Source of the DNA: Elusimicrobia bacterium GWA2_62_23
GTDB taxonomy: Bacteria; Elusimicrobiota; Elusimicrobia; Elusimicrobiales; UBA9959
NCBI GenBank assembly: GCA_001799635.1
Contig: MGTV01000013.1
Span: forward strand, 21,467 to 85,466
Length of the DNA: 64,000 bases
Reading direction: 5' to 3'
A program made the position numbers and the translations under genes. The notes beneath the pieces are model-generated. The model was not told where the DNA came from, did not search any database, and saw only the letters and a list, made by a program, of their open reading frames with translations. This document shows, piece after piece, positions 1 to 64,000 of the stretch. Each line of letters starts with the position of its first letter. The first letter of the stretch is position 1.

Positions 1-1488
1 CGGCAGATTATCAGATTTTTTTGCAATGTCCTTTCGGGTTGCAATTACAAACACAAGACTATATTTCTCGGTATCAATTGGGCCAAGATACACTCCCCCT
101 GTATTCCCATTTAACTTACCCTCGACGAGCGCTAGCATTTTCTTTTTTGATTCTGGCTCACATTTAAGCAGCTCAACAGCCACCAGGCCCTGATTGAACA
201 AATGACTTAACTGGGAAGACCTTGTGGAAATTTTCAGATGGACCAGAACACCAGCGCCCTCAGAGACCGTATACAAATCACAGGGTTCAACCTGGCTTTG
301 CCCGCTTGGACTAATATTCTCTTCATCAAGGCAAATGTATTCAGCCTTTAGCGCCGGCAGCCTTTGGTTATAGTCTCCCTCGCTACCGGAGGTCAGTTCT
401 GGCAAATCGGTGGTGAGAAAGTACGGGTCAAGATCTGCCTTCAATCTGGCAACATAGTTTTTATCTATGCAATACCAGTTACCATCACAAAGGTGGTACG
501 CCGGGCCACTATTTTCTGAGGCCACATCACAGAGCAAACACTTATATATATGGAAATCTTGTTTTGGAAGACCGGCCTCATCGCAAAGCTTAAGACGGTG
601 GGTTTTGAGCACCCTGACATCGACATCATTGAGCACGATTTGACGTTTAGCCAGATACTCATGATAATCCAGCATCGAAACATCGCTGTACATGGGAGAA
701 TTGCCTGCGCCGGAAAAAGTTGTAAACAACCCTCCATGATAATCCACAATTTCCGGTATCGTTAGACTTACATCTGAACTTTTCGCGCGGAAAGCGGCAA
801 TCAACTTTGAATTTAGCAAGTCTATCAATATGGGATCACGAACAGGCTCTATATCCCGGATGTTAGGAAATACTGTTTTATAATCTTCCCTTCCATATAG
901 TTCCAAGAGATGTTCACAACGCTCGGTCAAATCAGACGGGGTCATATCGGAATTGATATGAAGGCTACTTGATCCTGTAGCACTCTTAAAATATCGCGCG
1001 TACTCTTCTTTAACCTTCCCAGTTAGTTTCCGAAGAACTGACGCGTCCTTATCAAAATCGAAGTACGTCAGATCAGCATCCACTGGCATCTGTGTTCTTT
1101 GCCTTTTTGAAGTACCGGGATCAACCGTATCTGTACTGCGCAGTTTCGGATCTACGCAGTTCAGAGTCACTTTTAACCCAAAATCATATTCGTATGCGTC
1201 ATCCTTAAGGCTGTGGAACACATGTCCGAAAGTCAGCGCGAACCAGCGGCCACCTGCCGGCAAAAAGCATATTGCGCCTTTCCCGCCCTGAATTAAATCC
1301 TTGGAAATTCCAAAGTATCGTTTCCACCAGGGGGGCTGTGGTACCGCATCCAGGATATAAAGCTTTGCGTCTTGAGGGAGATTTGTCACATCTGCAATGG
1401 CTTCCAGGGCATGGCCGTCCTTTAATGAATTTGAGAAGTCATAGCGGTCTTTTAGCAAAAATATTGAAAAATTTCGGCTTTTACCCAT
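1..1488 (-). CDS. TIGR04141/DUF6119-like 'sporadically distributed' protein, 3'-truncated by the window edge (first 496 codons present)
   Basis: Missing from the ORF track because it has no stop inside the window. I checked every plus-strand triplet in phase 1 from nt 1 to 1488 and found no TTA/CTA/TCA. The ATG (cat) is at 1486-1488 and an in-frame stop (tta) lies at 1495-1497. The translation starts MGKSRNFSIFLLKDRYDF and contains WFALTFGHVFH, YHLCDGNWYCIDKNY and EPCDLYTVSEGAGVLVHLKISTRSSQLSHLFNQG. The family call comes from a remembered motif pattern, not a search. GC is much lower than in the rest of the window. Confidence 0.55.
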   Translation of the reverse strand, partial: MGKSRNFSIFLLKDRYDFSNSLKDGHALEAIADVTNLPQDAKLYILDAVPQPPWWKRYFGISKDLIQGGKGAICFLPAGGRWFALTFGHVFHSLKDDAYEYDFGLKVTLNCVDPKLRSTDTVDPGTSKRQRTQMPVDADLTYFDFDKDASVLRKLTGKVKEEYARYFKSATGSSSLHINSDMTPSDLTERCEHLLELYGREDYKTVFPNIRDIEPVRDPILIDLLNSKLIAAFRAKSSDVSLTIPEIVDYHGGLFTTFSGAGNSPMYSDVSMLDYHEYLAKRQIVLNDVDVRVLKTHRLKLCDEAGLPKQDFHIYKCLLCDVASENSGPAYHLCDGNWYCIDKNYVARLKADLDPYFLTTDLPELTSGSEGDYNQRLPALKAEYICLDEENISPSGQSQVEPCDLYTVSEGAGVLVHLKISTRSSQLSHLFNQGLVAVELLKCEPESKKKMLALVEGKLNGNTGGVYLGPIDTEKYSLVFVIATRKDIAKKSDNLP

Positions 1489-1650
1489 GCGCAGTTACCT
1501 CTTTACATAAGCACACACAATCCGAGTTATTCTCGCGCACTAGGAATTGTGGGGCAGGAGCCTGCTCCACCCTCGGTTTGGCGGCATAGCGCTTGGCCCT
1601 CTGCCCGTTGCACGGAGAATCCTGCAAATCCAGAATGCCAGAGCACCTCA

Positions 1651-2001
1651 TCATTTATACTCCGTGTACTTGGTGATGCGGCCTTTGGATTTGGAGACGG
1701 GGTATTTCTGGGCGTTCTTCTTTAGTTTGGCGGCCAGGGCGGCGGGGATGTCTATTTTAAGGTCGTGGCCCAGCAGCAGCACCCAGTACAGCACATCGGC
1801 CAGTTCGTCGGAGATGTCTTCTTTGCGGGCTTTAATGTGGGCCTTTACTTCGGCCGGGGTCTTCCACTGGAAGTGTTCCAGCAGTTCGGCGGCTTCCAGG
1901 GTGAGGGAGATGGCTACGTCTTTGGGGTTGTGGAACTGCGCCCAATCGCGCGCGTCGCGGAAACGGACTATCTTGCCGGTTAAGGTTTTAATGTTGGCCA
2001 T
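1651..2001 (-). CDS. MazG-like nucleotide pyrophosphohydrolase (small all-alpha NTP-PPase)
   Basis: 116 aa. FRDARDWAQFHNPKDVAISLTLEAAELLEHFQWK and ISDELADVLYWVLLLGHDLKIDI form the acidic helix pair typical of small MazG-family proteins. GC is host-like. Confidence 0.8.
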   Translation of the reverse strand: MANIKTLTGKIVRFRDARDWAQFHNPKDVAISLTLEAAELLEHFQWKTPAEVKAHIKARKEDISDELADVLYWVLLLGHDLKIDIPAALAAKLKKNAQKYPVSKSKGRITKYTEYK

Positions 2002-2163
2002 GTTGTTGTATTGATGTCTATATGTATCTTATGAGACAAAGCGCGGGTTGTCAAATTCGCGCGCGTCAGTTTTTTAGGGAGATATCGTCGGGCGGGGCAA
2101 TGCTGAATCGGTGTTGAGTTAGGCCCGCCGGCAGCCGCTACGCAAAAGTGATAAAATTGGAAC

Positions 2164-3798
2164 GTGGCTCACGACGAAGATCTGGAACAGGGGTTACGCA
2201 ACCTGGAAGAGATATTGCAGCGCCTGGACAACCGGGTGAAGGACGCGCAATGGGTGAAAGAGAACGCCCCGCCGGAAGCGCCCGCCCGCATTAAAGAAGC
2301 CATAATAGAGAATTTCCCGCAGCCCAAGGCCGTTGCGCCGCCGGCGGAGCCGCCTGCACCCGAGCCGGCACCAGAACCGACACCTGCGGCCGAAGCAACA
2401 CCAGCACCCGAGCCAGCGCCAGCGCCTGCCACTGCGCCCGCAACTGCGATGCTGCCCGCTTATGCGCCGCTTCCCCAGCCTGTGCTGCCGCCGGTAGAGA
2501 TACCCCCGCTGGTAGCCGCGCCAAAACCGGCGCCGGAACCTGAACCAGCCCCCATGCCAAAGCTGGTGTCGCCGCCTGCCATGCCGGAGATAAAAGATCT
2601 GCCGGTATTTCTGCAGCAGCCAGGGCCGGGGCCGGAGCCCAAGCCGGCCTTGCTTGAACCGGCCCCGGAGCCAACCCCAACACCCGCGCCCAAGCCGGCA
2701 CGCAAGCCCTTCGCCATAAATAAGACTGCCGTTATAATTCTTTGCGCCGTGCTGGCCTCGGCGGGCGTGGCGTACCAGTTGTTCATTAACAGCGCGGCGC
2801 AGCGCTACAAGCAGGCCGGCCGGCTGGTGGAAAAGGCGCGCAACACGGAAGCCATAAGCGCCTACTCGCGCATAATCACCCGGTATCCCCGCTCCATAGA
2901 GGCGGCCTACAGCCACTACGGCATAGGCGACATAAAGGCCCTGCAGGGGGACAGCCAGGGCGCCATAGCCAGTTACGAAGATTATATGGTGGCGGCGCCG
3001 GACAAGGATCCCAAGCTGGCTTCGGCGCGGTTCAAGGTGGCCGAGCTGCATTTCAAGGAAGACCGCCTGGCCGACGCGGATTACCTTTACCAGAACCCGG
3101 TGGTGCGCGAGTCGGACCTGGCCGGGCGGGCGGAGGAGCGGGTAAAAGAGATAGCGGCCATAAACGTGCGGCTGGCCGAAGCTAAAAAGCTTATTGCCAA
3201 ATCGCCCAATAAGGCAGTGGAGGCCTATAGCGCCGTGGTGGCCGAACGCCCAAAATACGCGGCGGCCTTGGCCGGGCTGGAAGAAGCGCGCGCGGCGCTG
3301 GCCGCCTACAACGGCCGCCCCGTGGCAAAGCGCCCGGCGGCAACAAAGCCGCCCAAGCCTGCTCCCGCGCTCACCAAGAGCGCCCTCAAGGCCGCGCTGA
3401 CCAAGGCGGAACCCCCCGCGCCCAAGCCGGTTCAGAAGGCGGCGCCAAAACCCGCCGCCGAACAGAAGCCGGCCGCGGCCCCTTCGCCCAAAGCCCAGTT
3501 CGAAACCTGCAGCGCTATCTGGGACGCCGAGAAGGCGCAGGCCCAGCTGAGCGCCGACCAGATCTTCACCAAGATGAAGCTGGGCTGCGACGACCTGAAG
3601 CAGCGCCTGGACGCCTGCCGGGAAGCCCGCGAGGACGTGATGGCCCTGCAGGGCGTGCCGCCCGAGGCGCGCATGGCCATGGAGCTGGAAATTGACCCAG
3701 ACTGGACCCTGGCCAAGCAGCTGGAGCAGGACAAGAAGATAATGCAGCGCTACGAAGACCGCCGCTGCGCGGAACTCCTCAAGACTTTCCCTATTTAA
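2164..3798 (+). CDS. Pro/Ala-rich membrane-anchored protein with a TPR-like (YbgF-like) segment and a Cys-containing C-terminal domain
   Basis: 544 aa with a GTG start. It has long PAPEP-type low-complexity stretches, one TM helix (AVIILCAVLASAGVAYQLFI) and a TPR-like stretch (AISAYSRIITRYPRSIEAAYSHYGIGDIKALQGDSQGAIASYEDY). Four Cys lie in the last 100 aa. A terminator follows the stop. Confidence 0.6.
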   Translation: MAHDEDLEQGLRNLEEILQRLDNRVKDAQWVKENAPPEAPARIKEAIIENFPQPKAVAPPAEPPAPEPAPEPTPAAEATPAPEPAPAPATAPATAMLPAYAPLPQPVLPPVEIPPLVAAPKPAPEPEPAPMPKLVSPPAMPEIKDLPVFLQQPGPGPEPKPALLEPAPEPTPTPAPKPARKPFAINKTAVIILCAVLASAGVAYQLFINSAAQRYKQAGRLVEKARNTEAISAYSRIITRYPRSIEAAYSHYGIGDIKALQGDSQGAIASYEDYMVAAPDKDPKLASARFKVAELHFKEDRLADADYLYQNPVVRESDLAGRAEERVKEIAAINVRLAEAKKLIAKSPNKAVEAYSAVVAERPKYAAALAGLEEARAALAAYNGRPVAKRPAATKPPKPAPALTKSALKAALTKAEPPAPKPVQKAAPKPAAEQKPAAAPSPKAQFETCSAIWDAEKAQAQLSADQIFTKMKLGCDDLKQRLDACREAREDVMALQGVPPEARMAMELEIDPDWTLAKQLEQDKKIMQRYEDRRCAELLKTFPI

Positions 3799-3820
3799 CC
3801 CCTTCGATAGAGGCCAAAGA

Positions 3821-3850
3821 AAAACCCGGCTGTTAAGGCCGGGTTTTCAT
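3821..3850. terminator. Bidirectional intrinsic terminator between convergent genes
   Basis: aaaacccggc-tgttaag-gccgggtttt hairpin with an A-tract on one side and a T-tract on the other. Confidence 0.75.
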
Positions 3851-3868
3851 TTCTGCGGCGCGGCAGCG

Positions 3869-5548
3869 TTACAGCTGGTCGAACATGTAGCGGCGGGTGA
3901 GGAAGCTTAAGGGGTTGGGGGCCACGCCCAGCTGGGCGGCGCCGGTTACGCGGGTGGCGGAGCGCAGGTCGTTCTGGAAAGTGGCCTCCATTTTGGAGGT
4001 GAACTGGCGGTCCAGCACGTGCAGGTTCACTTCGCGCTCGTGGCGGATGCTCTTGGGGTGGAAGTTGTAGGACCCCACCGTGGCGAACACGCCGTCCACC
4101 GTGAGGAACTTGCTGTGCAGGGTTTCGCCGTTCTTCACGTACACGTTGGCGCCGGCTTCGGCCATTTCGGCGAGGCTTTCCATTATGGGGGCGGTGAGGA
4201 TGGGCTCGTTGTTGCTCTGGGCGGAGTTGCTGAGGATGGTCACCTGCACGCCGCGGGAGATGGCTTCGGTAAGGGCTGTCTTGAGCGACGGGATGAGCAC
4301 GAAGTAGGCGTTCTCTATGTTTATGCTCGAGGTGGCGCCGTAGATGGCCTTGAGGATGGAGAGGTAGATGGCGGGCTCCTGGCCGCCGCGCTGGTACACC
4401 AGGGCGGCCTGCACGTTGCCGGCGCTGGCGGCGGGGGCGCCCACGTACATGAGCGAGTGCCCCTGGCTGCGGGCCACCAGGTTCCAGGTATAGCCGAAGA
4501 TGTTATACGCGTCGGCGGCGGAAGGGCCGGAGAAGAGCACGTCCGTGTCGCGCCATTTGTGGGCGGAGGGGTTCATATGCGAGTACTTGTCGCCAATGTT
4601 CATGCCGCCGGCTATGGCGTGCTCGCCGTCCACTATGAGCAGCTTGGAGTGCATGCCGTCGTAGGGGCGGGCCTGGTCGGTGAAGCGGCCCACGGGCACG
4701 CCGGCGTCTTCCAGGATCTTGAGGGATTCCATGCCGAGGAAATTGGAGATGTTGCCGTCCACCATCACCTTAACGTCCAGGCCTTCTTTCTTCTTGGCTA
4801 TGAGCAGGTCGCGGGTGGCCTTGCCGGTGACGTCGTCGTAGTAGCCCCAGGTCATGAGCATTATGCTCTTCTTGGCCTCGCGCATGAGTTTTTCGCGCAT
4901 GCCGAAGGAGGCGGGGCCGTCTATGAGCGGGGTCACGGCGTGGCCGGCTTTAAATTTGGTGCCGCACATGGCTTCTACTTCGGCCAGGTAGCCGGAGTTG
5001 CTCATGAGCGACGGGGCCTTGGCGGTGGCCTTATAGCGCGAGGACTTCATTATGGCGGTGTGGCGCTCGCTCATTTTGTCCCAGCCCTCGGCGCCGGGCT
5101 TGCCGGGCACTTCGCCGGAGTTCTCCAGCTGGGCGGCTATCATGCGGGGAAATTTCTTTATGTAGTCTTCGCGCTTGTTGGGCGGCAGCGGCGGCAGGAA
5201 CTTCTGCACCAGGGGGTTGCGCAGCATCATTTCCAGGGCGGGCACCAGCATGCCCTTGGCGTGGGCGTGGGCCAGCAGCTGTATCACGCGGTGCTCCACC
5301 TTCTCCATGGTCTTGGGGTGGTCGTTAATGAGCTGGGCGAGTTCGTCCGAGATCTTCTTGGGGTTGTTGTACTCCGGGCCCAGGGGCGTCTGAACGGGGT
5401 TGGCTTTGGGCAGGGCGGCGTCCAGCCGGGCGGCTTCTTCCGCGCTTACGGGGGCCATGCCGAAGCTGGAACGCAGGGTGTTTACGTCTTCAAGCTGAGC
5501 GGCGGCCGGGGCCGCGAAGATAATAAGGGCTAAAAGGATCTTTATCAT
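3869..5548 (-). CDS. Phospholipase D / cardiolipin-synthase-like protein with two HKD motifs, secreted or membrane-anchored
   Basis: HSKLLIVDGEHAIAGGMNIGDKY and LHSKFLTVDGVFATVGSYNF are two HxK(x4)D motifs. I prefer the ATG at 5548 (MIKILLALIIFAAPAAAQ signal-like N-terminus) over the track start at 5599, because 5597-5623 is occupied by the upstream gene's terminator. Confidence 0.85.
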   Translation of the reverse strand: MIKILLALIIFAAPAAAQLEDVNTLRSSFGMAPVSAEEAARLDAALPKANPVQTPLGPEYNNPKKISDELAQLINDHPKTMEKVEHRVIQLLAHAHAKGMLVPALEMMLRNPLVQKFLPPLPPNKREDYIKKFPRMIAAQLENSGEVPGKPGAEGWDKMSERHTAIMKSSRYKATAKAPSLMSNSGYLAEVEAMCGTKFKAGHAVTPLIDGPASFGMREKLMREAKKSIMLMTWGYYDDVTGKATRDLLIAKKKEGLDVKVMVDGNISNFLGMESLKILEDAGVPVGRFTDQARPYDGMHSKLLIVDGEHAIAGGMNIGDKYSHMNPSAHKWRDTDVLFSGPSAADAYNIFGYTWNLVARSQGHSLMYVGAPAASAGNVQAALVYQRGGQEPAIYLSILKAIYGATSSINIENAYFVLIPSLKTALTEAISRGVQVTILSNSAQSNNEPILTAPIMESLAEMAEAGANVYVKNGETLHSKFLTVDGVFATVGSYNFHPKSIRHEREVNLHVLDRQFTSKMEATFQNDLRSATRVTGAAQLGVAPNPLSFLTRRYMFDQL

Positions 5549-5596
5549 AAGTAAATGATACGAATGATAGCGAAACCCAAATAGAGGCAAAAGGCC

Positions 5597-5623
5597 CAAA
5601 AAAACGGGGGCATTTGCCCCCGT
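5597..5623 (-). terminator. Intrinsic terminator of the 5'-nucleotidase gene
   Basis: On the minus strand: acgggggc-aaat-gcccccgt followed by ttttttt. Confidence 0.8.
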
Positions 5624-5647
5624 CTTGCTTGGGCCCTATGGGACAGG

Positions 5648-7195
5648 CTACCTGAGTCTTTTGATGCGGCCGGCGGCGGGGGCGCTCACGGGGCCGGCGC
5701 CGAAGGCTTTTATGAACAGCTCGCGCGCGGGCAGCATGGTGTCTTTGCGGTCCAGGCCGCCGTCTAAGGCTTCGCCGTTGTTCCCCCCGCCGGCGAGGTA
5801 GCTGTTGGTGGCCACGGTAAAAACTTCCTTATCCTTTATCTCGCGGCCGCCGTGCTTTACGCTAAGGTAGGCGGGGCGGTCGCCGGGGCCGGGGCGGTAG
5901 GCCACTTCAACGCCGGCCACCTGGATGGCGGACCAGCTGTTGCGCAGGTTGTCCATGAGCAGGCGGCGCACCTGCGCGCCTGTGAGCCGCATGGTGACTA
6001 TGGTGTTGTCGAAGGGCATCACCTGGTACAGGTCGCGCAGGCGCACTGTTCCTTTTTTTAGCTGCGCGCGCAGGGCCTTGGTATTGTGGAAGGCCAAATC
6101 CGTGCCGGCGGCCTGCACGGTGAGGTCGCAGAACAGGTTGCCCAGGCCGGAGTCCAGGCCTTCGGCCGAAAATTCCAGGTCGGTGGCGGCTTCGCCCACG
6201 GCCTGGCCCATTTCGCGCTCCACGTCGGCGCTGAAGCCGGCCACCGGCTTGAGCACGGCCGGGGCTTCGCCCGTCACGTCTATCCACAGCGGCACCAGCC
6301 GCACTTCCACGCTCTCCAGCTTGCCGGTGGCATCGTTGAAGGTAAGCAGGGCGCGGGTGACGTAGGAAAGGCCGTAATTGCTTTCGCCGAACCAGGTACC
6401 GCTTACCGGGTCGCGCCAGCCTTTGAGCAGGCCGGTGTGGTTATGCCCGCCCAGGAGCAGGTCTATGCCGGCGGCGGCGCGGGCTATGTTCAGCGAGCCG
6501 GGCGGCGGCGCGGTGAAGGTCCAGGTAGAAATGTCCACCCGCTTGAGCGACAAATTTTCGTCCAGCCCCAGGTGCGCCAGCACTATTACGGCGTCCGGCC
6601 GCTGCTGCTTTATCTCCGGCAGCAGGGCGGCGGCGGTGGCGGCTTCGGGGCGGAAATCCAGGTGGTTCACGTGGGCGGGCAGGGTATTGTTGGCGGTATG
6701 GGCGCCGGCCAGGCCCAGCACGGCTATGCGGCGGCCGTTGCGTTCGAAGATCTTATAGGGCTTGAGGTAATCGGCCTGGCGCCCGTCCTTATAGTACACG
6801 TTGGCGCCCAGCATGGTAAAAGCCGCGCTGGAGATCATGGCCCGCAGCACGGGCTCGCCGGCATCGTAGTCGTGGTTGCCGGGCACGGCGGCGGCGTAGC
6901 CCAGCTGGTTCATCAGGGTCACGCTGGCCTGGCCTTTGGTGAGGATGCCTTCGGGCGTGCCCTGCCACATGTCGCCGGCGTCCAGCAGCAGGTAGGGCGT
7001 GGTGTCTTTGGCGAGCAGGGCGGCCAGCGCGGCGAAGCCGCCAATAGTGCGGGTGGAATTTTCTTTATCCCACAGGGCGGGGCGGGCCGAGTACCAGCCG
7101 TGCGCGTCGCTGGTGTGGTACACCGCCACCGAGGCGGCCGCGGCGTTAAGCGCGAACAGTAAAGGGAGCAGGAGGGCGGAGAATATTTTCATCAC
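5648..7195 (-). CDS. Bifunctional metallophosphatase/5'-nucleotidase (UshA-like), secreted
   Basis: Signal peptide MMKIFSALLLPLLFALNAAAA. Calcineurin-like motifs YHTSDAHG, DAGDMWQGT, GNHDYD, LAHLG and GGHNH, plus a C-terminal 5'-nucleotidase-like domain. Confidence 0.85.
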   Translation of the reverse strand: MMKIFSALLLPLLFALNAAAASVAVYHTSDAHGWYSARPALWDKENSTRTIGGFAALAALLAKDTTPYLLLDAGDMWQGTPEGILTKGQASVTLMNQLGYAAAVPGNHDYDAGEPVLRAMISSAAFTMLGANVYYKDGRQADYLKPYKIFERNGRRIAVLGLAGAHTANNTLPAHVNHLDFRPEAATAAALLPEIKQQRPDAVIVLAHLGLDENLSLKRVDISTWTFTAPPPGSLNIARAAAGIDLLLGGHNHTGLLKGWRDPVSGTWFGESNYGLSYVTRALLTFNDATGKLESVEVRLVPLWIDVTGEAPAVLKPVAGFSADVEREMGQAVGEAATDLEFSAEGLDSGLGNLFCDLTVQAAGTDLAFHNTKALRAQLKKGTVRLRDLYQVMPFDNTIVTMRLTGAQVRRLLMDNLRNSWSAIQVAGVEVAYRPGPGDRPAYLSVKHGGREIKDKEVFTVATNSYLAGGGNNGEALDGGLDRKDTMLPARELFIKAFGAGPVSAPAAGRIKRLR

Positions 7196-7307
7196 GCCTA
7201 TATTGTAGAAAAGCCCGGGCCGGCCGCGACAGCACGTTGTCGCGGAGGCCTTCTATACTATAGGTGCGGCGGCGGCAAATAAAAAATATAATAAGGGCGG
7301 AGGAAAA

Positions 7308-8405
7308 GTGGCAAAGATAATACACGCGGCGGACCTGCACCTGGAGGACGGCGAACAGCTGCCCTACTGCTACGGCGTGCTGGACGAAATAATAGCCCTC
7401 TGCCAGGCCGAAAAGCCCGACGCGCTGGTGCTGGCCGGCGACATGTTCGATTCCTTCGCCGATTTCGAGGCGCTGCGCTCCGAGTTCTGCGCGCGCTTCG
7501 CGCCGCTGGCGGCCGCCGGCTGCAAAATAATTTATATCCCGGGCAACCACGAGGGCCGCGGCGCTTCCGTGGACCTTACCGCCTACAATATGGACCCGCT
7601 GGTTTTCGCGGCGGCGCGGCCTTTCACGCTTATAGAGGCGGGCGAACTGGAATTCCTCTGCATTCCACACGCCGCCTCCTACGAGGATTACCGCGACTGG
7701 AACGTGCCGGCCAAGAAGCAGGGCGTTACCCGCGTGGCCGTGGCGCACGCCCTTAACTCCACAATTTACACCGGGCCCGACGAAGAGACCGACGCGCAGG
7801 CCGGCGTAATGGACGACGACATTTTCTCACGGTTCCAGGTGGATTACGCGGCGCTGGGCCACGTGCACGCCGGGCGCCAGCAGGCGCTGGGCGGGGCCGT
7901 GGCCTGCTACCCGGGCTCGGCGCGGGTGTGGCGGGCGCACGCGCGCGAAGCCGGCCCCAGGCGCGTCTGCGTGGTGCGCACCGGCAGCCAGCTGGACGTT
8001 CATACGCTCGAACTTAAGAACGCCGGCCTTTATAAGGAATACCGCCTGCCGCTGGACCTGCAAGGCGCCATGGACCAGGGCGCGGGCGAGCGCGTAGCCG
8101 CCGCGGCCGGCCGGCAGGACCTGCTTAAAGTTATACTCGCCGGCGTGGTGGAGGACGAGAACGCCGCCAAGGCCACAGCCGAGGCGCTGCGGGAGAAACT
8201 CGGTTCCGTGGCCCGCCGGGCCGAAGTGCGCCTGGAGACCGTGGTGGCCGCGGACCTGTCTTCGCACACGCTCACCAAAGCTTTTCTGGAAGAGCTGGAC
8301 AAGCTGGAACCGGAGGACGCGCAGGGCGCGGACTACCGGCGCTGGCTGCTGGCGCGGCAGTACGGGCTGGAGGCGCTGGCCGAGCGCCTGACGGAGGCCA
8401 AATGA
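7308..8405 (+). CDS. SbcD/YhaO-like DNA-repair exonuclease (metallophosphoesterase)
   Basis: IIHAADLHL, LVLAGDMFDS, IPGNHEG and LGHVH motifs. Its stop overlaps the start of the ATPase gene (8402/8405). Confidence 0.8.
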   Translation: MAKIIHAADLHLEDGEQLPYCYGVLDEIIALCQAEKPDALVLAGDMFDSFADFEALRSEFCARFAPLAAAGCKIIYIPGNHEGRGASVDLTAYNMDPLVFAAARPFTLIEAGELEFLCIPHAASYEDYRDWNVPAKKQGVTRVAVAHALNSTIYTGPDEETDAQAGVMDDDIFSRFQVDYAALGHVHAGRQQALGGAVACYPGSARVWRAHAREAGPRRVCVVRTGSQLDVHTLELKNAGLYKEYRLPLDLQGAMDQGAGERVAAAAGRQDLLKVILAGVVEDENAAKATAEALREKLGSVARRAEVRLETVVAADLSSHTLTKAFLEELDKLEPEDAQGADYRRWLLARQYGLEALAERLTEAK

Positions 8406-10702
8406 TCCGCCGCCTGGACCTGCCCGACTTCGGCAAATTCCGCAAGGCCCGCCTGGACCTGGGGCCCTTCACCGTTATCTCCGGCCCCAACGAGGCCGGC
8501 AAGACCACCGTTTTCGACGCGCTGTTCGACACGCTCTGCGCGGAGTCCCGCCACGAGAGCCTGCCGCTGTGGAAGAACCTGGCCGGCCGCTACGGCGCCC
8601 TGCGCAAGGCCGAACTGGTGTGGGAAGAAGGCCTCACCCCCCTCTCCTTCGGCGACAATGAGTTCATGGAGATCTTCGCCATCCGCGGCGGGCAGCTGGG
8701 CGTGCACCACCCCGACAACAGAAAGGCCTCCTCGTGGGCGCAGGCCGCCGAGAACGCCCTGCTGAACTCCGGGCTGAACCCGGCCCACCTGGCCAAGGAA
8801 CTCACCAAGAAGGCCGAAACCGCCGGCAAGGACTCGGTGCAGGCCAATATCCGGCGCCTGCACGAGGCCATAAAGGACCGCGAGCAGGCCGCGGCCGCCC
8901 TCAAGGCCGAACGCGACGCCATTTTAGCCGGCGCCGAACAGGCTGTGCGCCTGGAAGAAGAGCGCGTGCGCCTGGCCGCCGAGGCCGAAACCTCCGCCGC
9001 CGCCGTAAAGGCCAAGACCGAAGAGGTGGAAAAACTTTTCGCCGCCGGGCGGCGCGCGGCCGTGCTGGCCGGGCTGAAGGCCCTGCGCGAGCTTAAAGAA
9101 GCGCGCGACGCGGCCGCCGACCTGAAAGCTTTCGCCAATAACGAAATAGCCGCCTACCGCGCGCTGAAAGAGACCCAGCTGGACGCCGAGAAAACGGCCG
9201 CCGCCGGCGAGGCCGCCCTGGCGGCCGCGCAAGCAGCGGTGACGGCGGCCAACGCGGCCATAGAACAGCTCGCCGCGCGCGAGACCCAGCTCAGGAGCGA
9301 GAGCTCCTACGCGGCCGGCCTCGCCTCCCGGGTGGCGGAGTTCGCCTCCGAACCGGAACGCCTGGTTACCGGCGTGGACAAGAAGCTGCGCTTCAGTATC
9401 TGGGGCGGCGGCGCGGTACTGGCCGTGCTTGTGGCTTTCTCGGGGAGCATAATGGGTTACCTGGCGGCCCTGGCCATAGCTGGCGCCGCAGGCTGGGCCG
9501 GTTTCAGGTTCTCCATAACCGAGCGGCTCTCCGGCCACACGCCCGAAGACGTTACCGCCTTCCTGGGCGGCCTGGCCACGGAGTGGGCTTCGGTTTCCAC
9601 TGAAATTTTCCCGGTTGCCGACCTGGAGAGCGCGCGGGCCTTCCTGGCCAAAACGCAGGCGGACTACGCGGCCGTCTCCGCCTCCTACGAGGAGAAACTG
9701 GCCGGCCTGAGCGAATTGGACGCTAACGTAACGGCGGCCGCCAGGACAGCCGAAGAGCGCCGCAAGGCCGCCGAACAGGCCGCGCGCGAGGCCAACAGCT
9801 GGTTCAAGGGGCGCGGCTGCGCCACCGAGGACGACTACCAGGCCAAGGTGGCCGACTATAAGCGCCTGGCCGCCCGCGCCGGCGACATGGAGCAGCGCGT
9901 GCTGGCCCTGGCCGACGGCAGCGGCTGCAAGGACGAAGAAACTTTCAAGGACAAGCTGTTCGCCGAGAACGGCGAGCTGGAACGGCGCGGCGTGGAGCCC
10001 GCCCAGGGGGCGGAAGTAGAACTCCCCCGCCTGCGCCGCGAGTTGGCGGCCCTCGCGGAGAAAGCCCACGAGACGGAAAAAGACCTGAACCGCCTCACCG
10101 CCGAAATCGAGCGCTCCCGCGCCGTGTCGGGCGCCCGCCTGGGCGGCCTGCCCGAGCGCATAAACCTGCTGGAGACCGAGCTGGCGGCCGACAAGGCTGA
10201 ACTGGCCGAGCTGCAGCTGCAGGCCGAGGCCTACACCATGGCGGCCGCCGCCTTTACCGCGCTGGCGGAAAGTTCGGCCGTAGCTTTTGAGACGCTGGGG
10301 AAGGAAGTTACCGGCACCCTGCGCGCCATGCTGCCAGAGGCCTACGCCGAATTCAAGGTGTTCGAAGCCGACGGCGCGGCCGTGACCGACGCCGGCGGCG
10401 TGAAGCGCCAGGTCAGGAACCTTTCAGCCGGCATGCGCGACCTGTTCATGCTGGCGGCGCGGCTGGCCATAGCGCACCGCTCGCGCCTCACGCCCGAGGG
10501 CCTGGCCCCGGCGCTGCTGGTGTTCGACGAGCCTTTCTTCACGCTGGACGCCGCGCGCCAGTCCCTGGCGCTTAAACTCCTGGCGGCCTTCCACCGCAAC
10601 ACCGGCTGGCAGTTCATCATCCTAACCAAAGAACCCGGCCTGGCCGCCGCGGCTGAAGCCGAAGGCGTAACAGTCACCAAAGTAGACCTCCCCGCCGCCT
10701 GA
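8402..10702 (+). CDS. SbcC/YhaN-like AAA ATPase with a long coiled coil and an internal TM hairpin
   Basis: Walker A GPNEAGKTTVFDA at the N-terminus. LSAGMRD signature-like motif and Walker B LLVFDEPFFTLD at the C-terminus. Ala/Glu-rich coiled coil in between, interrupted by FSIWGGGAVLAVLVAFSGSIMGYLAALAIAGAAGWAGFRF. Confidence 0.8.
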   Translation: MIRRLDLPDFGKFRKARLDLGPFTVISGPNEAGKTTVFDALFDTLCAESRHESLPLWKNLAGRYGALRKAELVWEEGLTPLSFGDNEFMEIFAIRGGQLGVHHPDNRKASSWAQAAENALLNSGLNPAHLAKELTKKAETAGKDSVQANIRRLHEAIKDREQAAAALKAERDAILAGAEQAVRLEEERVRLAAEAETSAAAVKAKTEEVEKLFAAGRRAAVLAGLKALRELKEARDAAADLKAFANNEIAAYRALKETQLDAEKTAAAGEAALAAAQAAVTAANAAIEQLAARETQLRSESSYAAGLASRVAEFASEPERLVTGVDKKLRFSIWGGGAVLAVLVAFSGSIMGYLAALAIAGAAGWAGFRFSITERLSGHTPEDVTAFLGGLATEWASVSTEIFPVADLESARAFLAKTQADYAAVSASYEEKLAGLSELDANVTAAARTAEERRKAAEQAAREANSWFKGRGCATEDDYQAKVADYKRLAARAGDMEQRVLALADGSGCKDEETFKDKLFAENGELERRGVEPAQGAEVELPRLRRELAALAEKAHETEKDLNRLTAEIERSRAVSGARLGGLPERINLLETELAADKAELAELQLQAEAYTMAAAAFTALAESSAVAFETLGKEVTGTLRAMLPEAYAEFKVFEADGAAVTDAGGVKRQVRNLSAGMRDLFMLAARLAIAHRSRLTPEGLAPALLVFDEPFFTLDAARQSLALKLLAAFHRNTGWQFIILTKEPGLAAAAEAEGVTVTKVDLPAA

Positions 10703-11513
10703 CGGGGCGCCGCAGGCGGGAGACGGCGAACGACCCCAGCGCCAGCAGGCCGAAGGCGCAGACTATGGCAGGGCCCGTGGGCAGGTCGTACACGGCGCTG
10801 GCCGCTATGCCGGCCAGGCTGGTGATCACGCCCAGCGCCCAACCCAGCCAGATGCGTCCCTTAAGCGTGGTGGCGAAGTGCCCGGCGGACACCGCAGGTA
10901 TTATAAGGAAGGTGAACACCAGCAGCACGCCGGCCAGTTCCACGGAACTGGTGACCACAAAGCCGAACAGCGCGTAGAAAAAAAAATCCCACAGTTTCAC
11001 GTCCAGCCCGCCCGCCGCGGCCGAGGCGGGGCAGAAGGAGATGGCCGTGAACCGCGCGCGGAACAGGTAATGCGCCAGCCCCACCGCCGCGTATAACGCG
11101 GCGGTCTTGAGCACCTGCGGCCAGGTGACGAACAGGATATTGCCCACCAGCATGCCCTTGAGGTGTTCAGCCTCGCCGGGCAGGCGGTCCAACACCATCA
11201 CCGCCAGCGCCGCCGACACCACGTACACTATGCCTATGGCCGCCTCCTGCATGGCGCCGGTGGTTTTTTTGCCGCGCGTCAGGGCGAACACGCCGGCGCC
11301 CAAAAAAGTGGCGGCCAGCGAAGCCAGGTACGACCCGGTGGTGTGCAGCTGCAGGCCGAACAGCACCCCGGTTATGGCGCCGAGTGCCGCTATCTGCGCC
11401 AGGGCCAGGTCCACGAAGATGACGCCGCGGGCGAGTATATGTATGCCCAGGTAGGCGTGTATGCCCACCAGTATTACTGCGGCCGCCACGGCCGGCAGCA
11501 TTATTTCGAACAT
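10674..11513 (-). CDS. Metal ABC transporter permease (ABC-3 family, ZnuB/MntB-like)
   Basis: 279 aa and polytopic, with typical ABC-3 composition. Overlaps the upstream binding-protein gene by 13 nt. Confidence 0.8.
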   Translation of the reverse strand: MFEIMLPAVAAAVILVGIHAYLGIHILARGVIFVDLALAQIAALGAITGVLFGLQLHTTGSYLASLAATFLGAGVFALTRGKKTTGAMQEAAIGIVYVVSAALAVMVLDRLPGEAEHLKGMLVGNILFVTWPQVLKTAALYAAVGLAHYLFRARFTAISFCPASAAAGGLDVKLWDFFFYALFGFVVTSSVELAGVLLVFTFLIIPAVSAGHFATTLKGRIWLGWALGVITSLAGIAASAVYDLPTGPAIVCAFGLLALGSFAVSRLRRPVRRRGGLLW

Positions 11514-12394
11514 AATTCCTCCAGGACACGTTCGAACACGTCTAAGTATGTTTCCACGTTCTTGCCCCCGCCGGTGCTTACGGCGGCGGTAACGATCTTC
11601 GCGCCGGTGCGTTCAGAGAGGAACTCCGGGCCCTTGCGCGGATAATAACTTTCGGTCAGTATCACCCGCACGTTCTCCGCTTTCATCTTCTTCACCAGGG
11701 CGTCCAGGTGGGCGGCCGAAGGCGGAATACCGGGCCTGGGTTCCACGTGGCCGGCCACGTCCAGGCCGAAGCGCCGGGCGAAGTAAGGCCAGGAGCCGTG
11801 ATAGGTCACCACCTTAAGTCCCGTGCATTTCGCCATGCGGGTCTGCCAACCTGCCAGTTTTTCGTCCAGCTCTTTCACGAACCCGGCGTAGTTGGCGTCG
11901 AACACCGCCGCCTTGTCGGGGGCCGCGCGCTTGAGGCCCGCCAGGATATTCCCCGCCATTATTTTGGAGTTCGCCGGGTCCAGCCAATAGTGTGGGTTGC
12001 CGTAGATATGGATGTCTCCCATGGAGGCGTCCACCTTGCCCTCCGGCTTCTCCAGCAGCGGCACGCCCGCGGAGGCGTCCACGTAGCCGGCCGCGCCGTA
12101 GAACAAGCGCGGGTTGCGCGCGGCGTTTATCAGGCTGTCCACCCACATGTCCAGGTCCAGCCCCACGCGCACTACCAAGTCCGCCTTCTTGAGCTTGAAT
12201 ACCATGCTGGGGCGCGGCTCTACCATGTGGAGGTCCTGGCCGCCCGAGGCCAGGCTCTCCGCTTTTACCTCCGCGCCGCCCACTCGTTCGCAGAGGTATT
12301 TCAGGTCGGAGGACGCGGTCACCACTTTTATCTCCGCGTTGGCGGCGCCGGCCCAGCAGGCCAGCGCGGCCAGGCTTAAGAATAGTTTTTTCAT
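11501..12394 (-). CDS. Metal ABC transporter substrate-binding protein (ZnuA/TroA-like)
   Basis: Signal peptide MKKLFLSLAALACWAGAANA. DLHMVEPRPS, GNPHYWLDP and VTYHGSWPYFARRFGL are cluster A-I SBP motifs. Confidence 0.85.
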   Translation of the reverse strand: MKKLFLSLAALACWAGAANAEIKVVTASSDLKYLCERVGGAEVKAESLASGGQDLHMVEPRPSMVFKLKKADLVVRVGLDLDMWVDSLINAARNPRLFYGAAGYVDASAGVPLLEKPEGKVDASMGDIHIYGNPHYWLDPANSKIMAGNILAGLKRAAPDKAAVFDANYAGFVKELDEKLAGWQTRMAKCTGLKVVTYHGSWPYFARRFGLDVAGHVEPRPGIPPSAAHLDALVKKMKAENVRVILTESYYPRKGPEFLSERTGAKIVTAAVSTGGGKNVETYLDVFERVLEELCSK

Positions 12395-12404
12395 GGTCCT
12401 GTCC

Positions 12405-13544
12405 TTATTCCATCTCGTGGCTGTGCGGGCCCAGGCCGAAGATCAGCTGGAGCCAGCCCTCGTCGGTCTTTTCGCCGGAGAGGTTTATATGTTTGTACTG
12501 CGCCCGGAGCGTGGTGGTCTCGGTAAGGCGGCGCGTGGCTATAAGGGAATAATCGCGCTCATAGGTTATGACCGGGAAGGCGTTCTCGGCGTAGTCGAAA
12601 CGCGCGCCCAGGTCCCAGTATTTGGAGAACCTGTAATTGCCGAACACGTACAGGCCGTCGCGCTTTAGCTTGCCCACCGGCACGTCGCGCGTGAGGCGCA
12701 GGTATTCGCCCTGCAGCGTAAAGCGGCGGTAAGCGGAGGGCCAGAACTTCAGCGTGAAGTCGGCCCCGGCCAGCTTGATGTTGTCCTGGTGATGCTCCCA
12801 ATGGCTGCCCTTGCCTTTCAGGCCGCTCACCCCCAGTTCCAGTTCGGCGCCGTCCGCCAGCGGAAAAGCGGCGTTGAGGCGGGCGGTATAGAGCTTGCCG
12901 GCCGGGGAAAAATCCTCGGTCTCCTCCGGGGCCAGCACCACCGTAACCGTGCTCTGGTCCACGTCCAGCACGTCGGCCGTATTGTCCCCCTCCACATGGT
13001 GTTCATGCGCGGCCGCTGTCCAGGCGCCTACCTGCGCCTGCGCATAGAACGGCAGCGGCAGCAGGTACTTAAGCGCGGCGCCCTGCGGGTTCAGGGCGTG
13101 CTCGCCCAGGAAGTTGGTGAGCGCCGCTGGCTGGTCGGCCATGGCGCGGGTGTGGCTGTGCGCCTTGTTCATCTTTCCGAACTCGGCGTTCACCTTACCC
13201 ACCTCGGCGGACAGGCCTTCGGCCAGGCTCAGGAAAGACACCTTGGCCTCGCAGATCTCGCTTTCATACTCGGTGCCGTGCTTGTGCAGGGCCAGGAACA
13301 CGTCGGCCTTCATTTCCGGGTAGATGTAGCCCTGGAAAGCCGTCTCCACTTCATTGAACTCCAGTTTGTCCCTGGTGTCATCCGCTTTGTTGGAACTGGT
13401 ATGCCCGTCTATAACGCCTACCAGGCTGATGTCCGGCAGGTTGGCCGGCGTGCCGCGCATGCCCTGCGGCGGCGTGCCGGCCTCCTGCGCGGCGGCCAGG
13501 CCGCAAACGCCCACAACTAAAGCTATAGCTATTATTTTCCTCAT
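12405..13544 (-). CDS. His-rich outer-membrane beta-barrel (putative metal-uptake porin)
   Basis: ATG at 13544 gives the signal peptide MRKIIAIALVVGVCGLAAAQ. Alternating beta-strand pattern, with His clusters AHSHTR, HEHHVEGD, HWEHHQD and a C-terminal GPHSHEME. Lies 10 nt upstream of the SBP gene. Confidence 0.6.
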   Translation of the reverse strand: MRKIIAIALVVGVCGLAAAQEAGTPPQGMRGTPANLPDISLVGVIDGHTSSNKADDTRDKLEFNEVETAFQGYIYPEMKADVFLALHKHGTEYESEICEAKVSFLSLAEGLSAEVGKVNAEFGKMNKAHSHTRAMADQPAALTNFLGEHALNPQGAALKYLLPLPFYAQAQVGAWTAAAHEHHVEGDNTADVLDVDQSTVTVVLAPEETEDFSPAGKLYTARLNAAFPLADGAELELGVSGLKGKGSHWEHHQDNIKLAGADFTLKFWPSAYRRFTLQGEYLRLTRDVPVGKLKRDGLYVFGNYRFSKYWDLGARFDYAENAFPVITYERDYSLIATRRLTETTTLRAQYKHINLSGEKTDEGWLQLIFGLGPHSHEME

Positions 13545-13634
13545 AGATCTCCCTCTTGATATGTCCGCACACCCCAAAAGGCGCCCGGCGCCTTTCGAGG
13601 GATCAGTTGTTGATAACAGGCAGCAGCTGCCTTT

Positions 13635-13907
13635 TTAGCGGGGAGGGGCGCGGCCGAGGAAGGCCGCTATGAACGGAGTCTCCGCCGGTCGCCCTGGGAG
13701 GGCGGCGGCGGTCATTACAAAATTGTCGGGGCGGAACAGCAGGGTGGTGCCGCAGTCGGCATTGAGTTCCGGCGCGGCGGCTACGGCGCAAACCTGGCAG
13801 CTCTCCCCCGCCTCGTGGGCGGAGCCGAGCATGTGCAAGTCCCAGGCCCCCGCGGCTACGGCCGCGAAGGCCAGGCACAGCGAGGCCCTGATCAACCGGA
13901 ACTTCAT
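13635..13907 (-). CDS. Small secreted hypothetical protein
   Basis: 90 aa with signal-like MKFRLIRASLCLAFAAVAAGA. Fits the 9-nt gap after the 4Fe-4S gene. No recognisable family. Confidence 0.4.
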   Translation of the reverse strand: MKFRLIRASLCLAFAAVAAGAWDLHMLGSAHEAGESCQVCAVAAAPELNADCGTTLLFRPDNFVMTAAALPGRPAETPFIAAFLGRAPPR

Positions 13908-13916
13908 AAGGATATT

Positions 13917-15056
13917 TTAACTTTTTTTAAATTTATCCGCGGGCGGCCTCTGGCGCCGGCCGGCGGAGAACGAGATTGCCCCCGAGGGGCAGGCGGCCAG
14001 GCAGTCGCCGCAGGAGAAGCAGTCGGGTATCACGCGGTCGCGCTTCAGGATGGCCCCCATTACCGTGGAGGGGCAGGCCTGCTCGCAGGCGCCGCAGGCC
14101 ACGCATTTGGCGTAGTCCACCTTTATCTTGTACACGCTGATCTTTTCGGCGAGCCAGCCTACCAGCCCGAAAGGGCAGAGCAGGTGGCACCAGGGCCGGT
14201 ACAGCAACAGGGACGCCGCGAGCAGCAGGGTCACGAACCCGGCGCCCCAAATGGTGAGCGCCAGCGGGCTGTAGATCTTGAACGGGTCCACCGGGGCTAT
14301 GATGTCGCTGCCCATCATGGCCGCGAGGATCAGCGCTATGAAGAAGAGCACGCGCACGGTATTGGTGAACACGAAAGGCAGCCGCCAGCGCTTCAGTCCG
14401 GCGCTGCGGCCCAGCCGGAAGTACAGGTCCTGCAGGACGCCGAGTTGGCAGCCCCAGGAGCAGATGAACTTGTTGGCCAGCACCACCAGCAGCAGGAAAA
14501 TGCCGAGGGCTTTCAGGCGGGGCAGGAATACCGCGCCGCTTTGCCCGTAGAGCACTATGGCGTCCTTTACGGTGCCCATGGGGCTGGGGTCGGCGCCCAG
14601 GGCCACGCCGAAGATGAGCACGCCGGCGAGGTAAAGCCAGTTGCGCAAGGCGCCTTTCACCAGGCCGCGGCGCAGCAGCGGGAACACCGTGAGCAGGAAG
14701 GCGGCCCACATGACGAATTTCAGGATTATCTTCAGCCAGTTCTTGGAGGCGCGCTCATTGTAAAGCGCCAGTTCGCGCTCCACCGAGGCCCGCAGCCCGT
14801 CGGACGGCAGGGCGTTCATGTCGTAATAGTGAAAACCGCCCTCACGGCTGCCGAAGGACGCGGCGGCCACTTCCGGCGGCAGGTTATTGGCCGCGGCGAA
14901 CTGGGCCGCGGTCATGCCCTGGGAATACACCAGCGGCCCGGCCAGCGCCGCCTTGCCCGCTTTCTCCCCCCACAGCCGGGAGGAGAACAGCGAGCCCGCT
15001 ATCACCACCGCCGCCAACGCGCCGGCGACCGTCAAAAATTTGAGTTTCTTGTTCAT
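13917..15056 (-). CDS. Polytopic 4Fe-4S binding membrane protein (NapH/MauN-like)
   Basis: CSWGCQLG and CPFGL membrane Cys motifs, followed by CVACGACEQACP and CFSCGDCLAACP ferredoxin motifs. Confidence 0.75.
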   Translation of the reverse strand: MNKKLKFLTVAGALAAVVIAGSLFSSRLWGEKAGKAALAGPLVYSQGMTAAQFAAANNLPPEVAAASFGSREGGFHYYDMNALPSDGLRASVERELALYNERASKNWLKIILKFVMWAAFLLTVFPLLRRGLVKGALRNWLYLAGVLIFGVALGADPSPMGTVKDAIVLYGQSGAVFLPRLKALGIFLLLVVLANKFICSWGCQLGVLQDLYFRLGRSAGLKRWRLPFVFTNTVRVLFFIALILAAMMGSDIIAPVDPFKIYSPLALTIWGAGFVTLLLAASLLLYRPWCHLLCPFGLVGWLAEKISVYKIKVDYAKCVACGACEQACPSTVMGAILKRDRVIPDCFSCGDCLAACPSGAISFSAGRRQRPPADKFKKS

Positions 15057-15066
15057 ATAGTGTGGA

Positions 15067-15429
15067 TCAATCTTTAAGCAGATGGTCGGCTATGGCCTTA
15101 TACAGCGTGGTGGCGGCCAGGATGGCGCAGTGGCGGTGGTCCTCAGGCACGTTCTTGAGCGTGCGCAGGATCAGGCCGGGCGAGACGAACATGGCTTCTT
15201 CCAGGGCGCGACCGTCGGCGTAAAAAGCGGCCACGGCCCCGCAGGCCCTGGTAAAGTCGCAGCCGTCTGCGTGAAAGCGCACTTCTCCGATCTTGTTGTC
15301 GGAGATATTCAGGTAGAATTCCATGGTGTCGCCGCACGCGCCGGTAACGGAAGCAGAAGCGTCCGGATCGTTGAGCCGGCCGGAATATTTCTTTACCGCT
15401 TCATCAACGGGCATCTGCTTATCTTCCAT
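15067..15429 (-). CDS. NifU/IscU-like Fe-S cluster scaffold domain protein
   Basis: GACGDTMEF, HADGCDFTRACG and HRHCAILA are the three scaffold Cys positions. Confidence 0.75.
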   Translation of the reverse strand: MEDKQMPVDEAVKKYSGRLNDPDASASVTGACGDTMEFYLNISDNKIGEVRFHADGCDFTRACGAVAAFYADGRALEEAMFVSPGLILRTLKNVPEDHRHCAILAATTLYKAIADHLLKD

Positions 15430-15833
15430 TAGCCTTCCCCCCTCATGAATTTAGCTTCGGCGGAAACCTTCACCTCGCCGTCCTGCCGCAGTTCGCCGCG
15501 GGTCAGGTAGAGCGGGCAATGGTCCTTCTCCAGCCAGGCCCGCAGTTCTGCCGCGCGGCCTATCTTCACTGGCGCTCTATATTTCAGTTTGAGTTCGGCG
15601 GTGTAAGCGGTAACTCCCGCGGCGAACAGGCAGTTCACCATGGCGCTGTCGAGCATCAGGGCGGCCACGCCGCCGTGCAGCAGGCCGTCGTAGCCGGTCA
15701 ACTCCTTGCGGCAAAAAACGGCGGCCGCCACCGAGCCGTCCGGTTGTTTTTTAAATTTGAGCCGCAGGCCGGCCGGATTGGCCGGCCCGCAGGCCACGCA
15801 GTTGCCGTGAAGCTTGTGGTTAATGGCAGCCAT
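15429..15833 (-). CDS. PaaI-family hotdog-fold thioesterase
   Basis: GLLHGGVAALMLDSAM core with an N-terminal CVACGP motif. 134 aa. Confidence 0.7.
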   Translation of the reverse strand: MAAINHKLHGNCVACGPANPAGLRLKFKKQPDGSVAAAVFCRKELTGYDGLLHGGVAALMLDSAMVNCLFAAGVTAYTAELKLKYRAPVKIGRAAELRAWLEKDHCPLYLTRGELRQDGEVKVSAEAKFMRGEG

Positions 15834-16185
15834 GCCCCTGGCAGCAGTCGGTGGGCAGTATTTCAGGCAGCTGCTGTTTCTTGAACATTTCCATGGCCTG
15901 GGACAGCGGGCCCTGGGGGGCGCGGTAGGCCTTGATGCCGCCGGCGTTGAGGTGCTGCAGGGCGCGGGCGCCTATGCCGCCCACTATGATGGCGGAAACG
16001 CTCTTGCCGGCTATGGCGCCGAGCGGGTTGCACTGGCCGTGCTCGTGGTGCTGGTTGCCGTTATCCAGGAATTCCACCTTGCCGCTTTCCACTTCGCAGA
16101 TGGCGAAGAAAGGGGCGCTGCCGAAATGGCCGTAAACCACGGACTTCAGACCATCGTTGTTCTCCACGGGGATGCAGATGTTCAT
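15820..16185 (-). CDS. NifB/NifX-like (dinitrogenase FeMo-cofactor binding domain) protein
   Basis: MNICIPVENNDGLKSVVYGHFGSAPFFAI and IIVGGIGARALQHLNAGGIKAY match the Nitro_FeMo-Co domain pattern. The C-terminus is Cys/His-rich (CCQGHGCH). Confidence 0.75.
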   Translation of the reverse strand: MNICIPVENNDGLKSVVYGHFGSAPFFAICEVESGKVEFLDNGNQHHEHGQCNPLGAIAGKSVSAIIVGGIGARALQHLNAGGIKAYRAPQGPLSQAMEMFKKQQLPEILPTDCCQGHGCH

Positions 16186-16502
16186 TTATGTTCTCCTCCG
16201 CAATGGGGCCGGGCCAGTTCCTCGGGCCCGCCTTCTATCTTAAGGGCTTTGCCGTTCACCACGGCGTCGGCCAGCTTCCGCCGGGCGGAAGCGAGTATGT
16301 TGCCGAAGGTCTGCCGGGAGACCTTCATGGCGGCGGCGGCCGCCCGCTGGTCCTTGCGGGCCAGGTCGGCGTGCTCCAGCGCCTGCAGCTCGTCCAGCCG
16401 GAGCACAGTTTCCTCCAGCTGGCAGAGCGGCACCGCGCGCGGCTTAAAGTAATAAGCGCGCGGGCGGGCGGTGATCTTTCTTTTTTTGCAGGGCCTGGGC
16501 AT
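16182..16502 (-). CDS. DUF134 (UPF0251) putative DNA-binding protein
   Basis: MPRPCKKRKITARPRAYYFKPRAVP N-terminus plus an HTH-like MKVSRQTFGNILASARRKLADAV. Confidence 0.8.
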   Translation of the reverse strand: MPRPCKKRKITARPRAYYFKPRAVPLCQLEETVLRLDELQALEHADLARKDQRAAAAAMKVSRQTFGNILASARRKLADAVVNGKALKIEGGPEELARPHCGGEHK

Positions 16503-16507
16503 GGCTG

Positions 16508-16529
16508 GTTATTGGCATATGCCAATAAC
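16508..16529. promoter_or_regulatory. Perfect 22-bp palindrome GTTATTGGCATATGCCAATAAC, 5 nt upstream of the DUF134 start codon
   Basis: Verified base by base: gttattggcat is the reverse complement of atgccaataac. It is AT-rich in a GC-rich context. Confidence 0.5.
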
Positions 16530-16565
16530 TATATTCTAACAGCTTAAGCGGGCCCGGTCAACGGC

Positions 16566-18410
16566 CTAGATGAACCGGACGCTGAGCCCGCACCTGAACA
16601 CCCGGCCGGGCAGCGGGTAATAGCCGTTAATAGTGTCGGCGGTCTGGGCGTAATGTTCGTCCAGCACGTTCTCCGCGCCGGCGAAAGCCTCGAACCGGTC
16701 GAACTTCCGTGAGAGGTACAGGTCGGCCGTAAAATAGGCCGGCAGCTTGAGCCCGCCGTTGTCCGCGGCCGTGTACTGGCGAGCGCTGTAATAGGCCTTT
16801 GAATTCACGTCGAACCAGGCGGTCTTCAGCCCGGCGTCCAGCGTGAAGCGGTGCCTGGGGCTGAAGGCTAGCGGTTTGTAGCCGCCGGCCGCGCCCCGGC
16901 CCTTGCTGACATTGTGCGCGTAGCCCAGCCCGGCGCTGAAGGCCGTGTTTTTGTAGCCCAGCCCCGCCTCCACGCCCCTGTTGAAAGCCGAGTCCAGATT
17001 GTAGGCCGCCCAGCTCCTGGCCGGGTCCAGTGCTATGCGGTCGCGCACGTCGGCGTAGTAGGCGGCCAGGCGCGCCCAGACGCCGCAGGCGAAATTGCCG
17101 GCCGCGGCGGCCTGCGTCTGCCAGGAATGCTCCGGCTTCAGGTCCGGCGAGCGGTCGGCCGCGGGCACCCACGGGTTATAGAGGTCGGCGAAGGTAGGCG
17201 CCTGCCAGGCCCGGCCGGCCTGGGCCGAGAACTTCCACACATAGTCCGGCGCGTACACCACCGCGAGGCGCGGACTGGCCTGGTGGGCGTAGGCCACGTT
17301 GCGGTCGTAGCGCAGCGACGGGATAAAGGTTAACCCTTTGGCCGGCTCCAGCGCCCACTGCGCAAACAGGCCCGTGTTCTGCCTGAAATGATCGCCGTAG
17401 CTGTCGGACTTGAGCAGGCCCTTGTCGTATTCCACCCCGATCTCGCCCCGGCCGGCGAAAGAGACGGCCAGACGCGCGTTGTGCGTGAGCACGCGGCTCA
17501 GTTCGTCGCCCCAGCTGGTGTGGGAGAAAAGCCGGTTCACTCCGGAGCCGCCGGAAAGGGACAGGCCCGCCCCGCCGCCCAGCGGCAGTTCGAGCGCGGC
17601 CTGGCCCAGGCCGAGGCTGGAACGCTGCAGGTCGGTGAGGGAATTGGCGGCCCGCTCCCTGGTGCCGTTCCAGTCCTCTACCGGCACGGGGGTGCCGCCG
17701 GGCACGCCGTTGCTGGAATTATTCCTCAACAGGTTTACCGAGAAGGCCCCGCCGCCCAGGGGAACTTCCGCCCGCCCGCCAAAAGACTCCTTGCGCCAGG
17801 CCGAATTGCGCTGAAAGCCGTCGGCGGCGTCCCTGGAAGCGGTGATGGAGGTTTTGGCGAAGCGCCCGCCGTTGAGCAGCGAGACGGCCGCCGAGTTGCC
17901 GCCGTAGGAAGCCAGGCCGGTAGCGAGGTCCGCCCTGGTAACGCCGGTGGCGGGTTTGCGGCTGATGAAATTCAGCAGGCCGCCTTCGGCGTCGGCGCCC
18001 TGCACCGAAGACCACGCGCCCGGCAGGATCTCCACCCGGTCCAGGCCGGCGGCCGGCAGGGCGGACAGGTCCACCGTGCCGGTAAGGTCCGCCGGCACGC
18101 GCAGGCCGTCGTAGAACACCGCCGTCTGCTTGGCCTGGAAGCCGCGCAGCCCGGCCGTGGCCAGGCCGCCCGCGCCGTTGGCCCGCCGCAGCAGCGCCGG
18201 CAGGGCGGGCGCCAGCAGGTCGGCCGCGGAGCCGGCCAGGCCGGCCGGCGAGCCGGCGGCGTAAACCTCGGCGGCGTCGGCCGGTTTGGGCAGCGCCTTC
18301 AGGGCCGTTTTGCTGATGGCGAGGTAAACCTCGCCGTTCTGTTGTGAATGGGCCCGTGGAACACAGAGGGCCGGGATAACTATAAGGAACGCAGCAATGA
18401 CTGGTCTCAT
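16566..18410 (-). CDS. TonB-dependent receptor, BtuB-like by context
   Basis: The C-terminal ...LPGRVFRCGLSVRFI ends in an aromatic residue, and plug and barrel patterns are present. I prefer the ATG at 18410 (MRPVIAAFLIVIPALCVPRAHSQ, preceded by gggagg). The track's longer N-terminus would read through the riboswitch. Confidence 0.8.
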   Translation of the reverse strand: MRPVIAAFLIVIPALCVPRAHSQQNGEVYLAISKTALKALPKPADAAEVYAAGSPAGLAGSAADLLAPALPALLRRANGAGGLATAGLRGFQAKQTAVFYDGLRVPADLTGTVDLSALPAAGLDRVEILPGAWSSVQGADAEGGLLNFISRKPATGVTRADLATGLASYGGNSAAVSLLNGGRFAKTSITASRDAADGFQRNSAWRKESFGGRAEVPLGGGAFSVNLLRNNSSNGVPGGTPVPVEDWNGTRERAANSLTDLQRSSLGLGQAALELPLGGGAGLSLSGGSGVNRLFSHTSWGDELSRVLTHNARLAVSFAGRGEIGVEYDKGLLKSDSYGDHFRQNTGLFAQWALEPAKGLTFIPSLRYDRNVAYAHQASPRLAVVYAPDYVWKFSAQAGRAWQAPTFADLYNPWVPAADRSPDLKPEHSWQTQAAAAGNFACGVWARLAAYYADVRDRIALDPARSWAAYNLDSAFNRGVEAGLGYKNTAFSAGLGYAHNVSKGRGAAGGYKPLAFSPRHRFTLDAGLKTAWFDVNSKAYYSARQYTAADNGGLKLPAYFTADLYLSRKFDRFEAFAGAENVLDEHYAQTADTINGYYPLPGRVFRCGLSVRFI

Positions 18411-18414
18411 TTTT

Positions 18415-18585
18415 CCTCCCGCGAGAGTTGCCGCGCCAAAAAGGCGGCTCCTCCACCGGGTGGAAAAGGCCGTCCCTCGCAGGCTGCGACAGTTCAGGCG
18501 GTAGACCGGGCTAAGTCCGTCAGGGACGGACATCACCGTTGCGGGGCAGCCCCGGATTCAAACCGGGTTCCTCCGCCGGAACATG
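18415..18585 (-). promoter_or_regulatory. Cobalamin riboswitch (compact aptamer about 18493-18581, plus expression platform)
   Basis: The minus strand reads TTCCGGCGG-AGGAACCCGGTTTGAATCCGGGGCTGCCCCGCAACGGTGA...CTTAGCCCGGTCTACCGCCTGAA. It shows the conserved GAA.CCGGT..AATCCGG.GCTGCCCCGCAAC.GT core, a B12-box-like AGCCCGGTCTACCGCC, and a closing P1 (TTCCGGCGG/CCGCCTGAA, one mismatch). It sits directly 5' of a TonB receptor. Confidence 0.7.
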
Positions 18586-18667
18586 GAAATTATACCAAAT
18601 CGAAAAAAGACCGGGCCCGCGGGAATGCCCCGGGGCCCGGCTGCAGCGCGAAACCGCGCGGACCGGC

Positions 18668-19165
18668 TTACGCCGCCTTGCGCTTGCCTACGTGGCGGTC
18701 TATGTACATCAGCGAGCCCTTGGACTCGCCTACCATCTTGAGCTGCTGCAGGATGGCGTCCACATTGGCCTCTTCCTCCACCTGCTCGGTCACGAACCAG
18801 CGGAGCATTTCCACCGCGGCGAAGTCCTTTTCGGCCAGGGCGGTCTCCATCATTTTGTTGATCTCCTGGCTCACGTGCACCTCGTGGTCGAAGGCGGCCT
18901 GGATGGCGTCCAGCGCGCCCTTGTACTTTACGGGAGCGGCCGGCACGGCGCCCACCAGGATAGCGCCGCGGCGCTCCTTGAGGTGGTTGTAGAATTTCAT
19001 GGCGTGGCCGCGTTCCTCGCCGGCCTGGATCTCCATCCAGCTGGCGAACCCGGGCAGGTTCTGGCCCTCGAACCAGCCGGCCATGGCCTGGTAAAGGTGC
19101 GAGTTGTAGAACTCCGCGTTCATCTGCTTGTTCAACAGCGCTTCCATTTTCTTGTTAGGTACCAT
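18668..19165 (-). CDS. Non-haem ferritin
   Basis: LNKQMNAEFYNSHLYQAMAGWF, QAGEERGHAMKFYNHL and HEVHVSQEIN are ferroxidase-centre helices. Confidence 0.9.
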   Translation of the reverse strand: MVPNKKMEALLNKQMNAEFYNSHLYQAMAGWFEGQNLPGFASWMEIQAGEERGHAMKFYNHLKERRGAILVGAVPAAPVKYKGALDAIQAAFDHEVHVSQEINKMMETALAEKDFAAVEMLRWFVTEQVEEEANVDAILQQLKMVGESKGSLMYIDRHVGKRKAA

Positions 19166-19195
19166 TGTAGTTTCCTCCTGATATTCCGTTAAGCT

Positions 19196-19597
19196 TTACT
19201 TTCCCCGTTTCTTCCTTCCCAGGATCACCAGGTGGTAATCTTCCACCTCGAAATCCGGCAAAGCTATGTTCCCCGGCAGGCGCACCGCCGCCCAGGGAAT
19301 GTCGTAGATGCGGCCGGTGGCCTGGTCCACCAAATGGTGGTGCCGCTCGGTCACCGGGTCGTACACGGCGCGGCCGCCTTTGAGCGCCCGGCGGCGGGCC
19401 AGGCCCTTCTGCGCGAACAGCTCCAGCGTATTGTACACGGTGGCGCGCGACACGCCCGGGTACGCGGCCTTCACCAGCGCCCACACGTCCTCGGCCGAAG
19501 GATGGTTGAAGTTGCCGAAGAACTTGGCCGCCACCGCGAGGCGGGGCAGCGTGGGGCGGATGCCACCGGTCTTTAGAAGTTCCACATGCTTGTCCAC
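19196..19597 (-). CDS. fur: Fur-family transcriptional regulator
   Basis: RPTLPRLAVAAKF, SAEDVWALV, VSRATVYNTLELFAQKGL and ERHHHLVD. Confidence 0.85.
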   Translation of the reverse strand: MDKHVELLKTGGIRPTLPRLAVAAKFFGNFNHPSAEDVWALVKAAYPGVSRATVYNTLELFAQKGLARRRALKGGRAVYDPVTERHHHLVDQATGRIYDIPWAAVRLPGNIALPDFEVEDYHLVILGRKKRGK

Positions 19598-19611
19598 ACA
19601 TCTATACTACA

Positions 19612-19623
19612 TCTAAATTTAGA
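19612..19623. promoter_or_regulatory. 12-bp AT-rich palindrome TCTAAATTTAGA upstream of fur (possible Fur-type box)
   Basis: Perfect palindrome 15 nt upstream of the fur ATG, in an AT-rich leader. Confidence 0.3.
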
Positions 19624-19757
19624 CAATGTCAAGAGGCAAGGCGCGCGGACGCGGAATTGAGTTTACGGCTGCGCGCTGTTTTCTTTTCTCCCCCCGCTCT
19701 CATTCTGTCAGATAGGGAAGGCCAAGTCAACAGCCGGCATTTAATATAATTCCTTAT

Positions 19758-20525
19758 ATGAAGGCCACCCCCGCCAACGAGAAGTTCTACTGGAACGCCC
19801 GCGCCGCCAATTACCCGCAGCCTTTCGAGCGGGAGACGCTTTTAAAGACCCGGCGGATCATTAAACTGGCCGAGGGCCTGGGGGCGCAATTCACCGGCCG
19901 GCGGGTGCTGGACATAGGCTGCGGCACCGGCAACTACGCCCTGCCGCTCGCGGCCAGGGCCAAAAGCGTGACCGGGGTGGATTCTTCGGCCGCCATGCTG
20001 AAGGTCTTCAGGGCCGAAAAAAGGGCGCGGGGCATAAAGAACGCCCGCTGCCTGCCAGGGGACTGGCGGAAACTGCCCGCGGCGCGTGTGGCCGGGCGCT
20101 ATGACCTGGCGCTGGTGAGCATGAGCGCGGCCGTGCGCGCTAAAGAGGATATTATAAAGATGGAGCTGGCGGCCCGCGAGCGCTGCGTGTTCATAGGCTG
20201 GGCCGGAGTGCGCCGCAACGCCCTGCTGGAGAAGGTCTACAAGCACCACGGCGTGCCCTACCGGGCGCCGGACGGGGCGGAGCGGATACTGCCGGTGCTC
20301 AAGGCGCTGGGGCGCAAATACAAATTGCGTTATATCCGCGACAGCTGGACCAAGGCCCTGACCCCGGCCGAGACCCTGCGCGAGTTGGAAGTGAACATGC
20401 GGGTGAACGGCGCCCGCCCCGACTACCGCTGGCTGGGGCCGCTGCTCATGAAGGCCACCCGGAACGGGGTGATAAAACAGACCACCCTGGCCCGCAAGGC
20501 CATTATTACCTGGCCTGTCCCTTAG
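19758..20525 (+). CDS. Class I SAM-dependent methyltransferase
   Basis: VLDIGCGTGNYALPLA motif I. 255 aa. Confidence 0.8.
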   Translation: MKATPANEKFYWNARAANYPQPFERETLLKTRRIIKLAEGLGAQFTGRRVLDIGCGTGNYALPLAARAKSVTGVDSSAAMLKVFRAEKRARGIKNARCLPGDWRKLPAARVAGRYDLALVSMSAAVRAKEDIIKMELAARERCVFIGWAGVRRNALLEKVYKHHGVPYRAPDGAERILPVLKALGRKYKLRYIRDSWTKALTPAETLRELEVNMRVNGARPDYRWLGPLLMKATRNGVIKQTTLARKAIITWPVP

Positions 20526-20544
20526 CGCCCTCCTTTTCGCCCGC

Positions 20545-20573
20545 AAAAAGCCCCGCTGCCGGGGCTTTTTCAT
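20545..20573 (+). terminator. Intrinsic terminator
   Basis: aaaaagccccg-ctgc-cggggcttttt. Confidence 0.8.
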
Positions 20574-20637
20574 TTAGCCTGAAACTTTTAGCCTCCGGCC
20601 GCATCTCATATATGTAGGGAAAACACTGGAGGCAGTA

Positions 20638-21978
20638 ATGATGAACGTTCTCACCGCTTTTATCCTGTTAGCCGCGGCCCCGGCAACTGCCGGGGTTACT
20701 CTTGGCGAAGCCGTAGAGAAGGGCCTAAAGGCCGATAATCTCCTTAAAGAGCAGGCCGCCGCCGTTACCGGCGCCAGGGCCGGTCTCTCCCAGGCGCGCC
20801 TCGCCCGCTTGGGCGGCTTCAAGCTCAAGGGCATGTACACCGACGGCACCGACCCGGTTTACGCCTTCGCCACCGCCATGAAGCAGGGCACCTTCACCAT
20901 GGCCTCCATGGCTACCATCAACGATCCCGACCCGGCCCGCAACTACATGGCCGGCGTGGAGGCCGGGGTGCCGCTGTTCACGGGTTTCGCCGTGAGCAAC
21001 TCGGTGAAAATGGGCAAACTTGGCGCCGAAGCCGCCCAGCACGGCTATGAACGGGCCAAGGCCGGCGTCACTTTCAAGATCACCTACCAGTGGCTCACCG
21101 TGCTGCTGCGCCAGCGCCTGGCCGAACTGGCCGGGGAGACAGTGCTGGCGGCCGAGGCCGAACTGAAGACCGCCCAGATGCTCAAGGATAAGGGCATGGT
21201 GCTGGGTTCCGACTATTACGGCGCGGAGGCCATTCTTTCCACCCTGCGCGGCTATAAAGTGAATTGGGACAAAGGCCTGGAACTGGAGCGGCAGAAGCTC
21301 GCCCTCACCCTGGGGCTGGACCCGGCCGCCGAGCCGGTCTCGGCCGAAGGCGCCCTGGTTGAAGCCGGGCCCGCCGCCGCAGCCCGCGACGCCCTGCTGG
21401 CCGCCGCCGCCAACCGCCGGGACCTGAAGGCCCTGGAGAAAGCCGCCGAGATGCAGAAGACCGGCCTGGCCATGCAGGAGAATTCCGTACTGCCTACCGT
21501 GGAGGCCTTCGGCTCCTGGGAAACCAATTCGGAAAGCCTCAGCGAGTTCAGGGACAACCGCATGCTGGGACTGCGCCTCACCCTGCCGCTGGGCGACCCA
21601 GGCTATTTCGCCCGCAAGAACGCGGCTAAAGCGCAGGCGGCCATGGCCGCCGCCAGGCTGGACGAAGCCCGCCGCCAGGCCTCCGTGGAAGTGATGGACT
21701 CGCTCAACAATTTCGCCGCCGCCAGGGAGTCCCTGCCGGTGGCCAAAGAGACCGTGGAGAAAGCCCGCCAGTCGCTGGAGCTGTTCCGCCCGCTGTACCG
21801 CCAGGGCCGCCAGAGCGTGCTGGAAGTACTGCGCGCCCAGGCCGCGGTGCTGCAGGCCGAGGCCGGTTACTACGAGACCCTCTACAAGCTGAACCTCTAC
21901 CACGCCCAGGCGCTGCTCGCCGCCGAGAAGCTCGACGCGGCCGCCGTGGCGGAAATGTCGTCCAAGCTGTCCAGGTAA
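20638..21978 (+). CDS. TolC-family outer-membrane efflux protein
   Basis: Signal peptide, then two OEP-type repeats (GVTLGEAVEKGLKADNLLKEQ..., ...LEVLRAQAAVLQAEAGYYETLYKLNLYHAQAL). Confidence 0.8.
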   Translation: MMNVLTAFILLAAAPATAGVTLGEAVEKGLKADNLLKEQAAAVTGARAGLSQARLARLGGFKLKGMYTDGTDPVYAFATAMKQGTFTMASMATINDPDPARNYMAGVEAGVPLFTGFAVSNSVKMGKLGAEAAQHGYERAKAGVTFKITYQWLTVLLRQRLAELAGETVLAAEAELKTAQMLKDKGMVLGSDYYGAEAILSTLRGYKVNWDKGLELERQKLALTLGLDPAAEPVSAEGALVEAGPAAAARDALLAAAANRRDLKALEKAAEMQKTGLAMQENSVLPTVEAFGSWETNSESLSEFRDNRMLGLRLTLPLGDPGYFARKNAAKAQAAMAAARLDEARRQASVEVMDSLNNFAAARESLPVAKETVEKARQSLELFRPLYRQGRQSVLEVLRAQAAVLQAEAGYYETLYKLNLYHAQALLAAEKLDAAAVAEMSSKLSR

Positions 21979-21990
21979 AAGGAAACCAAC

Positions 21991-24900
21991 ATGCAGAACA
22001 TCGAACACAAATACGGAATGGCCGGCCGCATGGCCCAGGGGTTTATAGGCTCGCGCCTGACCCCCATCCTCATCATCACCTTCATCCTGCTGGGCGTTTT
22101 TTCCACCTTCAAGCTGCCGCGCGAGGAGGAACCCCAGATCAACGTGCCCATGTTCGACGTCATGGTGCCCTTCTACGGGGCCGCCCCGAAGGAAATAGAG
22201 AAACACCTGGTGGAAGTGGGCGAGCGCAAGATCTGGGAGATCCCCGGCGTGGAATACATCTACTCCATCGCCTATCCCAATTTCGCCATGTTCACCGTGC
22301 GCTTCAAGGTGGGCACCTCCCCCGAGGACGCCGCTAACCTGCTCTACACCAAGACGCTGGACAACAAGGACCTGTTCCCCAAGGCCGCCGGTGAGCCGCT
22401 CATAAAGTTCCGCGCCATAGACGACGTGCCCGTGCTGGCCCTTACCCTGTGGGGCGAAGGCCGCGACGGCTACAATCTGCGCCGCGCCGCCGCCCGCATC
22501 CAGACCGAGCTGAACTCGGTGGCCAACGTCTCCGAGACCCGCATCATAGGCGGCCACAAGCGCCAGTTCATAGTGCATTTCGACCCGGCCGCCCTGGCCC
22601 GGCACCGCCTCACCCCGCCCATGCTCGCCGGCGTCATCAAGATGTCCAACGCCTCGCTGCCCTCAGGCCACTACAATAACGGCGATACCCGCCTGCTGGC
22701 CGAGACCGACGCCTTCATACGCAGCGCCGAAGACCTCAGGAACATCATAGTGGGCGTTTACGACGGGCACCCCGTGAAGCTCTCCGAGATAGCCGACGTC
22801 AAGGACGGCCCCGACGAGGACGAACGCTCCGTCACCATGCTGGCCGGCCCCGCCTCCCCGGTGAAGATAAGCGACGGCAAGGACGCCGTCACCATCTCCG
22901 TGGCCAAGCGCCGCGGCGCCAACGCCACCGAAGTGTCGCGCGAGATCCTGGCCAAGGTGGAGAAGATGAAGGGCCATGAGATCCCCGACGGCGTTAACGT
23001 AACCGTTACGCGCAACTACGGCGAGACCGCCAAGGCGAAGTCCGACGAGCTCATCTACCACATGCTGCTGGCCACGCTCTCGGTGACGCTGCTCATAGCG
23101 CTCACCCTGGGCCTGCGCGAGGCCGCGGTGGTGCTGGTGGCCATCCCGGTAACCCTGGCTCTCACCATGCTGGTGTATTACCTCTACGGCTACACCCTCA
23201 ACCGCATCACCCTGTTCGCGCTCATCTTCTCCATCGGCATCCTGGTGGACGACGCCATTGTGGTGGTGGAGAACATCAACCGGCACTGCGCGGCCAATAA
23301 GAAGAACTCGCTGTTCCGCAATATCCTCAACGCCGTGGACGAGGTGGGCAACCCGACGATACTAGCCACCTGGACGGTCATCGCCTCCATCCTGCCCATG
23401 GCCTTCGTGAGCGGCATGATGGGCCCGTACATGCGCCCCATCCCCATAGGCGCCTCGGTGGCCATGCTGTTCTCGCTGTTCGTGGCCTTCGCCTTCACCC
23501 CGTGGCTGTACGCCAAGGTGGTGCAGCGCTGGCCGCTCAAGCATTGCCATAACGCCCAGGAAGGCTACCTGGACCGCAACTACCGCGCCCTCATGAAGAA
23601 GCTCATTTACACCCCGGCCAACGGCAAGAAGTTCCTGCTGTTCACCGCCGGGCTGCTGGCGGCCGTGCTGGCCATGCTGGCCTTCCGCCTGGTCATCTTC
23701 AAGACGCTGCCCTTCGACAACAAGAACGAGTTCCAGGTGGTCATAAACATGCCGGAGAGCTCTTCCATAGAGCGCACCGAAAGGGCCGCGAAGGAAATGG
23801 CCTCCTACCTGGCCGGCGTGCCCGAAGTGCGCGACCTGCAGGTTTACGCCGGCGCCTCCGCCCCGTACAACTTCAACGGCCTGGTGCGCCATTACTTCCT
23901 GCGCCGCGAGCCTTACCAGGCGGACATCCAGGTGAACCTGTCCGACAAGCACGACCGCAAGCGCCAGAGCCACGACATCGCCCTGGCCGTGCGCGCCCCG
24001 CTGAAGAAGATAGCCGACGGTTACGGCGCCCGCGTACAGGTGGCGGAAGTGCCCCCGGGCCCGCCGGTCATGTCCACCATGCTGGTGGAAGTGTTCGACC
24101 CCAATCCCAAGAACCAGCGCGCCCTCGCCGAGGATATAAAGGACCTGCTGAAGAGGACCGAGGGCATAGTGGACGTGGATTCCTACATCCCCGAAGACCA
24201 GCCCATGACGCGCCTGCTGGTGGACCGCCAGAAGGCCACCTTGAACGGCGTGGCCGCGGCCGACATAGTTCAGACCGCCGCCCTGTCGCTCAACGGCGCC
24301 GACATAGATTCGGCCCACGTGGAGGAGGAGGCCGAGGCCGTGGATATCCGGCTGCGCCTGGCCCCGGAAAAGCGCCGCCGCCTGGAAACGCTGAAGGAAA
24401 TAAAGTTCTTCTCGCCCAACGGCACCGCCATCCCCATGGCGAGCTTCGTGCGGGCCGAGACCGGCCTGGAGAACCAGCCTATCTTCCACAAGAACCTGCA
24501 GCGCGTGGCTTACGTTACCGCCGACATCGCCGGCGGCACGGAGAGCCCGGTGTACGCCGTGCTGGACCTGAAGAAGAAGATAGACGAATTGTCCAAGGCC
24601 CGCGGCGCCAGGATCAACCAGTACTTCACCCGCCAGCCGGCCAGCTCCGCCGAGACCGCTATAAAGTGGGACGGCGAATGGCATATCACCTACGAGGTGT
24701 TCCGGGACCTGGGCCTGGCCTTCGCCATGGTGCTGGTGCTCATCTACATCCTGGTGGTGGCCTGGTTCGAGGACTTCATAACCCCCGTCATCATCATGGC
24801 CGCCATCCCCATGGCGCTCATAGGCATAATACCGGCGCATTGGGGCCTGGGGGCGTTCTTCACCGCCACGTCCATGATAGGCTTCATAGCCTCGGCGGGC

Positions 24901-25251
24901 ATAGTGGTGCGCAATTCCATCATCCTGGTGGACTTCATTAACCTGAAGGTGCGCGAGGGCATGCCGCTGAGGGAGGCCGTGATAGAGGCCGGCGTGGTGC
25001 GCTTTAGGCCCATGCTGCTCACGGCGCTGGCGGTAATAGTGGGCGCGGGCGTGATCCTGTTCGACCCCATCTTCCAGGGGCTGGCCATCTCGCTGATAGC
25101 CGGGCAGATAGCGGCCACGCTCTTGAGCCGCGTGGCGGTGCCGGTGCTCTACTTCCTGGCCTTCAAGGACCAGGAACACCGGCTGCGCCCGGAGCGGCCC
25201 GCCCCCGAAGCCGATTCCGACGAAGAACTCCTCGGCGCCACCGGCGAATAA
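21991..25251 (+). CDS. RND efflux transporter permease (AcrB/CzcA superfamily)
   Basis: 1086 aa with 12-TM RND topology. Motifs include FSIGILVDDAIVVVENI and GIVVRNSIILVDF. Confidence 0.9.
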   Translation: MQNIEHKYGMAGRMAQGFIGSRLTPILIITFILLGVFSTFKLPREEEPQINVPMFDVMVPFYGAAPKEIEKHLVEVGERKIWEIPGVEYIYSIAYPNFAMFTVRFKVGTSPEDAANLLYTKTLDNKDLFPKAAGEPLIKFRAIDDVPVLALTLWGEGRDGYNLRRAAARIQTELNSVANVSETRIIGGHKRQFIVHFDPAALARHRLTPPMLAGVIKMSNASLPSGHYNNGDTRLLAETDAFIRSAEDLRNIIVGVYDGHPVKLSEIADVKDGPDEDERSVTMLAGPASPVKISDGKDAVTISVAKRRGANATEVSREILAKVEKMKGHEIPDGVNVTVTRNYGETAKAKSDELIYHMLLATLSVTLLIALTLGLREAAVVLVAIPVTLALTMLVYYLYGYTLNRITLFALIFSIGILVDDAIVVVENINRHCAANKKNSLFRNILNAVDEVGNPTILATWTVIASILPMAFVSGMMGPYMRPIPIGASVAMLFSLFVAFAFTPWLYAKVVQRWPLKHCHNAQEGYLDRNYRALMKKLIYTPANGKKFLLFTAGLLAAVLAMLAFRLVIFKTLPFDNKNEFQVVINMPESSSIERTERAAKEMASYLAGVPEVRDLQVYAGASAPYNFNGLVRHYFLRREPYQADIQVNLSDKHDRKRQSHDIALAVRAPLKKIADGYGARVQVAEVPPGPPVMSTMLVEVFDPNPKNQRALAEDIKDLLKRTEGIVDVDSYIPEDQPMTRLLVDRQKATLNGVAAADIVQTAALSLNGADIDSAHVEEEAEAVDIRLRLAPEKRRRLETLKEIKFFSPNGTAIPMASFVRAETGLENQPIFHKNLQRVAYVTADIAGGTESPVYAVLDLKKKIDELSKARGARINQYFTRQPASSAETAIKWDGEWHITYEVFRDLGLAFAMVLVLIYILVVAWFEDFITPVIIMAAIPMALIGIIPAHWGLGAFFTATSMIGFIASAGIVVRNSIILVDFINLKVREGMPLREAVIEAGVVRFRPMLLTALAVIVGAGVILFDPIFQGLAISLIAGQIAATLLSRVAVPVLYFLAFKDQEHRLRPERPAPEADSDEELLGATGE

Positions 25252-25252
25252 A

Positions 25253-25365
25253 ATAAATAGGGACAGACACCTATTTACAGGACACTGAATCAACTAAAAA
25301 TTCATATAAAACAAGCATAAAACTAAAGACAAGCAAAATAAAAATAGGTGTCTGTCCCTATTTAT
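25253..25365. repeat. AT-rich 113-nt element: 24-bp perfect inverted repeats flanking a 65-nt A-rich spacer
   Basis: The left arm 25253-25276 (ataaatagggacagacacctattt) is the exact reverse complement of the right arm 25342-25365. I count 33 G+C of 113 nt, against about 65% elsewhere. Confidence 0.8.
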
Positions 25366-25377
25366 ATGGAGAATAAT

Positions 25378-25569
25378 ATGAAGCTTAATGACGCGCTGAG
25401 GCTGCTGGCGGGGGTGATGGTGCTGTTGAGCGTTACGCTGACGCTCTACGTGGACGAAAATTTCGTCTGGCTGACGGTGTTCGTGGGCCTGAACCTGCTT
25501 CAGTCGGCCTTCACCGGCTGGTGCCCGGCCATCTGGGCTTTCCGGAAGCTGGGCTTAAAGGAATCCTGA
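25378..25569 (+). CDS. DUF2892 (YgaP-like) small membrane protein
   Basis: MKLNDALRLLAGVMVLLSVTLTLYV...LNLLQSAFTGWCPAIWAFRKLG. GGAGA lies 5 nt before the ATG at 25378. The track start at 25348 lies inside the inverted repeat. Confidence 0.7.
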   Translation: MKLNDALRLLAGVMVLLSVTLTLYVDENFVWLTVFVGLNLLQSAFTGWCPAIWAFRKLGLKES

Positions 25570-26672
25570 AGCAGGGCGGGCGCGCGCAGGAGCAGCGTGC
25601 GCAGCGAAGCGGCGGGCCGCAGCAGCAGGTCCCGGCCCGAAGGCAGGGCCGAGAGCACCTGCGGCAGCGAGCCGAAGGCGTATTCTAAAGTTTCGAAGAA
25701 GACGGGGCCCGCCAGTTTTTCCAGGACCCGGCGCACCGCCGGGTTCAGCAGTTCCTGGGCCACGGCGGCGAAGCCGAGCGTGAGCGCGAAGGCCCGCGAG
25801 GCCATTCTCAACCCCGAAGCCATATCCGCCAGCAGCCAGCCGGCCACCAGCGAAACCGCTAACACCCCCGCCCACATGCCCCAACGCCGCAGCAGCCGCC
25901 CGGCCCTGAAATAGAAAGCCGAGCAGGCCAGCCCGTAAGCCAGCGAGATTGCGGCGGCCGCCGGGAGCGGCAGCCTCCCTGAAGCCATGAGCCCGGCCAG
26001 CGCCAGCAGGTGCAGCACCAGGACAGGAACCGAACTGTAGCCCGGCCCGGCGCCGCGGGCGGTATATTTCCCCCCGTCGGTGGCCCGGCACTCCACAGTG
26101 GGCCCCGGGCGCGCCGCCCGCAGGCCCAGCAGGGCGGCGGCCATGCCAGCCAGGAAGTAAGTACCCAGCAGCACCAGTACCGCCGACGGAACACCGGCCC
26201 GCGAGCCCAGCAGGGCCATGATCTTCTCCAGCCCGCCGGCGTAGGCCGCCACCGCGTCGTAGCCGTAAAGCAGCAGCAGCCTCCCCACCTTGTGGATCAG
26301 CCCCCAGCTCATGGCGAGCCCGCCGGCGAGCAGGTAGCCGGCCAGGTTCCCGCCCAGCAGCCGCACCGAGACTTCGGCCAGCAGGCCTTCGGTGAAAATA
26401 GCCGCCATGGGACTCAGCAGCACGGCGCTGGGCGAGACGGATTTCATGGCGGCGCAGACCAGGGCGGCGCGCCACAGCAGGCCGCGCTCGGGCCACAGCC
26501 GGTGGCCGGCCACCATCACGGCCACGCCTATGCCGGTAAGCAGCCGGCCGGAAAAGGGCACGCGGCTGTTGTGCAGGAAACTGCCCAGCACTATTTCGGA
26601 GGCGGCCCAGAGGCTGCCTATCACGGCGGCCTTGCGCCAAAGCAGGGAATTGTCGCGAACGGCGGGCATCAA
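25500..26672 (-). CDS. Polytopic membrane protein, family not recognised
   Basis: 390 aa and strongly hydrophobic with about 10 predicted helices. The alternative frame (25555..26640) is Arg/Gly/Pro junk. The 3' end overlaps the convergent DUF2892 gene by 70 nt, so the true stop or start of one of the two is uncertain. Confidence 0.55.
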   Translation of the reverse strand: MMPAVRDNSLLWRKAAVIGSLWAASEIVLGSFLHNSRVPFSGRLLTGIGVAVMVAGHRLWPERGLLWRAALVCAAMKSVSPSAVLLSPMAAIFTEGLLAEVSVRLLGGNLAGYLLAGGLAMSWGLIHKVGRLLLLYGYDAVAAYAGGLEKIMALLGSRAGVPSAVLVLLGTYFLAGMAAALLGLRAARPGPTVECRATDGGKYTARGAGPGYSSVPVLVLHLLALAGLMASGRLPLPAAAAISLAYGLACSAFYFRAGRLLRRWGMWAGVLAVSLVAGWLLADMASGLRMASRAFALTLGFAAVAQELLNPAVRRVLEKLAGPVFFETLEYAFGSLPQVLSALPSGRDLLLRPAASLRTLLLRAPALLQDSFKPSFRKAQMAGHQPVKAD

Positions 26673-26691
26673 CCTATTCTATTAAATCGGC

Positions 26692-26721
26692 AAAAGAAAA
26701 AGGCCCCGCCTGCGCGGGGCC
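26692..26721 (-). terminator. Intrinsic terminator of the peroxiredoxin gene
   Basis: ggccccgc-ctgc-gcggggcc with a T-tract on the minus strand. The same hairpin recurs at 31197-31216. Confidence 0.75.
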
Positions 26722-26741
26722 TTTCTTTTACGGCCTGCCTC

Positions 26742-27485
26742 TTAATTCTTCTTGTCGTCCTTGGGCAGGGTCTTGAAACACATGAACCAGTCGTAGCAGT
26801 GGTGCCCGCCGGAGGTCTGGCTCTCCACGCGCTCTTTGGCGCCGCCGCAGGAACCGGGCGGAGGCACTATGACCTCGTCGCCGGGGCGCCAGTCGGCCGG
26901 CGTGGCTATCTTGTACTTGTCGGCGGTCTGCATGGCTATCAGCAGACGCTTGATCTCGTCGAAGTTGCGCCCCGCCGAGAGCGGGTAATAGATCATGGCG
27001 CGGATCTTGCCGACGGGGTCCACAAAGAACACGGCGCGCACGGCCTTGGTATCCGAGGCGTTAGGCTGGAGCATGCCGTATTTTTTGGCTATGTCCATCT
27101 TTATGTCCGCTATCAGCGGGAACGTGACCTCGATGTTCTTCATGCCCTTGTACTCGATCTTCTCCTTGATGGTGCGCAGCCAGGCCACGTGGCTGTAGAT
27201 GCTGTCTATGGACAGCCCTATAACCTCGGTATTGAGGGCCTTGAACTCCGGCAGCATCTTGGCGAAGGTCATGAACTCCGTGGTGCAGACGGGCGTGAAG
27301 TCAGCCGGGTGGCTGAACAGGATGGCCCATTTACCCTTGTAGTCCGCAGGGAAGTTGACCGGTCCCTGGGTGGTTTCGGCGGTGAACGCCGGGGCGTCGT
27401 CGCCTATGAGCGGCACGCCCTGCGCGAACAACGGCTGAGCAACGAACATTGCCGCGAGCAGCGGCAGTACTATCAGTTTTTTCAT
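26742..27485 (-). CDS. Prx6-type (1-Cys-like) peroxiredoxin with an N-terminal signal peptide
   Basis: ATG at 27485, preceded by gagggggaga. MKKLIVLPLLAAMFVAQPLFAQG, then WAILFSHPADFTPVCTTEF (peroxidatic Cys) and a C-terminal CYDWFMCF motif, as I recall from archaeal-type Prx6 enzymes. Confidence 0.85.
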   Translation of the reverse strand: MKKLIVLPLLAAMFVAQPLFAQGVPLIGDDAPAFTAETTQGPVNFPADYKGKWAILFSHPADFTPVCTTEFMTFAKMLPEFKALNTEVIGLSIDSIYSHVAWLRTIKEKIEYKGMKNIEVTFPLIADIKMDIAKKYGMLQPNASDTKAVRAVFFVDPVGKIRAMIYYPLSAGRNFDEIKRLLIAMQTADKYKIATPADWRPGDEVIVPPPGSCGGAKERVESQTSGGHHCYDWFMCFKTLPKDDKKN

Positions 27486-27601
27486 TTTATTCTCCCCCTC
27501 CTGGCGCTTGGAGCGCCAAGGGTAATATACCAATTTTTCCCGGATTTTCTGCCCGGATATTTTAGATGCGCAGGGGGGCGGAAAGTTTCAGTTTCGGCCG
27601 T

Positions 27602-28465
27602 TTAGAACGGCAGGGTAAGGCCGAGCGACCAGTAATCGCTCTTAGGCTGACCGCCGCCGGGATTGAAACCCTCCCAGCCGGCGGAGAGCTCGGCTTTGGG
27701 GAATTTAACGCTCAGGCCCAAAGTGAAACTTTCGGAAGAAGGCTGGTCCAGCAGGTAATTGGTGCGGGCGTAGCCTGCCTCGGGCACCACGGGCAGGCCG
27801 GGCACGCGCAGCCGGGCGGAAACGGCGGTATCCGGGAAACCGCTGGTCCCTATACCGCCTATGTCGAGCGGCAGCTCGCGGGCCTCGTCGGTAATATCCT
27901 TGTTATAGGCCGTCTTGGTGAAGCGGCCGCTGGCCCGCACGCCGTAAAGTTTTACGGCGGCGCTCACGCCGTAGTCGGTCTGGTTCAGCTTGAAAGCGTC
28001 GGTAAGGGTGACGCTGGAGGTGCCGCGGCGGCCTATAGAAACCGTGGCGGTGGAAGCGGCGTAAAGGTCCTCGTGCATGGTGAGCCCGGCGAAAACTCCC
28101 AGCGTGGCGTCCTGCAGCGCCGCGTCCTCGGCGGGCGAGCGCAGGAGGTTATAGGTGAAGTCGGCGTAAAGGCCGGTGTTCTTATAGCCGTTGGTTTCGG
28201 GCGTGACCGAAAGTTCCGCCCCGGCGCTCCAGGCTTCCCTCTCCAGGCCCGCGCCCAGGGAATAGGTGGACATCCGGTCGGAGAGATCGCTCTTGTAGGT
28301 ATTGAGCGAGGGCCGGAAGTAATAATCGTCTTCGCCCCATTCGGCGAAAGCGTTCACGCCCGCGTAGCCGGAAGGGCCGGCGGTGTAGCGGCCGCCCACG
28401 TCCGTGTAGGCGCCGGCGGAGGCCGCAAAAATCGGAAAGAAAGCCGCGAATATCAGTGATTTCAT
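27602..28465 (-). CDS. Outer-membrane beta-barrel protein, hypothetical
   Basis: Signal peptide MKSLIFAAFFPIFAASAGA, alternating strands, and C-terminal ...WSLGLTLPF. Confidence 0.6.
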   Translation of the reverse strand: MKSLIFAAFFPIFAASAGAYTDVGGRYTAGPSGYAGVNAFAEWGEDDYYFRPSLNTYKSDLSDRMSTYSLGAGLEREAWSAGAELSVTPETNGYKNTGLYADFTYNLLRSPAEDAALQDATLGVFAGLTMHEDLYAASTATVSIGRRGTSSVTLTDAFKLNQTDYGVSAAVKLYGVRASGRFTKTAYNKDITDEARELPLDIGGIGTSGFPDTAVSARLRVPGLPVVPEAGYARTNYLLDQPSSESFTLGLSVKFPKAELSAGWEGFNPGGGQPKSDYWSLGLTLPF

Positions 28466-28537
28466 AGGTCGCTCCGTAAATACGCCGCCGCCCCCCTTAC
28501 AAGAGGGGCGACGGCACTTGTTTTTATCTAACCGCCT

Positions 28538-29062
28538 CTATCTGCCGCGCTTGCCGCCGCCGGCCCCGGAACCGCCGCCGCGGCGCTCGCCGCGCGAGCC
28601 GCGCTCTCCGGAGGAATGCTCCTTGGTGCGGAGCTGCTTCTTCTCCTGCTTGCGCTCCTGCTTCATTTCGCCTTCGCCCTTCTTGGCCTTCTCGGCCTTC
28701 TTCAGGGCCTTCTCATCGCCGGCGTTCTCGGTCATTTCCCGCACGGCCTCACCCTTGGCCTTATCGGCGCCCTGCATTTCGCGGGCCTTCTCGCGGCCCT
28801 GCTGGCCATGCTCCCCGGCGGCCTCGTCGGCCCGGTCCAGGCCGGTCTTCTTTTCTTCGCCCGCCCCGGAGCCGTCCTTGAGGCGCAGCTGCTCTTTTAT
28901 CTGCAGCTTTTCCCCGGTCTGCAGCTTATCCTGGGTCTTCAGCTGGTCCCTGGTCTGCAGCTTGTCCTGCTCTTTCACCGCGTCCTCGGCGCTCACGGCG
29001 GCCGTCATTAAAACAGCGGAAACCAGGCTGAGGGCGGCGGTCATTATTATCTTGGTCTTCAT
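28538..29062 (-). CDS. Secreted, highly charged low-complexity protein with an RGG-type tail
   Basis: Signal peptide, DKLQT-type repeats, Lys/Glu-rich body, and the tail SSGERGSRGERRGGGSGAGGGKRGR. Confidence 0.5.
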   Translation of the reverse strand: MKTKIIMTAALSLVSAVLMTAAVSAEDAVKEQDKLQTRDQLKTQDKLQTGEKLQIKEQLRLKDGSGAGEEKKTGLDRADEAAGEHGQQGREKAREMQGADKAKGEAVREMTENAGDEKALKKAEKAKKGEGEMKQERKQEKKQLRTKEHSSGERGSRGERRGGGSGAGGGKRGR

Positions 29063-29129
29063 AACTCCTCCTTGATGGCGGCCATTGCCGCTCTACATGC
29101 TGACGCGGCCGGCAGCCATAAGGTTTAGT

Positions 29130-29567
29130 CTAGCGGCGCCCGCCCCGGCCGCCGCCGCCGGAGCCGCCCCCGCCGCGGCGCTCGCCTTTACGTTCCTGGC
29201 GGTACTCGCGGCGCAGCTCCTCGCGGCGTTCTTTGGAGAGCTTCTGCCATTTCTGGAACTTCTTTATGAGCTTGTTGCGCTCCCCCTCTGGCATGGCCTG
29301 GAAGCGGGACCAGCGGGCGCGCAGCTCCTGACGGCGCGGCTCGGCCATCATCCGGAAGCGCTCGAATTTAAGCTTCAGTTCAGCCTGCTTCTCCGGCTTC
29401 ATGACCCGCCACTTCTCGTAATTGGCCAGCACCCGGGTCTTTTCCGCGTCGGTCAGCTTCTCCCAGGCGGCGGCCCGCTCGGCCTTGCCGGGATCGTCCG
29501 CGGCGCGGGCCGGCAGGGCCGCGGCCATGAAGGCCGCCAGTATAAGGATATATTTCATAGTTTTCAT
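29130..29567 (-). CDS. DUF3106-like periplasmic protein with an RGG-type tail
   Basis: Signal peptide, then repeated W-x-(K/R)-(L/M)-x-P-E-x-(R/Q) helices (WEKLTDAEKTRV, WRVMKPEKQAEL, WSRFQAMPEGERNKL, WQKLSKERREEL), and the tail GERRGGGGSGGGGRGGRR. Confidence 0.6.
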   Translation of the reverse strand: MKTMKYILILAAFMAAALPARAADDPGKAERAAAWEKLTDAEKTRVLANYEKWRVMKPEKQAELKLKFERFRMMAEPRRQELRARWSRFQAMPEGERNKLIKKFQKWQKLSKERREELRREYRQERKGERRGGGGSGGGGRGGRR

Positions 29568-29818
29568 AACCCCTCCGCTGTGGTGGTGGAAGCCTTCACC
29601 GTTTCCGTGGACGTATCCAGCCGCGCCGAGGCCGTACCGGTGGAGGTCTCCACCGCGGCGCCGTCGGTTTCGCCTTCCAGCACTTCCAAATTGCTCAACA
29701 GCTCGAAATCGCTGAAGAAATCCAGGTTGTCTATGACCTCGGCCGGAGCCGTTATGGCGGCCAGGGCCCCGGCGGCCAGCGCCAGCACCAGGCCCGCTAT
29801 GATCTTTCTGCGTTTCAT
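29564..29818 (-). CDS. Small secreted or membrane-anchored protein with an acidic LDFF..FELL motif
   Basis: 84 aa. Start and stop overlap the neighbouring genes. One N-terminal hydrophobic helix. Confidence 0.5.
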   Translation of the reverse strand: MKRRKIIAGLVLALAAGALAAITAPAEVIDNLDFFSDFELLSNLEVLEGETDGAAVETSTGTASARLDTSTETVKASTTTAEGL

Positions 29819-30108
29819 AACTCGTTCTCCGGGACGGCTTCCAGCACGTCCATATCGTCCAGCAGGTCCAAATGCTCCAGGAAAGCCGTGCTCACCAGGC
29901 TTTCGGGCGAAGGCGCGGGGGTCTGCGGCCTGGCCGTGAAGAACAGCAGGGCGGCCAGGGCCGCGGCCGGCGCCAGCAGCCAGGCCTTCCGGTGGGAGGG
30001 CCGGCCGGCTGCGGCGGCCAGGATCTCTTTTTCCTGCCGCTGCCAGAACGCCTCATGGCGGCGTACCGCCAGCAGCGAGATCAGTTTCTTCTCTTTATCT
30101 TCGTTCAT
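29815..30108 (-). CDS. Putative anti-sigma factor (single-pass)
   Basis: 97 aa. Overlaps the sigma gene stop by 4 nt. Has a central TM helix (AWLLAPAAALAALLFF) and an acidic C-terminus (LDLLDDMDVLEAV). Confidence 0.55.
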   Translation of the reverse strand: MNEDKEKKLISLLAVRRHEAFWQRQEKEILAAAAGRPSHRKAWLLAPAAALAALLFFTARPQTPAPSPESLVSTAFLEHLDLLDDMDVLEAVPENEL

Positions 30109-30692
30109 AAGTATTCCCCCAGAGAGGCCTCGAGCTTCCTGCGGGCCTCGAACCAGTGGGCTTTCACCGTACCTTCAGCCATGCCCAGCGCCGCCGCTAT
30201 CTCCGTCATGGTCAGCTCCTGTGAGCGCAGGACGGCCACTTCGCGCTGGCGCGGCGGCAGCAGGGCTATGGCGGCCTGTACCCGGCGCTCCAGGTCGGCC
30301 TGGATAGCCAGCTGCTCCGGCCGGTCGCCGGGCCTGTCGGGCAGGAAGTCTTCCGGCGCGGCGGCGTCTTCTTCGCCCTCGCCCCTGCCCAGACCCACCC
30401 AGTTGCGCAGCTTTTTCCAGCGCCACCAGGAACGCGCCTTGTTGGCCGCTATGCGCAGCAGCCAGGTCTTCAAAGAGCTCTCGCCGCGGAAATCCTTAAG
30501 ATGCTTCCAGGCGGCCATGAAAGTCTCCTGGGTTATGTCCTCGGCTGCGTCCGCGCTGGCGGTCAGCCGGAGGGCCACGGCGAAGACCAGGCGCTGGTGC
30601 TCTTCTATGAGCAGGGCGAAGGCGTTTTCGGGATCGCTCCCGGCAAGGCTTTCGGGCCCGGTCTTTTTTTCGTTCTCCATTAAGTTTTCCAC
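30105..30692 (-). CDS. ECF-type RNA polymerase sigma-70 family factor
   Basis: Region 2 (LIEEHQRLVFAVALRLT...AEDITQETFMAAWKHL) and region 4 (LPPRQREVAVLRSQELTMTEIAAALGMAEGTVKAHWFEARRKL). Confidence 0.85.
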   Translation of the reverse strand: MENLMENEKKTGPESLAGSDPENAFALLIEEHQRLVFAVALRLTASADAAEDITQETFMAAWKHLKDFRGESSLKTWLLRIAANKARSWWRWKKLRNWVGLGRGEGEEDAAAPEDFLPDRPGDRPEQLAIQADLERRVQAAIALLPPRQREVAVLRSQELTMTEIAAALGMAEGTVKAHWFEARRKLEASLGEYL

Positions 30693-30809
30693 GCTAGTAC
30701 TGACGCCTGACGGCTCTAAATGGTTTAGTCCCCGCCTTTATTATATTAAGAAACCGGCTAAACCTTTTTGGCCCGCCGCGCGTCTGCATTAGCGGGTCAT
30801 GGAGGCCTT

Positions 30810-31175
30810 ATGACAAAGCGCATCCTGGTGGTTGAAGACGACGAAGCCTTGCGGCGCGTCTATGCCCGGCTCCTCGGGAGCTGCGGGTACTCACTTACCC
30901 TGGCCGGAGGGGCCGGCGAAGCCAGGGCGCTGCTGGCCGCCGCCTCCTACGACCTGATGATAACCGACTACGAACTGGGCGACGGCAAAGGCACGGAAAT
31001 AATAGAAACCGCCCGGGCCGGGGTGGACGGCGGCGGCAGCATCATCATGATCTCCGGCTCCCTGGAAACGGCCGAAATGGACCGCCTGGCCGAACACTAC
31101 CGGCTGGCGGGCTGCTTTCCCAAGCCCTTCAACCTCGAAGCCCTGCTAAGCAAGATAAGCGAAACACTCTCCTGA
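30810..31175 (+). CDS. Stand-alone receiver-domain response regulator (CheY-like)
   Basis: ATG at 30810 follows ggagg. MTKRILVVEDDEAL, DLMITDYELGDG and FPKPF. Confidence 0.8.
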   Translation: MTKRILVVEDDEALRRVYARLLGSCGYSLTLAGGAGEARALLAAASYDLMITDYELGDGKGTEIIETARAGVDGGGSIIMISGSLETAEMDRLAEHYRLAGCFPKPFNLEALLSKISETLS

Positions 31176-31191
31176 GCGACTCAGTGGGAAT

Positions 31192-31224
31192 AAAAAGGCC
31201 CCGCCTGCGCGGGGCCTTTTCTTT
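31192..31224. terminator. Bidirectional intrinsic terminator (second copy of the ggccccgcctgcgcggggcc hairpin)
   Basis: aaaaa-ggccccgc-ctgc-gcggggcc-ttttcttt, between convergent genes. Confidence 0.75.
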
Positions 31225-31236
31225 GCTCCAGGTCCT

Positions 31237-32442
31237 TTAGAACTTGAAGGTAAGGCCAAGGTCGTAGGCATCCTCGGAAAGTTCGGACTTTATGCTGCCG
31301 TCCGAAGAGTTTTCCGTGATCGACTTGGCGAAGGCCTTCTTGTAGCCCACGTTCAGGGCGAACTTGGGAGAGAACTCGTAGCCGGCGCCCAGCGTGAGGT
31401 GGTGCTCCACGATACCGGGAAAACCGATGATGCGGAAGTATTCGTAGTTGTAGGTACTCATGGTCTTGCCCTGCACCACGGTGGTCCCCATCGGATTGAA
31501 ATTATCGTGCTTCTTCAGGGGATTCTTGCCGTAGTTCCAGCCGGCGCGCAGCGTGAGCTTGTCGGTAGTCTTGTTCTGGACGCCCAGGCCGAAAACGGTC
31601 TGGCTCTCCCAGTCGAAGTCGCTGTAGCCGTCGGCGTTGGCCCAGTCCACGTATTTCACGTCCGCGGAAAGCACCCATTTGTCCAGGCCTTTGTAGGAGA
31701 CGCCGGCGCCGTACTGGGCGGGGTTCTCCAGCTTCAGGTCGTCGAAGCCGTTATAGGTGCCGGAAAGGCCTTCCCCGTCGAAGTCGTACACGCGCTCGTG
31801 ATTGACGTTCTGGGGAGTAACGTAGGTCAGGCCGAAGTTCCATTTGCCGTACTCGTAACCGGCGCCGAGGCGCACGCCGAGGGCGTAGTTATGAGAGAGG
31901 CCCTTACCGAAGTCGGCGGCCTGGTAGTCTATGTCGAGGCCGGCGCCGTAGGACAGGCTGCCGTACTTATAGGAGAAGGCCGGCACGAACTTCATGACCG
32001 ACACCTTGGTGTTCATTTTGCCGCCGGTGTCCTTATTGCGGTAATCCACGCCCATGCCGGACACGCCGTAGGCGGCGATGCCGAAGGTGAGCTTGTCGTC
32101 TATCTTGCTGGACAGACCGATGGCCGGCACGGCGTAAGCCGCGTCCTGGCTCTTGCCGCTCCAGTTGCCCACGGGCATACCGGCGGAACGCACCGTGGCC
32201 TTCACGGTAGGCGCGAAGTAAGTGCCGGCGAAGTTGAACTGTGAACCCTCCAGTTGGGAAAGCCCGGCCGGGTTGGTGAAGATGGCGCTGATGGCGTCCT
32301 GGGGGGCAGCCATGCCGGTGCCGCCCATGGCGCGCGAAGCCGGGCCCACGCCTATGAGGTTATCGCCGTTGGTGGCGAAAACGTTCACGGACAGGCCGGT
32401 GAGAACCGCAACCGCCGCTAACACTTTTACCGATTTTTTCAT
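31237..32442 (-). CDS. FadL/OmpP1/TodX-family outer-membrane transport protein
   Basis: Signal peptide. N-terminal GVGPASRAMGGTGMAAPQDAISAIFTNPAGLS and C-terminal ...AYDLGLTFKF. 401 aa. Confidence 0.75.
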   Translation of the reverse strand: MKKSVKVLAAVAVLTGLSVNVFATNGDNLIGVGPASRAMGGTGMAAPQDAISAIFTNPAGLSQLEGSQFNFAGTYFAPTVKATVRSAGMPVGNWSGKSQDAAYAVPAIGLSSKIDDKLTFGIAAYGVSGMGVDYRNKDTGGKMNTKVSVMKFVPAFSYKYGSLSYGAGLDIDYQAADFGKGLSHNYALGVRLGAGYEYGKWNFGLTYVTPQNVNHERVYDFDGEGLSGTYNGFDDLKLENPAQYGAGVSYKGLDKWVLSADVKYVDWANADGYSDFDWESQTVFGLGVQNKTTDKLTLRAGWNYGKNPLKKHDNFNPMGTTVVQGKTMSTYNYEYFRIIGFPGIVEHHLTLGAGYEFSPKFALNVGYKKAFAKSITENSSDGSIKSELSEDAYDLGLTFKF

Positions 32443-32467
32443 TTTTCCTCTGTTTAATTTTCCGAGA

Positions 32468-33019
32468 TCAGATGAACAGCGAAGACTTGCTGCTGCCGGC
32501 CTCGGCCAGGAACTTGGCCACGCCGGCGCTCTTGAGGTTGGGGTAATCTATCATCTCTTCCATCTTGTAGCCCATCAGGTCCATGCTCATCTGGCAGACG
32601 TAGATCTGCACGCCGGAATCGGCCGCGGTCTTCATCAGCTGCCCGAGCGTCATCACGTTGTGCTTCTTCATGATGCTCTTTATCATGGCCTTGCCCATGC
32701 CGCCCATGTTCATCTTGCTGAGCTTGGTGCCGTCGGCGCCGTTGGGCAGCATCACCTCGAACATTTTGGAGACCACGTCCTTGGAGACGGTCTTGTTGGG
32801 GTCCTTCAGCGCCGGGATGGACCAGAAGGTAAAGAACATCACCACCTTCTCGAACATCGCCGCCGCGCCGGTGGCTATAATGAAAGAGGCCAGCAGCTTG
32901 TCCATGTCGCCGCTCATTACCACCATGGAGAGCTTGTCCTCCGGCGCGTTGGCCTTCAGGGTTTCCACGTCGGCCTTGAGGGCCGCTACCTGCGCTTCCA
33001 GTTCTTTTATGTCAGCCAT
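32468..33019 (-). CDS. DsrE/DsrF/DrsH-like (DrsE_2-type) sulfur-relay family protein
   Basis: N-terminal coiled coil, then MVVMSGDMDKL...FFTFWSIPAL...IYVCQMSMDLMG with the conserved Cys. Confidence 0.65.
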   Translation of the reverse strand: MADIKELEAQVAALKADVETLKANAPEDKLSMVVMSGDMDKLLASFIIATGAAAMFEKVVMFFTFWSIPALKDPNKTVSKDVVSKMFEVMLPNGADGTKLSKMNMGGMGKAMIKSIMKKHNVMTLGQLMKTAADSGVQIYVCQMSMDLMGYKMEEMIDYPNLKSAGVAKFLAEAGSSKSSLFI

Positions 33020-33027
33020 AATTCTCC

Positions 33028-33360
33028 TTAATGCGTGTAGTCCAGGATCTTTACTTTATCCCCCACTTTCTTAACTATAGCCTCTTTCATCGCGTCCGCG
33101 TGAGGGCAGGGGAAACAGAGCGGGTTGCCGTTCTTTATGCAGGACGCGAGGGCGATGACCTCTACGCCGCGGGCCACCATCTCTTCCGCGCGTATCACGG
33201 CCCGCTTGCCGGGGCAGCCGCCGCAGGAGACGAAGGCCGTCATCTCCACCGGCCCGGTCTCGGCGAAAGCGCCCTTGCCCAATTGCGCGAACTTGAAGTC
33301 CGTGGTGCCGGGGCAGATATCCTCGGTCTGCTGACAGCGTATTACGCCTGCTTTTTTCAT
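33028..33360 (-). CDS. CGGC-domain protein
   Basis: IRCQQTEDICPGT, FVSCGGCPGK, ALASCIKNG and CFPCPH. Confidence 0.75.
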   Translation of the reverse strand: MKKAGVIRCQQTEDICPGTTDFKFAQLGKGAFAETGPVEMTAFVSCGGCPGKRAVIRAEEMVARGVEVIALASCIKNGNPLCFPCPHADAMKEAIVKKVGDKVKILDYTH

Positions 33361-33361
33361 A

Positions 33362-33730
33362 TTAGTAGGAGAGCACCGTTTTGGCGGAAGTTATTTCTTC
33401 TATCACCTTGGCGGCGCCGACTATCCTGGCATTAGGCACCAGGTCTTTTTCGTCGAAGCCGCGGGCCTTCAGGCACGGCGAGCAGACCAGCAGCTGGCCG
33501 CCCATTTCGGCGTAGGACGCGGCCAGTTTCTCCAGCGGGTCGAACGGGGCGTGATTGATCTCGGCGGTCTTGCCTTTAACCGCGAGGTTAACCCCCTCGC
33601 CCTGCACTATGATCACGGGGTCAACGTCCATGGCGTAGCTGGCGTTAGCCAGCACGAAAGGGATTATGGCCTTCTCCGGGGAATCCTTGAAATGCGTGGC
33701 CACGTAAACTATCTTTTCGTTGTTGTCCAT
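33362..33730 (-). CDS. DsrE-family sulfur-relay protein
   Basis: 122 aa. IVYVATH...IPFVLAN...IIVQGEGV...LLVCSPCLKARG. Confidence 0.7.
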   Translation of the reverse strand: MDNNEKIVYVATHFKDSPEKAIIPFVLANASYAMDVDPVIIVQGEGVNLAVKGKTAEINHAPFDPLEKLAASYAEMGGQLLVCSPCLKARGFDEKDLVPNARIVGAAKVIEEITSAKTVLSY

Positions 33731-34812
33731 TATAAACTGAAGGCCGTGCCGGCCTCAGCCTCCTTTTTAACGTGCTGGAAATAGACCGCGAGCGGGCGGA
33801 AGAAGATGTGGATCCACTTGGTGAACGGCACTATGAGGATTATCCACACCGTCTCTATGGCGATGTTCAGGCGGTAAACCTTGGCGAGCAGCGGGTCCCC
33901 CGGGCCGTAGGCCACGTTGAGGTAATGCGTGAAGAGCAGGCTCGCGCCTATCAGGAACATCGTCACCACGAACAGCCAGTCGCTCGGGTGCGAGAACTTG
34001 CTGGACTCGGCGCTCTTGAAGACGCGGCGCAGCGACATGACCCCGCCGCCGACGAGGATACCGAAGCCCGCGTACCAGACCAGCAGGCTCACCGGGTGGA
34101 AAGCGCCGTAATGCTTGTCCAGCGGCGCCAGCAGGTGCAGGTTGGAGATGAGCAGCGTCAGCACGTAGCCGCTCATGACCAGCAGGTGCGCCGCCCAGCG
34201 CACCAGGTCGGTCTCCTCGCAGCCGTTGAAGTTCTTCTGCGTGAAGCCGTGCACCAGCGTTTCGTAGATATGCGCGGGCTTGAGCGAGGCCTTTATGCCG
34301 CCCAGCGGTTTCACCACCGCGTGGCGGTACATATTCAGGACGTAGCCGCCCAGCGCTACGGTGACATAGACGGGGAAGGCCAGCTCTATTTTCCCGGCGA
34401 GGGCCCCGAAATCCCCGGTGTAGGAGGCGTAGAGCCAGTAGAAGAAAGCCAGCATACCGAGTGCCAGCCAGGTCTGCAGCCAGCCGGTCTTGTAGAAGAT
34501 CTTGGACAGGCCGGTGATATCGTATTTGGCGATGAGGTAGCGGCGCAGGGCCATCATGTACTCGCCGGGCTGGGCCTCGCGCGGGCAGGTGGCGGAGCAT
34601 TCGCCGCAGTAGTAGCAGTGCCAGGGCTCCAGGGCGGAACCTATCTTTTCCTCCATGCCCACGTGGCCGGCGCGGATGAGTTTGCGCGGGAAAGAGGCGT
34701 CTTCCTTGGACAGCGGGCAGACGGCTGTGCAGTTGCCGCAGTTAAAGCAGGCGGAGATGTCGAAGGCGCCGTATTTCTTGATCTCGTCTATGAGTTCGGG
34801 GTTCACCTTCAT
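33730..34812 (-). CDS. QmoC-like subunit: N-terminal 2x[4Fe-4S] domain fused to a polytopic (HdrE/NarI-like) membrane domain
   Basis: CFNCGNCTAVCP and CYYCGECSATCP, followed by about 6 TM helices. Confidence 0.7.
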   Translation of the reverse strand: MKVNPELIDEIKKYGAFDISACFNCGNCTAVCPLSKEDASFPRKLIRAGHVGMEEKIGSALEPWHCYYCGECSATCPREAQPGEYMMALRRYLIAKYDITGLSKIFYKTGWLQTWLALGMLAFFYWLYASYTGDFGALAGKIELAFPVYVTVALGGYVLNMYRHAVVKPLGGIKASLKPAHIYETLVHGFTQKNFNGCEETDLVRWAAHLLVMSGYVLTLLISNLHLLAPLDKHYGAFHPVSLLVWYAGFGILVGGGVMSLRRVFKSAESSKFSHPSDWLFVVTMFLIGASLLFTHYLNVAYGPGDPLLAKVYRLNIAIETVWIILIVPFTKWIHIFFRPLAVYFQHVKKEAEAGTAFSL

Positions 34813-35102
34813 TTCGCGTCCCCTCCCTTCAGTTCGTATTTGGGGTAATCGCCCTTACCTGGCACGTCGGCCAGCTTGCCATACTTGCGCAGGGCGGCCA
34901 CGTACCAGATGGCCTTCTCGTGCGTGAGGCCGGCCGCGGCGGCCAGTTCGGGCGCGGTCTTGGGGCCGCTGCCGAGCGCTTCCAGAATGGCTTTCTGCGC
35001 CTTGTTCTGCGCGGCCACCTGGTCGCGCAGGGCCTGCGGCACCGGGCCGCGGAGTTCATTGAGCTTTTTGAGCTGTTCGGCTAGTTTCTTAGCGTCGGCC
35101 AT
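34809..35102 (-). CDS. Small helical protein, possible winged-helix fold, embedded in the Qmo-like operon
   Basis: 97 aa. Both ends are tightly coupled (35104/35102 and 34812/34809). AILEALGSGPKTAPELAAAAGLTHEKAIWYVAALRKYGKL looks HTH-like. Confidence 0.5.
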   Translation of the reverse strand: MADAKKLAEQLKKLNELRGPVPQALRDQVAAQNKAQKAILEALGSGPKTAPELAAAAGLTHEKAIWYVAALRKYGKLADVPGKGDYPKYELKGGDAK

Positions 35103-35103
35103 A

Positions 35104-36897
35104 TTATTCCTTTGCGATGGCTTCCACCATGGCGTCGAACTGGTCCAGCGTCCAGCCGGCCACGTTTATGGCGCGGACCGGGCAGACCGCCACGCAGGCG
35201 CCGCAGCCTTTGCAGAGCGCCGGGTTCACCACGGCCAGTTTCTTGCCGTTCTTCTCGGTCATCATGAGCGCCCCGTCGTAGGAACACTCGGGCGGGCACA
35301 GGCCGCAGCCGGTGCACTTGTGTTCGTCCACCACGGCCACGAAAGGTTCCAACGGGATGTCCGGCTCGGCCAGCAGGATGGCGGCCTTGGCCGCGGCGGT
35401 GCCGGCGGAAGCCATAGCCTCGGTGACGTCCATGGGGTACTGGGCGGCCCCGGCCACGAAGACGCCGGAGTTGGCCAGTTCCACAGGGCGCAGCTTGGGA
35501 TGCACTTCCTGCAGGAAGCGGTCGGCGCTGGCGGGCAGCTTCATCTGCGACCTGATAAGCGAGATGTCGGCTGGCATCATGCCGGTGACCAGCACCACCA
35601 GGTCCGCCTTGAACTCCAACTCCTCGCCCCAGGTCAGCACGTCCTTCACCTTCACGGTGTGCCCGGTGCGGTCGGAAACGACCACAGGCTGGTCGGTTTC
35701 GTTATGGCGCATGAACAGCACGCCGTCCTTGGAGGCCTTGTCGTAATAGTCTTCATGCTGCATGCCGTAGGTACGGATATCGCGGTACACGTCGTAAACG
35801 CGCACGCCGGGATATTTCTCCTTCAGCTGGTTGGCGGCGTAAAGCGCCGAGGTGCAGCACACGCGCGAGCAGTAATCGTTGATCTTGCCGTCGGCCTGGG
35901 GTTTGTGCACGCCTTCCACCTGGCGCGAGCCCACGCAGTGAATGAGGGCCAGGCTCTTTATCTCCCGGCCGCCGTATTCCAGCCGGCCGGCCGGCAGTTT
36001 CTTCATGAGCGAGATGAATTCCGGCAGCGTGAGCACGTTGCCGTCTTCGCCGTAGCCGAACTCGCCCTTCGCGGGCTTATAATGCTCGTAGCCGGTGGCC
36101 ATTACCAGGGCGCCGGCTTTCACCTGCTGCGAACTGCCGTCTGGCTTCTTGAAATTCACCTTGAAGTTTCCCACGAAACCGCTGACGAAGTCTATTTCGG
36201 CGCCGGTGTGAACCGTTATTTTGGGTTCGGCCAGCACCAGGTCTTCCAGCTTTTTGGCCACGGCCGGTCCTTCCTCGCCGGAAGGGTACATTTTGCCGAG
36301 CTCCAGCAGCCGGCCGCCCAGGCGCGGGGCCTTCTCTATGATGACGGCTTCAAGGCCCTTGCCCGCGGCGGAAAGCGCCGCGCGCATGCCCGCTACGCCG
36401 CCGCCTATCACGGCCACCCTCTGTTCGGCCGCCACGCGGATAGCGTTGAGCGCGTCCTTGCGCAGCACCTTCTCCACGCCGGCCTGCGCCAGCTTTATGG
36501 CCTTGGCGGTGGCGCCGTCGTGGTCGGCCTTATGCACCCAGCTGGCCTGTTCGCGGATATTTATATGTTCGTGCAGGTAGGGGTTAACTCCGGCGCGCTG
36601 CAGCACGCCGCGAAAAGTGAGCTCGTGCAAGCTGGGCGAGCAGGCCGCCACCACCGTGCGGTTGATGCCGAGCTCTTTGATGTCCTTGGTTATGAGGTCC
36701 TGGCCGTTGGAGGAGCACATGAAGGCGTACTCGCGGGCCACCGCCACTCCGGGATACTTGGCCAGCGCCGCGGCCACGGCTTTAACGTCGATGATATCGG
36801 AGATGTTGCCGCCGCAATGGCACACGTAAACGCCGACCTTCGGCTCCTGCCGGTAATTGTCTTTAGACGCGGCTTCCGTTATTTTCTCGTCCATCAC
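35104..36897 (-). CDS. HdrA-like FAD/Fe-S oxidoreductase (QmoB-like, without a fused MvhD domain)
   Basis: VGVYVCHCGGNIS N-terminal cluster motif, VAVIGGGVAGMRAAL FAD site, CSRVCC, and C-terminal CTGCGLCPPEC plus CKGCGACVAVCP. Confidence 0.8.
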   Translation of the reverse strand: MMDEKITEAASKDNYRQEPKVGVYVCHCGGNISDIIDVKAVAAALAKYPGVAVAREYAFMCSSNGQDLITKDIKELGINRTVVAACSPSLHELTFRGVLQRAGVNPYLHEHINIREQASWVHKADHDGATAKAIKLAQAGVEKVLRKDALNAIRVAAEQRVAVIGGGVAGMRAALSAAGKGLEAVIIEKAPRLGGRLLELGKMYPSGEEGPAVAKKLEDLVLAEPKITVHTGAEIDFVSGFVGNFKVNFKKPDGSSQQVKAGALVMATGYEHYKPAKGEFGYGEDGNVLTLPEFISLMKKLPAGRLEYGGREIKSLALIHCVGSRQVEGVHKPQADGKINDYCSRVCCTSALYAANQLKEKYPGVRVYDVYRDIRTYGMQHEDYYDKASKDGVLFMRHNETDQPVVVSDRTGHTVKVKDVLTWGEELEFKADLVVLVTGMMPADISLIRSQMKLPASADRFLQEVHPKLRPVELANSGVFVAGAAQYPMDVTEAMASAGTAAAKAAILLAEPDIPLEPFVAVVDEHKCTGCGLCPPECSYDGALMMTEKNGKKLAVVNPALCKGCGACVAVCPVRAINVAGWTLDQFDAMVEAIAKE

Positions 36898-38183
36898 AGT
36901 TTCCTCATGTAGTTGGCTGCTTCCATGGCGGCCGAGCCAGCGTCCACCACCGAATCGGGGATGTCGCGCGGCCCCTTCACCACGCCGGCAGCGAAGACTC
37001 CGGCCCCCGCGGTTACGGCGGAGGAGACCATTTCATCTGAGAGCTTAACGAAGCCGAAGTCGTTGTTCTGCGTGCCGAGCCCGAAAGATGAGGCGTCGTG
37101 GCCGGGGACCAGCCCCTGCGACAGGATTACTAGCTCGTGCTTAACTTCCTCGGGCCCGGAGGTCCCTTCCTGGCGCTCTATGCGCAGTATGGGGTTATGC
37201 TTTTCGTCCTCGGTGATCCGGGCCACCTTGGCCTTCACGAAGTTGATGCCCATGGCCCGGGCGTTGTTATAGAACTGCTCGTAGCCCTTGCCGAAGGCGC
37301 GGATATCCATGTAATAGATGGTGATGTCGGCTATGGGCAGCGAGCCGGAGAGCAAAATGGCCTGCTTGATGGCGTACATGCAGCAGACGCGCGAGCAATA
37401 AGGAATGCCGATGCTCTTGTCGCGCGAACCGGCGCACTGCACGTAGGCGATAGAGCCGGGCACCATGCCGTCGGACGGGCGCAGCACGCGGCCGTAGGGG
37501 CCGTGAGGCGCCAGCAGGCGCTCGGCGGCCATCGGGGAAATAACGTTAGGCAGCTTGCCCAGGCCGTACTGCTTCTTGGCGGTCATGGGCGTGGTCTCGT
37601 AGCCGGTGGCGAGTATCACGGCCTTGGCCTTGATCTCCACGGGGGCCGGCTCCTGCAGGAACTCAATGCAGTCCTTGGGGCAGGCGCGCGCGCAGGCGCC
37701 GCAGCGGATGCAGTGTTCGGGATGCATCACGGGCAGCTGCGGGATGGCGTTGGTGAAGGGTATGGAGATGGTCTTCTTGGCGCCCATGCCAACCTCGTAC
37801 TCGTCGGGCAGCAGCACCGGACAGACTTCTTCGCAGCGTTTACAGGAGATACATTCTTTTTCGTCTATATAGCGCGGCTTGCGGGTGACGGCGGCGGTAA
37901 AGGTCTTGCCTTCGCGCTTGATGGCGTCCACGGTGCTGTAGGTGAGGGTGGTGATGCGCGGGTGGTGCGAAACGCTGGCCATGCGCGGGGTGGTGATGCA
38001 GCTGGCGCAGTCCAGCGTGGGGAACACCTTGCTGAGGCTGATCATCTTGCCGCCGATGCTCGGGGCCTTCTCCACAATGGCCACGGAATAGCCCTGGTCG
38101 GCCAGGTCCAGGGCGCTCTGCAGCCCCGCTATGCCCGAGCCCACCACAAGAGTATCGACTTCTATCTTTTCAATGGCGTTCAT
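36894..38183 (-). CDS. HdrA-like FAD oxidoreductase with an inserted ferredoxin domain (QmoA-like)
   Basis: TLVVGSGIAGLQSAL, CASC, CISCKRCEEVCP, CIRCGACARACP and YCSRVCCMY. Confidence 0.8.
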   Translation of the reverse strand: MNAIEKIEVDTLVVGSGIAGLQSALDLADQGYSVAIVEKAPSIGGKMISLSKVFPTLDCASCITTPRMASVSHHPRITTLTYSTVDAIKREGKTFTAAVTRKPRYIDEKECISCKRCEEVCPVLLPDEYEVGMGAKKTISIPFTNAIPQLPVMHPEHCIRCGACARACPKDCIEFLQEPAPVEIKAKAVILATGYETTPMTAKKQYGLGKLPNVISPMAAERLLAPHGPYGRVLRPSDGMVPGSIAYVQCAGSRDKSIGIPYCSRVCCMYAIKQAILLSGSLPIADITIYYMDIRAFGKGYEQFYNNARAMGINFVKAKVARITEDEKHNPILRIERQEGTSGPEEVKHELVILSQGLVPGHDASSFGLGTQNNDFGFVKLSDEMVSSAVTAGAGVFAAGVVKGPRDIPDSVVDAGSAAMEAANYMRKL

Positions 38184-38566
38184 ACAGCAGCCACCGCCTT
38201 TTCCATTTCGGAGATCTCTTTGAGGAAAGCCGCCCGGCAGACGGTGCAGATGGTGGTGAGCTTGAGGCGGTTTGCCGCTATGCCCTTGGCCCGCATCTGC
38301 TCGTAAACCCTGGCTATGCGCTTGGAAAGCCGCTCGTAGGCGCCTTCATAGGGACAGTCGGAGCCGGAGGACATGATGATGATGCCGGCTATGCCTTTGT
38401 CGAAGGCCCGCATGTAGAAGTCCTCCGGGAACATGACGGGGTCCGGTACACGTATTACGTAGGTGTTGGCGGAGTACCCCAGCCTGGCCTGCCCCACGGC
38501 GTCGGCCCCGGGGTAGGAACTGTGGTTAGTGGTTATAATCAATATTTTTTTCTGAGTCATGCGCAA
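38180..38566 (-). CDS. MvhD/FlpD-like domain protein with most canonical Cys ligands replaced
   Basis: KILIITTNHSSYPGADAVGQARLGYSANTYVIRVP...GIAGIIIMSSGSDCPYEGAYERLSKR aligns by eye to the remembered FlpD pattern (CNWCSY...GCHxGDCHY..GN), but with T/S/S in place of Cys. Confidence 0.6.
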   Translation of the reverse strand: MRMTQKKILIITTNHSSYPGADAVGQARLGYSANTYVIRVPDPVMFPEDFYMRAFDKGIAGIIIMSSGSDCPYEGAYERLSKRIARVYEQMRAKGIAANRLKLTTICTVCRAAFLKEISEMEKAVAAV

Positions 38567-38591
38567 TTCAAAGAAACCCTTTGAACACTCC

Positions 38592-38730
38592 GGAGGGAGG
38601 GCAAGGGCATGGGTTCCGAGGGCCGTCGCGCAGGCCGAGGCTTACGCAAGCGACGAGGCCGAGCGACGAGGCGCGGGCACGGTGTGTCCCGACGCCGTGC
38701 CCGAGGGGCCCATGCCCTTACCCTCCCGAC
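38592..38730 (-). other. Long imperfect hairpin in the 195-nt tusA/mvhD-like spacer
   Basis: 38595-38613 (gggagggcaagggcatggg) pairs with 38709-38727 (cccatgcccttaccctccc): 18 of 19 bp. An inner hairpin forms between gggcacgg (38675-38682) and ccgtgccc (38695-38702). Confidence 0.6.
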
Positions 38731-38761
38731 TTCACATCCAGCGACGGCGGCTTTTTACAAA

Positions 38762-39007
38762 TTACTTCTTGCGGGTGACGAAGAGGCTGTCGTAGCCGTC
38801 CCTTTCGAGGACGCCCAGGTATTCGTGGCCGGACTTGGCGCACCAGGCCGGGATGTCCTCGCGGCTGCCCTTGTCGCCCGACTGGATCTCCAGGATGCCG
38901 CCCACCGGCACGCCGGCTATGCCTTTTTTGGCTTCCAGAAGCGGGCCGGGGCAGGCCATAGAGCGCGCGTCCACCGTTTTGGCTGCTTTCACTTGGCTAA
39001 GGTCCAT
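38762..39007 (-). CDS. tusA: TusA/SirA-family sulfurtransferase
   Basis: ATG at 39007 follows aggaggat. 81 aa. VDARSMACPGPLLEAKK carries the CPxP active-site motif. Confidence 0.85.
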   Translation of the reverse strand: MDLSQVKAAKTVDARSMACPGPLLEAKKGIAGVPVGGILEIQSGDKGSREDIPAWCAKSGHEYLGVLERDGYDSLFVTRKK

Positions 39008-39024
39008 AGTATCCTCCTGCTGAA

Positions 39025-39327
39025 TTAAAGGTCGAAATTGGGGCAATAAAGCTTCTTGATCCTGGAGATCAGGTCCTCCAGGCGGGGGTCTTTGATGCTG
39101 TAGAAGATGCGGTTGCCGTCGCGACGCTTTTGAATAAGCCCGCGGTCGGCAAGGACGCGCAGATGCTGCGAGATGTTCCCCTTGCTCGTACCCAGCTTCT
39201 CTATAAGCTCGTGCACGAACATTTCCCTCTTCAACAGCATACAAATTATCATAAGGCGGGAGGGATGCGCAATACAGGAAAGCATGCCTGCTATCCCGTC
39301 CGCCTTGGCGAGCATGGTCTTGTTCAT
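39025..39327 (-). CDS. ArsR/SmtB-family transcriptional regulator
   Basis: ATG at 39327. 100 aa. CIAHPSRLMIICML and ELIEKLGTSKGNISQHLRVLADRGLI form the HTH. Confidence 0.85.
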   Translation of the reverse strand: MNKTMLAKADGIAGMLSCIAHPSRLMIICMLLKREMFVHELIEKLGTSKGNISQHLRVLADRGLIQKRRDGNRIFYSIKDPRLEDLISRIKKLYCPNFDL

Positions 39328-39336
39328 GTTGTATAG

Positions 39337-39358
39337 TAGTTTAGGATATACTAAACTA
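39337..39358. promoter_or_regulatory. 8-6-8 palindrome TAGTTTAG-GATATA-CTAAACTA, candidate ArsR operator
   Basis: Perfect arms, 10 nt upstream of the arsR-like ATG, in an AT-rich promoter-like stretch. Confidence 0.45.
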
Positions 39359-39386
39359 GTTGTCAAGGGCCTCCAGGCCCAGGGGA

Positions 39387-39415
39387 ATAAAAAACCGCCG
39401 CGGCTGGCGGCGGTT
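39387..39415 (-). terminator. Intrinsic terminator insulating the ArsR operon from the upstream gene
   Basis: Minus strand: aaccgccgc-cagcc-gcggcggtt followed by ttttttatt. Confidence 0.75.
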
Positions 39416-39434
39416 CTTTCCCGGGTGTGTTTTC

Positions 39435-40211
39435 CTATTTCTTTATCATGCTCTTCAGGTCGTCCAGGAAGCGCCTGGCGTTCAGCAGGGCCCGGGCGAA
39501 CGGGGACATCTTGAACTCGCGCACGTCCTGCAGGGTGCGCGGCGAGGAATCCTGCCGGGAGCAGAGCCTGAGCTGGTAGGCCACTATGTCGCCCAGGAAA
39601 TTGCCCTTGAACTCCTTCATGCCCTTTAGGGCCTCGAAGTGGACCGCGGCCGGACCGAACCGGCCCAGGCGGCGCAGCAGCTCCCCCTTCATCAGGTTGG
39701 CGTTCTCCCACTCTTCGTCGTGCTCCTTGGCCAGCCTTATAGCGTCGCTGAAATAGCGCAGGGCCAGCTCCTGGTCTTCGGCGAGCAGCTCGGGGTAGAG
39801 TTCCTCCTGCCAGGAGGCCTTGAGGAAATTGTTGGCTATGGCGAAAGGCGGCTTCTCCAGCCGCTCGTAGATGAGGCCGGCGCGGTAATAGGTGCTGCGA
39901 ACCAGGATCTTCTTATAGTCGGCCGAGTTCACCATGGCCCGGCTGCGGGCCAGTTCCTGCTTGCTCAGGCCAGCCTTGAAAATGATGAAGCCGCACTTGG
40001 GACATTCCGGCAGGCGCCAGGGGCCCGCCTCTATGCCCACCGGCCTGAGGTCCAGGCGCATCTCGTACTGCGATTCGGCCAGGTCCAGCTTGGTATAGAA
40101 CTCCGTGCCGCAGACCGGGCAGGCTATCTCACGCTCTATCACGGCCTGCGCGGCGGCGGGGCCGGCGGCGGCGAAGAAAAGCAGGAGCGGGAGCAGGAGT
40201 TTTTTCATCAT
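39435..40211 (-). CDS. Secreted zinc-ribbon/TPR-like protein (DUF2225-like)
   Basis: Signal peptide MMKKLLLPLLLFFAAAGPAAAQA, with CPVCG...CPKCG. The family call is weak. Confidence 0.45.
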   Translation of the reverse strand: MMKKLLLPLLLFFAAAGPAAAQAVIEREIACPVCGTEFYTKLDLAESQYEMRLDLRPVGIEAGPWRLPECPKCGFIIFKAGLSKQELARSRAMVNSADYKKILVRSTYYRAGLIYERLEKPPFAIANNFLKASWQEELYPELLAEDQELALRYFSDAIRLAKEHDEEWENANLMKGELLRRLGRFGPAAVHFEALKGMKEFKGNFLGDIVAYQLRLCSRQDSSPRTLQDVREFKMSPFARALLNARRFLDDLKSMIKK

Positions 40212-40237
40212 CGATGTCTCACGGGCAGCAGGACCGG

Positions 40238-40897
40238 TTATTCCGCTTTGGCGGGGCCGGCTATTTTCTCTTCCAGGACCTTCACCGCGGCTTCGAGGGC
40301 GGCCACGCGGGCCTCAAGGGCGGCCGTTCTGTCGGGTCCGGCCTGGGCGGGCTGGACCGCCGGCGCGGCCGCCTGGGGCCCGGCCTCGGCGGCGGGGCCG
40401 GCGCCGAAAAAAAGATGGCGATAGCGGCTTTCCTTCTGGCCGGGCTGGCGCGGCAGGCGCGCCGCCATGGGTTCGGCCGCGGCGCAGAGGCCCTGCATTA
40501 TCCCTTCCACCTCGGCGGTGCTTTCGAAAGAGCAGAGGCGGTCGGTGCGGTTCTTTATCTCGCCGGGGGTCTGCGGGCCGCGCAGCAGCAGCACCGTCAT
40601 GATCCCTATGACCTTGGCGTCGTCGGAACCCAGCAGTTTGCCTATGTCGTGGCGGAACTTGGGCACCCGCTCGCCGGGCGCCTGCTGGCGCTCCACCAGG
40701 CCTTTCTCTATGAGGCCCTGCACGGCGCGGCCGAGCGAGTCCTGGTCCAGGGTCATTATGGGGTCGCGGCTGCTTTTCTGGTTGCAGGCGGCCAGGAGGT
40801 AATTGAAAGTAAGCGGGTACTGTTCGCGCGTGGTCAGGGACTTTTCAACCAGCGAGCCCAGCGCCCTGGCTTCGTCCAAAGTAAGGTCCGTAAGCAT
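40238..40897 (-). CDS. yceH: YceH (DUF480/UPF0502) family protein
   Basis: LTLDEARALGSLVEKSLTTREQYPLTFNYLLAACNQKSSRDPIM, LLLRGPQTPGEIKNRTDRL and QPGQKESRYRHLF closely parallel E. coli YceH as I remember it. Confidence 0.85.
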   Translation of the reverse strand: MLTDLTLDEARALGSLVEKSLTTREQYPLTFNYLLAACNQKSSRDPIMTLDQDSLGRAVQGLIEKGLVERQQAPGERVPKFRHDIGKLLGSDDAKVIGIMTVLLLRGPQTPGEIKNRTDRLCSFESTAEVEGIMQGLCAAAEPMAARLPRQPGQKESRYRHLFFGAGPAAEAGPQAAAPAVQPAQAGPDRTAALEARVAALEAAVKVLEEKIAGPAKAE

Positions 40898-40952
40898 GAA
40901 GATATTTTACTTAAATTCAGGCGCGTTAACAGGCGGGCCTTTAGCTCGGAAT

Positions 40953-40979
40953 AAAAACCGCCGGCGCGAACCGGCGGTT
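40953..40979 (-). terminator. Intrinsic terminator after the FKBP gene
   Basis: Minus strand: aaccgccgg-ttcgcg-ccggcggtt followed by tttta. Confidence 0.7.
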
Positions 40980-40999
40980 CTCATTTGCGGCCTTCGCCC

Positions 41000-41347
41000 T
41001 TAGTCCACGCCCAGCAGTTCCACTTCGAAGAACAGCGTGGCGCCCGGCGGGATCACCGAGCCGGCGCCGCGCGTGCCGTAGCCCAGCTCCGGCGGGATGA
41101 TGAGCCGGCGCTTGCCGCCTATGCGCATGCCGGCCACGCCCTCGTCCCAGCCCTTTATCACCTGGCCCACGCCCAGCTCGAACGTGAACGGCTCGTCGCG
41201 GTCCACCGAGCTGTCGAATTTCTTATTGCCGCGCAGGGTGCCGGTGTAATGCACCGTCACCTGCTTGCCGGCCACGGCGGCCGCGCCCTGGCCCACTTCC
41301 ACGTCTATATACTGCAAACCCGATCTGGTAGTTATTGGTTCAGACAT
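41000..41347 (-). CDS. FKBP-type peptidyl-prolyl cis-trans isomerase
   Basis: [46 protein letters not shown] pattern. 115 aa. Confidence 0.9.
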
Positions 41348-41365
41348 AGTTCCTCCGGTAGTTTT

Positions 41366-42160
41366 CTAAAAATCCAGGTTGGGGGCGGCGCCGCCGCCCG
41401 ACGAGCGCAGGGCGTATAGCAGCGCCGCTGCCGAGAGGATGGCCAGCATGCCGCCGGCCTGCAGGAACAGCCGCGCCGAATCGGAAACGTCGGCCTTATA
41501 GGCCTCGTAGGCCAGGTCCGACACGGTTTCGGCGCCGTGGCCGAAGAAACAGGGCGTGTTGGCGCCGCCCTCCTGCTCCAGCTTCACCAGCGCGCCCATG
41601 AGGTCCGACGGGATATTGAGCTGCGAGCCGCCGCGCACGGCGGCCAGCACCACGGAAAGCGTAACGGGGGTCCCGATGACGGTGACGTTGTCCCCCTCCA
41701 GCAGCACCTGCTCGGTCTTGCGCACGTCGCCGGCGGTTTCCAGCAGGCCGGTGGTGTCGTCGCCGTACTCCGGGCGGCTGAAATCAGGAGAGGAAGCCGA
41801 CGGGAACACCAGCACCCCGCCGGAACCGTCGTCCACCTTGAAACCGCCCACGGCGTCCAGGCCGCTCTTCACCCAGCGCGAATGGGCGCCGCCCTTGCGG
41901 CCGTGGCTGACCTCCAGCCTTTCGGTCTGCTCTAGGTAAAAGATGCAGGGTTTTTTAGAGACCGGCGCCGTGAAGGAGGCCAGGCCGGCGGCGGGGCCGC
42001 TTATCAGCTGGCGCTCGCCGGGGCGCAGGTGGCCGGTGGCGGTGCGCTTGTAGCCGGCCAGGCGGCCGGCTTTATACCGCTTCAGGAACCCGATACCCAA
42101 AAGGATCGCGCCGGCCAGCAGGCCGAGGCCGGGAAAAACCAGGTTATTAGGATCGCCCAT
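41366..42160 (-). CDS. Membrane protein, possibly GIDE-like, with N- and C-terminal TM helices
   Basis: 264 aa. TM helices at both ends around a soluble beta-rich core. The family guess is weak. Confidence 0.4.
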   Translation of the reverse strand: MGDPNNLVFPGLGLLAGAILLGIGFLKRYKAGRLAGYKRTATGHLRPGERQLISGPAAGLASFTAPVSKKPCIFYLEQTERLEVSHGRKGGAHSRWVKSGLDAVGGFKVDDGSGGVLVFPSASSPDFSRPEYGDDTTGLLETAGDVRKTEQVLLEGDNVTVIGTPVTLSVVLAAVRGGSQLNIPSDLMGALVKLEQEGGANTPCFFGHGAETVSDLAYEAYKADVSDSARLFLQAGGMLAILSAAALLYALRSSGGGAAPNLDF

Positions 42161-42207
42161 TACCGCCTATCTTACCAAAAGGCGAGCCGGCAAAAAATGA
42201 CCCGCTG

Positions 42208-42945
42208 TCAGTCCGCGCAATAGCCTTTACCTTTCAGGCCGAGCCGGTAATGGGCCTCAAGCTCCTCCGCCGGGAGCGGGCGGCCGTAAACGGCAACCTC
42301 GTCTATATAGCCGTCCAGCGGCGAGTGGTAACCGACCACCGCGTAGGGGTCCCAGCCTATTATCCCCGGTTTGGCCGGGTCGTTTACCATTCTGCCGGGC
42401 GCGGCCAACGCGGCGTCCAAGCGGCCGTCCAGGTAGATCTTTATGCGGGCTCCGTCGAAGGTAAAAGCCACATGATGCCATTCGTCAGGCGTAACGGAGG
42501 CGTAGCCGCGCCGCCAGTCAGCGGGGCTGGTGCCATCCACGAAAACGGAAAGATTGTTCACCGAATTGCCCGGACCGCCGATGGTAAGGCAGGCGGAAGG
42601 CCCCTTACAGAAAACCCTGGCCCCGGAATTACTGTGATCAAGGGTGCGGTATTTTATCCACGCCTCCACCGTAACTTTTTCCAGAGAGTCCAGCGCGGTA
42701 AGGTGCTGGAAAAGGGCGTAACCGGAATTCTGCATTTCCAGGCCGGAACCGGCGCGTCCCTCAGAATACCAGGCCGGCCCGTTAAGGAACTCCGGCGGCC
42801 GGCCGGCCTCGGGTTTTTCGTTGAAGTTCCAATAAGCCAGCATTCCCTCCGGACAGCCTTTCCCGGCGCGGCGGCCGGCGGAACCGCACCCGCAAAGGAC
42901 CAGCAGACAGGCGGCAGCCCAAAAGTTCATAGAGATATTTTTCAT
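42208..42945 (-). CDS. LamG-domain (concanavalin-A-like) lipoprotein
   Basis: Lipobox LLVLCGCGS. VTVEAWIK..., WHHVAFTFDG..IKIYLDG and GYIDEVAVYGRPLPAEE are typical LamG strands. Confidence 0.75.
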   Translation of the reverse strand: MKNISMNFWAAACLLVLCGCGSAGRRAGKGCPEGMLAYWNFNEKPEAGRPPEFLNGPAWYSEGRAGSGLEMQNSGYALFQHLTALDSLEKVTVEAWIKYRTLDHSNSGARVFCKGPSACLTIGGPGNSVNNLSVFVDGTSPADWRRGYASVTPDEWHHVAFTFDGARIKIYLDGRLDAALAAPGRMVNDPAKPGIIGWDPYAVVGYHSPLDGYIDEVAVYGRPLPAEELEAHYRLGLKGKGYCAD

Positions 42946-43005
42946 GGTCGTTCCCCCCGCTTTATCTTACTAAAAGCGGGAACAGGAAAGAACGAGCGGT
43001 TGATT

Positions 43006-44004
43006 TTAGCGAATGACGCGCCTGCGGACCGCAGGGCGGGGCGCGGGGCGCGAGGGCGGCGGGCCGTAGCGGTCCACGGTCTCGTGGTAGACCACGTCCC
43101 ACTTGAAGCTGACGCCCAGGTGGTGCGTGGGCCCCAGTTCGCCCATGGTGCGCAGGGAATAGTCGAAAGCGGCCGACGGCAGAGACAGACCGAAGCCCAC
43201 GGAGAAGCCGTTGATGCCGCCGGTGTCGCTGGCGGAAGTGTTGTAGCCGGCGCGCAGGACCATGGCCATGTCGTCGCGCAGGAAAGAGGTGTACTTGCCG
43301 CCCACGGCCAGCCACGGGCTGGAACCGCGGGTGATATTGATGTCGAACACCGCCAGCAGGTCGCGCCCGTAGGGCAGGCCCGCGCCGAACTTGAAATTGA
43401 GCGGCAGGGGATATGTTTCGCTGCCGAACTTGAGGCCGCCGCCCAGGTTCTGCACGGAGGCGCCCACCACGCCGCGCCCGGCCCGGCGGGTAATACCGGC
43501 GTCGGCCGCGAAGGCGGTAGCCGAGCGCTTTATGCGGGTGTTGATGTATTTGAGCGAGAACCCGGCCGAGGTGGCGTTGTCCAGGTCGGTGCCCCAGCCG
43601 GCTTCAACGGCCAGGTCGCGCGGCGAGAGGCTGCCGGCGGCCGCGCCGGTATTGTCCGTGGCGTCCATCTTGCCGTAGGAGAGGTGGCGCAGGCCCACGC
43701 CGGCCACGCCGCCGTAAGGCATGCGCACGGCCGCGCTCAGCACGTTAAAGGTGAGGGAATCGGCCCAGGCCGCGTGGGAGAACGAAGCGTAGCCGCCTTT
43801 CACCGAAGACAGGCCGGCCGGGTTGATGAAGATGGCCGGCGACCCGGCGGTAACGGCCACCCCGGCTTCGCCCATGCCGGCGCCGGAAGCGGAGGTGGGC
43901 AGGCGCAGGAAAGCGCCCGACACGGTGCCGTTGTCGGAAGCGGCCTGCGCCGGCTGGCAGGCGGCCAGCAGCGCGGCGGTTAATAGCGCGCCCAGGGTCT
44001 TCAT
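43006..44004 (-). CDS. PorV/PorQ-like (FadL-superfamily) outer-membrane barrel
   Basis: Signal peptide. GAFLRLPTSASGAGMGEAGVAVTAGSPAIFINPAGLS is an N-terminal motif typical of the PorV/PorQ/UPF0164 group. Its ATG overlaps the giant gene's stop (ATGA at 44004-44001). Confidence 0.6.
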   Translation of the reverse strand: MKTLGALLTAALLAACQPAQAASDNGTVSGAFLRLPTSASGAGMGEAGVAVTAGSPAIFINPAGLSSVKGGYASFSHAAWADSLTFNVLSAAVRMPYGGVAGVGLRHLSYGKMDATDNTGAAAGSLSPRDLAVEAGWGTDLDNATSAGFSLKYINTRIKRSATAFAADAGITRRAGRGVVGASVQNLGGGLKFGSETYPLPLNFKFGAGLPYGRDLLAVFDINITRGSSPWLAVGGKYTSFLRDDMAMVLRAGYNTSASDTGGINGFSVGFGLSLPSAAFDYSLRTMGELGPTHHLGVSFKWDVVYHETVDRYGPPPSRPAPRPAVRRRVIR

Positions 44005-47000
44005 CTTTCCACCGCCACTTTAAGCGTCCGCTCGTCGGAACCGGACTTTATGAAAGCCAGGTAAATGCCGCTGGCGGCCTTGTGGCCTTCGGAGTTGCGG
44101 CCGTCCCACACCTTGATGCCGCCGTCGGCGGAAGTCACTTCCATCAGCCGCACCAGCTCGCCGGTGATGGTATAAATCTTTACGCGCGCGGTGGCGGGCA
44201 GGTTGCTGAAGGTCACGCCGGCCGCGTCGAACCGGCCGCCGGCGCCGGGCTGCCACGGCACGGGGTACACCTTTATGGCGGACAGGCCGGAGGCGGGCGC
44301 GGCGAAGACCGAGAAGAAGCTGAAATGGGTGGTTACGCCGGTGATGGTCTTATTGGTCCTGTCCACCGAGGTGGCCAGCTGGGTCCAGGCCCCGCCGGCG
44401 TCGGGCACGGTATAGACCTTAAGGCGCTCCACCGAGGCCAGGGTGCCGTCCACTATGCCGTTATTATCGTCGTCCTTGTAGGAGAAGGTGAGGGCGGCGG
44501 TCTTGCCGGCGGCCAGCAGGCTCTGGCCGTTGGAGAGGTTCACCTTCACGGCCAGGTTCAGGGCGTCGGCCCCGGAGGGCGGCGCGGGCACTGCGGCCGG
44601 GTTGTTCACCAGCGTGAGCGCGGCGGTGGAATCGTTCACGGCGCCGGAGGGAATGACCACCTTGGAGACCAGCGTGGTGGTATCGTCGGCGGCCTGCACG
44701 GTGCTGGTCACGGTGTTGTTGATCTTCTGTTCCTTGCGCTGCTCGCCGGCCGAAACGCTTTCGCTGGTGTCGAAATCCACCGGGTCCACCACTATGGTGA
44801 TGGCCGGCGCGGCCGGGTCGGCGACGCTGTAAATATCCGTGGCCACCGCGCGCAGGTCGTACGTGCCGGCGCCGAGGGCGTCGGCGTCCAGGTGCACGAA
44901 GTAGGGCGCGGCCAGGTCCGGGTTGGGATGGTTGACGTTGGCGGCGGTTATATCCGTCCAGGCGCCGGCGCCGCTAGGCGTGTACTGGAAGCGCACCTGC
45001 GCCACCTGCGAGAGCTGGCCCAGGATGATCTCCGCCACTATGGTGACGCTGTTGCCCTTTACGCGCTTGCCGGCCAGCGGCACCTTTATGGCGGCGCGCA
45101 CGCCGCTGAGCACGCCCACGGCCTGCGCCGAGGCCAGCAGGGAAACGTTCTTCTCTTCGCTGCCGCAGCCGCCGGCCGCCCGCAGGGCGAACTTGTAGGT
45201 GCTGTTGGCGCTGAGGGCCGGGGTGGTCCACCCGGTCACCGTGGAAGTAAAGACGTTGAGCGGCGTATTGTAATCCACCGTGCCGGTGGCATTGTCGTAG
45301 TAGAGGCGGTAGCCTGCCACGGAAAGCGAAGGCGAAGGCTCCCAGGCCAGGGTGATGCGCGCGCCGTCCAGGGCCTCGGCGTAGAACCCTCCGGGCGCGG
45401 CCGGCGTGGAGGCCATGGTGGTGAAAGAGAGTGTGGGGCTGAAGGCGGTGTAAACGCCGGCGCCGTTGCGGGCCCGGGCCTTATAGTAGAAAGGCGAGCA
45501 CTCGGCCAGGGCCGGGTCCGAGTACGCGGTGAGCGCGCCCTCATAAACGTTCTCAAAGGAAATATTATCGGCGGAGCGCCAGAGCTGCAGCTCGGTGCCG
45601 GCCGGGTTGCCGTTCAGGCCCAGCGTTAGCGCGGCGCTGCCCAGCACTATCTGCGAAACCACAGGCTCGGCCGGGACCTGGGCCAGAGTGTACACGGTGG
45701 CGGAAGCGGCCAGCGGCCCTTCACCCTTGTTATTGCTGCCGGCCACCCGCAGGATATTGGCAGAATTCGGCCCGAGGCCCGCCTGCGTATAGGCCGCCGA
45801 GGCGGCGAAAGCGGCGGTGCCCACTGATACGCCGGGATTATTGTAAAGCGCAAAGCCGTCCGCCGAGGCCACCGTGCCGACGTTCCAGGTCCACACTATG
45901 GAACTGACGCCTACGGCGGAGCCGGCCAGGCCGCTGACCAGGCCCGAAGGCAGCAGCACCTGCGTTATGGAGGGGCCGGCCGGGGAAACGTAGGCGGTAG
46001 CCAACGAGTCGCCGTTCACGGCGCGCACACGGCCGTAATAGGTGGCGCCCTGCAGCAGCCCGGTGAAGGCCTTATTCAGGGCGGTACCGGAACCGGATGA
46101 GACGAAAGTGCTGAAAATATTCGACTCGGAGATCTCGTACTCGTAAATGGTGCCGGCCGGGTTGCCGCCGTCGGCCCAGCCCAGCGTGGCGCTGGAGTAA
46201 CCCACCGCGGAGAAATCCGGCGCCGCGGGCAGGGCGGCCAGGGTGTACACGGTGGCGGAATCAACGAGGGGGCCTTCACCCAAAGTGTTGCGGCCGCGCA
46301 CGCGCAGCAGGCGCGGCGAGTTGGGCGTGAGCCCGGCCTGCTCATAAGCGCCGGTGGCGCCGAAAGCCGCGGTGCCCACGAACACGCTAGCCCCGTCGTA
46401 GAAGGCAAAGTAATCGGCGTCGGCCACGGTGCCGGCGTTCCAGGTCCAACTGACGGTGGTGGCGCTCAAGGCGGACCCTGCCAGGCCGGTCACCGAACCG
46501 GAGGGCAGTATAGGCAGCGTCAGCGCGTAGGTGAGGCCTTCAATGTAGGCGCTCTTGAGCCCGGCGCCGTTCACCGCGCGCACGCGGCCGTAATACTGCG
46601 TCCAGGAGGCGAGACCGGTAAAGTCAGCGCTGGTGCCCGGGCCGGAGCCGGAGGAAGTGAAGGCGCCGAAGTCGCTGCTGGTGGAGAGTTCGAACTCGTA
46701 AACGGTCCAGGCCGGATTGGCGCCGGCGGCCCAGACCAGGGTGGCGCTGGTATAGGCCACCGAGGAGAAGTCCACCCAGGCCGGCGCTGAGGCCAGAGTG
46801 ATGCCGAAGCCGCTGGCGATAAAGCCGGAGCCGGGGATGGTGGAGACGAAGCCGTAGTAACTGGTATCTGGAGTAAGCCCGGTGAAAGTAATGGACGTTG
46901 TATCTGTGGAACCTGAGTACAGATATGGAGACTCAGCGGCCCAGGAGGATAGTCGCACCTGGTAAACGGCAGCGGTGCTGTGGGTAGTACTCCAGTTCAC

Positions 47001-50000
47001 GGTCAGCGAGCTCACGCCTATCCCGCTGAAAACGCCTGGGCTCAGCGTACCGCCCGCCGGCAACACATAAGTGAAGGTGCTCGCCACCGGGCCCGGATCG
47101 GAAATATTGCCGGCTGCGTCGTAGGCGCGGACATTGAACAGGTAGGTAGTGCCGCTGGCCAGCGCCGCCTCGGTTATGCCGTTATAGTTCCAAGTTAAAG
47201 TGCCGGTGGAATTATTCCACAACGGGCCGGCGGCCCAGGCGGCGCCATTCCAGTACTGCCCGTCGCTTTCGCGCAGCACGCTTACCTGCACCTGCGCTAT
47301 GCCGTGCGCGTCGGCCGCGGTGCCGGTCAGTTGCGAGAAAGAGCCGTAGGTGCCGGTAACAGGCGCGGTTATGGCCGCGACCGGCGCGGTAAGGTCATAG
47401 GTGAAAACGTTGGTGGCATAGACCACCGACCAGTTGCCGGAAAGGTCCATGGCCCTGGCGGTCACCACATAGGAAGAAGCTTCCACCCAGGCTGGCACAT
47501 TGGTGTAAGTCCAGGACGAAGGCCACAAGGAGGCGTCCACCCAGGCGGGTGCGGCCCCCCACACGGAGCCGTCCCAATAAAGGCCGGACACCAGATTCAG
47601 CACGCTCAAAGTCACGCTGCCCACGGCCACATTGTCAGCCGCCGTACCCGAGAGCTCAGGCAGCGAATTCAGCACCGAATTATGCACCGGCACCATCACC
47701 GCCACCGTGGGGGCCGTGGTATCCGCGTCCACATACGTGAAATTGCGGGTGGAATAATTGACCTCAAAATTGCCGGTGCTGTCCACAGCTTTCGTGGCCA
47801 AGTTGAAGACTTTACCCGGCAAGCCGTCGTGAGTTCCTTCGCGCCAGGCGAAATTAGCGTTGCCGGGATTGGAAAAGTCAGAGCTGGTATAGGTCCAGGG
47901 ATTCATCGTGGACTTGGGCCCGGGGGCGCCGCCTATCGCCCACCATCCCGTATCGGAAGCGGTCCAGTGCGGAAGCGTAGGCTGCCAGTAATATGTGGTG
48001 GCGCCAGAGAGGTACCACATCCTGATGCTTACTGAATTTATCGAGGAGGTAATATCAATGGAAGTGCCGAATATGGACGCCACGGCTGCGGACGAATAGG
48101 AAACGCCATTCAGAGGGAATGTAATCGCCGAAGACGGCGGAGTACTGTCAAAACTGAACGTGGAACTCACAACGCTCGTATTCCCCGCCCTGTCAGCGGC
48201 TTTCGCCTCAACACGCAATTCCGCGTCACGGTCAGGGAACGGCAGTGAGCTGGAGTCGTAGTTCCACGAGAACGTTCCCCCAGCGATCGAAGACCCCACG
48301 GCGATATTCCAAATATCCGGAAAACCGGAACAGTCCGAACTGACCCAACCAGGCAAAGACGCCGCGCCGCAGGATCCGGTCCCATCCATCCAATACTTAT
48401 CCAGCGCCACATCATATATGCGGACCATCGGATAGTCGGAGCCCAAAGCATCACCGGCCGTGCCGTAAATCGACGGGAGCACGGATACGCGCAAAGCATC
48501 CGCCGGGGCGGATATGAAAGCCGTGGGCAGAGTGATGTCGTAAGTAAAAACAGACGTGCTGTAGACCGCGGACCAGTTAAAGGAACTGTCCATGGCACGG
48601 GCGACTATCGTGTAAGAGGAGGCGTCCACCCAGGCGGGCACATTGGTGTAGGTCCAGGACGAAGGCCACAAGGAGGCGTCCACCCAGGCTTGCGCCGCGC
48701 CCCACACCGCGCCGTCCCAATAAAGCCCGGTGTCGTTGCGCAGCACGGACACCGTCACGCTGCCGACCACCACATTGTCGTTAGCGGTGCCGGAAAGAGA
48801 GAGCAGCTGGCTGCGGAACGATGCGTTCACAGGCTGCAGCACCGCCACAGTCGGCGCGGTAATATCGGCCCCGTACCAATCCACGTAGCCGGCCGGATCG
48901 TTCTCATAAAGCGGCCCGGAGCGGGCTCCGGAATAATCGTACATCGTCACGCGCGACCCGGCGGCCAGCGCCAGGGAATTCATGTTGACGCTCAGGCCGG
49001 GACCATTGAAAGCGAAACCGGTAAAGGTGGAAACGAACTGCCCGCCCGTGAATTCGACCCCGGTGGAGGCTCCGGCCATGTCCCGGAAGGTAAGGCTGGA
49101 TATCTCCAGCGAAGCCCCCGCACCCGGCAGCCCCAGCTGAAGACCGACTGCCGCGCCGGCTACCGTATTGGAGGTCACAACGAGATTTCCAAGGTTCCCT
49201 GCGCCGAGCAGTATGCCGGTGCCGGTGGAAACAACAGTATTGCCAAAAGCCGTGAAGCTCACTCCGGAATCCAGCCGCAGAGCGGAATAAGCAGGGATGG
49301 TGGCCACCAGCACGCTGTCGGCTACCACGGCCGCGGTGGAGTCGCGCACAAAGAGGCCGGCGCCGCCGCTTACGAAAGAATCCGCCACCAAAGCGCCATA
49401 GGTGTCGTCCAGGAAAGCGGCCCCGAACACAAGGCCGCCGCCTGAGATAGTGCTGTGAGCCACGGAATTGACGGCGCCGGTAACGTCGGTATAGGCCACG
49501 CCGGCCGGGTTAAGGATGATATTGTGTTCTACGCTGTTGGAGGAAACGCTGACGAGTTTCAGGGCAAAATACGAACCGGCCCCGGAAACCAGCGTGCTGG
49601 AACTGACATTATTGCCGTCAGCGCCAAAACCCAGGAAAGCGCCGTAGCCGGAGGGATTCTCAACGTAACTGCGCGTGAGGGTGTTCTGGTCAGAATTATC
49701 GGCGTGGAAAGCTATGGCGGTGGAATCCGCGGTTATGGTGCTGAGGTCCACCAGGTTGCGATCGGAATTGTTCAGCAGTTCCACGGCGCTGCCGCCCAGG
49801 TTAGAGAAGGAACTCCCGGTAACGGTATTGGAAGAGGACCCGGAAAGGTACAGGGTGGCGTAAGAGGCGCTATTGTTGCCCGCCGAGGTGCGGGCCACCA
49901 GGTTCAGGCCGCCGTCCAGCCTGATACCGTGGCTGAAATCCGCGGTCACTGCCGAGTCCGACACCTCGCTGAGCCCGGCCAGCCGGATACCGGCCAGGTT

Positions 50001-51143
50001 GATGTTGCCGGCGGAAACCACGGAGATGCTGGAGAGGATCACATTGTCGGAAGAAGCGTAGACGCCGTACGGGGTGGGGCCGGACGGGATAGCGTCGAAC
50101 CCGGCAATGGTCACGCTGGCGTTCATGATGCGGAAGACGGCGGTAGAGGAGACCGGCGGACTAACCTGCGGCGAGCCGCCGGCCGGTTCGCGCATGATGA
50201 TAAGGCGGTAGCCGTTATTGGTGAAGCCCTGCACCGTGACTTCCTCAGAATAGGAGCCGTCATTGGCCACTACTATGCAGGTGTCTCCTGCCAGGTCCTT
50301 GGACATGGCGTCCAGGGCGTCCTGGATGTAGAAATAACTGCCGCTGCCGCCGCTCTTTACGCTGATGGCGTCCGCGCAGCCGGGCGGGCGAGTGGCTCCG
50401 GCGAAGGTAAAGGTGCTGGCGCCCACTTCGGCAAGCTGGTCGTTGCCGGCCAGATCCTTGGCGGCAGCCACGGCGAAGTAAGTCCCCCCTATGGTCATGG
50501 CGGCCTGCGGCGGGCCGGCCCAGCTCCAGGTGACGGTGCCGGCGGCCAGGTTCCAGGATTGGGCCACGGTCCACTGCGAGGTGGCGCCGTTCCAGTACAT
50601 ATTGTCGGAAGCGCGGATAAGTTTCACCCAGACCTGCGCTATCCCGAATTCCGCGTCGGCGGCAGTGCCGCTGATGCCGCTGAAAAGAGCAGGAGCGGAA
50701 CCGTTGGACGGGACCGTGACGGAGGAGACGGGCAGGCCGGTGTCGAAATGAAAAATGGCGGTGGAATAAGTTTCCGAATAGTTGAGGTCGCCGTCCTGCG
50801 CGCGGGAGATGACGGTATAGGAAGAGCCGTTCACCCACACGGGCAGGGTCGCGTAGCTCCAGTTGGGGTCGGCGAAAGAGGCGGCCAGCCAGGTCTCGGC
50901 GGCGGCGAAAGCCGCGCCGTCCCAGAAATAGCCGTCGGACTCGCGCACTATCTTGACCTCCACGGCGGAAACGGAGACGTCGTCGGCGGCGGTGCCTTCC
51001 AGGGAGGCCAGGGAGCTGTGATAAGAAGGATCGGCGGGACTTACAACCGCCGTTACCGGCAGGGTGGGGTCCAAAGCGGACAGGGGTGATTCCGCGCCCA
51101 AAGAAAAGACCAGGGCGCTGAGCAGGATAGAGAGTCTAAGCAT
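44001..51143 (-). CDS. Giant secreted surface protein (about 2380 aa): Ig-like modules, parallel beta-helix region, FN3 repeats, T9SS-type/FlgD-Ig-like C-terminal domain
   Basis: I prefer the ATG at 51143 (MLRLSILLSALVFSLGAE signal peptide); the track start is 51188. Ser/Gly/Asn/Thr-rich beta-helix-like repeats lie at roughly nt 48900-50380. FN3-like units follow (…TLVWAAGANPAWTVYEFELS…YYGRVRAVNGAG…). The C-terminus reads KVYPVPWQPG…VKIYTITGELV…WDGRNSEGHKAASGIYLAFIKSGSDERTLKVAVER. Confidence 0.85.
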   Translation of the reverse strand: MLRLSILLSALVFSLGAESPLSALDPTLPVTAVVSPADPSYHSSLASLEGTAADDVSVSAVEVKIVRESDGYFWDGAAFAAAETWLAASFADPNWSYATLPVWVNGSSYTVISRAQDGDLNYSETYSTAIFHFDTGLPVSSVTVPSNGSAPALFSGISGTAADAEFGIAQVWVKLIRASDNMYWNGATSQWTVAQSWNLAAGTVTWSWAGPPQAAMTIGGTYFAVAAAKDLAGNDQLAEVGASTFTFAGATRPPGCADAISVKSGGSGSYFYIQDALDAMSKDLAGDTCIVVANDGSYSEEVTVQGFTNNGYRLIIMREPAGGSPQVSPPVSSTAVFRIMNASVTIAGFDAIPSGPTPYGVYASSDNVILSSISVVSAGNINLAGIRLAGLSEVSDSAVTADFSHGIRLDGGLNLVARTSAGNNSASYATLYLSGSSSNTVTGSSFSNLGGSAVELLNNSDRNLVDLSTITADSTAIAFHADNSDQNTLTRSYVENPSGYGAFLGFGADGNNVSSSTLVSGAGSYFALKLVSVSSNSVEHNIILNPAGVAYTDVTGAVNSVAHSTISGGGLVFGAAFLDDTYGALVADSFVSGGAGLFVRDSTAAVVADSVLVATIPAYSALRLDSGVSFTAFGNTVVSTGTGILLGAGNLGNLVVTSNTVAGAAVGLQLGLPGAGASLEISSLTFRDMAGASTGVEFTGGQFVSTFTGFAFNGPGLSVNMNSLALAAGSRVTMYDYSGARSGPLYENDPAGYVDWYGADITAPTVAVLQPVNASFRSQLLSLSGTANDNVVVGSVTVSVLRNDTGLYWDGAVWGAAQAWVDASLWPSSWTYTNVPAWVDASSYTIVARAMDSSFNWSAVYSTSVFTYDITLPTAFISAPADALRVSVLPSIYGTAGDALGSDYPMVRIYDVALDKYWMDGTGSCGAASLPGWVSSDCSGFPDIWNIAVGSSIAGGTFSWNYDSSSLPFPDRDAELRVEAKAADRAGNTSVVSSTFSFDSTPPSSAITFPLNGVSYSSAAVASIFGTSIDITSSINSVSIRMWYLSGATTYYWQPTLPHWTASDTGWWAIGGAPGPKSTMNPWTYTSSDFSNPGNANFAWREGTHDGLPGKVFNLATKAVDSTGNFEVNYSTRNFTYVDADTTAPTVAVMVPVHNSVLNSLPELSGTAADNVAVGSVTLSVLNLVSGLYWDGSVWGAAPAWVDASLWPSSWTYTNVPAWVEASSYVVTARAMDLSGNWSVVYATNVFTYDLTAPVAAITAPVTGTYGSFSQLTGTAADAHGIAQVQVSVLRESDGQYWNGAAWAAGPLWNNSTGTLTWNYNGITEAALASGTTYLFNVRAYDAAGNISDPGPVASTFTYVLPAGGTLSPGVFSGIGVSSLTVNWSTTHSTAAVYQVRLSSWAAESPYLYSGSTDTTSITFTGLTPDTSYYGFVSTIPGSGFIASGFGITLASAPAWVDFSSVAYTSATLVWAAGANPAWTVYEFELSTSSDFGAFTSSGSGPGTSADFTGLASWTQYYGRVRAVNGAGLKSAYIEGLTYALTLPILPSGSVTGLAGSALSATTVSWTWNAGTVADADYFAFYDGASVFVGTAAFGATGAYEQAGLTPNSPRLLRVRGRNTLGEGPLVDSATVYTLAALPAAPDFSAVGYSSATLGWADGGNPAGTIYEYEISESNIFSTFVSSGSGTALNKAFTGLLQGATYYGRVRAVNGDSLATAYVSPAGPSITQVLLPSGLVSGLAGSAVGVSSIVWTWNVGTVASADGFALYNNPGVSVGTAAFAASAAYTQAGLGPNSANILRVAGSNNKGEGPLAASATVYTLAQVPAEPVVSQIVLGSAALTLGLNGNPAGTELQLWRSADNISFENVYEGALTAYSDPALAECSPFYYKARARNGAGVYTAFSPTLSFTTMASTPAAPGGFYAEALDGARITLAWEPSPSLSVAGYRLYYDNATGTVDYNTPLNVFTSTVTGWTTPALSANSTYKFALRAAGGCGSEEKNVSLLASAQAVGVLSGVRAAIKVPLAGKRVKGNSVTIVAEIILGQLSQVAQVRFQYTPSGAGAWTDITAANVNHPNPDLAAPYFVHLDADALGAGTYDLRAVATDIYSVADPAAPAITIVVDPVDFDTSESVSAGEQRKEQKINNTVTSTVQAADDTTTLVSKVVIPSGAVNDSTAALTLVNNPAAVPAPPSGADALNLAVKVNLSNGQSLLAAGKTAALTFSYKDDDNNGIVDGTLASVERLKVYTVPDAGGAWTQLATSVDRTNKTITGVTTHFSFFSVFAAPASGLSAIKVYPVPWQPGAGGRFDAAGVTFSNLPATARVKIYTITGELVRLMEVTSADGGIKVWDGRNSEGHKAASGIYLAFIKSGSDERTLKVAVER
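45680..46800 (-). repeat. Tandem intragenic duplication (2 units of about 555-565 nt), each encoding a pair of FN3-like domains
   Basis: The unit boundaries are marked by ggccag(a/g)gtgtacacggtggcggaa at 45681 and 46236, and by ggccagagtg at 46791. The protein units run LASAPAWVDFSSVAYTSATLVW...ATVYTLAALP and AAPDFSAVGYSSATLGW...ATVYTLAQVP. Confidence 0.7.
47385..47730 (-). repeat. Copy A of a dispersed ~345-nt intragenic repeat (Ig-like module)
   Basis: Encodes DADTTAPTVAVMVPVHNS...WVDASLWPSSWTYTNVPAWVEASSY...VFTYDLTAPVA. The 53-nt core 47494-47546 matches 48637-48689 with one mismatch. Confidence 0.75.
48520..48870 (-). repeat. Copy B of the dispersed ~345-nt intragenic repeat (Ig-like module)
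   Basis: Encodes GADITAPTVAVLQPVNAS...WVDASLWPSSWTYTNVPAWVDASSY...VFTYDITLPTA. Confidence 0.75.
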
Positions 51144-51151
51144 AAGCCCTA

Positions 51152-51168
51152 CCGTTATAGTATAACGG
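51152..51168. promoter_or_regulatory. 17-nt palindrome CCGTTATA-G-TATAACGG just upstream of the giant gene's preferred start
   Basis: Perfect 8-bp arms, 9 nt upstream of the ATG at 51143. It lies at the edge of the AT-rich divergent promoter region shared with gsk. Confidence 0.35.
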
Positions 51169-51253
51169 CTGATACGCGAATGCGCCATTCAAATAATTAT
51201 CAAATTTTCCAGAAGATAAAATCATAAAAGTCGCAAATTGGTATCATATACCT

Positions 51254-52552
51254 ATGAAATTCCCCGGCAAAAGAAAGAGCGAGCATTACTTCCCCGTGAG
51301 CGACAAAGGCCGCGAGAGCGCGGACCCGCATTTTGTGCAGGCCGAACCTTTCTACCTGGTAGGCATAGACCAGCTGCTGGTGGACATTGAGTGCGCGGTG
51401 GAGCCGGACTTTCTGGCGCGCTACGGCCTGAAGAAGGGCGAATCCCAGATCCTGGACGACAAGGCGGCCGACGAAATTTACCGCGACCTGAAGACCAGGA
51501 ACAAGATCCTTGGCGAATACGCCGGCGGCTCGGTGGGCAACACCCTGCATAATTATTCCGTGCTCTCCGACGAGCGCTCGGTGGCGCTGGGCGCCATCAG
51601 CCGCAACATCACCCTGGGCGACTACGCTTTCAAATATATCCGCAATACCAGCTCCAAGGTGGACCTGGCCTACCTGCAGCCTTCGGACAACCCCATGGGC
51701 CGCGCCGTCTGCTTCGTCACGCCGGACCGGGACCGCACCTTCGGCATCAGCAAGGGCTGCATGAACGATCTGTCCCCGGACTATATCCCCGCGGACGTGG
51801 TGGAGAAGGCCTCGTCGCTGCTCATCTCGGCCTACCTGCTGCGCAGCGAGGCCGACCCCATCTTCAAGTCCACGGTGCACGCCTGCGAGATAGCCCTGAA
51901 GGCGCGCGTGCCGGTGGTAATGACGCTCGGCACCGCCTCGCTCATTGAGTCCAAAAAGGACTTCTTCCGCGATTTCATAAAGAAGTACGTGACCGCCGTG
52001 GCCATGAACGACCAGGAAGCCCTGGCGCTCACCGGCATAAAGGACCCGCTGCTGGCGGCCGAGAACACCCTGGACCTGGCCGACCTGGCCCTGCTCACCG
52101 TGGGCGAGCACGGCCTGTACCTGGCCGGCTACGTGGACGAGAACTACGCCCGCAAGACCACCCACAAGCTGCATACCAAGTCGCTGGTGGACTACAACCT
52201 CTACGAGTTCAGCCGCCCCATGCGCCTGGAAGACTGCAAGCACCCCATAAAGATCTACAGCCACATCAACCCGTTCCTGGGCGGGCCGGCCATCATAAAG
52301 AACACCAACGGCGCCGGCGACGGCGCCCTGGCCGCCCTGCTGCACGACGTGGGCGCGCGCAAATACCACCAGACCAAGGTGCCCAAGTCGCCCAAGAACT
52401 CGGTGAATTCCCTCACCTATTCCTCGCTGTCGCAGATCTGCAAGTACGCCAACCGCGTGAGCTACGAAGTACTGGCGCAGAACTCGCCGCGCCTCACGCG
52501 CGGCCTGCCCGAGCGCGAGGACAGCCTGCAGGAAGCCTACTGGGAAGCCTAG
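51254..52552 (+). CDS. gsk: Inosine/guanosine kinase (PfkB family)
   Basis: MKFPGKRKSEHYFPV, VGIDQLLVDIE, AGGSVGNTLHNYSVLSDERSV, NTNGAGDGALAALLHD and YSSLSQICKYANRVSYEVLAQNSPRLTRGLPEREDSLQEAYW track E. coli Gsk almost motif for motif (from memory). 432 aa against about 434 aa. Confidence 0.9.
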   Translation: MKFPGKRKSEHYFPVSDKGRESADPHFVQAEPFYLVGIDQLLVDIECAVEPDFLARYGLKKGESQILDDKAADEIYRDLKTRNKILGEYAGGSVGNTLHNYSVLSDERSVALGAISRNITLGDYAFKYIRNTSSKVDLAYLQPSDNPMGRAVCFVTPDRDRTFGISKGCMNDLSPDYIPADVVEKASSLLISAYLLRSEADPIFKSTVHACEIALKARVPVVMTLGTASLIESKKDFFRDFIKKYVTAVAMNDQEALALTGIKDPLLAAENTLDLADLALLTVGEHGLYLAGYVDENYARKTTHKLHTKSLVDYNLYEFSRPMRLEDCKHPIKIYSHINPFLGGPAIIKNTNGAGDGALAALLHDVGARKYHQTKVPKSPKNSVNSLTYSSLSQICKYANRVSYEVLAQNSPRLTRGLPEREDSLQEAYWEA

Positions 52553-52565
52553 CCCGCCGCCGGGC

Positions 52566-52604
52566 AAAAAAAGGACCGCCGGGGCTGCCCCCGGCGGTCT
52601 TTTT
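52566..52604. terminator. Bidirectional intrinsic terminator
   Basis: aaaaaaa-gaccgccgggg-ctgc-ccccggcggtc-ttttt, between convergent genes. Confidence 0.8.
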
Positions 52605-52621
52605 ACGCCTCCCTCAGCGTC

Positions 52622-53728
52622 CTACTCCGGTATCTCTTTCGTCAGGCAATGAACGGCGCCGTACTGCCTGCCCGCGCCGCCCGAGTTTATGGGTATCACT
52701 TTGTAGCCTTCCCGCTCGAACACCGATTTAGCCTGCAGCATCTTGTCTTTGACGTGGTCCAGGTACATCATGAACACCGTGTCGTTGACTATGAGCACGT
52801 TAGCCAGCGACAGGTGCACGTCGTAGGGGACCAGCCTGATGTTCTTCACCCCGGCCTCCTTAAGGGCCGGCACGAATTCCTGCTGGTTGGTGATGGCCGT
52901 GTCGTTCTTGAGGAACGTCACGTATTCGTCCGTGTGGCAGACGTCGGACCGGCAGGGAAAGGTGATGGTCTTTGTGCACTTGAAGGTGGCCTCGTAGAGC
53001 GGGTGCCTGAAGCCCGCCGAGTAGCAGCGGCCGGCCTCGTCCATTAGGATGTTGCCGCCGCGCAGCTGGCCGCCGGTCTCGCTCACGTCCAGGCTGTCTA
53101 TGGTGCGCAGTCCGAAGCGCTGCTGCGCGAAGGCCAGGAGGTCGTTCAGCGGCTTGCCCCTTATGATCATGCTGATATTGTCCCAGCGGCCGGTACCCAG
53201 GTCCTTGATGGGCAGCAGGCCGTAGTCACGGAACCAAAGATGGTTCAGGTGGTAATCCTTCTTGGCGAAGGTCTCAAGGTTGGCCATGTTGCCGCCGTAG
53301 GATTTCACGGCCGCCACCGAAGCGCGCAGCTCCGGCCCCGGATTACCCACTAAAATGACCTTTATCCCCATCTTGGTGAGCTCGGCGGCGGTCTTGTCTA
53401 TGGCCGCCATTATTTCTTCTATCTCCATCTCTCCGTAACCCTTGGAGTCGCGGCTGGGGTCGTACGGCGCCAGGAACACGGCCTTCACCCTGTCGAGCGA
53501 AGGAATATACGGCCGGTACCGGCCGGCATTGGGCTGATGGTTGACCACCGGCTGCTCCACATAGACGGGGCGCAGCGGCACCTGCAGCTTCTCCGGCTGG
53601 CCGGCGTCGGTCACCACAAGGCCCTTGGCGGTATCGGAGAAGCCGTCGAAGGCGAACGGGTTAAGGCCGCTGTCGGCCGCGAAGGCCTGACTTACAGACA
53701 GCAATAGTACCAGGACGCTTATTTTCAT
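52622..53728 (-). CDS. Secreted agmatine-deiminase/PAD-like (guanidino-group modifying fold) enzyme
   Basis: Signal peptide MKISVLVLLLSVSQAFA. HLWFRDYGLLP, GGNILMDEAGRCY, CHTDEYVTF and the near-C-terminal GAVHCLTKE (catalytic-Cys-like). Confidence 0.55.
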   Translation of the reverse strand: MKISVLVLLLSVSQAFAADSGLNPFAFDGFSDTAKGLVVTDAGQPEKLQVPLRPVYVEQPVVNHQPNAGRYRPYIPSLDRVKAVFLAPYDPSRDSKGYGEMEIEEIMAAIDKTAAELTKMGIKVILVGNPGPELRASVAAVKSYGGNMANLETFAKKDYHLNHLWFRDYGLLPIKDLGTGRWDNISMIIRGKPLNDLLAFAQQRFGLRTIDSLDVSETGGQLRGGNILMDEAGRCYSAGFRHPLYEATFKCTKTITFPCRSDVCHTDEYVTFLKNDTAITNQQEFVPALKEAGVKNIRLVPYDVHLSLANVLIVNDTVFMMYLDHVKDKMLQAKSVFEREGYKVIPINSGGAGRQYGAVHCLTKEIPE

Positions 53729-53817
53729 AAAAGCCTCTCTTGGGAGAACGGTCGCGCCAATAGTATACCCTCGCCCCCTTGACCTGTCAAGGGGTGCCGG
53801 AAGCGCGGTTTTCGGAA

Positions 53818-55107
53818 TTATTTCAGCGGTTGGGAAAGGAGCCTGCCGGCCAGGTAGCGGCCCAGCGCCAGCACGGTCAGCGCCGGGGGACGGCCCCAGC
53901 GCCCCGGGATCACCGAGGCGTCACAGACATAGAGGTTCTTATATTTAGTCATCAGGCCGGCGTCGGTCACCCGGCCCACGGCGCAGGCGCCGCCAGGGTG
54001 CGAGGCCATGGGCCAGGACCTGAAGATGTCCCTGGCCCCGGCGGCGGCCAGCACCTCCTCGGCCCGCGCACAGCCGGCGGCCAGGCGCGCTTTCTCCGCG
54101 GCGGTAAAAGGCTTGGCGGGGCGGCCGGCGGCGCTGACGCTGCCGCCCAGTTCGTCGCGCGTCTTCACCATGATACCCAGCTGCCGCGGATAGGCGGCCA
54201 GCTTATTGGGGCGCCCGGCCCGGGCGGCCAGCACGGAATAATAGGCGCGCGGCAGGGCCAGGTCGGACAGAAAACAGTCGCTTTCAGGCAGCAGGGCGCC
54301 AAAGGCCATGGGGATCTCGCCGGGCGGGAATTTTTCCTCCGCGGAACCGAACACCACTACGAAAGGGTCGTAGAAGAAGGCGCCGCCCGCGCCGGGCACA
54401 CCGCTGTTGAGCAGGAGTTCCGGAGAGCCGAGCCCGCCGGCGGCCGCTATTACCGCGCCGCCCTCGGCGTTCAGAGTTTTACCCTTAAGTACGTATTCCA
54501 CGCCGCGCGCCCGGCCGCCGGTCACCAGCACGCGCTTCACCAGGCCCCCCGTTACCAGCTCGGCCCCGGCCGCCGCTGCGGCCAGGGCCAGGTCCCGCGC
54601 CGTGCGCTTGGCGCCGTAAGGGCAGCCGAAGGCGCAGTTGCCGCAGCCCGGGCGGCAGCAGGCGGGGTCTATGAATTTTTCCAGTTTCTCCCAGCTATAC
54701 CCCAGGGCCCGGGCCCCGGCGGCGATCTTCCTGGCACGGGGGCCTATCAGCCGGTCCGGCAGCGGCGCGCAGGGGCTGTCCGCCCTGGCGGCCGCCACGT
54801 GCGGGCGCAGGTCTATGCCGCGCCGGTCGAAAAGGGCGTAGTCCGGCTCGTAAGCTACCGCGTGATAGACCACGGAACTGCCGCCCAGCGTCAGGGCGCG
54901 CGTGAGCGCCACCAGCCCGTCGGTCACGAACAGGGTTTTGCCTGGGGTGGAGATATAGCCGAGGCCCTGCACGGCCGTGCCTTTTACCGGGGCGCTGTCG
55001 CCACGCTCCAGGAGCAGCACCTTGGCCCCGCCCCTGGCCAGGGCGAGGGCGGCGGAGGCGCCTCCGGGGCCGGCCCCGGCTATGATCACGTCGTATTTTT
55101 TATTCAT
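53818..55107 (-). CDS. GMC-family FAD-dependent oxidoreductase
   Basis: YDVIIAGAGPGGASAALALA dinucleotide fold, plus the C-terminal NLYVCDASVIPG...P.LTVLALG motif. Confidence 0.7.
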   Translation of the reverse strand: MNKKYDVIIAGAGPGGASAALALARGGAKVLLLERGDSAPVKGTAVQGLGYISTPGKTLFVTDGLVALTRALTLGGSSVVYHAVAYEPDYALFDRRGIDLRPHVAAARADSPCAPLPDRLIGPRARKIAAGARALGYSWEKLEKFIDPACCRPGCGNCAFGCPYGAKRTARDLALAAAAAGAELVTGGLVKRVLVTGGRARGVEYVLKGKTLNAEGGAVIAAAGGLGSPELLLNSGVPGAGGAFFYDPFVVVFGSAEEKFPPGEIPMAFGALLPESDCFLSDLALPRAYYSVLAARAGRPNKLAAYPRQLGIMVKTRDELGGSVSAAGRPAKPFTAAEKARLAAGCARAEEVLAAAGARDIFRSWPMASHPGGACAVGRVTDAGLMTKYKNLYVCDASVIPGRWGRPPALTVLALGRYLAGRLLSQPLK

Positions 55108-55116
55108 GGAAGGGCG

Positions 55117-55515
55117 TCAGCCCTTTAAGATCTTTACCCACACTTCGCGGCTGCGGGGGCCGTCGTACTCGCAGAGGTAAAGCCCCTGCCAGGTACCGAG
55201 CTGCAGGGTCTTGTCCTCTATGAAAACCGTCAGCGAGGGCCCGACCAGCACGGACTTGATGTGCGCCGGGGAATTGCCCTCCCCGTGGCGGTAGTCGAAA
55301 TCCTCCGAAACGGCGTCGTCCAGCTTGGCGATGATGTCGCGCTTCACGTCGGGATCGGCGTTCTCGTTGACGGCCAGGCCGCAGGTGGTGTGCGGCACGA
55401 AGACGTGGCAGACGCCCTCGGCGGCTCCGTTCTCGCGCACCAGCGCCTGCACTTCGCGCGTGATGTCGCACATCTCGGACCGGGCCGAGGTCTTGACCTT
55501 GAATTTATGTATCAC
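55117..55515 (-). CDS. YjbQ-family protein (UPF0047, secondary thiamine-phosphate synthase)
   Basis: GVCHVFVPHTTCGLAVNENADPDVKRD and EGNSPAHIKSVLVGPS. Confidence 0.85.
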   Translation of the reverse strand: MIHKFKVKTSARSEMCDITREVQALVRENGAAEGVCHVFVPHTTCGLAVNENADPDVKRDIIAKLDDAVSEDFDYRHGEGNSPAHIKSVLVGPSLTVFIEDKTLQLGTWQGLYLCEYDGPRSREVWVKILKG

Positions 55516-55524
55516 CGCTCCCCC

Positions 55525-56301
55525 CTAAGGGCGCAGGCTGCGCCGCAGCAGGTCCATGTCGGACCTGAAAGTCTTGTCTTCCTTGAGCGCCTTGAACACC
55601 TCGTCGCCCAGCCGTTTGCCGGCGGCGGTGTCGGTAGGGTGGTGCACGCCGCCTATGACGCGGTTGAGGGCGGCCTGGTCGGCGTAGGCCATGAAAACGG
55701 AGGCCTGGGCGGGGCGCAGTTCGGCCAGCATCAGCCCGAAGACCCGGGCCACGGTGGAGTGCCCGCTGGGATAGGCGTAGCTGTCCTCTTTTTCCACGCA
55801 GGGCAGGATATTGATGTCTCGCAGGTAGGGGCGGGGCCGCCGGTACTTGCGCTTGAGCAGATACATCACCGAGGCCGCGTCTATTCGCACCCGCTGGAAG
55901 ATCTTGGCCACGTTGTCGGGCGCGGGCCGGGCGAAAGGCGAAACGGCGCCGAAGAAGGCCTCGTAGCCGGCGTCCTCCTGCAGCCAGGCGGCGGCGCACT
56001 GGTCGTTGGTGCGCACGGCCTGCCAGCGCTTCAGTTCGGCGAGGTCGCGCAGGTCCTCGGGCGAGCCGGGCGCCGGCGGCGGCTGCACCACGGAAGTCTG
56101 CACCTCCCAGGGCGCTATGTAATTGATCCTGTCGTAAGGATCGGCTTCGGGTTCGCCCAGCGGCAGGATATCCGCGAAGCCGAGTTCGGCTCCGGTAAAG
56201 GGATTGCGGAACGGCGCTTCGGGGCCGGCGGCAAAGGCGGAGGCGGCTAAAGCCAGCTGCAGGGCCAGCAGGCGCCTGAGAAGAAAGCTTATTCCTTTCA
56301 T
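55525..56301 (-). CDS. PAP2-family (class A acid) phosphatase, secreted
   Basis: KRKYRRPRP, YPSGHSTVA and NRVIGGVHHPTD. Confidence 0.85.
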   Translation of the reverse strand: MKGISFLLRRLLALQLALAASAFAAGPEAPFRNPFTGAELGFADILPLGEPEADPYDRINYIAPWEVQTSVVQPPPAPGSPEDLRDLAELKRWQAVRTNDQCAAAWLQEDAGYEAFFGAVSPFARPAPDNVAKIFQRVRIDAASVMYLLKRKYRRPRPYLRDINILPCVEKEDSYAYPSGHSTVARVFGLMLAELRPAQASVFMAYADQAALNRVIGGVHHPTDTAAGKRLGDEVFKALKEDKTFRSDMDLLRRSLRP

Positions 56302-56900
56302 ACGGTTATTTTAGCGGTTTTTGCGGCCAGCCTGCACGCCCGGTGGCGGAAACAGGAGACCAGATGGTCGTTCACCAGGCCGGTGGCCTGCATGTGGGCG
56401 TACATGATGGTGCTGCCCACGAACTTGAAACCGCGCCTCTTCAGGTCGGCGCTGAGCGCGTCGGATTCTTTGGAAACGGCGGGGATCTGCCCCAGGCTGG
56501 TCCAGCGGTTGACCTTGGGCCTGCCGCCCACGAAACCCCAGATATATTTCGAGAAGGAGCCGAATTCTTTTTGTACCGCCAGGAAGAGGCGGGCGTTGTT
56601 CACGGCCGCGTTCACCTTGAGGCGGTTGCGCACTATGCCGGGGTCCTTCAGCAGGGCGGCTATCTTCCCGGCGCCGAAGCGCGCCACCTTCTCCGGGTCG
56701 AAGCCGGCGAAAGCCCGGCGGTAGCCTTCGCGCTTGTTGAGGATGGTGGACCAGCTCAGCCCGGCCTGGGCGCTCTCCAGCGTGAGGAACTCGAACTGCC
56801 GCCTGTCGTCCCACACCGGCACGCCCCACTCCTCGTCGTGATAGGGCACATAGAACGGGCTGGCGCCGTAAGCCCAGGAACAGCGATCTTTTTTAACCAT
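56298..56900 (-). CDS. tag: DNA-3-methyladenine glycosylase I
   Basis: RCSWAYGASPFYVPYHDEEWGVPVWDDRRQFEFLTLESAQAGLSWSTILNKREGYRRAF. Confidence 0.9.
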   Translation of the reverse strand: MVKKDRCSWAYGASPFYVPYHDEEWGVPVWDDRRQFEFLTLESAQAGLSWSTILNKREGYRRAFAGFDPEKVARFGAGKIAALLKDPGIVRNRLKVNAAVNNARLFLAVQKEFGSFSKYIWGFVGGRPKVNRWTSLGQIPAVSKESDALSADLKRRGFKFVGSTIMYAHMQATGLVNDHLVSCFRHRACRLAAKTAKITV

Positions 56901-56904
56901 GCCT

Positions 56905-57690
56905 TTACCTGCCCACCTGGCCCAGTACTCCGGCGGTTTTGGGATTTTGGGCCATGGCGGACATTATGGCCGGATTGGAGATCACGGTGACTATCCCGGG
57001 GTTATCCCTAATTACCTCTCCGAGCAGTTTCTGGTCGGCCAGCAGGGCTTTGCCGCCGGGGCTGTCCAGCAGGGCGCCCACGAGTTTGGAAGAAGCCATA
57101 ACGCCGACAAGCTGCTGATCATTCAGCCCGCGCTGCACCACCGGCTTGGCCATGAAGGCCGAAAGGTTGGCGGGGTTCTTCAGATAGGCGGCAAGCGCGG
57201 CCTTGTTGGCCGTGGCCCCGCGCACCGTCTCGCGGGACATGAAGCCTTTCACCACATAATCGTTATTGAACAGCGCCGCCAGGGCCTTGGGATTATCAAG
57301 TAGTTTTTCGGCGGCTTTGCTGAGCGCGTTTTTAACCATGCCGAGCTGCCTGGATTTTTTGGTGTCCGCCGGAGAGGCGGCGGGGGCGGCAGCGGCGGGG
57401 ACGGAAGTTCCTTTAGAGGCTCCGGGGGTTTTTCCCCAGACCACCGAGGAGTCCCCCTCCTGCTCGTCGCCAGGCAGGTCAAAATGCGACTGGTCGCTGA
57501 CCGTGGCGGGAGCCGCAGCCGGCGCCGGCGCCGGGGCCGGGTCGGGGGCCGGAGCCGGAGCGGCAGCCTGTTCCACCGCGGCCGGCCGCGGGCCCAGTAC
57601 CCACTTTACGGCCAGCGCGCCAACCGCCATGCTCACCAGCACCACCAGCACCCATACCATCCAGTGCGTTCCTTTTTCAGCGTCCTGCAT
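56905..57690 (-). CDS. Membrane-anchored Ala/Pro-rich hypothetical protein
   Basis: 261 aa. TM helix WMVWVLVVLVSMAVGALAV, an APAPAPDP linker and a helical C-terminal domain. Confidence 0.5.
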   Translation of the reverse strand: MQDAEKGTHWMVWVLVVLVSMAVGALAVKWVLGPRPAAVEQAAAPAPAPDPAPAPAPAAAPATVSDQSHFDLPGDEQEGDSSVVWGKTPGASKGTSVPAAAAPAASPADTKKSRQLGMVKNALSKAAEKLLDNPKALAALFNNDYVVKGFMSRETVRGATANKAALAAYLKNPANLSAFMAKPVVQRGLNDQQLVGVMASSKLVGALLDSPGGKALLADQKLLGEVIRDNPGIVTVISNPAIMSAMAQNPKTAGVLGQVGR

Positions 57691-57812
57691 TCGTCCTCCG
57701 TGGCGCCGCTTTCTCCGGCACGGCCGATAAGGCCGGCGCCAGCAGGCAGAAAAGAAAGCAAGCGGGCCGCATGAAGGATATTATACCTTTAGCGGCCCGC
57801 GCAGCGGCCGGG

Positions 57813-58286
57813 TCAGGGCGCCTTGGCCGGCTCCTTTTTTTCGGCCGCCTTTTCCTCTTCCTTATCGCCTTTGATAAGGCGCCGGAAACTGGCTATCTCC
57901 ATGGGGTGCAACTCCCTGTCGCCGGGGTTGCGGATGGTGAAATTTATCCGGTAGCCTTCCGACATGGAAAGGTTGGCGTACTGCGCCTCGTTGGGGTTCA
58001 GCGCCAGCACCAGCGCCCGCACGCCGCCCTTGTCCAGGGTGGCCAGCACCAGCAGGTTCTGCAGGATGGTGGCCGTCACCAGCTCCTTGCGGTCGTCCTT
58101 GAGCAGGGCGCTGAAGGTCACCGTCATGTCCAGCCGGCTGCCCGGCTTTATGAAGGCCAGCTCGGCCTTCTCCACGGGCACCACCACGGCCCTGTAGCCG
58201 GGCGGCACCGCCAGCTCCGCCGCGAACCCGAGCCCCGCGCCAAGGGAAAGTACCGCCGCCAACGCCAGCATCTTCAAGGTCTTCAT
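57813..58286 (-). CDS. Secreted protein with an RcpC/CpaB-like beta domain (weak call)
   Basis: Signal peptide. VPPGYRAVVVPVEKAELAFIKPGSRLDMTVTF resembles the CpaB C-terminal domain. No other tad genes are nearby. Confidence 0.4.
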   Translation of the reverse strand: MKTLKMLALAAVLSLGAGLGFAAELAVPPGYRAVVVPVEKAELAFIKPGSRLDMTVTFSALLKDDRKELVTATILQNLLVLATLDKGGVRALVLALNPNEAQYANLSMSEGYRINFTIRNPGDRELHPMEIASFRRLIKGDKEEEKAAEKKEPAKAP

Positions 58287-58398
58287 ATGTCCTCCTGAGG
58301 GTGAGTTTTACCGTCCGTTGATTAGTGCCCCCCGGCACCCGGAAAGTTCACTCTAAATTTCCTAAAATATAGGGATACGAGCTTTCCGAGGTATCCAA

Positions 58399-59952
58399 AT
58401 GGCTAAAAACAAAGTTCTCCTGATAATCCGCGACGGCTGGGGCATGTACCGGCCAGACAAGTTCAACGCGGTGCGCAACGCCAAGACGCCCGTGATGAAG
58501 CGCCTGCTCAAGCAGTACCCCAACACGGTGCTGGAACCCGCCGGAGAATCCGTGGGCCTGCCCAAGGGCTACCAGGGCTCCTCCGAAGTGGGCCACCTCA
58601 ACATAGGCGCCGGCCGCATAGTCATCCAGGAGCTCAAGCGCATCAAGGACATGATAGAGGACGGCACCTTCTTCGGCCGCCCCGCCCTGAAAGCCGCGCT
58701 CGATAACTGCGTGGCGAAGGGCTCCGCCCTCCACCTCATGGGCCTCGTCCAGGACGAGGGCGTGCACGCGCACCAGGACCACCTGTACTCCATCATGCGC
58801 GAGGCCAAAAAGCGCGGCATAAAGAAAGTGTGGATACATTTCTTCTCCGACGGCCGCGACACGCCCCCCCGCTCCGCCCTCGCTTTTGTGAAGATGCTGG
58901 ACGAAGTCATAAAGGAGACCGGCAACGCCGCCGTGGGCACCATCATGGGCCGCTACTACGCCATGGACCGCGGCGAGAAATGGAGCCTGGTGGACCAGAC
59001 CTATAACGCCCTCACCAAGGCCGAAGGGGCGAAGGCCGCTTCCGCCGAAGCCGCGCTGAATTCCGCCTACGAGACCCTCAAGAACCCCAACGGCCAGCCC
59101 ATAGTGGACGAGTACATCCCGCCCACCATCATAGGCGATTACCCCGGCATGAAAGACGGGGATTCCGTCATTCACTTCAACTTCCGCCAGGACCGCGCCA
59201 TAGAGCTCACCAAGTGCTTCGTGGAGGACAATTACCCCGGCAACCGCTGGAAGAAACTGGACGTGGTGTATTGCGGCCTCACCCGCTATTACGACGAGTT
59301 CAAGTTCAGCGCCCTGCCGCCCATGGACGAGGGCGGCGGCATGGACAACCTGCTGGGGCAGGTGATCTCGGCCGCGGGCCTCAAGCAGCTGCGCCTGGCC
59401 GAAACGCAGAAGTTCAAGCACGTCACCTCCTTCTTCAACGGCAAGCGCACCGAACCCTACAAGGACGAGGACCAGGTGGAGATAAAAGGCACCTGGGACC
59501 CGGCCACCTTCGGCGAGCACCCCGAGATGGACGCCCCGAAAGTGCGGGAACGCGCCCTCAAGGAGATAGCGTCGGAAAAATACGACTTCATAGTGGTGAA
59601 CTTCGCCAACTGCGACATGGTGGGCCATACCGGCATCTACGACGCCACCGTGCGGGCCGTGGAGATCACCGACGTCAGCGTGGGCATGCTCGCCGACGAG
59701 GCTCTGAAGCGCGGCTATACCGTGATGATCAGCTCGGACCACGGCAACGCCGAGGAGATGTGGGACTACAAGATCAATATGCCCAAGACCTCCCACACCG
59801 TGAACCCCGTGGAATTCATTTACGTGGCCAAGGACGCGGACAAGGTGAAGCTGCGCCCGCACGGGATACTTTCGGACATCGCGCCCACGGTGCTGCAGGT
59901 GCTGGGCCTGCCCCAGCCCGCGGACATGACCTCCAAGTCGCTCTTGGCCTGA
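58399..59952 (+). CDS. gpmI: 2,3-bisphosphoglycerate-independent phosphoglycerate mutase
   Basis: LLIIRDGWG, SEVGHLNIGAGR, DGRD, NFANCDMVGHTG and SDHGNAE. Confidence 0.9.
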   Translation: MAKNKVLLIIRDGWGMYRPDKFNAVRNAKTPVMKRLLKQYPNTVLEPAGESVGLPKGYQGSSEVGHLNIGAGRIVIQELKRIKDMIEDGTFFGRPALKAALDNCVAKGSALHLMGLVQDEGVHAHQDHLYSIMREAKKRGIKKVWIHFFSDGRDTPPRSALAFVKMLDEVIKETGNAAVGTIMGRYYAMDRGEKWSLVDQTYNALTKAEGAKAASAEAALNSAYETLKNPNGQPIVDEYIPPTIIGDYPGMKDGDSVIHFNFRQDRAIELTKCFVEDNYPGNRWKKLDVVYCGLTRYYDEFKFSALPPMDEGGGMDNLLGQVISAAGLKQLRLAETQKFKHVTSFFNGKRTEPYKDEDQVEIKGTWDPATFGEHPEMDAPKVRERALKEIASEKYDFIVVNFANCDMVGHTGIYDATVRAVEITDVSVGMLADEALKRGYTVMISSDHGNAEEMWDYKINMPKTSHTVNPVEFIYVAKDADKVKLRPHGILSDIAPTVLQVLGLPQPADMTSKSLLA

Positions 59953-60170
59953 TGTTCATAAAACTGAAGGTGCACCCGGGCGAAAGGCGGGACAGGATCC
60001 TCAAAAAAGCCGCCGACGCCTACGAGATCTGGACCAAGGCCCCGCCCGAGCGCGGGCTGGCCAACGCCAGCGCCATCCGCCTGCTGTCGCTGACGCTGGG
60101 CATAAACGCGAAAAAGATACTGCTTATAAAGGGCGCCACGTCTCCGGCTAAGATAGTTAAAGTGATATAA
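59952..60170 (+). CDS. DUF167 (YggU) family protein
   Basis: The ATG overlaps the gpmI TGA (tgatg). 72 aa. IKLKVHPGERRDRI...WTKAPPERGLANASAIRLLSLTLGINAKKILLIKGATSPAKIV. Confidence 0.8.
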   Translation: MFIKLKVHPGERRDRILKKAADAYEIWTKAPPERGLANASAIRLLSLTLGINAKKILLIKGATSPAKIVKVI

Positions 60171-60178
60171 TTTCGCCT

Positions 60179-60820
60179 ATGACAGACACCCGAACCGGCC
60201 GTAAACTGGCGCTGGCCGCCGCCCTGATTTTCTTCTCCACTCTTGCCGTGCTGCTGGCGCGGCAGTTCAGCCTGGTCCCGGACAAGCCGGTGCCCGCCTG
60301 GCGCACCTTCGGGCCGGAGACAGCCCAGGTGAGGATAGTTGAATACACCGATTTCGCCTGCCCGGCCTGCCGCCACGCCTCGGGCAAGGTGGATGAAATG
60401 CTGAAGGTCTTTAACGGCGGCCTGCATGTCACCTTCAAGCATTACCCGCTGCTCAACATCCACCCCTGGTCGCTGCACGCGGCGGCCTACGCGGACTGCG
60501 CCGGCGAACAGGGCAAGTTCAAGGAATACGCCGACCTGCTGTTCGAGGGGCAGGAGAAATGGGGCACGGCCAGGACGATGCCCGGCGAATTCGAGGTTTA
60601 CGCCAGGCGGCTGAAGCTGGATTGGCCGGCCATCCTGGCCTGTTCCGAAGCCCCCGCCACGCTCAAGCGCCTCAAACTGGAGATCGCCGAGGGCGAAATG
60701 CGGGGCGTCAACGCCACTCCCACCTTTTTCATCAACGGGCGCCGGGCCGTGGGCTCGGCCCAGCTGATAGACCAGGCCATGAAGTTCGACAATATCCTCA
60801 GGGGCTCGGCAAAACCATGA
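60179..60820 (+). CDS. DsbA-family thioredoxin-fold thiol:disulfide oxidoreductase, membrane-anchored
   Basis: N-terminal TM helix. EYTDFACPACRHA (CxxC) and GVNATPTFFING. Confidence 0.8.
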   Translation: MTDTRTGRKLALAAALIFFSTLAVLLARQFSLVPDKPVPAWRTFGPETAQVRIVEYTDFACPACRHASGKVDEMLKVFNGGLHVTFKHYPLLNIHPWSLHAAAYADCAGEQGKFKEYADLLFEGQEKWGTARTMPGEFEVYARRLKLDWPAILACSEAPATLKRLKLEIAEGEMRGVNATPTFFINGRRAVGSAQLIDQAMKFDNILRGSAKP

Positions 60821-61281
60821 ACGAAAAACTGACGCGGCAGGACATAGGCGGGCTGATAGCGCGCCTCGCGGTAGGCGGGGTCTTCATCTACTCGGGCCTC
60901 ATCAAGGCCCTGGCCCCCGCCGAGGAATTCGCTTTCGCCATAGAGAGCTACAAAGTGGTGGGGCCGCAACTGGCCCTTATAGCGGCCAACGTGGTGCCCT
61001 GGGTGGAGCTCTGGGCCGGCCTGCTGCTCGCGGCCGGCGTCTTCACCCGCCTGACCGCCGGCTTCATAGCGCTGATGCTGGTCTTCTTCGAACTGCTGCT
61101 GGGCCAGGCCTGGCTGCGCGGCCTGGAAATCACCTCCTGCGGCTGCTTCGGCGCGGCCGGGAGCAATTCCCTGGGGCAGGAGTTCGTACAGAACCTGGCC
61201 CTGCTGCTCATCTGCGCGGCGGCCTTCAAGCACGGCCTGGGCTTTTCCGCCGACAGGGCGCTGGAGAAGCATGAAGGGTAA
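60817..61281 (+). CDS. MauE/DoxX-family membrane protein
   Basis: The ATG overlaps the dsbA-like TGA (atga). Four TM helices and an ITSCGCFG motif. Confidence 0.7.
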   Translation: MNEKLTRQDIGGLIARLAVGGVFIYSGLIKALAPAEEFAFAIESYKVVGPQLALIAANVVPWVELWAGLLLAAGVFTRLTAGFIALMLVFFELLLGQAWLRGLEITSCGCFGAAGSNSLGQEFVQNLALLLICAAAFKHGLGFSADRALEKHEG

Positions 61282-62077
61282 GGTTTTACTGCTGGCGGCC
61301 TTAACGGCCTGCGCCCTCAGCCTGGCCGCCTTCAGGCCATACAACGAGCGCTCCAGGGCCAAGACGGCCTGGATGACCGTCTCTTCCATAAAGACCGGCC
61401 AGGAATTCTACCTGGAGGTTTCCCAGGACGGCAAAGCCGTGCTGCGCGAGGAAACGGCCCGCACCCTGGTCACCCGGCGCGGCACCATAAAACCCCAGCT
61501 CGTGAAGGACTTCTTCCGCGAGATAGACAACTCCGAGATCATCAATTCCCAGAACGTGAAGGAGAGCAAGCTGGTCTTCTACCGCGGCGACATGCTCAAG
61601 ATCTCCGCCTATATCAGCGGCGAGCTCAAGCGCACCGACGCCCCCCTCAACAATTTCGGCGAGGCCTTCTCCTACGCCTTCGGCGAGGTGAAGAAAGCCG
61701 TGGCCGCCCTGCCGCAGGACAAGAACCTGCCGGCCTTCCTGCGCGCGGTGCCGGTGGAGGGCGAAGACCTGGCCTCGTTCCGCGACAAGACCGCCGTGGA
61801 CGGCGAGGTGAAGAACATAGAGACCGGCGACATCAACCGGGTCAAGCCGCTGATGGCCGCCATAAAAGAGCCCTACCGCCTGGTGCCGCTCGAGACCGAA
61901 GCCGCGGTGAAAGAACTCCAGGATTTCGTTTCCAAACGGCAGCTGCACGGCCTGCGCACCCTTTTCTACGTACCCAGTACCCGCGGCACCTTCAGGTGCG
62001 AAGTGGTGAACACTTTCAGGGCGGCGACCCCGGAGCCGGAAAAAACCCCCGCCCCGGCCCCCAAAAAGAAACGCTAA
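61271..62077 (+). CDS. Secreted hypothetical protein
   Basis: 268 aa with signal peptide MKGKVLLLAALTACALSLAA. Overlaps the previous gene by 11 nt. Confidence 0.55.
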   Translation: MKGKVLLLAALTACALSLAAFRPYNERSRAKTAWMTVSSIKTGQEFYLEVSQDGKAVLREETARTLVTRRGTIKPQLVKDFFREIDNSEIINSQNVKESKLVFYRGDMLKISAYISGELKRTDAPLNNFGEAFSYAFGEVKKAVAALPQDKNLPAFLRAVPVEGEDLASFRDKTAVDGEVKNIETGDINRVKPLMAAIKEPYRLVPLETEAAVKELQDFVSKRQLHGLRTLFYVPSTRGTFRCEVVNTFRAATPEPEKTPAPAPKKKR

Positions 62078-62107
62078 CTGGCGGGATTTTTTTGTTAGAA
62101 TAAGCCT

Positions 62108-62524
62108 ATGGCAGACGAAACGCGCATAAAAGTGGCCGCCGTCGACGACGACGAGACCATCCTTGAGATCTACGAGACGGGGCTGGCTTCGGCCGGTTTC
62201 GAGGTCATGACCTTCTCCGACCCCAAGAAAGCCCGCGAATTCTTCGCCGCGGCCAAGCCCGGCGCCGTGCCAGACGTCATCCTGATGGACATCATGATGC
62301 CCGGCGTGGACGGCATCAGCCTCATGGGCGACATCCGCTCTCACGAGGCGGCGGCCCATATCCCGATCATAGCGGTCAGCGGCCTCAACGACGCCGCCAC
62401 CCTCAACGACGCGTTGCTCTTCGGCGCCATGGACTACCTGGTAAAGCCGTTCGACCTGGACGCCCTGGTGTCCAAGATCAAGAAAGCCGCCGAACTTTCC
62501 AAGAAGCGGTCCCAGAAACCCTGA
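62108..62524 (+). CDS. Stand-alone receiver-domain response regulator
   Basis: KVAAVDDDETILEIY, DVILMDIMMPGVDG and YLVKPF. Confidence 0.8.
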   Translation: MADETRIKVAAVDDDETILEIYETGLASAGFEVMTFSDPKKAREFFAAAKPGAVPDVILMDIMMPGVDGISLMGDIRSHEAAAHIPIIAVSGLNDAATLNDALLFGAMDYLVKPFDLDALVSKIKKAAELSKKRSQKP

Positions 62525-62534
62525 AGCGCCCGGC

Positions 62535-64000
62535 ATGCGCAGACGCTTCTTCTTCCTGGCGCTGCTGTTCCTCCCCGTCTTAGCCGCCTACTGGCCCGTC
62601 CTCGGGGCCGGCTACACCAATTGGGACGACCCCGACTACACCTACAATAACCCCGCGGTAAACCGACCGACAGCAGCCAACCTTCTCAAAACAATTACCT
62701 CGCCGCGGCTGGGCCATTATCACCCGCTCACCGACCTGTCGCTGGCGGCCGAAGCCGCCGTCTTTGGCGGGCGGGCCGGGGCGCATCACGCGGGCAATCT
62801 GCTGCTGCACCTGGCCAACGCCGCGCTGGCCTTCCTGCTGCTGTCCTTTCTGCTGGGTTCGGACTGGCTGGCGCTGGGCGGGGCCCTGCTCTGGGCGCTG
62901 CACCCGGCCAACGTGGAATCGGCGGCCTGGCTGGCCGAGCGCAAGAACCTGCTTTACGCCTTCTTCTACCTGCTGGCCCTGCTGGCCTACCTGCGCGGCC
63001 GCGAGGGCCGGGGCCGCACAACGCTGGTAGCCGGCCTTTTCCTGCTGGCGCTGCTGGCCAAGGCCTCGGCTGTGACCCTGCCGCTGGCCCTGCTGGCGCT
63101 GGACTGGCGGGCCGGCCGCCCGCTGGACCGCCGCAACCTGCTGGAGAAGGCCGGGCTGCTGGCCCTGGCCGGGCTCTTCACCGTGATCGCCGCCGCGGCC
63201 CAGGCCGACCGGGGCTCGCCGCTGGCCGCCCCCTGGGGAAAGCTGCTGTCCTTCTACCTGCTGCACGCCGCCTGGCCGCTGCGGCTTTCGGCCCTCTACC
63301 CTTACAAGGAAACCCTGGCCGAACTGTCGTCGAAGCATTTACTCTACGTGCTGCCCGCCCTGGCCTTTGCCGGCGCGCTGGCCCTGGCGGTGAAGCGCGG
63401 CGCCAGGCAGGTCTCCTTCGGGCTGCTGTTCTTCCTGGTCAACATCCTGCCTTTCGCGGCCGTGATCCCCATAGGCCCGGCGCTGGCCGCGGACCGCTAC
63501 CTGTACCTGCCGCTGCTGGGCCTTATTATCGCCGGGCTGGCGGCAGCGGCGGCCCTCCTGCCCGCCGGCCGCAGGTGGCGCGCGGCGGCCGCTGCGGCCC
63601 TGTGCCTGCTGCTCGCCGCCGAGGCAAGCGTCACAGTTCCGCTGATAAAGACCTGGCGCTCCAGCGAAACGCTCTGGACCGCGGTGCTGGAGCGTTTCCC
63701 CGCCAGCGAGACCGCCAACCTGAACCTGGCCCAGGCCCTGCTGGAGCGCGGCGCCCCGGCCGCGGCCGCCCCGCGCCTGCTGGCCGTGCTGCGGATGAAC
63801 CCCGACAACGCCGACGCGCTCTACAACCTGGGCACGGCGCTGGCGCGCGCCGGCCGGCCGGCCGAGGCCCTGCCGCTGCTCCGTCGGGCCGCTTTCCTTA
63901 AGCCCTCCAACCACATGGCCTGGACCAACCTGGGCCTCACCTTCCTCGCCCTGAAACAGCCAGGCGAAGCACGCAAAACTTTCCTTACCGCCGCGGCCGC
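62535..64000 (+). CDS. Polytopic PMT/TMTC-like glycosyltransferase with C-terminal TPR repeats, 3'-truncated by the window edge
   Basis: Missing from the ORF track because it has no stop in the window. I read the frame from the ATG at 62535 codon by codon to nt 64000 without a stop. MRRRFFFLALLFLPVLAAYWP, HYHPLTDLSLA and ALHPANVESAAWLAERKNLLY, then TPR-like NPDNADALYNLGTALARAGRPAEALPLLRRA. Confidence 0.6.
   Translation, partial: MRRRFFFLALLFLPVLAAYWPVLGAGYTNWDDPDYTYNNPAVNRPTAANLLKTITSPRLGHYHPLTDLSLAAEAAVFGGRAGAHHAGNLLLHLANAALAFLLLSFLLGSDWLALGGALLWALHPANVESAAWLAERKNLLYAFFYLLALLAYLRGREGRGRTTLVAGLFLLALLAKASAVTLPLALLALDWRAGRPLDRRNLLEKAGLLALAGLFTVIAAAAQADRGSPLAAPWGKLLSFYLLHAAWPLRLSALYPYKETLAELSSKHLLYVLPALAFAGALALAVKRGARQVSFGLLFFLVNILPFAAVIPIGPALAADRYLYLPLLGLIIAGLAAAAALLPAGRRWRAAAAAALCLLLAAEASVTVPLIKTWRSSETLWTAVLERFPASETANLNLAQALLERGAPAAAAPRLLAVLRMNPDNADALYNLGTALARAGRPAEALPLLRRAAFLKPSNHMAWTNLGLTFLALKQPGEARKTFLTAAA

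Follow-up and report, generated by a model that had tools for sequence, protein, structure and literature searches.

An operon joining a Qmo/Hdr-like membrane redox complex to TusA and DsrE sulfur carriers and a FadL-type channel in a groundwater Elusimicrobium

The window, a 64,000-nucleotide stretch of DNA from a groundwater Elusimicrobium, contains a minus-strand run of 11 tightly packed open reading frames (39327-31237), bounded and punctuated by the following features.

39384..39415, minus strand: intrinsic terminator of the upstream DUF2225 gene (GC hairpin GCCGCC-loop-GGCGGT, then TTTTTTATT), the upstream boundary of the operon
39337..39366, minus strand: sigma-70-like promoter (-35 TTGACA at 39366-39361, 17-nt spacer, -10 TAAACT at 39343-39338), directly 5' of the ArsR ATG
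39025..39327, minus strand: ArsR-family repressor (Pfam HTH_5, 52.9 bits; NCBIfam BigR, 76.7 bits, below the equivalog cut-off)
38762..39007, minus strand: TusA sulfur carrier with CPGP motif (Pfam TusA, 67.3 bits)
38595..38727, minus strand: long GC-rich hairpin in the 195-nt tusA-mvhD spacer (MFE -104.8 kcal/mol, z = -4.5)
38180..38566, minus strand: MvhD/FlpD-like small iron-sulfur subunit as its own gene (Pfam FlpD, 65.2 bits)
36894..38183, minus strand: HdrA-like flavoprotein of 429 aa (Pyr_redox_2 and Fer4; PDB HdrA residues ~140-565, E 1.7e-110)
35104..36897, minus strand: HdrA-like flavoprotein of 597 aa (Pyr_redox_2 and Fer4; PDB HdrA, E 1.1e-123, in two blocks skipping HdrA residues ~245-325)
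34809..35102, minus strand: p97, a Cys-free winged-helix protein of 97 aa outside any Pfam or NCBIfam family
33730..34812, minus strand: QmoC-like Fer4 and membrane protein (NCBIfam qmoC over its full length, 132 bits, below the cut-off of 300)
33362..33730, minus strand: DsrE-type sulfurtransferase with VCSPC motif (Pfam DsrE, 55.9 bits)
33028..33360, minus strand: CGGC-domain protein with 7 conserved Cys and 2 His (Pfam CGGC, 95.8 bits)
32468..33019, minus strand: soluble DsrE2B-type sulfurtransferase with VCQMS motif (Pfam DrsE_2, 155.6 bits)
31237..32442, minus strand: FadL/Toluene_X-family outer-membrane channel with signal peptide (Pfam Toluene_X, 97.8 bits)
31189..31220, minus strand: intrinsic terminator at the operon end (AAAAGGCCCCGC-loop-GCGGGGCCTTTTTATT), 16 nt past the FadL stop codon

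All 11 co-directional reading frames lie at the coordinates of the original prediction and have coding-type GC3 (0.77-0.90); its domain calls were recovered throughout by profile search (Pfam and NCBIfam), as were the CPGP, VCSPC and VCQMS motifs in the translations. The junctions it listed are correct (4-nt overlaps, a 1-nt overlap and gaps of 1, 1, 8 and 25 nt), but two had been omitted, the ArsR-TusA gap of 17 nt and the TusA-MvhD gap of 195 nt. Both bracketing terminators are real, each a GC hairpin followed by a T-run. The tight junctions, the terminators on either side and the one conserved promoter/operator make the eleven genes a single operon unit. The start codons of MvhD (38566, TTG, or 38560, ATG) and of the 597-aa HdrA (36897, GTG, or 36894, ATG) are ambiguous.

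The promoter scored 10/12 for TTGACA-17-TAAACT, and its -10 box is overlapped by a perfect inverted repeat, TAGTTTAG-N6-CTAAACTA (39358-39337), which is probably the ArsR operator. Because the ArsR ATG lies ~11 nt downstream of this promoter, the mRNA would be near-leaderless. The arrangement TTGACA-N3-AGTTTAG-N6-CTAAACT-...ATG is kept in loci L007, L009, L010, L012, L013, L016 and L019, where the proteins are just 55-60% identical. The closest PDB relatives of the ArsR protein are YgaV, SqrR and BigR (E 4e-16 to 2e-15), and in alignment its C29 and C95 coincide with the two sensing cysteines of SqrR (RLMIMC / FC) and BigR; by sequence, it is a persulfide-sensing repressor of the SqrR/BigR/YgaV type. 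Chloroflexota versions of the cluster are likewise headed by ArsR-type genes.

TusA and a membrane complex would make up a first module, the complex consisting of the MvhD-like protein, two complementary HdrA paralogues, p97 and the HdrC/haem-b fusion (QmoC-like). The MvhD-like subunit is divergent, without the N-terminal Cys pair and with an invariant C-terminal CxxC (C107 and C110 kept in 62/62 sequences, C71 in 51/62); this CxxC is the sole unexplained thiol pair among the core subunits. Both HdrA-like proteins match NCBIfam HdrA/HdrA2 (449 and 492 bits), and in alignment to PDB HdrA they keep complementary halves of the methanogen protein. The 429-aa paralogue has a thioredoxin-reductase-like FAD domain with an inserted 2x[4Fe-4S] ferredoxin domain, and its cluster cysteines (C59/62, C111-121, C158-168, C250-268) are all invariant (62/62); the 597-aa paralogue has an N-terminal cluster domain, a FAD domain and a C-terminal ferredoxin domain, and has neither an inserted ferredoxin domain nor a DCxxC motif. 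Their trees mirror each other in topology, and the two paralogues evidently co-evolve. The gene for p97 always lies between those for the 597-aa HdrA and QmoC; its AF2 model (pLDDT 91) consists of two helices and a winged-helix domain with Foldseek matches only to generic ArsR, MarR and Z-alpha folds, and in a 1.84-billion-protein library the protein accounts for 205 clusters at the 50% identity level, being a candidate accessory subunit specific to this cluster type. The N-terminus of the QmoC-like protein matches PDB HdrC (E 2e-11), with 8 Cys invariant in 83/83 sequences and with His188 (77/83), His209 (83/83), His275 (66/83) and His335 (83/83) kept; it is an HdrC-like 2x[4Fe-4S] domain fused to a ~6-helix membrane domain, which probably binds haem b and interacts with quinone.

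The cysteines of the sulfur carriers fall at conserved active-site positions, in agreement with the relay roles proposed earlier: TusA Cys19 is invariant in 59/59 cluster-linked TusA proteins, the VCSPC Cys of DsrE (alignment number 83) is kept in 9/9, and DsrE2 Cys142 in 23/23. The DsrE2 Cys also lines up with those of its PDB matches 3PNX (E 6e-28) and 2QS7, and DsrE matches the DsrE3A structure 3MC3 weakly. The CGGC protein, for which no PDB relative was found, had been suggested as a redox partner of the Qmo-like module. Its gene adjoins the cluster only in the window, L009, L010, L013 and the metagenome loci L153, L156 and L171; since adjacency is confined to four closely related genomes, it is unlikely to be a general redox partner, and it is a lineage-specific accessory outside the conserved system.

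Synteny of the core TusA-MvhD-HdrA(430)-HdrA(600)-p97-QmoC extends over at least 58 species-level genomes (58 of the best 80 genome loci) from at least eight phyla, with carriers in Elusimicrobiota (nine genomes), Bacteroidota, Chloroflexota, Krumholzibacteriota, Planctomycetota, Desulfobacterota, Spirochaetota and unclassified MAGs; fermentative Marinifilaceae isolates are among them. The QmoC of the window is 97% identical to that of the Elusimicrobiota MAG GWB2_63_16, and identical proteins of the same cluster occur on four independent metagenome contigs. A DsrE-family gene adjoins the core in 49 of the 58 syntenic loci, so that the linkage of TusA and a DsrE-type carrier to the Qmo-like core, as first noted here, is kept across phyla. 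Other recurring neighbours are secreted rhodaneses, a Porin_O_P porin and YeeE/YedE, and in the sister locus L015 dsrE2 is directly followed by a gene for an 842-aa fusion of Pyr_redox_2, Pyr_redox_dim, Rhodanese, TusA and DrsE_2, whose N-terminal part has the architecture of NADH-dependent persulfide/CoA-persulfide reductases and is joined here to carrier domains of the kinds found in the operon. A literature search found no published characterisation of the cluster, which is conserved in many anaerobic phyla yet uncharacterised.

The set of subunits follows the Qmo plan, and the QmoC-like protein aligns with NCBIfam qmoC from one end to the other, as would suit an ordinary QmoABC that is displaced from aprBA-sat elsewhere in the genome and serves APS reductase (sulfate reduction or sulfite oxidation), with the relay genes as bystanders; moreover, the Elusimicrobia MAG UBA10166 carries dsr genes and HdrA-QmoC pairs (PMC10504309 supplement). 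This explanation is extremely unlikely. Whereas MvhD is the C-terminus of QmoB in Qmo, here it is a gene of its own, the conserved p97 is additional, and both HdrA paralogues fall in clades apart from the apr-linked QmoA/QmoB pair, which bears out the proposal that this is not an ordinary APS-reductase Qmo. Furthermore, the core is syntenic with TusA, DsrE and p97 in 58 genomes and none of these 58 loci has sat or aprBA within 10 kb, unlike locus L087, the positive control of that scan, with its sat-aprBA-qmoABC. Fermentative isolates among the carriers and the persulfide-type repressor at the operon head also speak against it, and the culturable carriers Ancylomarina and Labilibaculum probably have no aprBA or sat. 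Consistent with the absences noted at the outset, apr, sat, dsr, CCG-domain (HdrB), sqr and sox families were missing from the ~46 other window reading frames scanned (all but a few small ones).

A second module would consist of the DsrE2-type sulfurtransferase and the FadL-type channel. The FadL protein is distant from the TodX, CymD and TbuX structures; it had been counted as an operon member, and indeed lies 25 nt past dsrE2 without an intervening terminator, in a clade repeatedly linked to DsrE2/TusA elsewhere. This linkage was found in about two thirds of the loci having enough flank, even without Qmo-like genes, and recurs in other phyla with an HdrDE/DsrMK-type module replacing the Qmo-like one: at least 24 of 80 metagenome loci have DsrE2-TusA-FadL with a NarI-like and a Fer4/CCG protein and no Qmo-like complex. 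HdrDE/DsrMK-type modules reduce protein-bound S-S bonds with quinol. The same linkage argues against a general ferredoxin (or other donor):menaquinone oxidoreductase, for which TusA/DsrE would merely supply or repair Fe-S clusters and FadL would be an unrelated lipid/hydrocarbon channel. Such a role is very unlikely, as sulfur is indicated as the substrate by the persulfide-type regulator, the rhodaneses, YeeE and the reductase fusion, and we know of no pattern of dedicated sulfur donors for one enzyme. It would, however, fit the ~nine predicted Fe-S clusters of the complex and the aromatic hydrocarbons carried by FadL relatives of solved structure; it would also fit the core subunits, none of which has a recognisable S-S catalytic site or a CCG/HdrB domain, a point that counts against the reading proposed below as well.

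From what was observed, namely the genes present, their operon structure, the conserved cofactor and active-site residues, the type of regulator and the synteny across phyla, we infer a substrate, electron-transfer steps and a direction. Here it is proposed, with about an even chance of being right, that the operon responds to sulfane sulfur and that electrons pass between relay-bound (per/poly)sulfide and the menaquinone pool, and possibly ferredoxin, most likely in the reductive direction. The ArsR repressor would sit on the palindrome over the -10 box and be released once sulfane sulfur bridges Cys29/Cys95. Poorly soluble zero-valent sulfur (S8, polysulfane or organic polysulfide) would enter via FadL and be captured as persulfide/polysulfide on the Cys of DsrE2, DsrE and TusA, from which the Hdr/Qmo-like complex would exchange electrons with menaquinone by way of haem b, then the HdrC-like clusters, then the ferredoxin domain at the C-terminus of the 597-aa HdrA, to FAD; ferredoxin may join through the inserted ferredoxin domain of the 429-aa HdrA, and MvhD with the N-terminal cluster of the 597-aa HdrA would be the entry on the sulfur side. 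The net reaction would most likely be persulfide to H2S; in an anaerobe presumed to lack an oxygen-dependent persulfide dioxygenase, this would serve to respire S0, dispose of electrons or detoxify sulfane sulfur. The system most likely enables its anaerobic hosts to reduce zero-valent sulfur or to process it in some other way.

This proposal draws on the operon unit, the regulator type, the core synteny and the invariant active-site Cys, together with the complementary HdrA halves, the cluster Cys and His of the QmoC-like protein, the module swap and the L015 fusion. Enzymes oxidising sulfane sulfur to sulfite (DsrAB, sHdr/LbpA, PDO, Sor) are absent from the window operon and the core cluster, also in its favour. 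Against it, the domain calls of the window operon include no inner-membrane sulfur transporter, and FadL substrates are usually hydrophobic organics, none to our knowledge having been shown to carry S8. Menaquinol alone is also too weak a reductant for S0/H2S (about -270 mV), so that reduction could work only by confurcation with a donor of low potential. Thiosulfate cleavage requires a still lower potential, which weakens the improbable alternative that thiosulfate or tetrathionate is the substrate, carried by TusA/DsrE as thiosulfonate (R-S-SO3-) and cleaved reductively by the complex to sulfite and sulfide. YeeE/YedE (a thiosulfate importer family), rhodaneses and the anion-type Porin_O_P porin do lie beside the core in Chloroflexota and Bacteroidales; however, the channel encoded in the window operon is FadL, of a type that passes hydrophobic compounds, YeeE and an anion porin are missing from it, and the cluster is without a sulfite reductase or sulfite exporter. 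Metallosphaera DsrE3A and TusA are shown thiosulfonate carriers (PMC4175335), as this alternative would have it.

The regulator does not fix the direction, since persulfide-sensing repressors also govern oxidative sulfide-detoxification operons; the genes under SqrR, BigR and YgaV control typically serve sulfide oxidation or detoxification. The same parts could therefore work in the opposite sense, oxidising sulfide, or loading imported sulfane sulfur as TusA/DsrE persulfide, while reducing menaquinone and maybe bifurcating one electron to ferredoxin, as an SQR-like sulfide detoxifier or a persulfide source for cofactor and tRNA thiolation. Thermodynamics favours the passage of electrons from the S0/H2S couple to menaquinone, TusA is a known biosynthetic thiolation donor, and the heterodimer retains one copy of each HdrA electron branch. 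This direction is nevertheless rather unlikely: the outer-membrane channel, periplasmic rhodaneses, porin and YeeE would be superfluous for H2S and suggest an external sulfane-sulfur substrate, the clusters have no downstream oxidising enzyme, and the neighbouring L015 fusion is of the reductase type. Marinifilaceae from sulfidic Black Sea water bear on both sides, as several sulfide-tolerant taxa there lack sqr and the isolates were reported with an 'Hdr system', which may or may not be the present cluster, while no sulfide oxidation was observed in these sulfide-tolerant fermenters, a context that agrees with the reductive reading (PMC11129491).

Besides its genes, the operon carries the tusA-mvhD spacer hairpin, which has no Rfam family match and is kept in L009, L010 and L019 with the outer stems altered. 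Both of its arms occur nowhere else in the window, and it is possibly a candidate mRNA processing, stability or attenuation element.

The operon consists of eleven minus-strand ORFs (39327-31237) with coding-type codon bias (GC3 0.77-0.90), and profile searches bore out every assignment made in the original prediction. Its genes and the one structured spacer within it are as follows.

39327-31237, minus strand: ArsR-family regulator, TusA (CPGP motif), MvhD/FlpD-type protein (38180-38566), HdrA429 and HdrA597 (two HdrA-like flavoproteins of 429 and 597 aa), p97 (a family-less protein of 97 aa), QmoC-like protein, DsrE (VCSPC motif), CGGC-domain protein, DrsE_2/DsrE2-type protein (VCQMS motif) and FadL/Toluene_X protein, in this order
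38595-38727, minus strand: near-perfect, GC-rich hairpin of 133 nt in the spacer between tusA and mvhD

The gene junctions had been described correctly, except that the 195-nt tusA-mvhD spacer was omitted, and the intrinsic terminators proposed on both sides of the block are present and clean. Three sub-threshold Rfam matches at the terminator are due to chance. Four independent metagenome contigs carry the same gene string with identical proteins; HdrA597 begins in the sequence collection at an ATG one codon downstream. The whole tusA-mvhD spacer folds at -105 kcal/mol (z -4.5), and its hairpin, which has no U-tail and matched no Rfam family, recurs in three sister genomes (L009, L010 and L019), where the outer stems differ in sequence. 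This element may set the ratio of ArsR/TusA to complex expression, or it may be a mobile palindromic element.

Among named relatives, those closest to the QmoC-like protein come from Elusimicrobiota MAGs, the best genome match being Elusimicrobia bacterium GWB2_63_16 (97% identity). An alignment of QmoC-like proteins was used to scan a GTDB set with one genome per species, which gave 598 confirmed matches, and the best 80 loci of these were fetched and their ORFs annotated with the eleven window proteins. The gene order TusA-MvhD-HdrA(~430)-HdrA(~600-650)-p97-QmoC, referred to here as the core, is kept in 58 of these 80 best loci. The carriers include Elusimicrobiota, many Bacteroidales/Marinilabiliales (among them the isolate Ancylomarina longa T3-2 and a Labilibaculum), Anaerolineales and other Chloroflexota, Krumholzibacteriota, Phycisphaerae, Desulfobulbus, Desulfobacterales and a Rectinemataceae spirochaete. 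Clustered at 50% identity, the p97 family alone makes up at least 205 clusters of a library of 1.84 billion proteins; with this count and such broad synteny, the core is therefore a widespread conserved system and not a one-off arrangement. When the genes within 4 kb of the core were clustered for the 58 loci, a DsrE-superfamily gene was found to adjoin it in 49. Other sulfur-trafficking neighbors are YeeE/YedE, secreted rhodaneses and a Porin_O_P porin, and the regulators include Crp/Fnr (19 Bacteroidales loci), ArsR (11), LysR and sigma-54 activators. Another arrangement, HdrA(~600)-QmoC-HdrA(~580)-MvhD, which has neither TusA nor p97, is present in four Bacteroidales loci (L038, L058, L069, L077) and in Methanoperedens (L037). 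The HdrA proteins of this arrangement form clades of their own, and Methanoperedens has two QmoC-like genes, with its HdrA and MvhD genes fused.

Both flavoproteins match the HdrA structures in the PDB (E ~1e-110 for HdrA429 and ~1e-123 for HdrA597). HdrA429 covers approximately residues 140-565 of HdrA, that is, the FAD/thioredoxin-reductase-like domain with the inserted two-cluster ferredoxin domain, and none of its cluster cysteines varies across 62 sequences. HdrA597 aligns with the N-terminal cluster domain, the FAD domain and the C-terminal ferredoxin domain, skips the inserted ferredoxin domain and lacks the DCxxC motif. From this complementary coverage, the pair keeps one copy of each module of the methanogen HdrA dimer. 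The QmoC-like protein matches HdrC and has eight cluster cysteines invariant in 83/83 sequences, about six hydrophobic helices and four conserved histidines (H188, H209, H275 and H335), a set consistent with two b-type haems; judged from its sequence, it would combine the HdrC-like 2x[4Fe-4S] and membrane haem-b domains that define QmoC. The MvhD-like protein is missing the canonical N-terminal Cys pair of FlpD/MvhD and keeps a C-terminal CxxC (C107/C110) invariant in 62/62 sequences. In the Elusimicrobiota clade, it has Asp at the position of a further Cys found in Bacteroidales and some Chloroflexota. In the HdrABC-MvhAGD structure (Wagner et al. 2017), electrons reportedly enter from MvhD at the N-terminal cluster of HdrA, the C-terminal ferredoxin domain leads to HdrC, and the inserted domain leads to ferredoxin. 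If this layout holds, the main path would connect quinone, haem b, the HdrC-like clusters of QmoC, the C-terminal domain of HdrA597 and FAD, and side branches would lead to ferredoxin and to MvhD.

The remaining core subunit, p97, has a high-confidence predicted structure (pLDDT 91) of two long helices and a winged-helix domain, with no conserved Cys and only generic structural neighbors. It has no DsrC or DsrD match in Pfam, the PDB or Foldseek, and, with neither a conserved Cys nor a family match, its assignment to the DsrC or DsrD family is rejected. A role as regulator of the operon is judged unlikely, since p97 co-occurs with four types of dedicated regulator (ArsR, Crp, LysR and sigma-54 activators) and its gene is translationally coupled within the structural genes.

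The complex resembles the QmoABC of sulfate reducers and green sulfur bacteria in its two HdrA-derived flavoproteins, encoded by adjacent genes (HdrA429 and HdrA597), its MvhD-type module, its HdrC/haem-b membrane fusion and its likely link to the menaquinone pool, and it could accordingly be regarded as a canonical Qmo displaced from its APS reductase genes. The same scan recovered a control for this case, the Clostridiales locus L087, with the textbook order sat-aprB-aprA-qmoA-qmoB-qmoC. Its QmoB (739 aa) has a C-terminal MvhD/VhuD domain fused to it, whereas the FlpD (MvhD) domain of the window is encoded by a separate gene of 128 aa. With Sat, AprB and AprA of L087 as phmmer queries, no match was found within 10 kb in any of the 58 syntenic loci, nor within 10 kb in any other fetched locus, and the window ORFs that were scanned with Pfam gave no match to an apr or sat family. 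The original claim that apr, sat, dsr, CCG-domain, sqr and sox genes are absent likewise holds for the ~46 other window ORFs scanned. The window protein reaches 132 bits with the NCBIfam qmoC model (equivalog cut-off 300); the apr-linked QmoC of L087, at 215, lies below the cut-off as well. The HdrA paralogues score 197-238 bits against the QmoA/B of L055 and L087, compared with 430-1349 within the TusA-linked class (the loci with the core), and they are far closer to the methanogen HdrA structures (E 1e-110 to 1e-124) than to the apr-linked QmoA/QmoB. The NJ tree separates the TusA-linked paralogues into two clades that mirror each other in internal topology, as expected of two proteins passed on jointly, as one unit; the apr-linked pair lies outside these clades.

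Further differences from QmoABC are the extra conserved and translationally coupled winged-helix subunit p97, the persulfide-type repressor of the window operon and the gene context, always beside tusA, usually beside dsrE-family genes and never beside aprBA/sat. A displaced canonical Qmo is rejected as very unlikely because no Sat, AprA or AprB lies within 10 kb in the 58 loci, the HdrA clades are apart and mvhD is separate. The original interpretation is thus partly supported: synteny, trees and the separate mvhD indicate that the module is not an ordinary Qmo of APS reductase, and the electron exchange with sulfur bound to the relay proteins is inferred. A type II Qmo, closer to hdrA and present in hosts with or without Dsr/Apr, has been described (Neukirchen et al. 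2023, PMC10504309), and this description fits the window-type cluster. Among the entries listed in part of the supplement of PMC10504309, there is one Dsr-carrying Elusimicrobia MAG, and GWB2_63_16, Ancylomarina and Labilibaculum do not appear, which is weak evidence.

The three sulfur carriers of the operon have their cysteines at the conserved active-site positions, as the original prediction required. TusA (Pfam 67.3 bits, cut-off 28.6) has the CPGP motif with Cys19 invariant in 59/59 sequences. The DsrE2-type protein (DrsE_2, 155.6 bits) has its Cys aligned with the soluble DsrE2B structures 3PNX and 2QS7 and invariant in 23/23, and has no TM helix beyond a core strand; with the NCBIfam DsrE2 model, it gives 57.5 bits, under the cut-off of 210. 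In DsrE, the Cys of the VCSPC motif, which we take to be at the position of the TusD/DsrE active-site Cys, is conserved in 9/9. A DsrE match to the BurrH repeat protein in the PDB is an artefact of summed weak repeats, none of which passes alone.

The CGGC protein, which has no solved relative in the PDB, adjoins the cluster only in the window and three close relatives. In Bacteroidales and Chloroflexota, too, CGGC genes of ~147-160 aa recur a few kb or less from the TusA/Qmo-like cluster, which hints at a loose association beyond Elusimicrobiota:

L022, 11465-11908: CGGC-domain gene near the cluster
L085, 14366-14809: CGGC-domain gene near the cluster
L067, 12447-12929: CGGC-domain gene near the cluster
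L088, 17273-17719: CGGC-domain gene near the cluster

As a general redox partner of the complex, the CGGC protein is rejected because its gene is a lineage-restricted accessory.

The last gene of the operon encodes a FadL-family protein (Toluene_X 97.8 bits, cut-off 29.7) with an N-terminal hydrophobic signal segment. The gap between dsrE2 and the FadL gene is 25 nt and has no terminator, so that an independent promoter is unlikely. Nine Elusimicrobiota genomes have the FadL gene after dsrE2 or dsrE, with a gap of 24-44 nt in eight and of 117 nt in L013. Six FadL homologues from other lineages (48-50% identity) were inspected for their context, and five of them have a DsrE2 orthologue and a winged-helix regulator just upstream; these DsrE2 score 200-222 bits in four loci, with a more distant one of 40 bits in L089. 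The gene orders are:

L089: ArsR-DsrE2-TusA/FadL
L093 and L094: MarR-DsrE2-FadL
L091 and L092: MarR-DsrE2-TusA-NarI-like-Fer4/CCG protein-FadL-Rhodanese/metallo-beta-lactamase-ATP sulfurylase

The string MarR-DsrE2-TusA-NarI-like (Nitrate_red_gam)-Fer4/CCG-FadL constitutes a second uncharacterised recurrent cluster (L091 4340-10635, L092, L096, L098-L100, L109, L117, L125, L128, L129, L142 and L173), often followed by the Rhodanese/metallo-beta-lactamase fusion and ATP sulfurylase, beside a canonical-looking qmoCBA. The orders in L093, L094 and L089 are minimal forms of it. A metagenome scan seeded with the distant FadL clade gave 80 loci. The NarI-like/CCG pair or its end lies directly upstream of FadL in at least 24 of these, DsrE2 and/or TusA directly beside FadL in ~15, and the Elusimicrobiota Qmo-like form is present in 6-8; DsrE-family or TusA genes occur in ~19 of the 29 loci that have at least 3.5 kb upstream of FadL. 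The window operon thus joins two recurrent modules, TusA with the Qmo-like complex and DsrE2 with FadL. In other loci, it is an HdrDE/DsrMK-type module that accompanies the relay and channel, a module type in which protein-bound S-S bonds are reduced or formed via the quinone pool. Of the indirect arguments that the Qmo-like complex has relay-bound sulfur as its redox substrate, this swap of modules is the strongest.

Among proteins of solved structure, E. coli YgaV, Rhodobacter SqrR and Xylella BigR are most closely related to the ArsR protein, whose Cys29 (RLMIIC) and Cys95 (LYCP) match the Cys pair of these three proteins in PDB alignments. The sensing cysteines are, we assume, C41/C107 of SqrR and C42/C108 of BigR, between which persulfide exposure forms a sulfur bridge. 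With a Cys in each of the alpha2 and alpha5 positions, the protein is a putative sensor of the two-Cys persulfide type. It aligns over its full length with the NCBIfam BigR model (76.7 bits, equivalog cut-off 155) and is a relative, not an equivalog, of BigR. The name TsoR also appears among its NCBIfam matches, and nothing was found on TsoR in the literature. Directly upstream of the ArsR gene, there is a TTGACA-17-TAAACT promoter with a perfect TAGTTTAG-N6-CTAAACTA palindrome spanning the -10 box. In seven Elusimicrobiota genomes, which differ in base composition and encode proteins of only 55-97% identity, the sequence of this promoter/operator is almost unchanged. Because of the persulfide-type ArsR and the conserved promoter/operator, the operon is very probably autoregulated and derepressed by sulfane sulfur. 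The Chloroflexota versions likewise open with an ArsR gene bearing an N-terminal and a C-terminal Cys. Only ~11 nt separate the -10 box from the ArsR ATG (39325-39343), with no Shine-Dalgarno sequence, and this spacing is conserved in the seven genomes, which suggests that the first gene is leaderless or near-leaderless.

Here it is proposed that the complex exchanges electrons with TusA/DsrE-bound sulfur, a reading held with somewhat better than even confidence; its reductive version is given about an even chance, and an oxidative or assimilatory version is considered unlikely. The accessory parts found with the core (outer-membrane channel, secreted rhodaneses, porin and YeeE) are uptake devices for external sulfur species, needless for H2S, and for this reason reduction of sulfane sulfur is favored. 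An enzyme oxidising sulfane sulfur to sulfite is present in no version of the cluster. In the Rectinemataceae MAG (L015), whose core proteins score near the window's own (QmoC-like 68% identical), the gene immediately after dsrE2 encodes the following fusion:

L015, 11894-14422: 842-aa fusion of Pyr_redox_2, Pyr_redox_dim, Rhodanese, TusA and DrsE_2

This neighbor, presumably a persulfide/CoA-persulfide-reductase-type flavoprotein joined to the same carrier domains, also favors reduction. On the other side, persulfide sensors also govern oxidative detoxification, which counts against fixing the reductive direction, as does the lack of a recognisable S-S catalytic site in the core proteins. Menaquinol alone is unable to reduce S0, so a reductive role would need ferredoxin confurcation. 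Fermentative, sulfide-tolerant isolates from the sulfidic Black Sea, including Ancylomarina and Labilibaculum, were reported with an 'Hdr system', possibly the window-type cluster, and showed no sulfide oxidation in culture (PMC11129491), which again favors reduction.

A more specific and rather improbable form of the proposal is that the complex is a flavin-based bifurcating/confurcating enzyme with persulfide as the mid-potential, menaquinone as the high-potential and ferredoxin as the low-potential partner, serving energy conservation or electron disposal without Dsr, Psr or SQR. The mid-potential couple would be TusA/DsrE2-S-SH versus thiol and H2S, at about -270 mV, and the dedicated FadL-type outer-membrane channel would feed S8 or polysulfanes. 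If so, fermentative Bacteroidota, Chloroflexota, Elusimicrobiota and others would have an unrecognised S0-linked route for energy or electron disposal.

Among the closest known systems is also sHdr, in which a redox complex of Hdr origin is likewise encoded together with TusA and DsrE-family proteins as carriers of sulfane sulfur (PMC11094781), and sHdrA (PDB 6TJR) is detectably related to both HdrA429 and HdrA597. Unlike sHdr, the window system has no lipoate-binding protein or lipoate ligases, and sHdrB1/B2 (CCG), sHdrC1/C2 and LbpA are found neither in the operon nor among the recurrent neighbors. It does have a membrane haem-b anchor and two full methanogen-type HdrA proteins, and its hosts are fermentative/anaerobic and not sulfur-oxidising lithotrophs. 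As in DsrMK(JOP)/HdrDE acting on the DsrC trisulfide, a small cytoplasmic Cys carrier would meet a membrane quinol-linked Fe-S/haem-b module, but here bifurcating HdrA-type flavoproteins take the place of the CCG catalytic subunit, and the carriers are TusA, DsrE and DsrE2 instead of DsrC. The two-Cys ArsR-type sensor, the Rhodanese/TusA/DsrE carrier domains and the flavoprotein persulfide-reductase fusion beside the L015 cluster recall the SqrR/BigR/CstR operons (sqr-pdo-rhodanese; cst; CoA-persulfide reductase, Npsr), which differ in having SQR and the oxygen-dependent persulfide dioxygenase and in lacking the multi-subunit membrane Hdr/Qmo-like partner and the outer-membrane channel. The YTD cluster (YedE-TusA-DsrE(FH type II)) of sulfur disproportionators shares TusA, a DsrE-family carrier and, in some cases, the YeeE/YedE importer; however, it includes no redox complex and is linked to Desulfobacterota and Nitrospirota that contain Dsr, whereas the carriers described here are coupled to an Hdr/Qmo-like complex in phyla mostly without Dsr. 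The methanogen HdrABC-MvhAGD partners (CCG HdrB, NiFe-hydrogenase and Fdh) are absent from the operon and the scanned window. The system belongs to none of canonical QmoABC, sHdr and DsrMK and is best filed as a Qmo/Hdr-type complex fed by a TusA/DsrE relay.

As originally supposed, no published description of this cluster was found in the full-text literature, although an earlier mention in subscription reviews is possible (Appel et al. 2021, Tanabe et al. 2019). All open-access papers naming QmoC and TusA together concern the canonical Qmo or the YTD cluster, and sulfur metabolism is not a topic of the Elusimicrobia genomics paper. The nearest published statements are the type II Qmo remark and the one-sentence mention of the 'Hdr system' as a possible sulfide-detoxification trait. 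Comparative genomics considerably strengthens the original picture of a Qmo-like module, a sulfur relay and a FadL channel, whose mechanism is a proposal read from the genes.

If the proposal is true, a large and phylogenetically broad range of anaerobes, mostly scored as plain fermenters (Marinifilaceae and other Bacteroidales, Anaerolineales, Elusimicrobiota, Krumholzibacteria, Phycisphaerae and some Desulfobacterota), would possess dedicated and regulated machinery for sulfur in zero-valent or persulfide form, and with it an unrecognised route would be added to the cryptic sulfur cycling of sediments, aquifers and sulfidic water columns. The 'type II Qmo' proteins of genomes that lack Dsr or Apr would be assigned a function, there would be a first candidate channel by which elemental sulfur or polysulfanes cross the outer membrane, and HdrA-type flavin chemistry would gain a new natural context. 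The reading can be tested directly, since Ancylomarina and Labilibaculum, which are in culture, carry the core cluster.

Outside the operon, the window has an AdoCbl (B12) riboswitch (18464-18598, minus strand; 52 bits, gathering score 50) directly upstream of a TonB-dependent receptor gene (16566-18536), near which there are a ferritin gene and a NifU/Fe-S gene set (13917-16502). The first 1650 nt (1-1650) have 48% GC, compared with ~63% for the genome, and no convincing ORF, tRNA or Rfam match. A giant ORF of 2395 aa (44001-51188, minus strand) shows weak or faint matches to Big_3, Beta_helix and fn3 in the matching metagenome contigs, and its product is probably a cell-surface protein.
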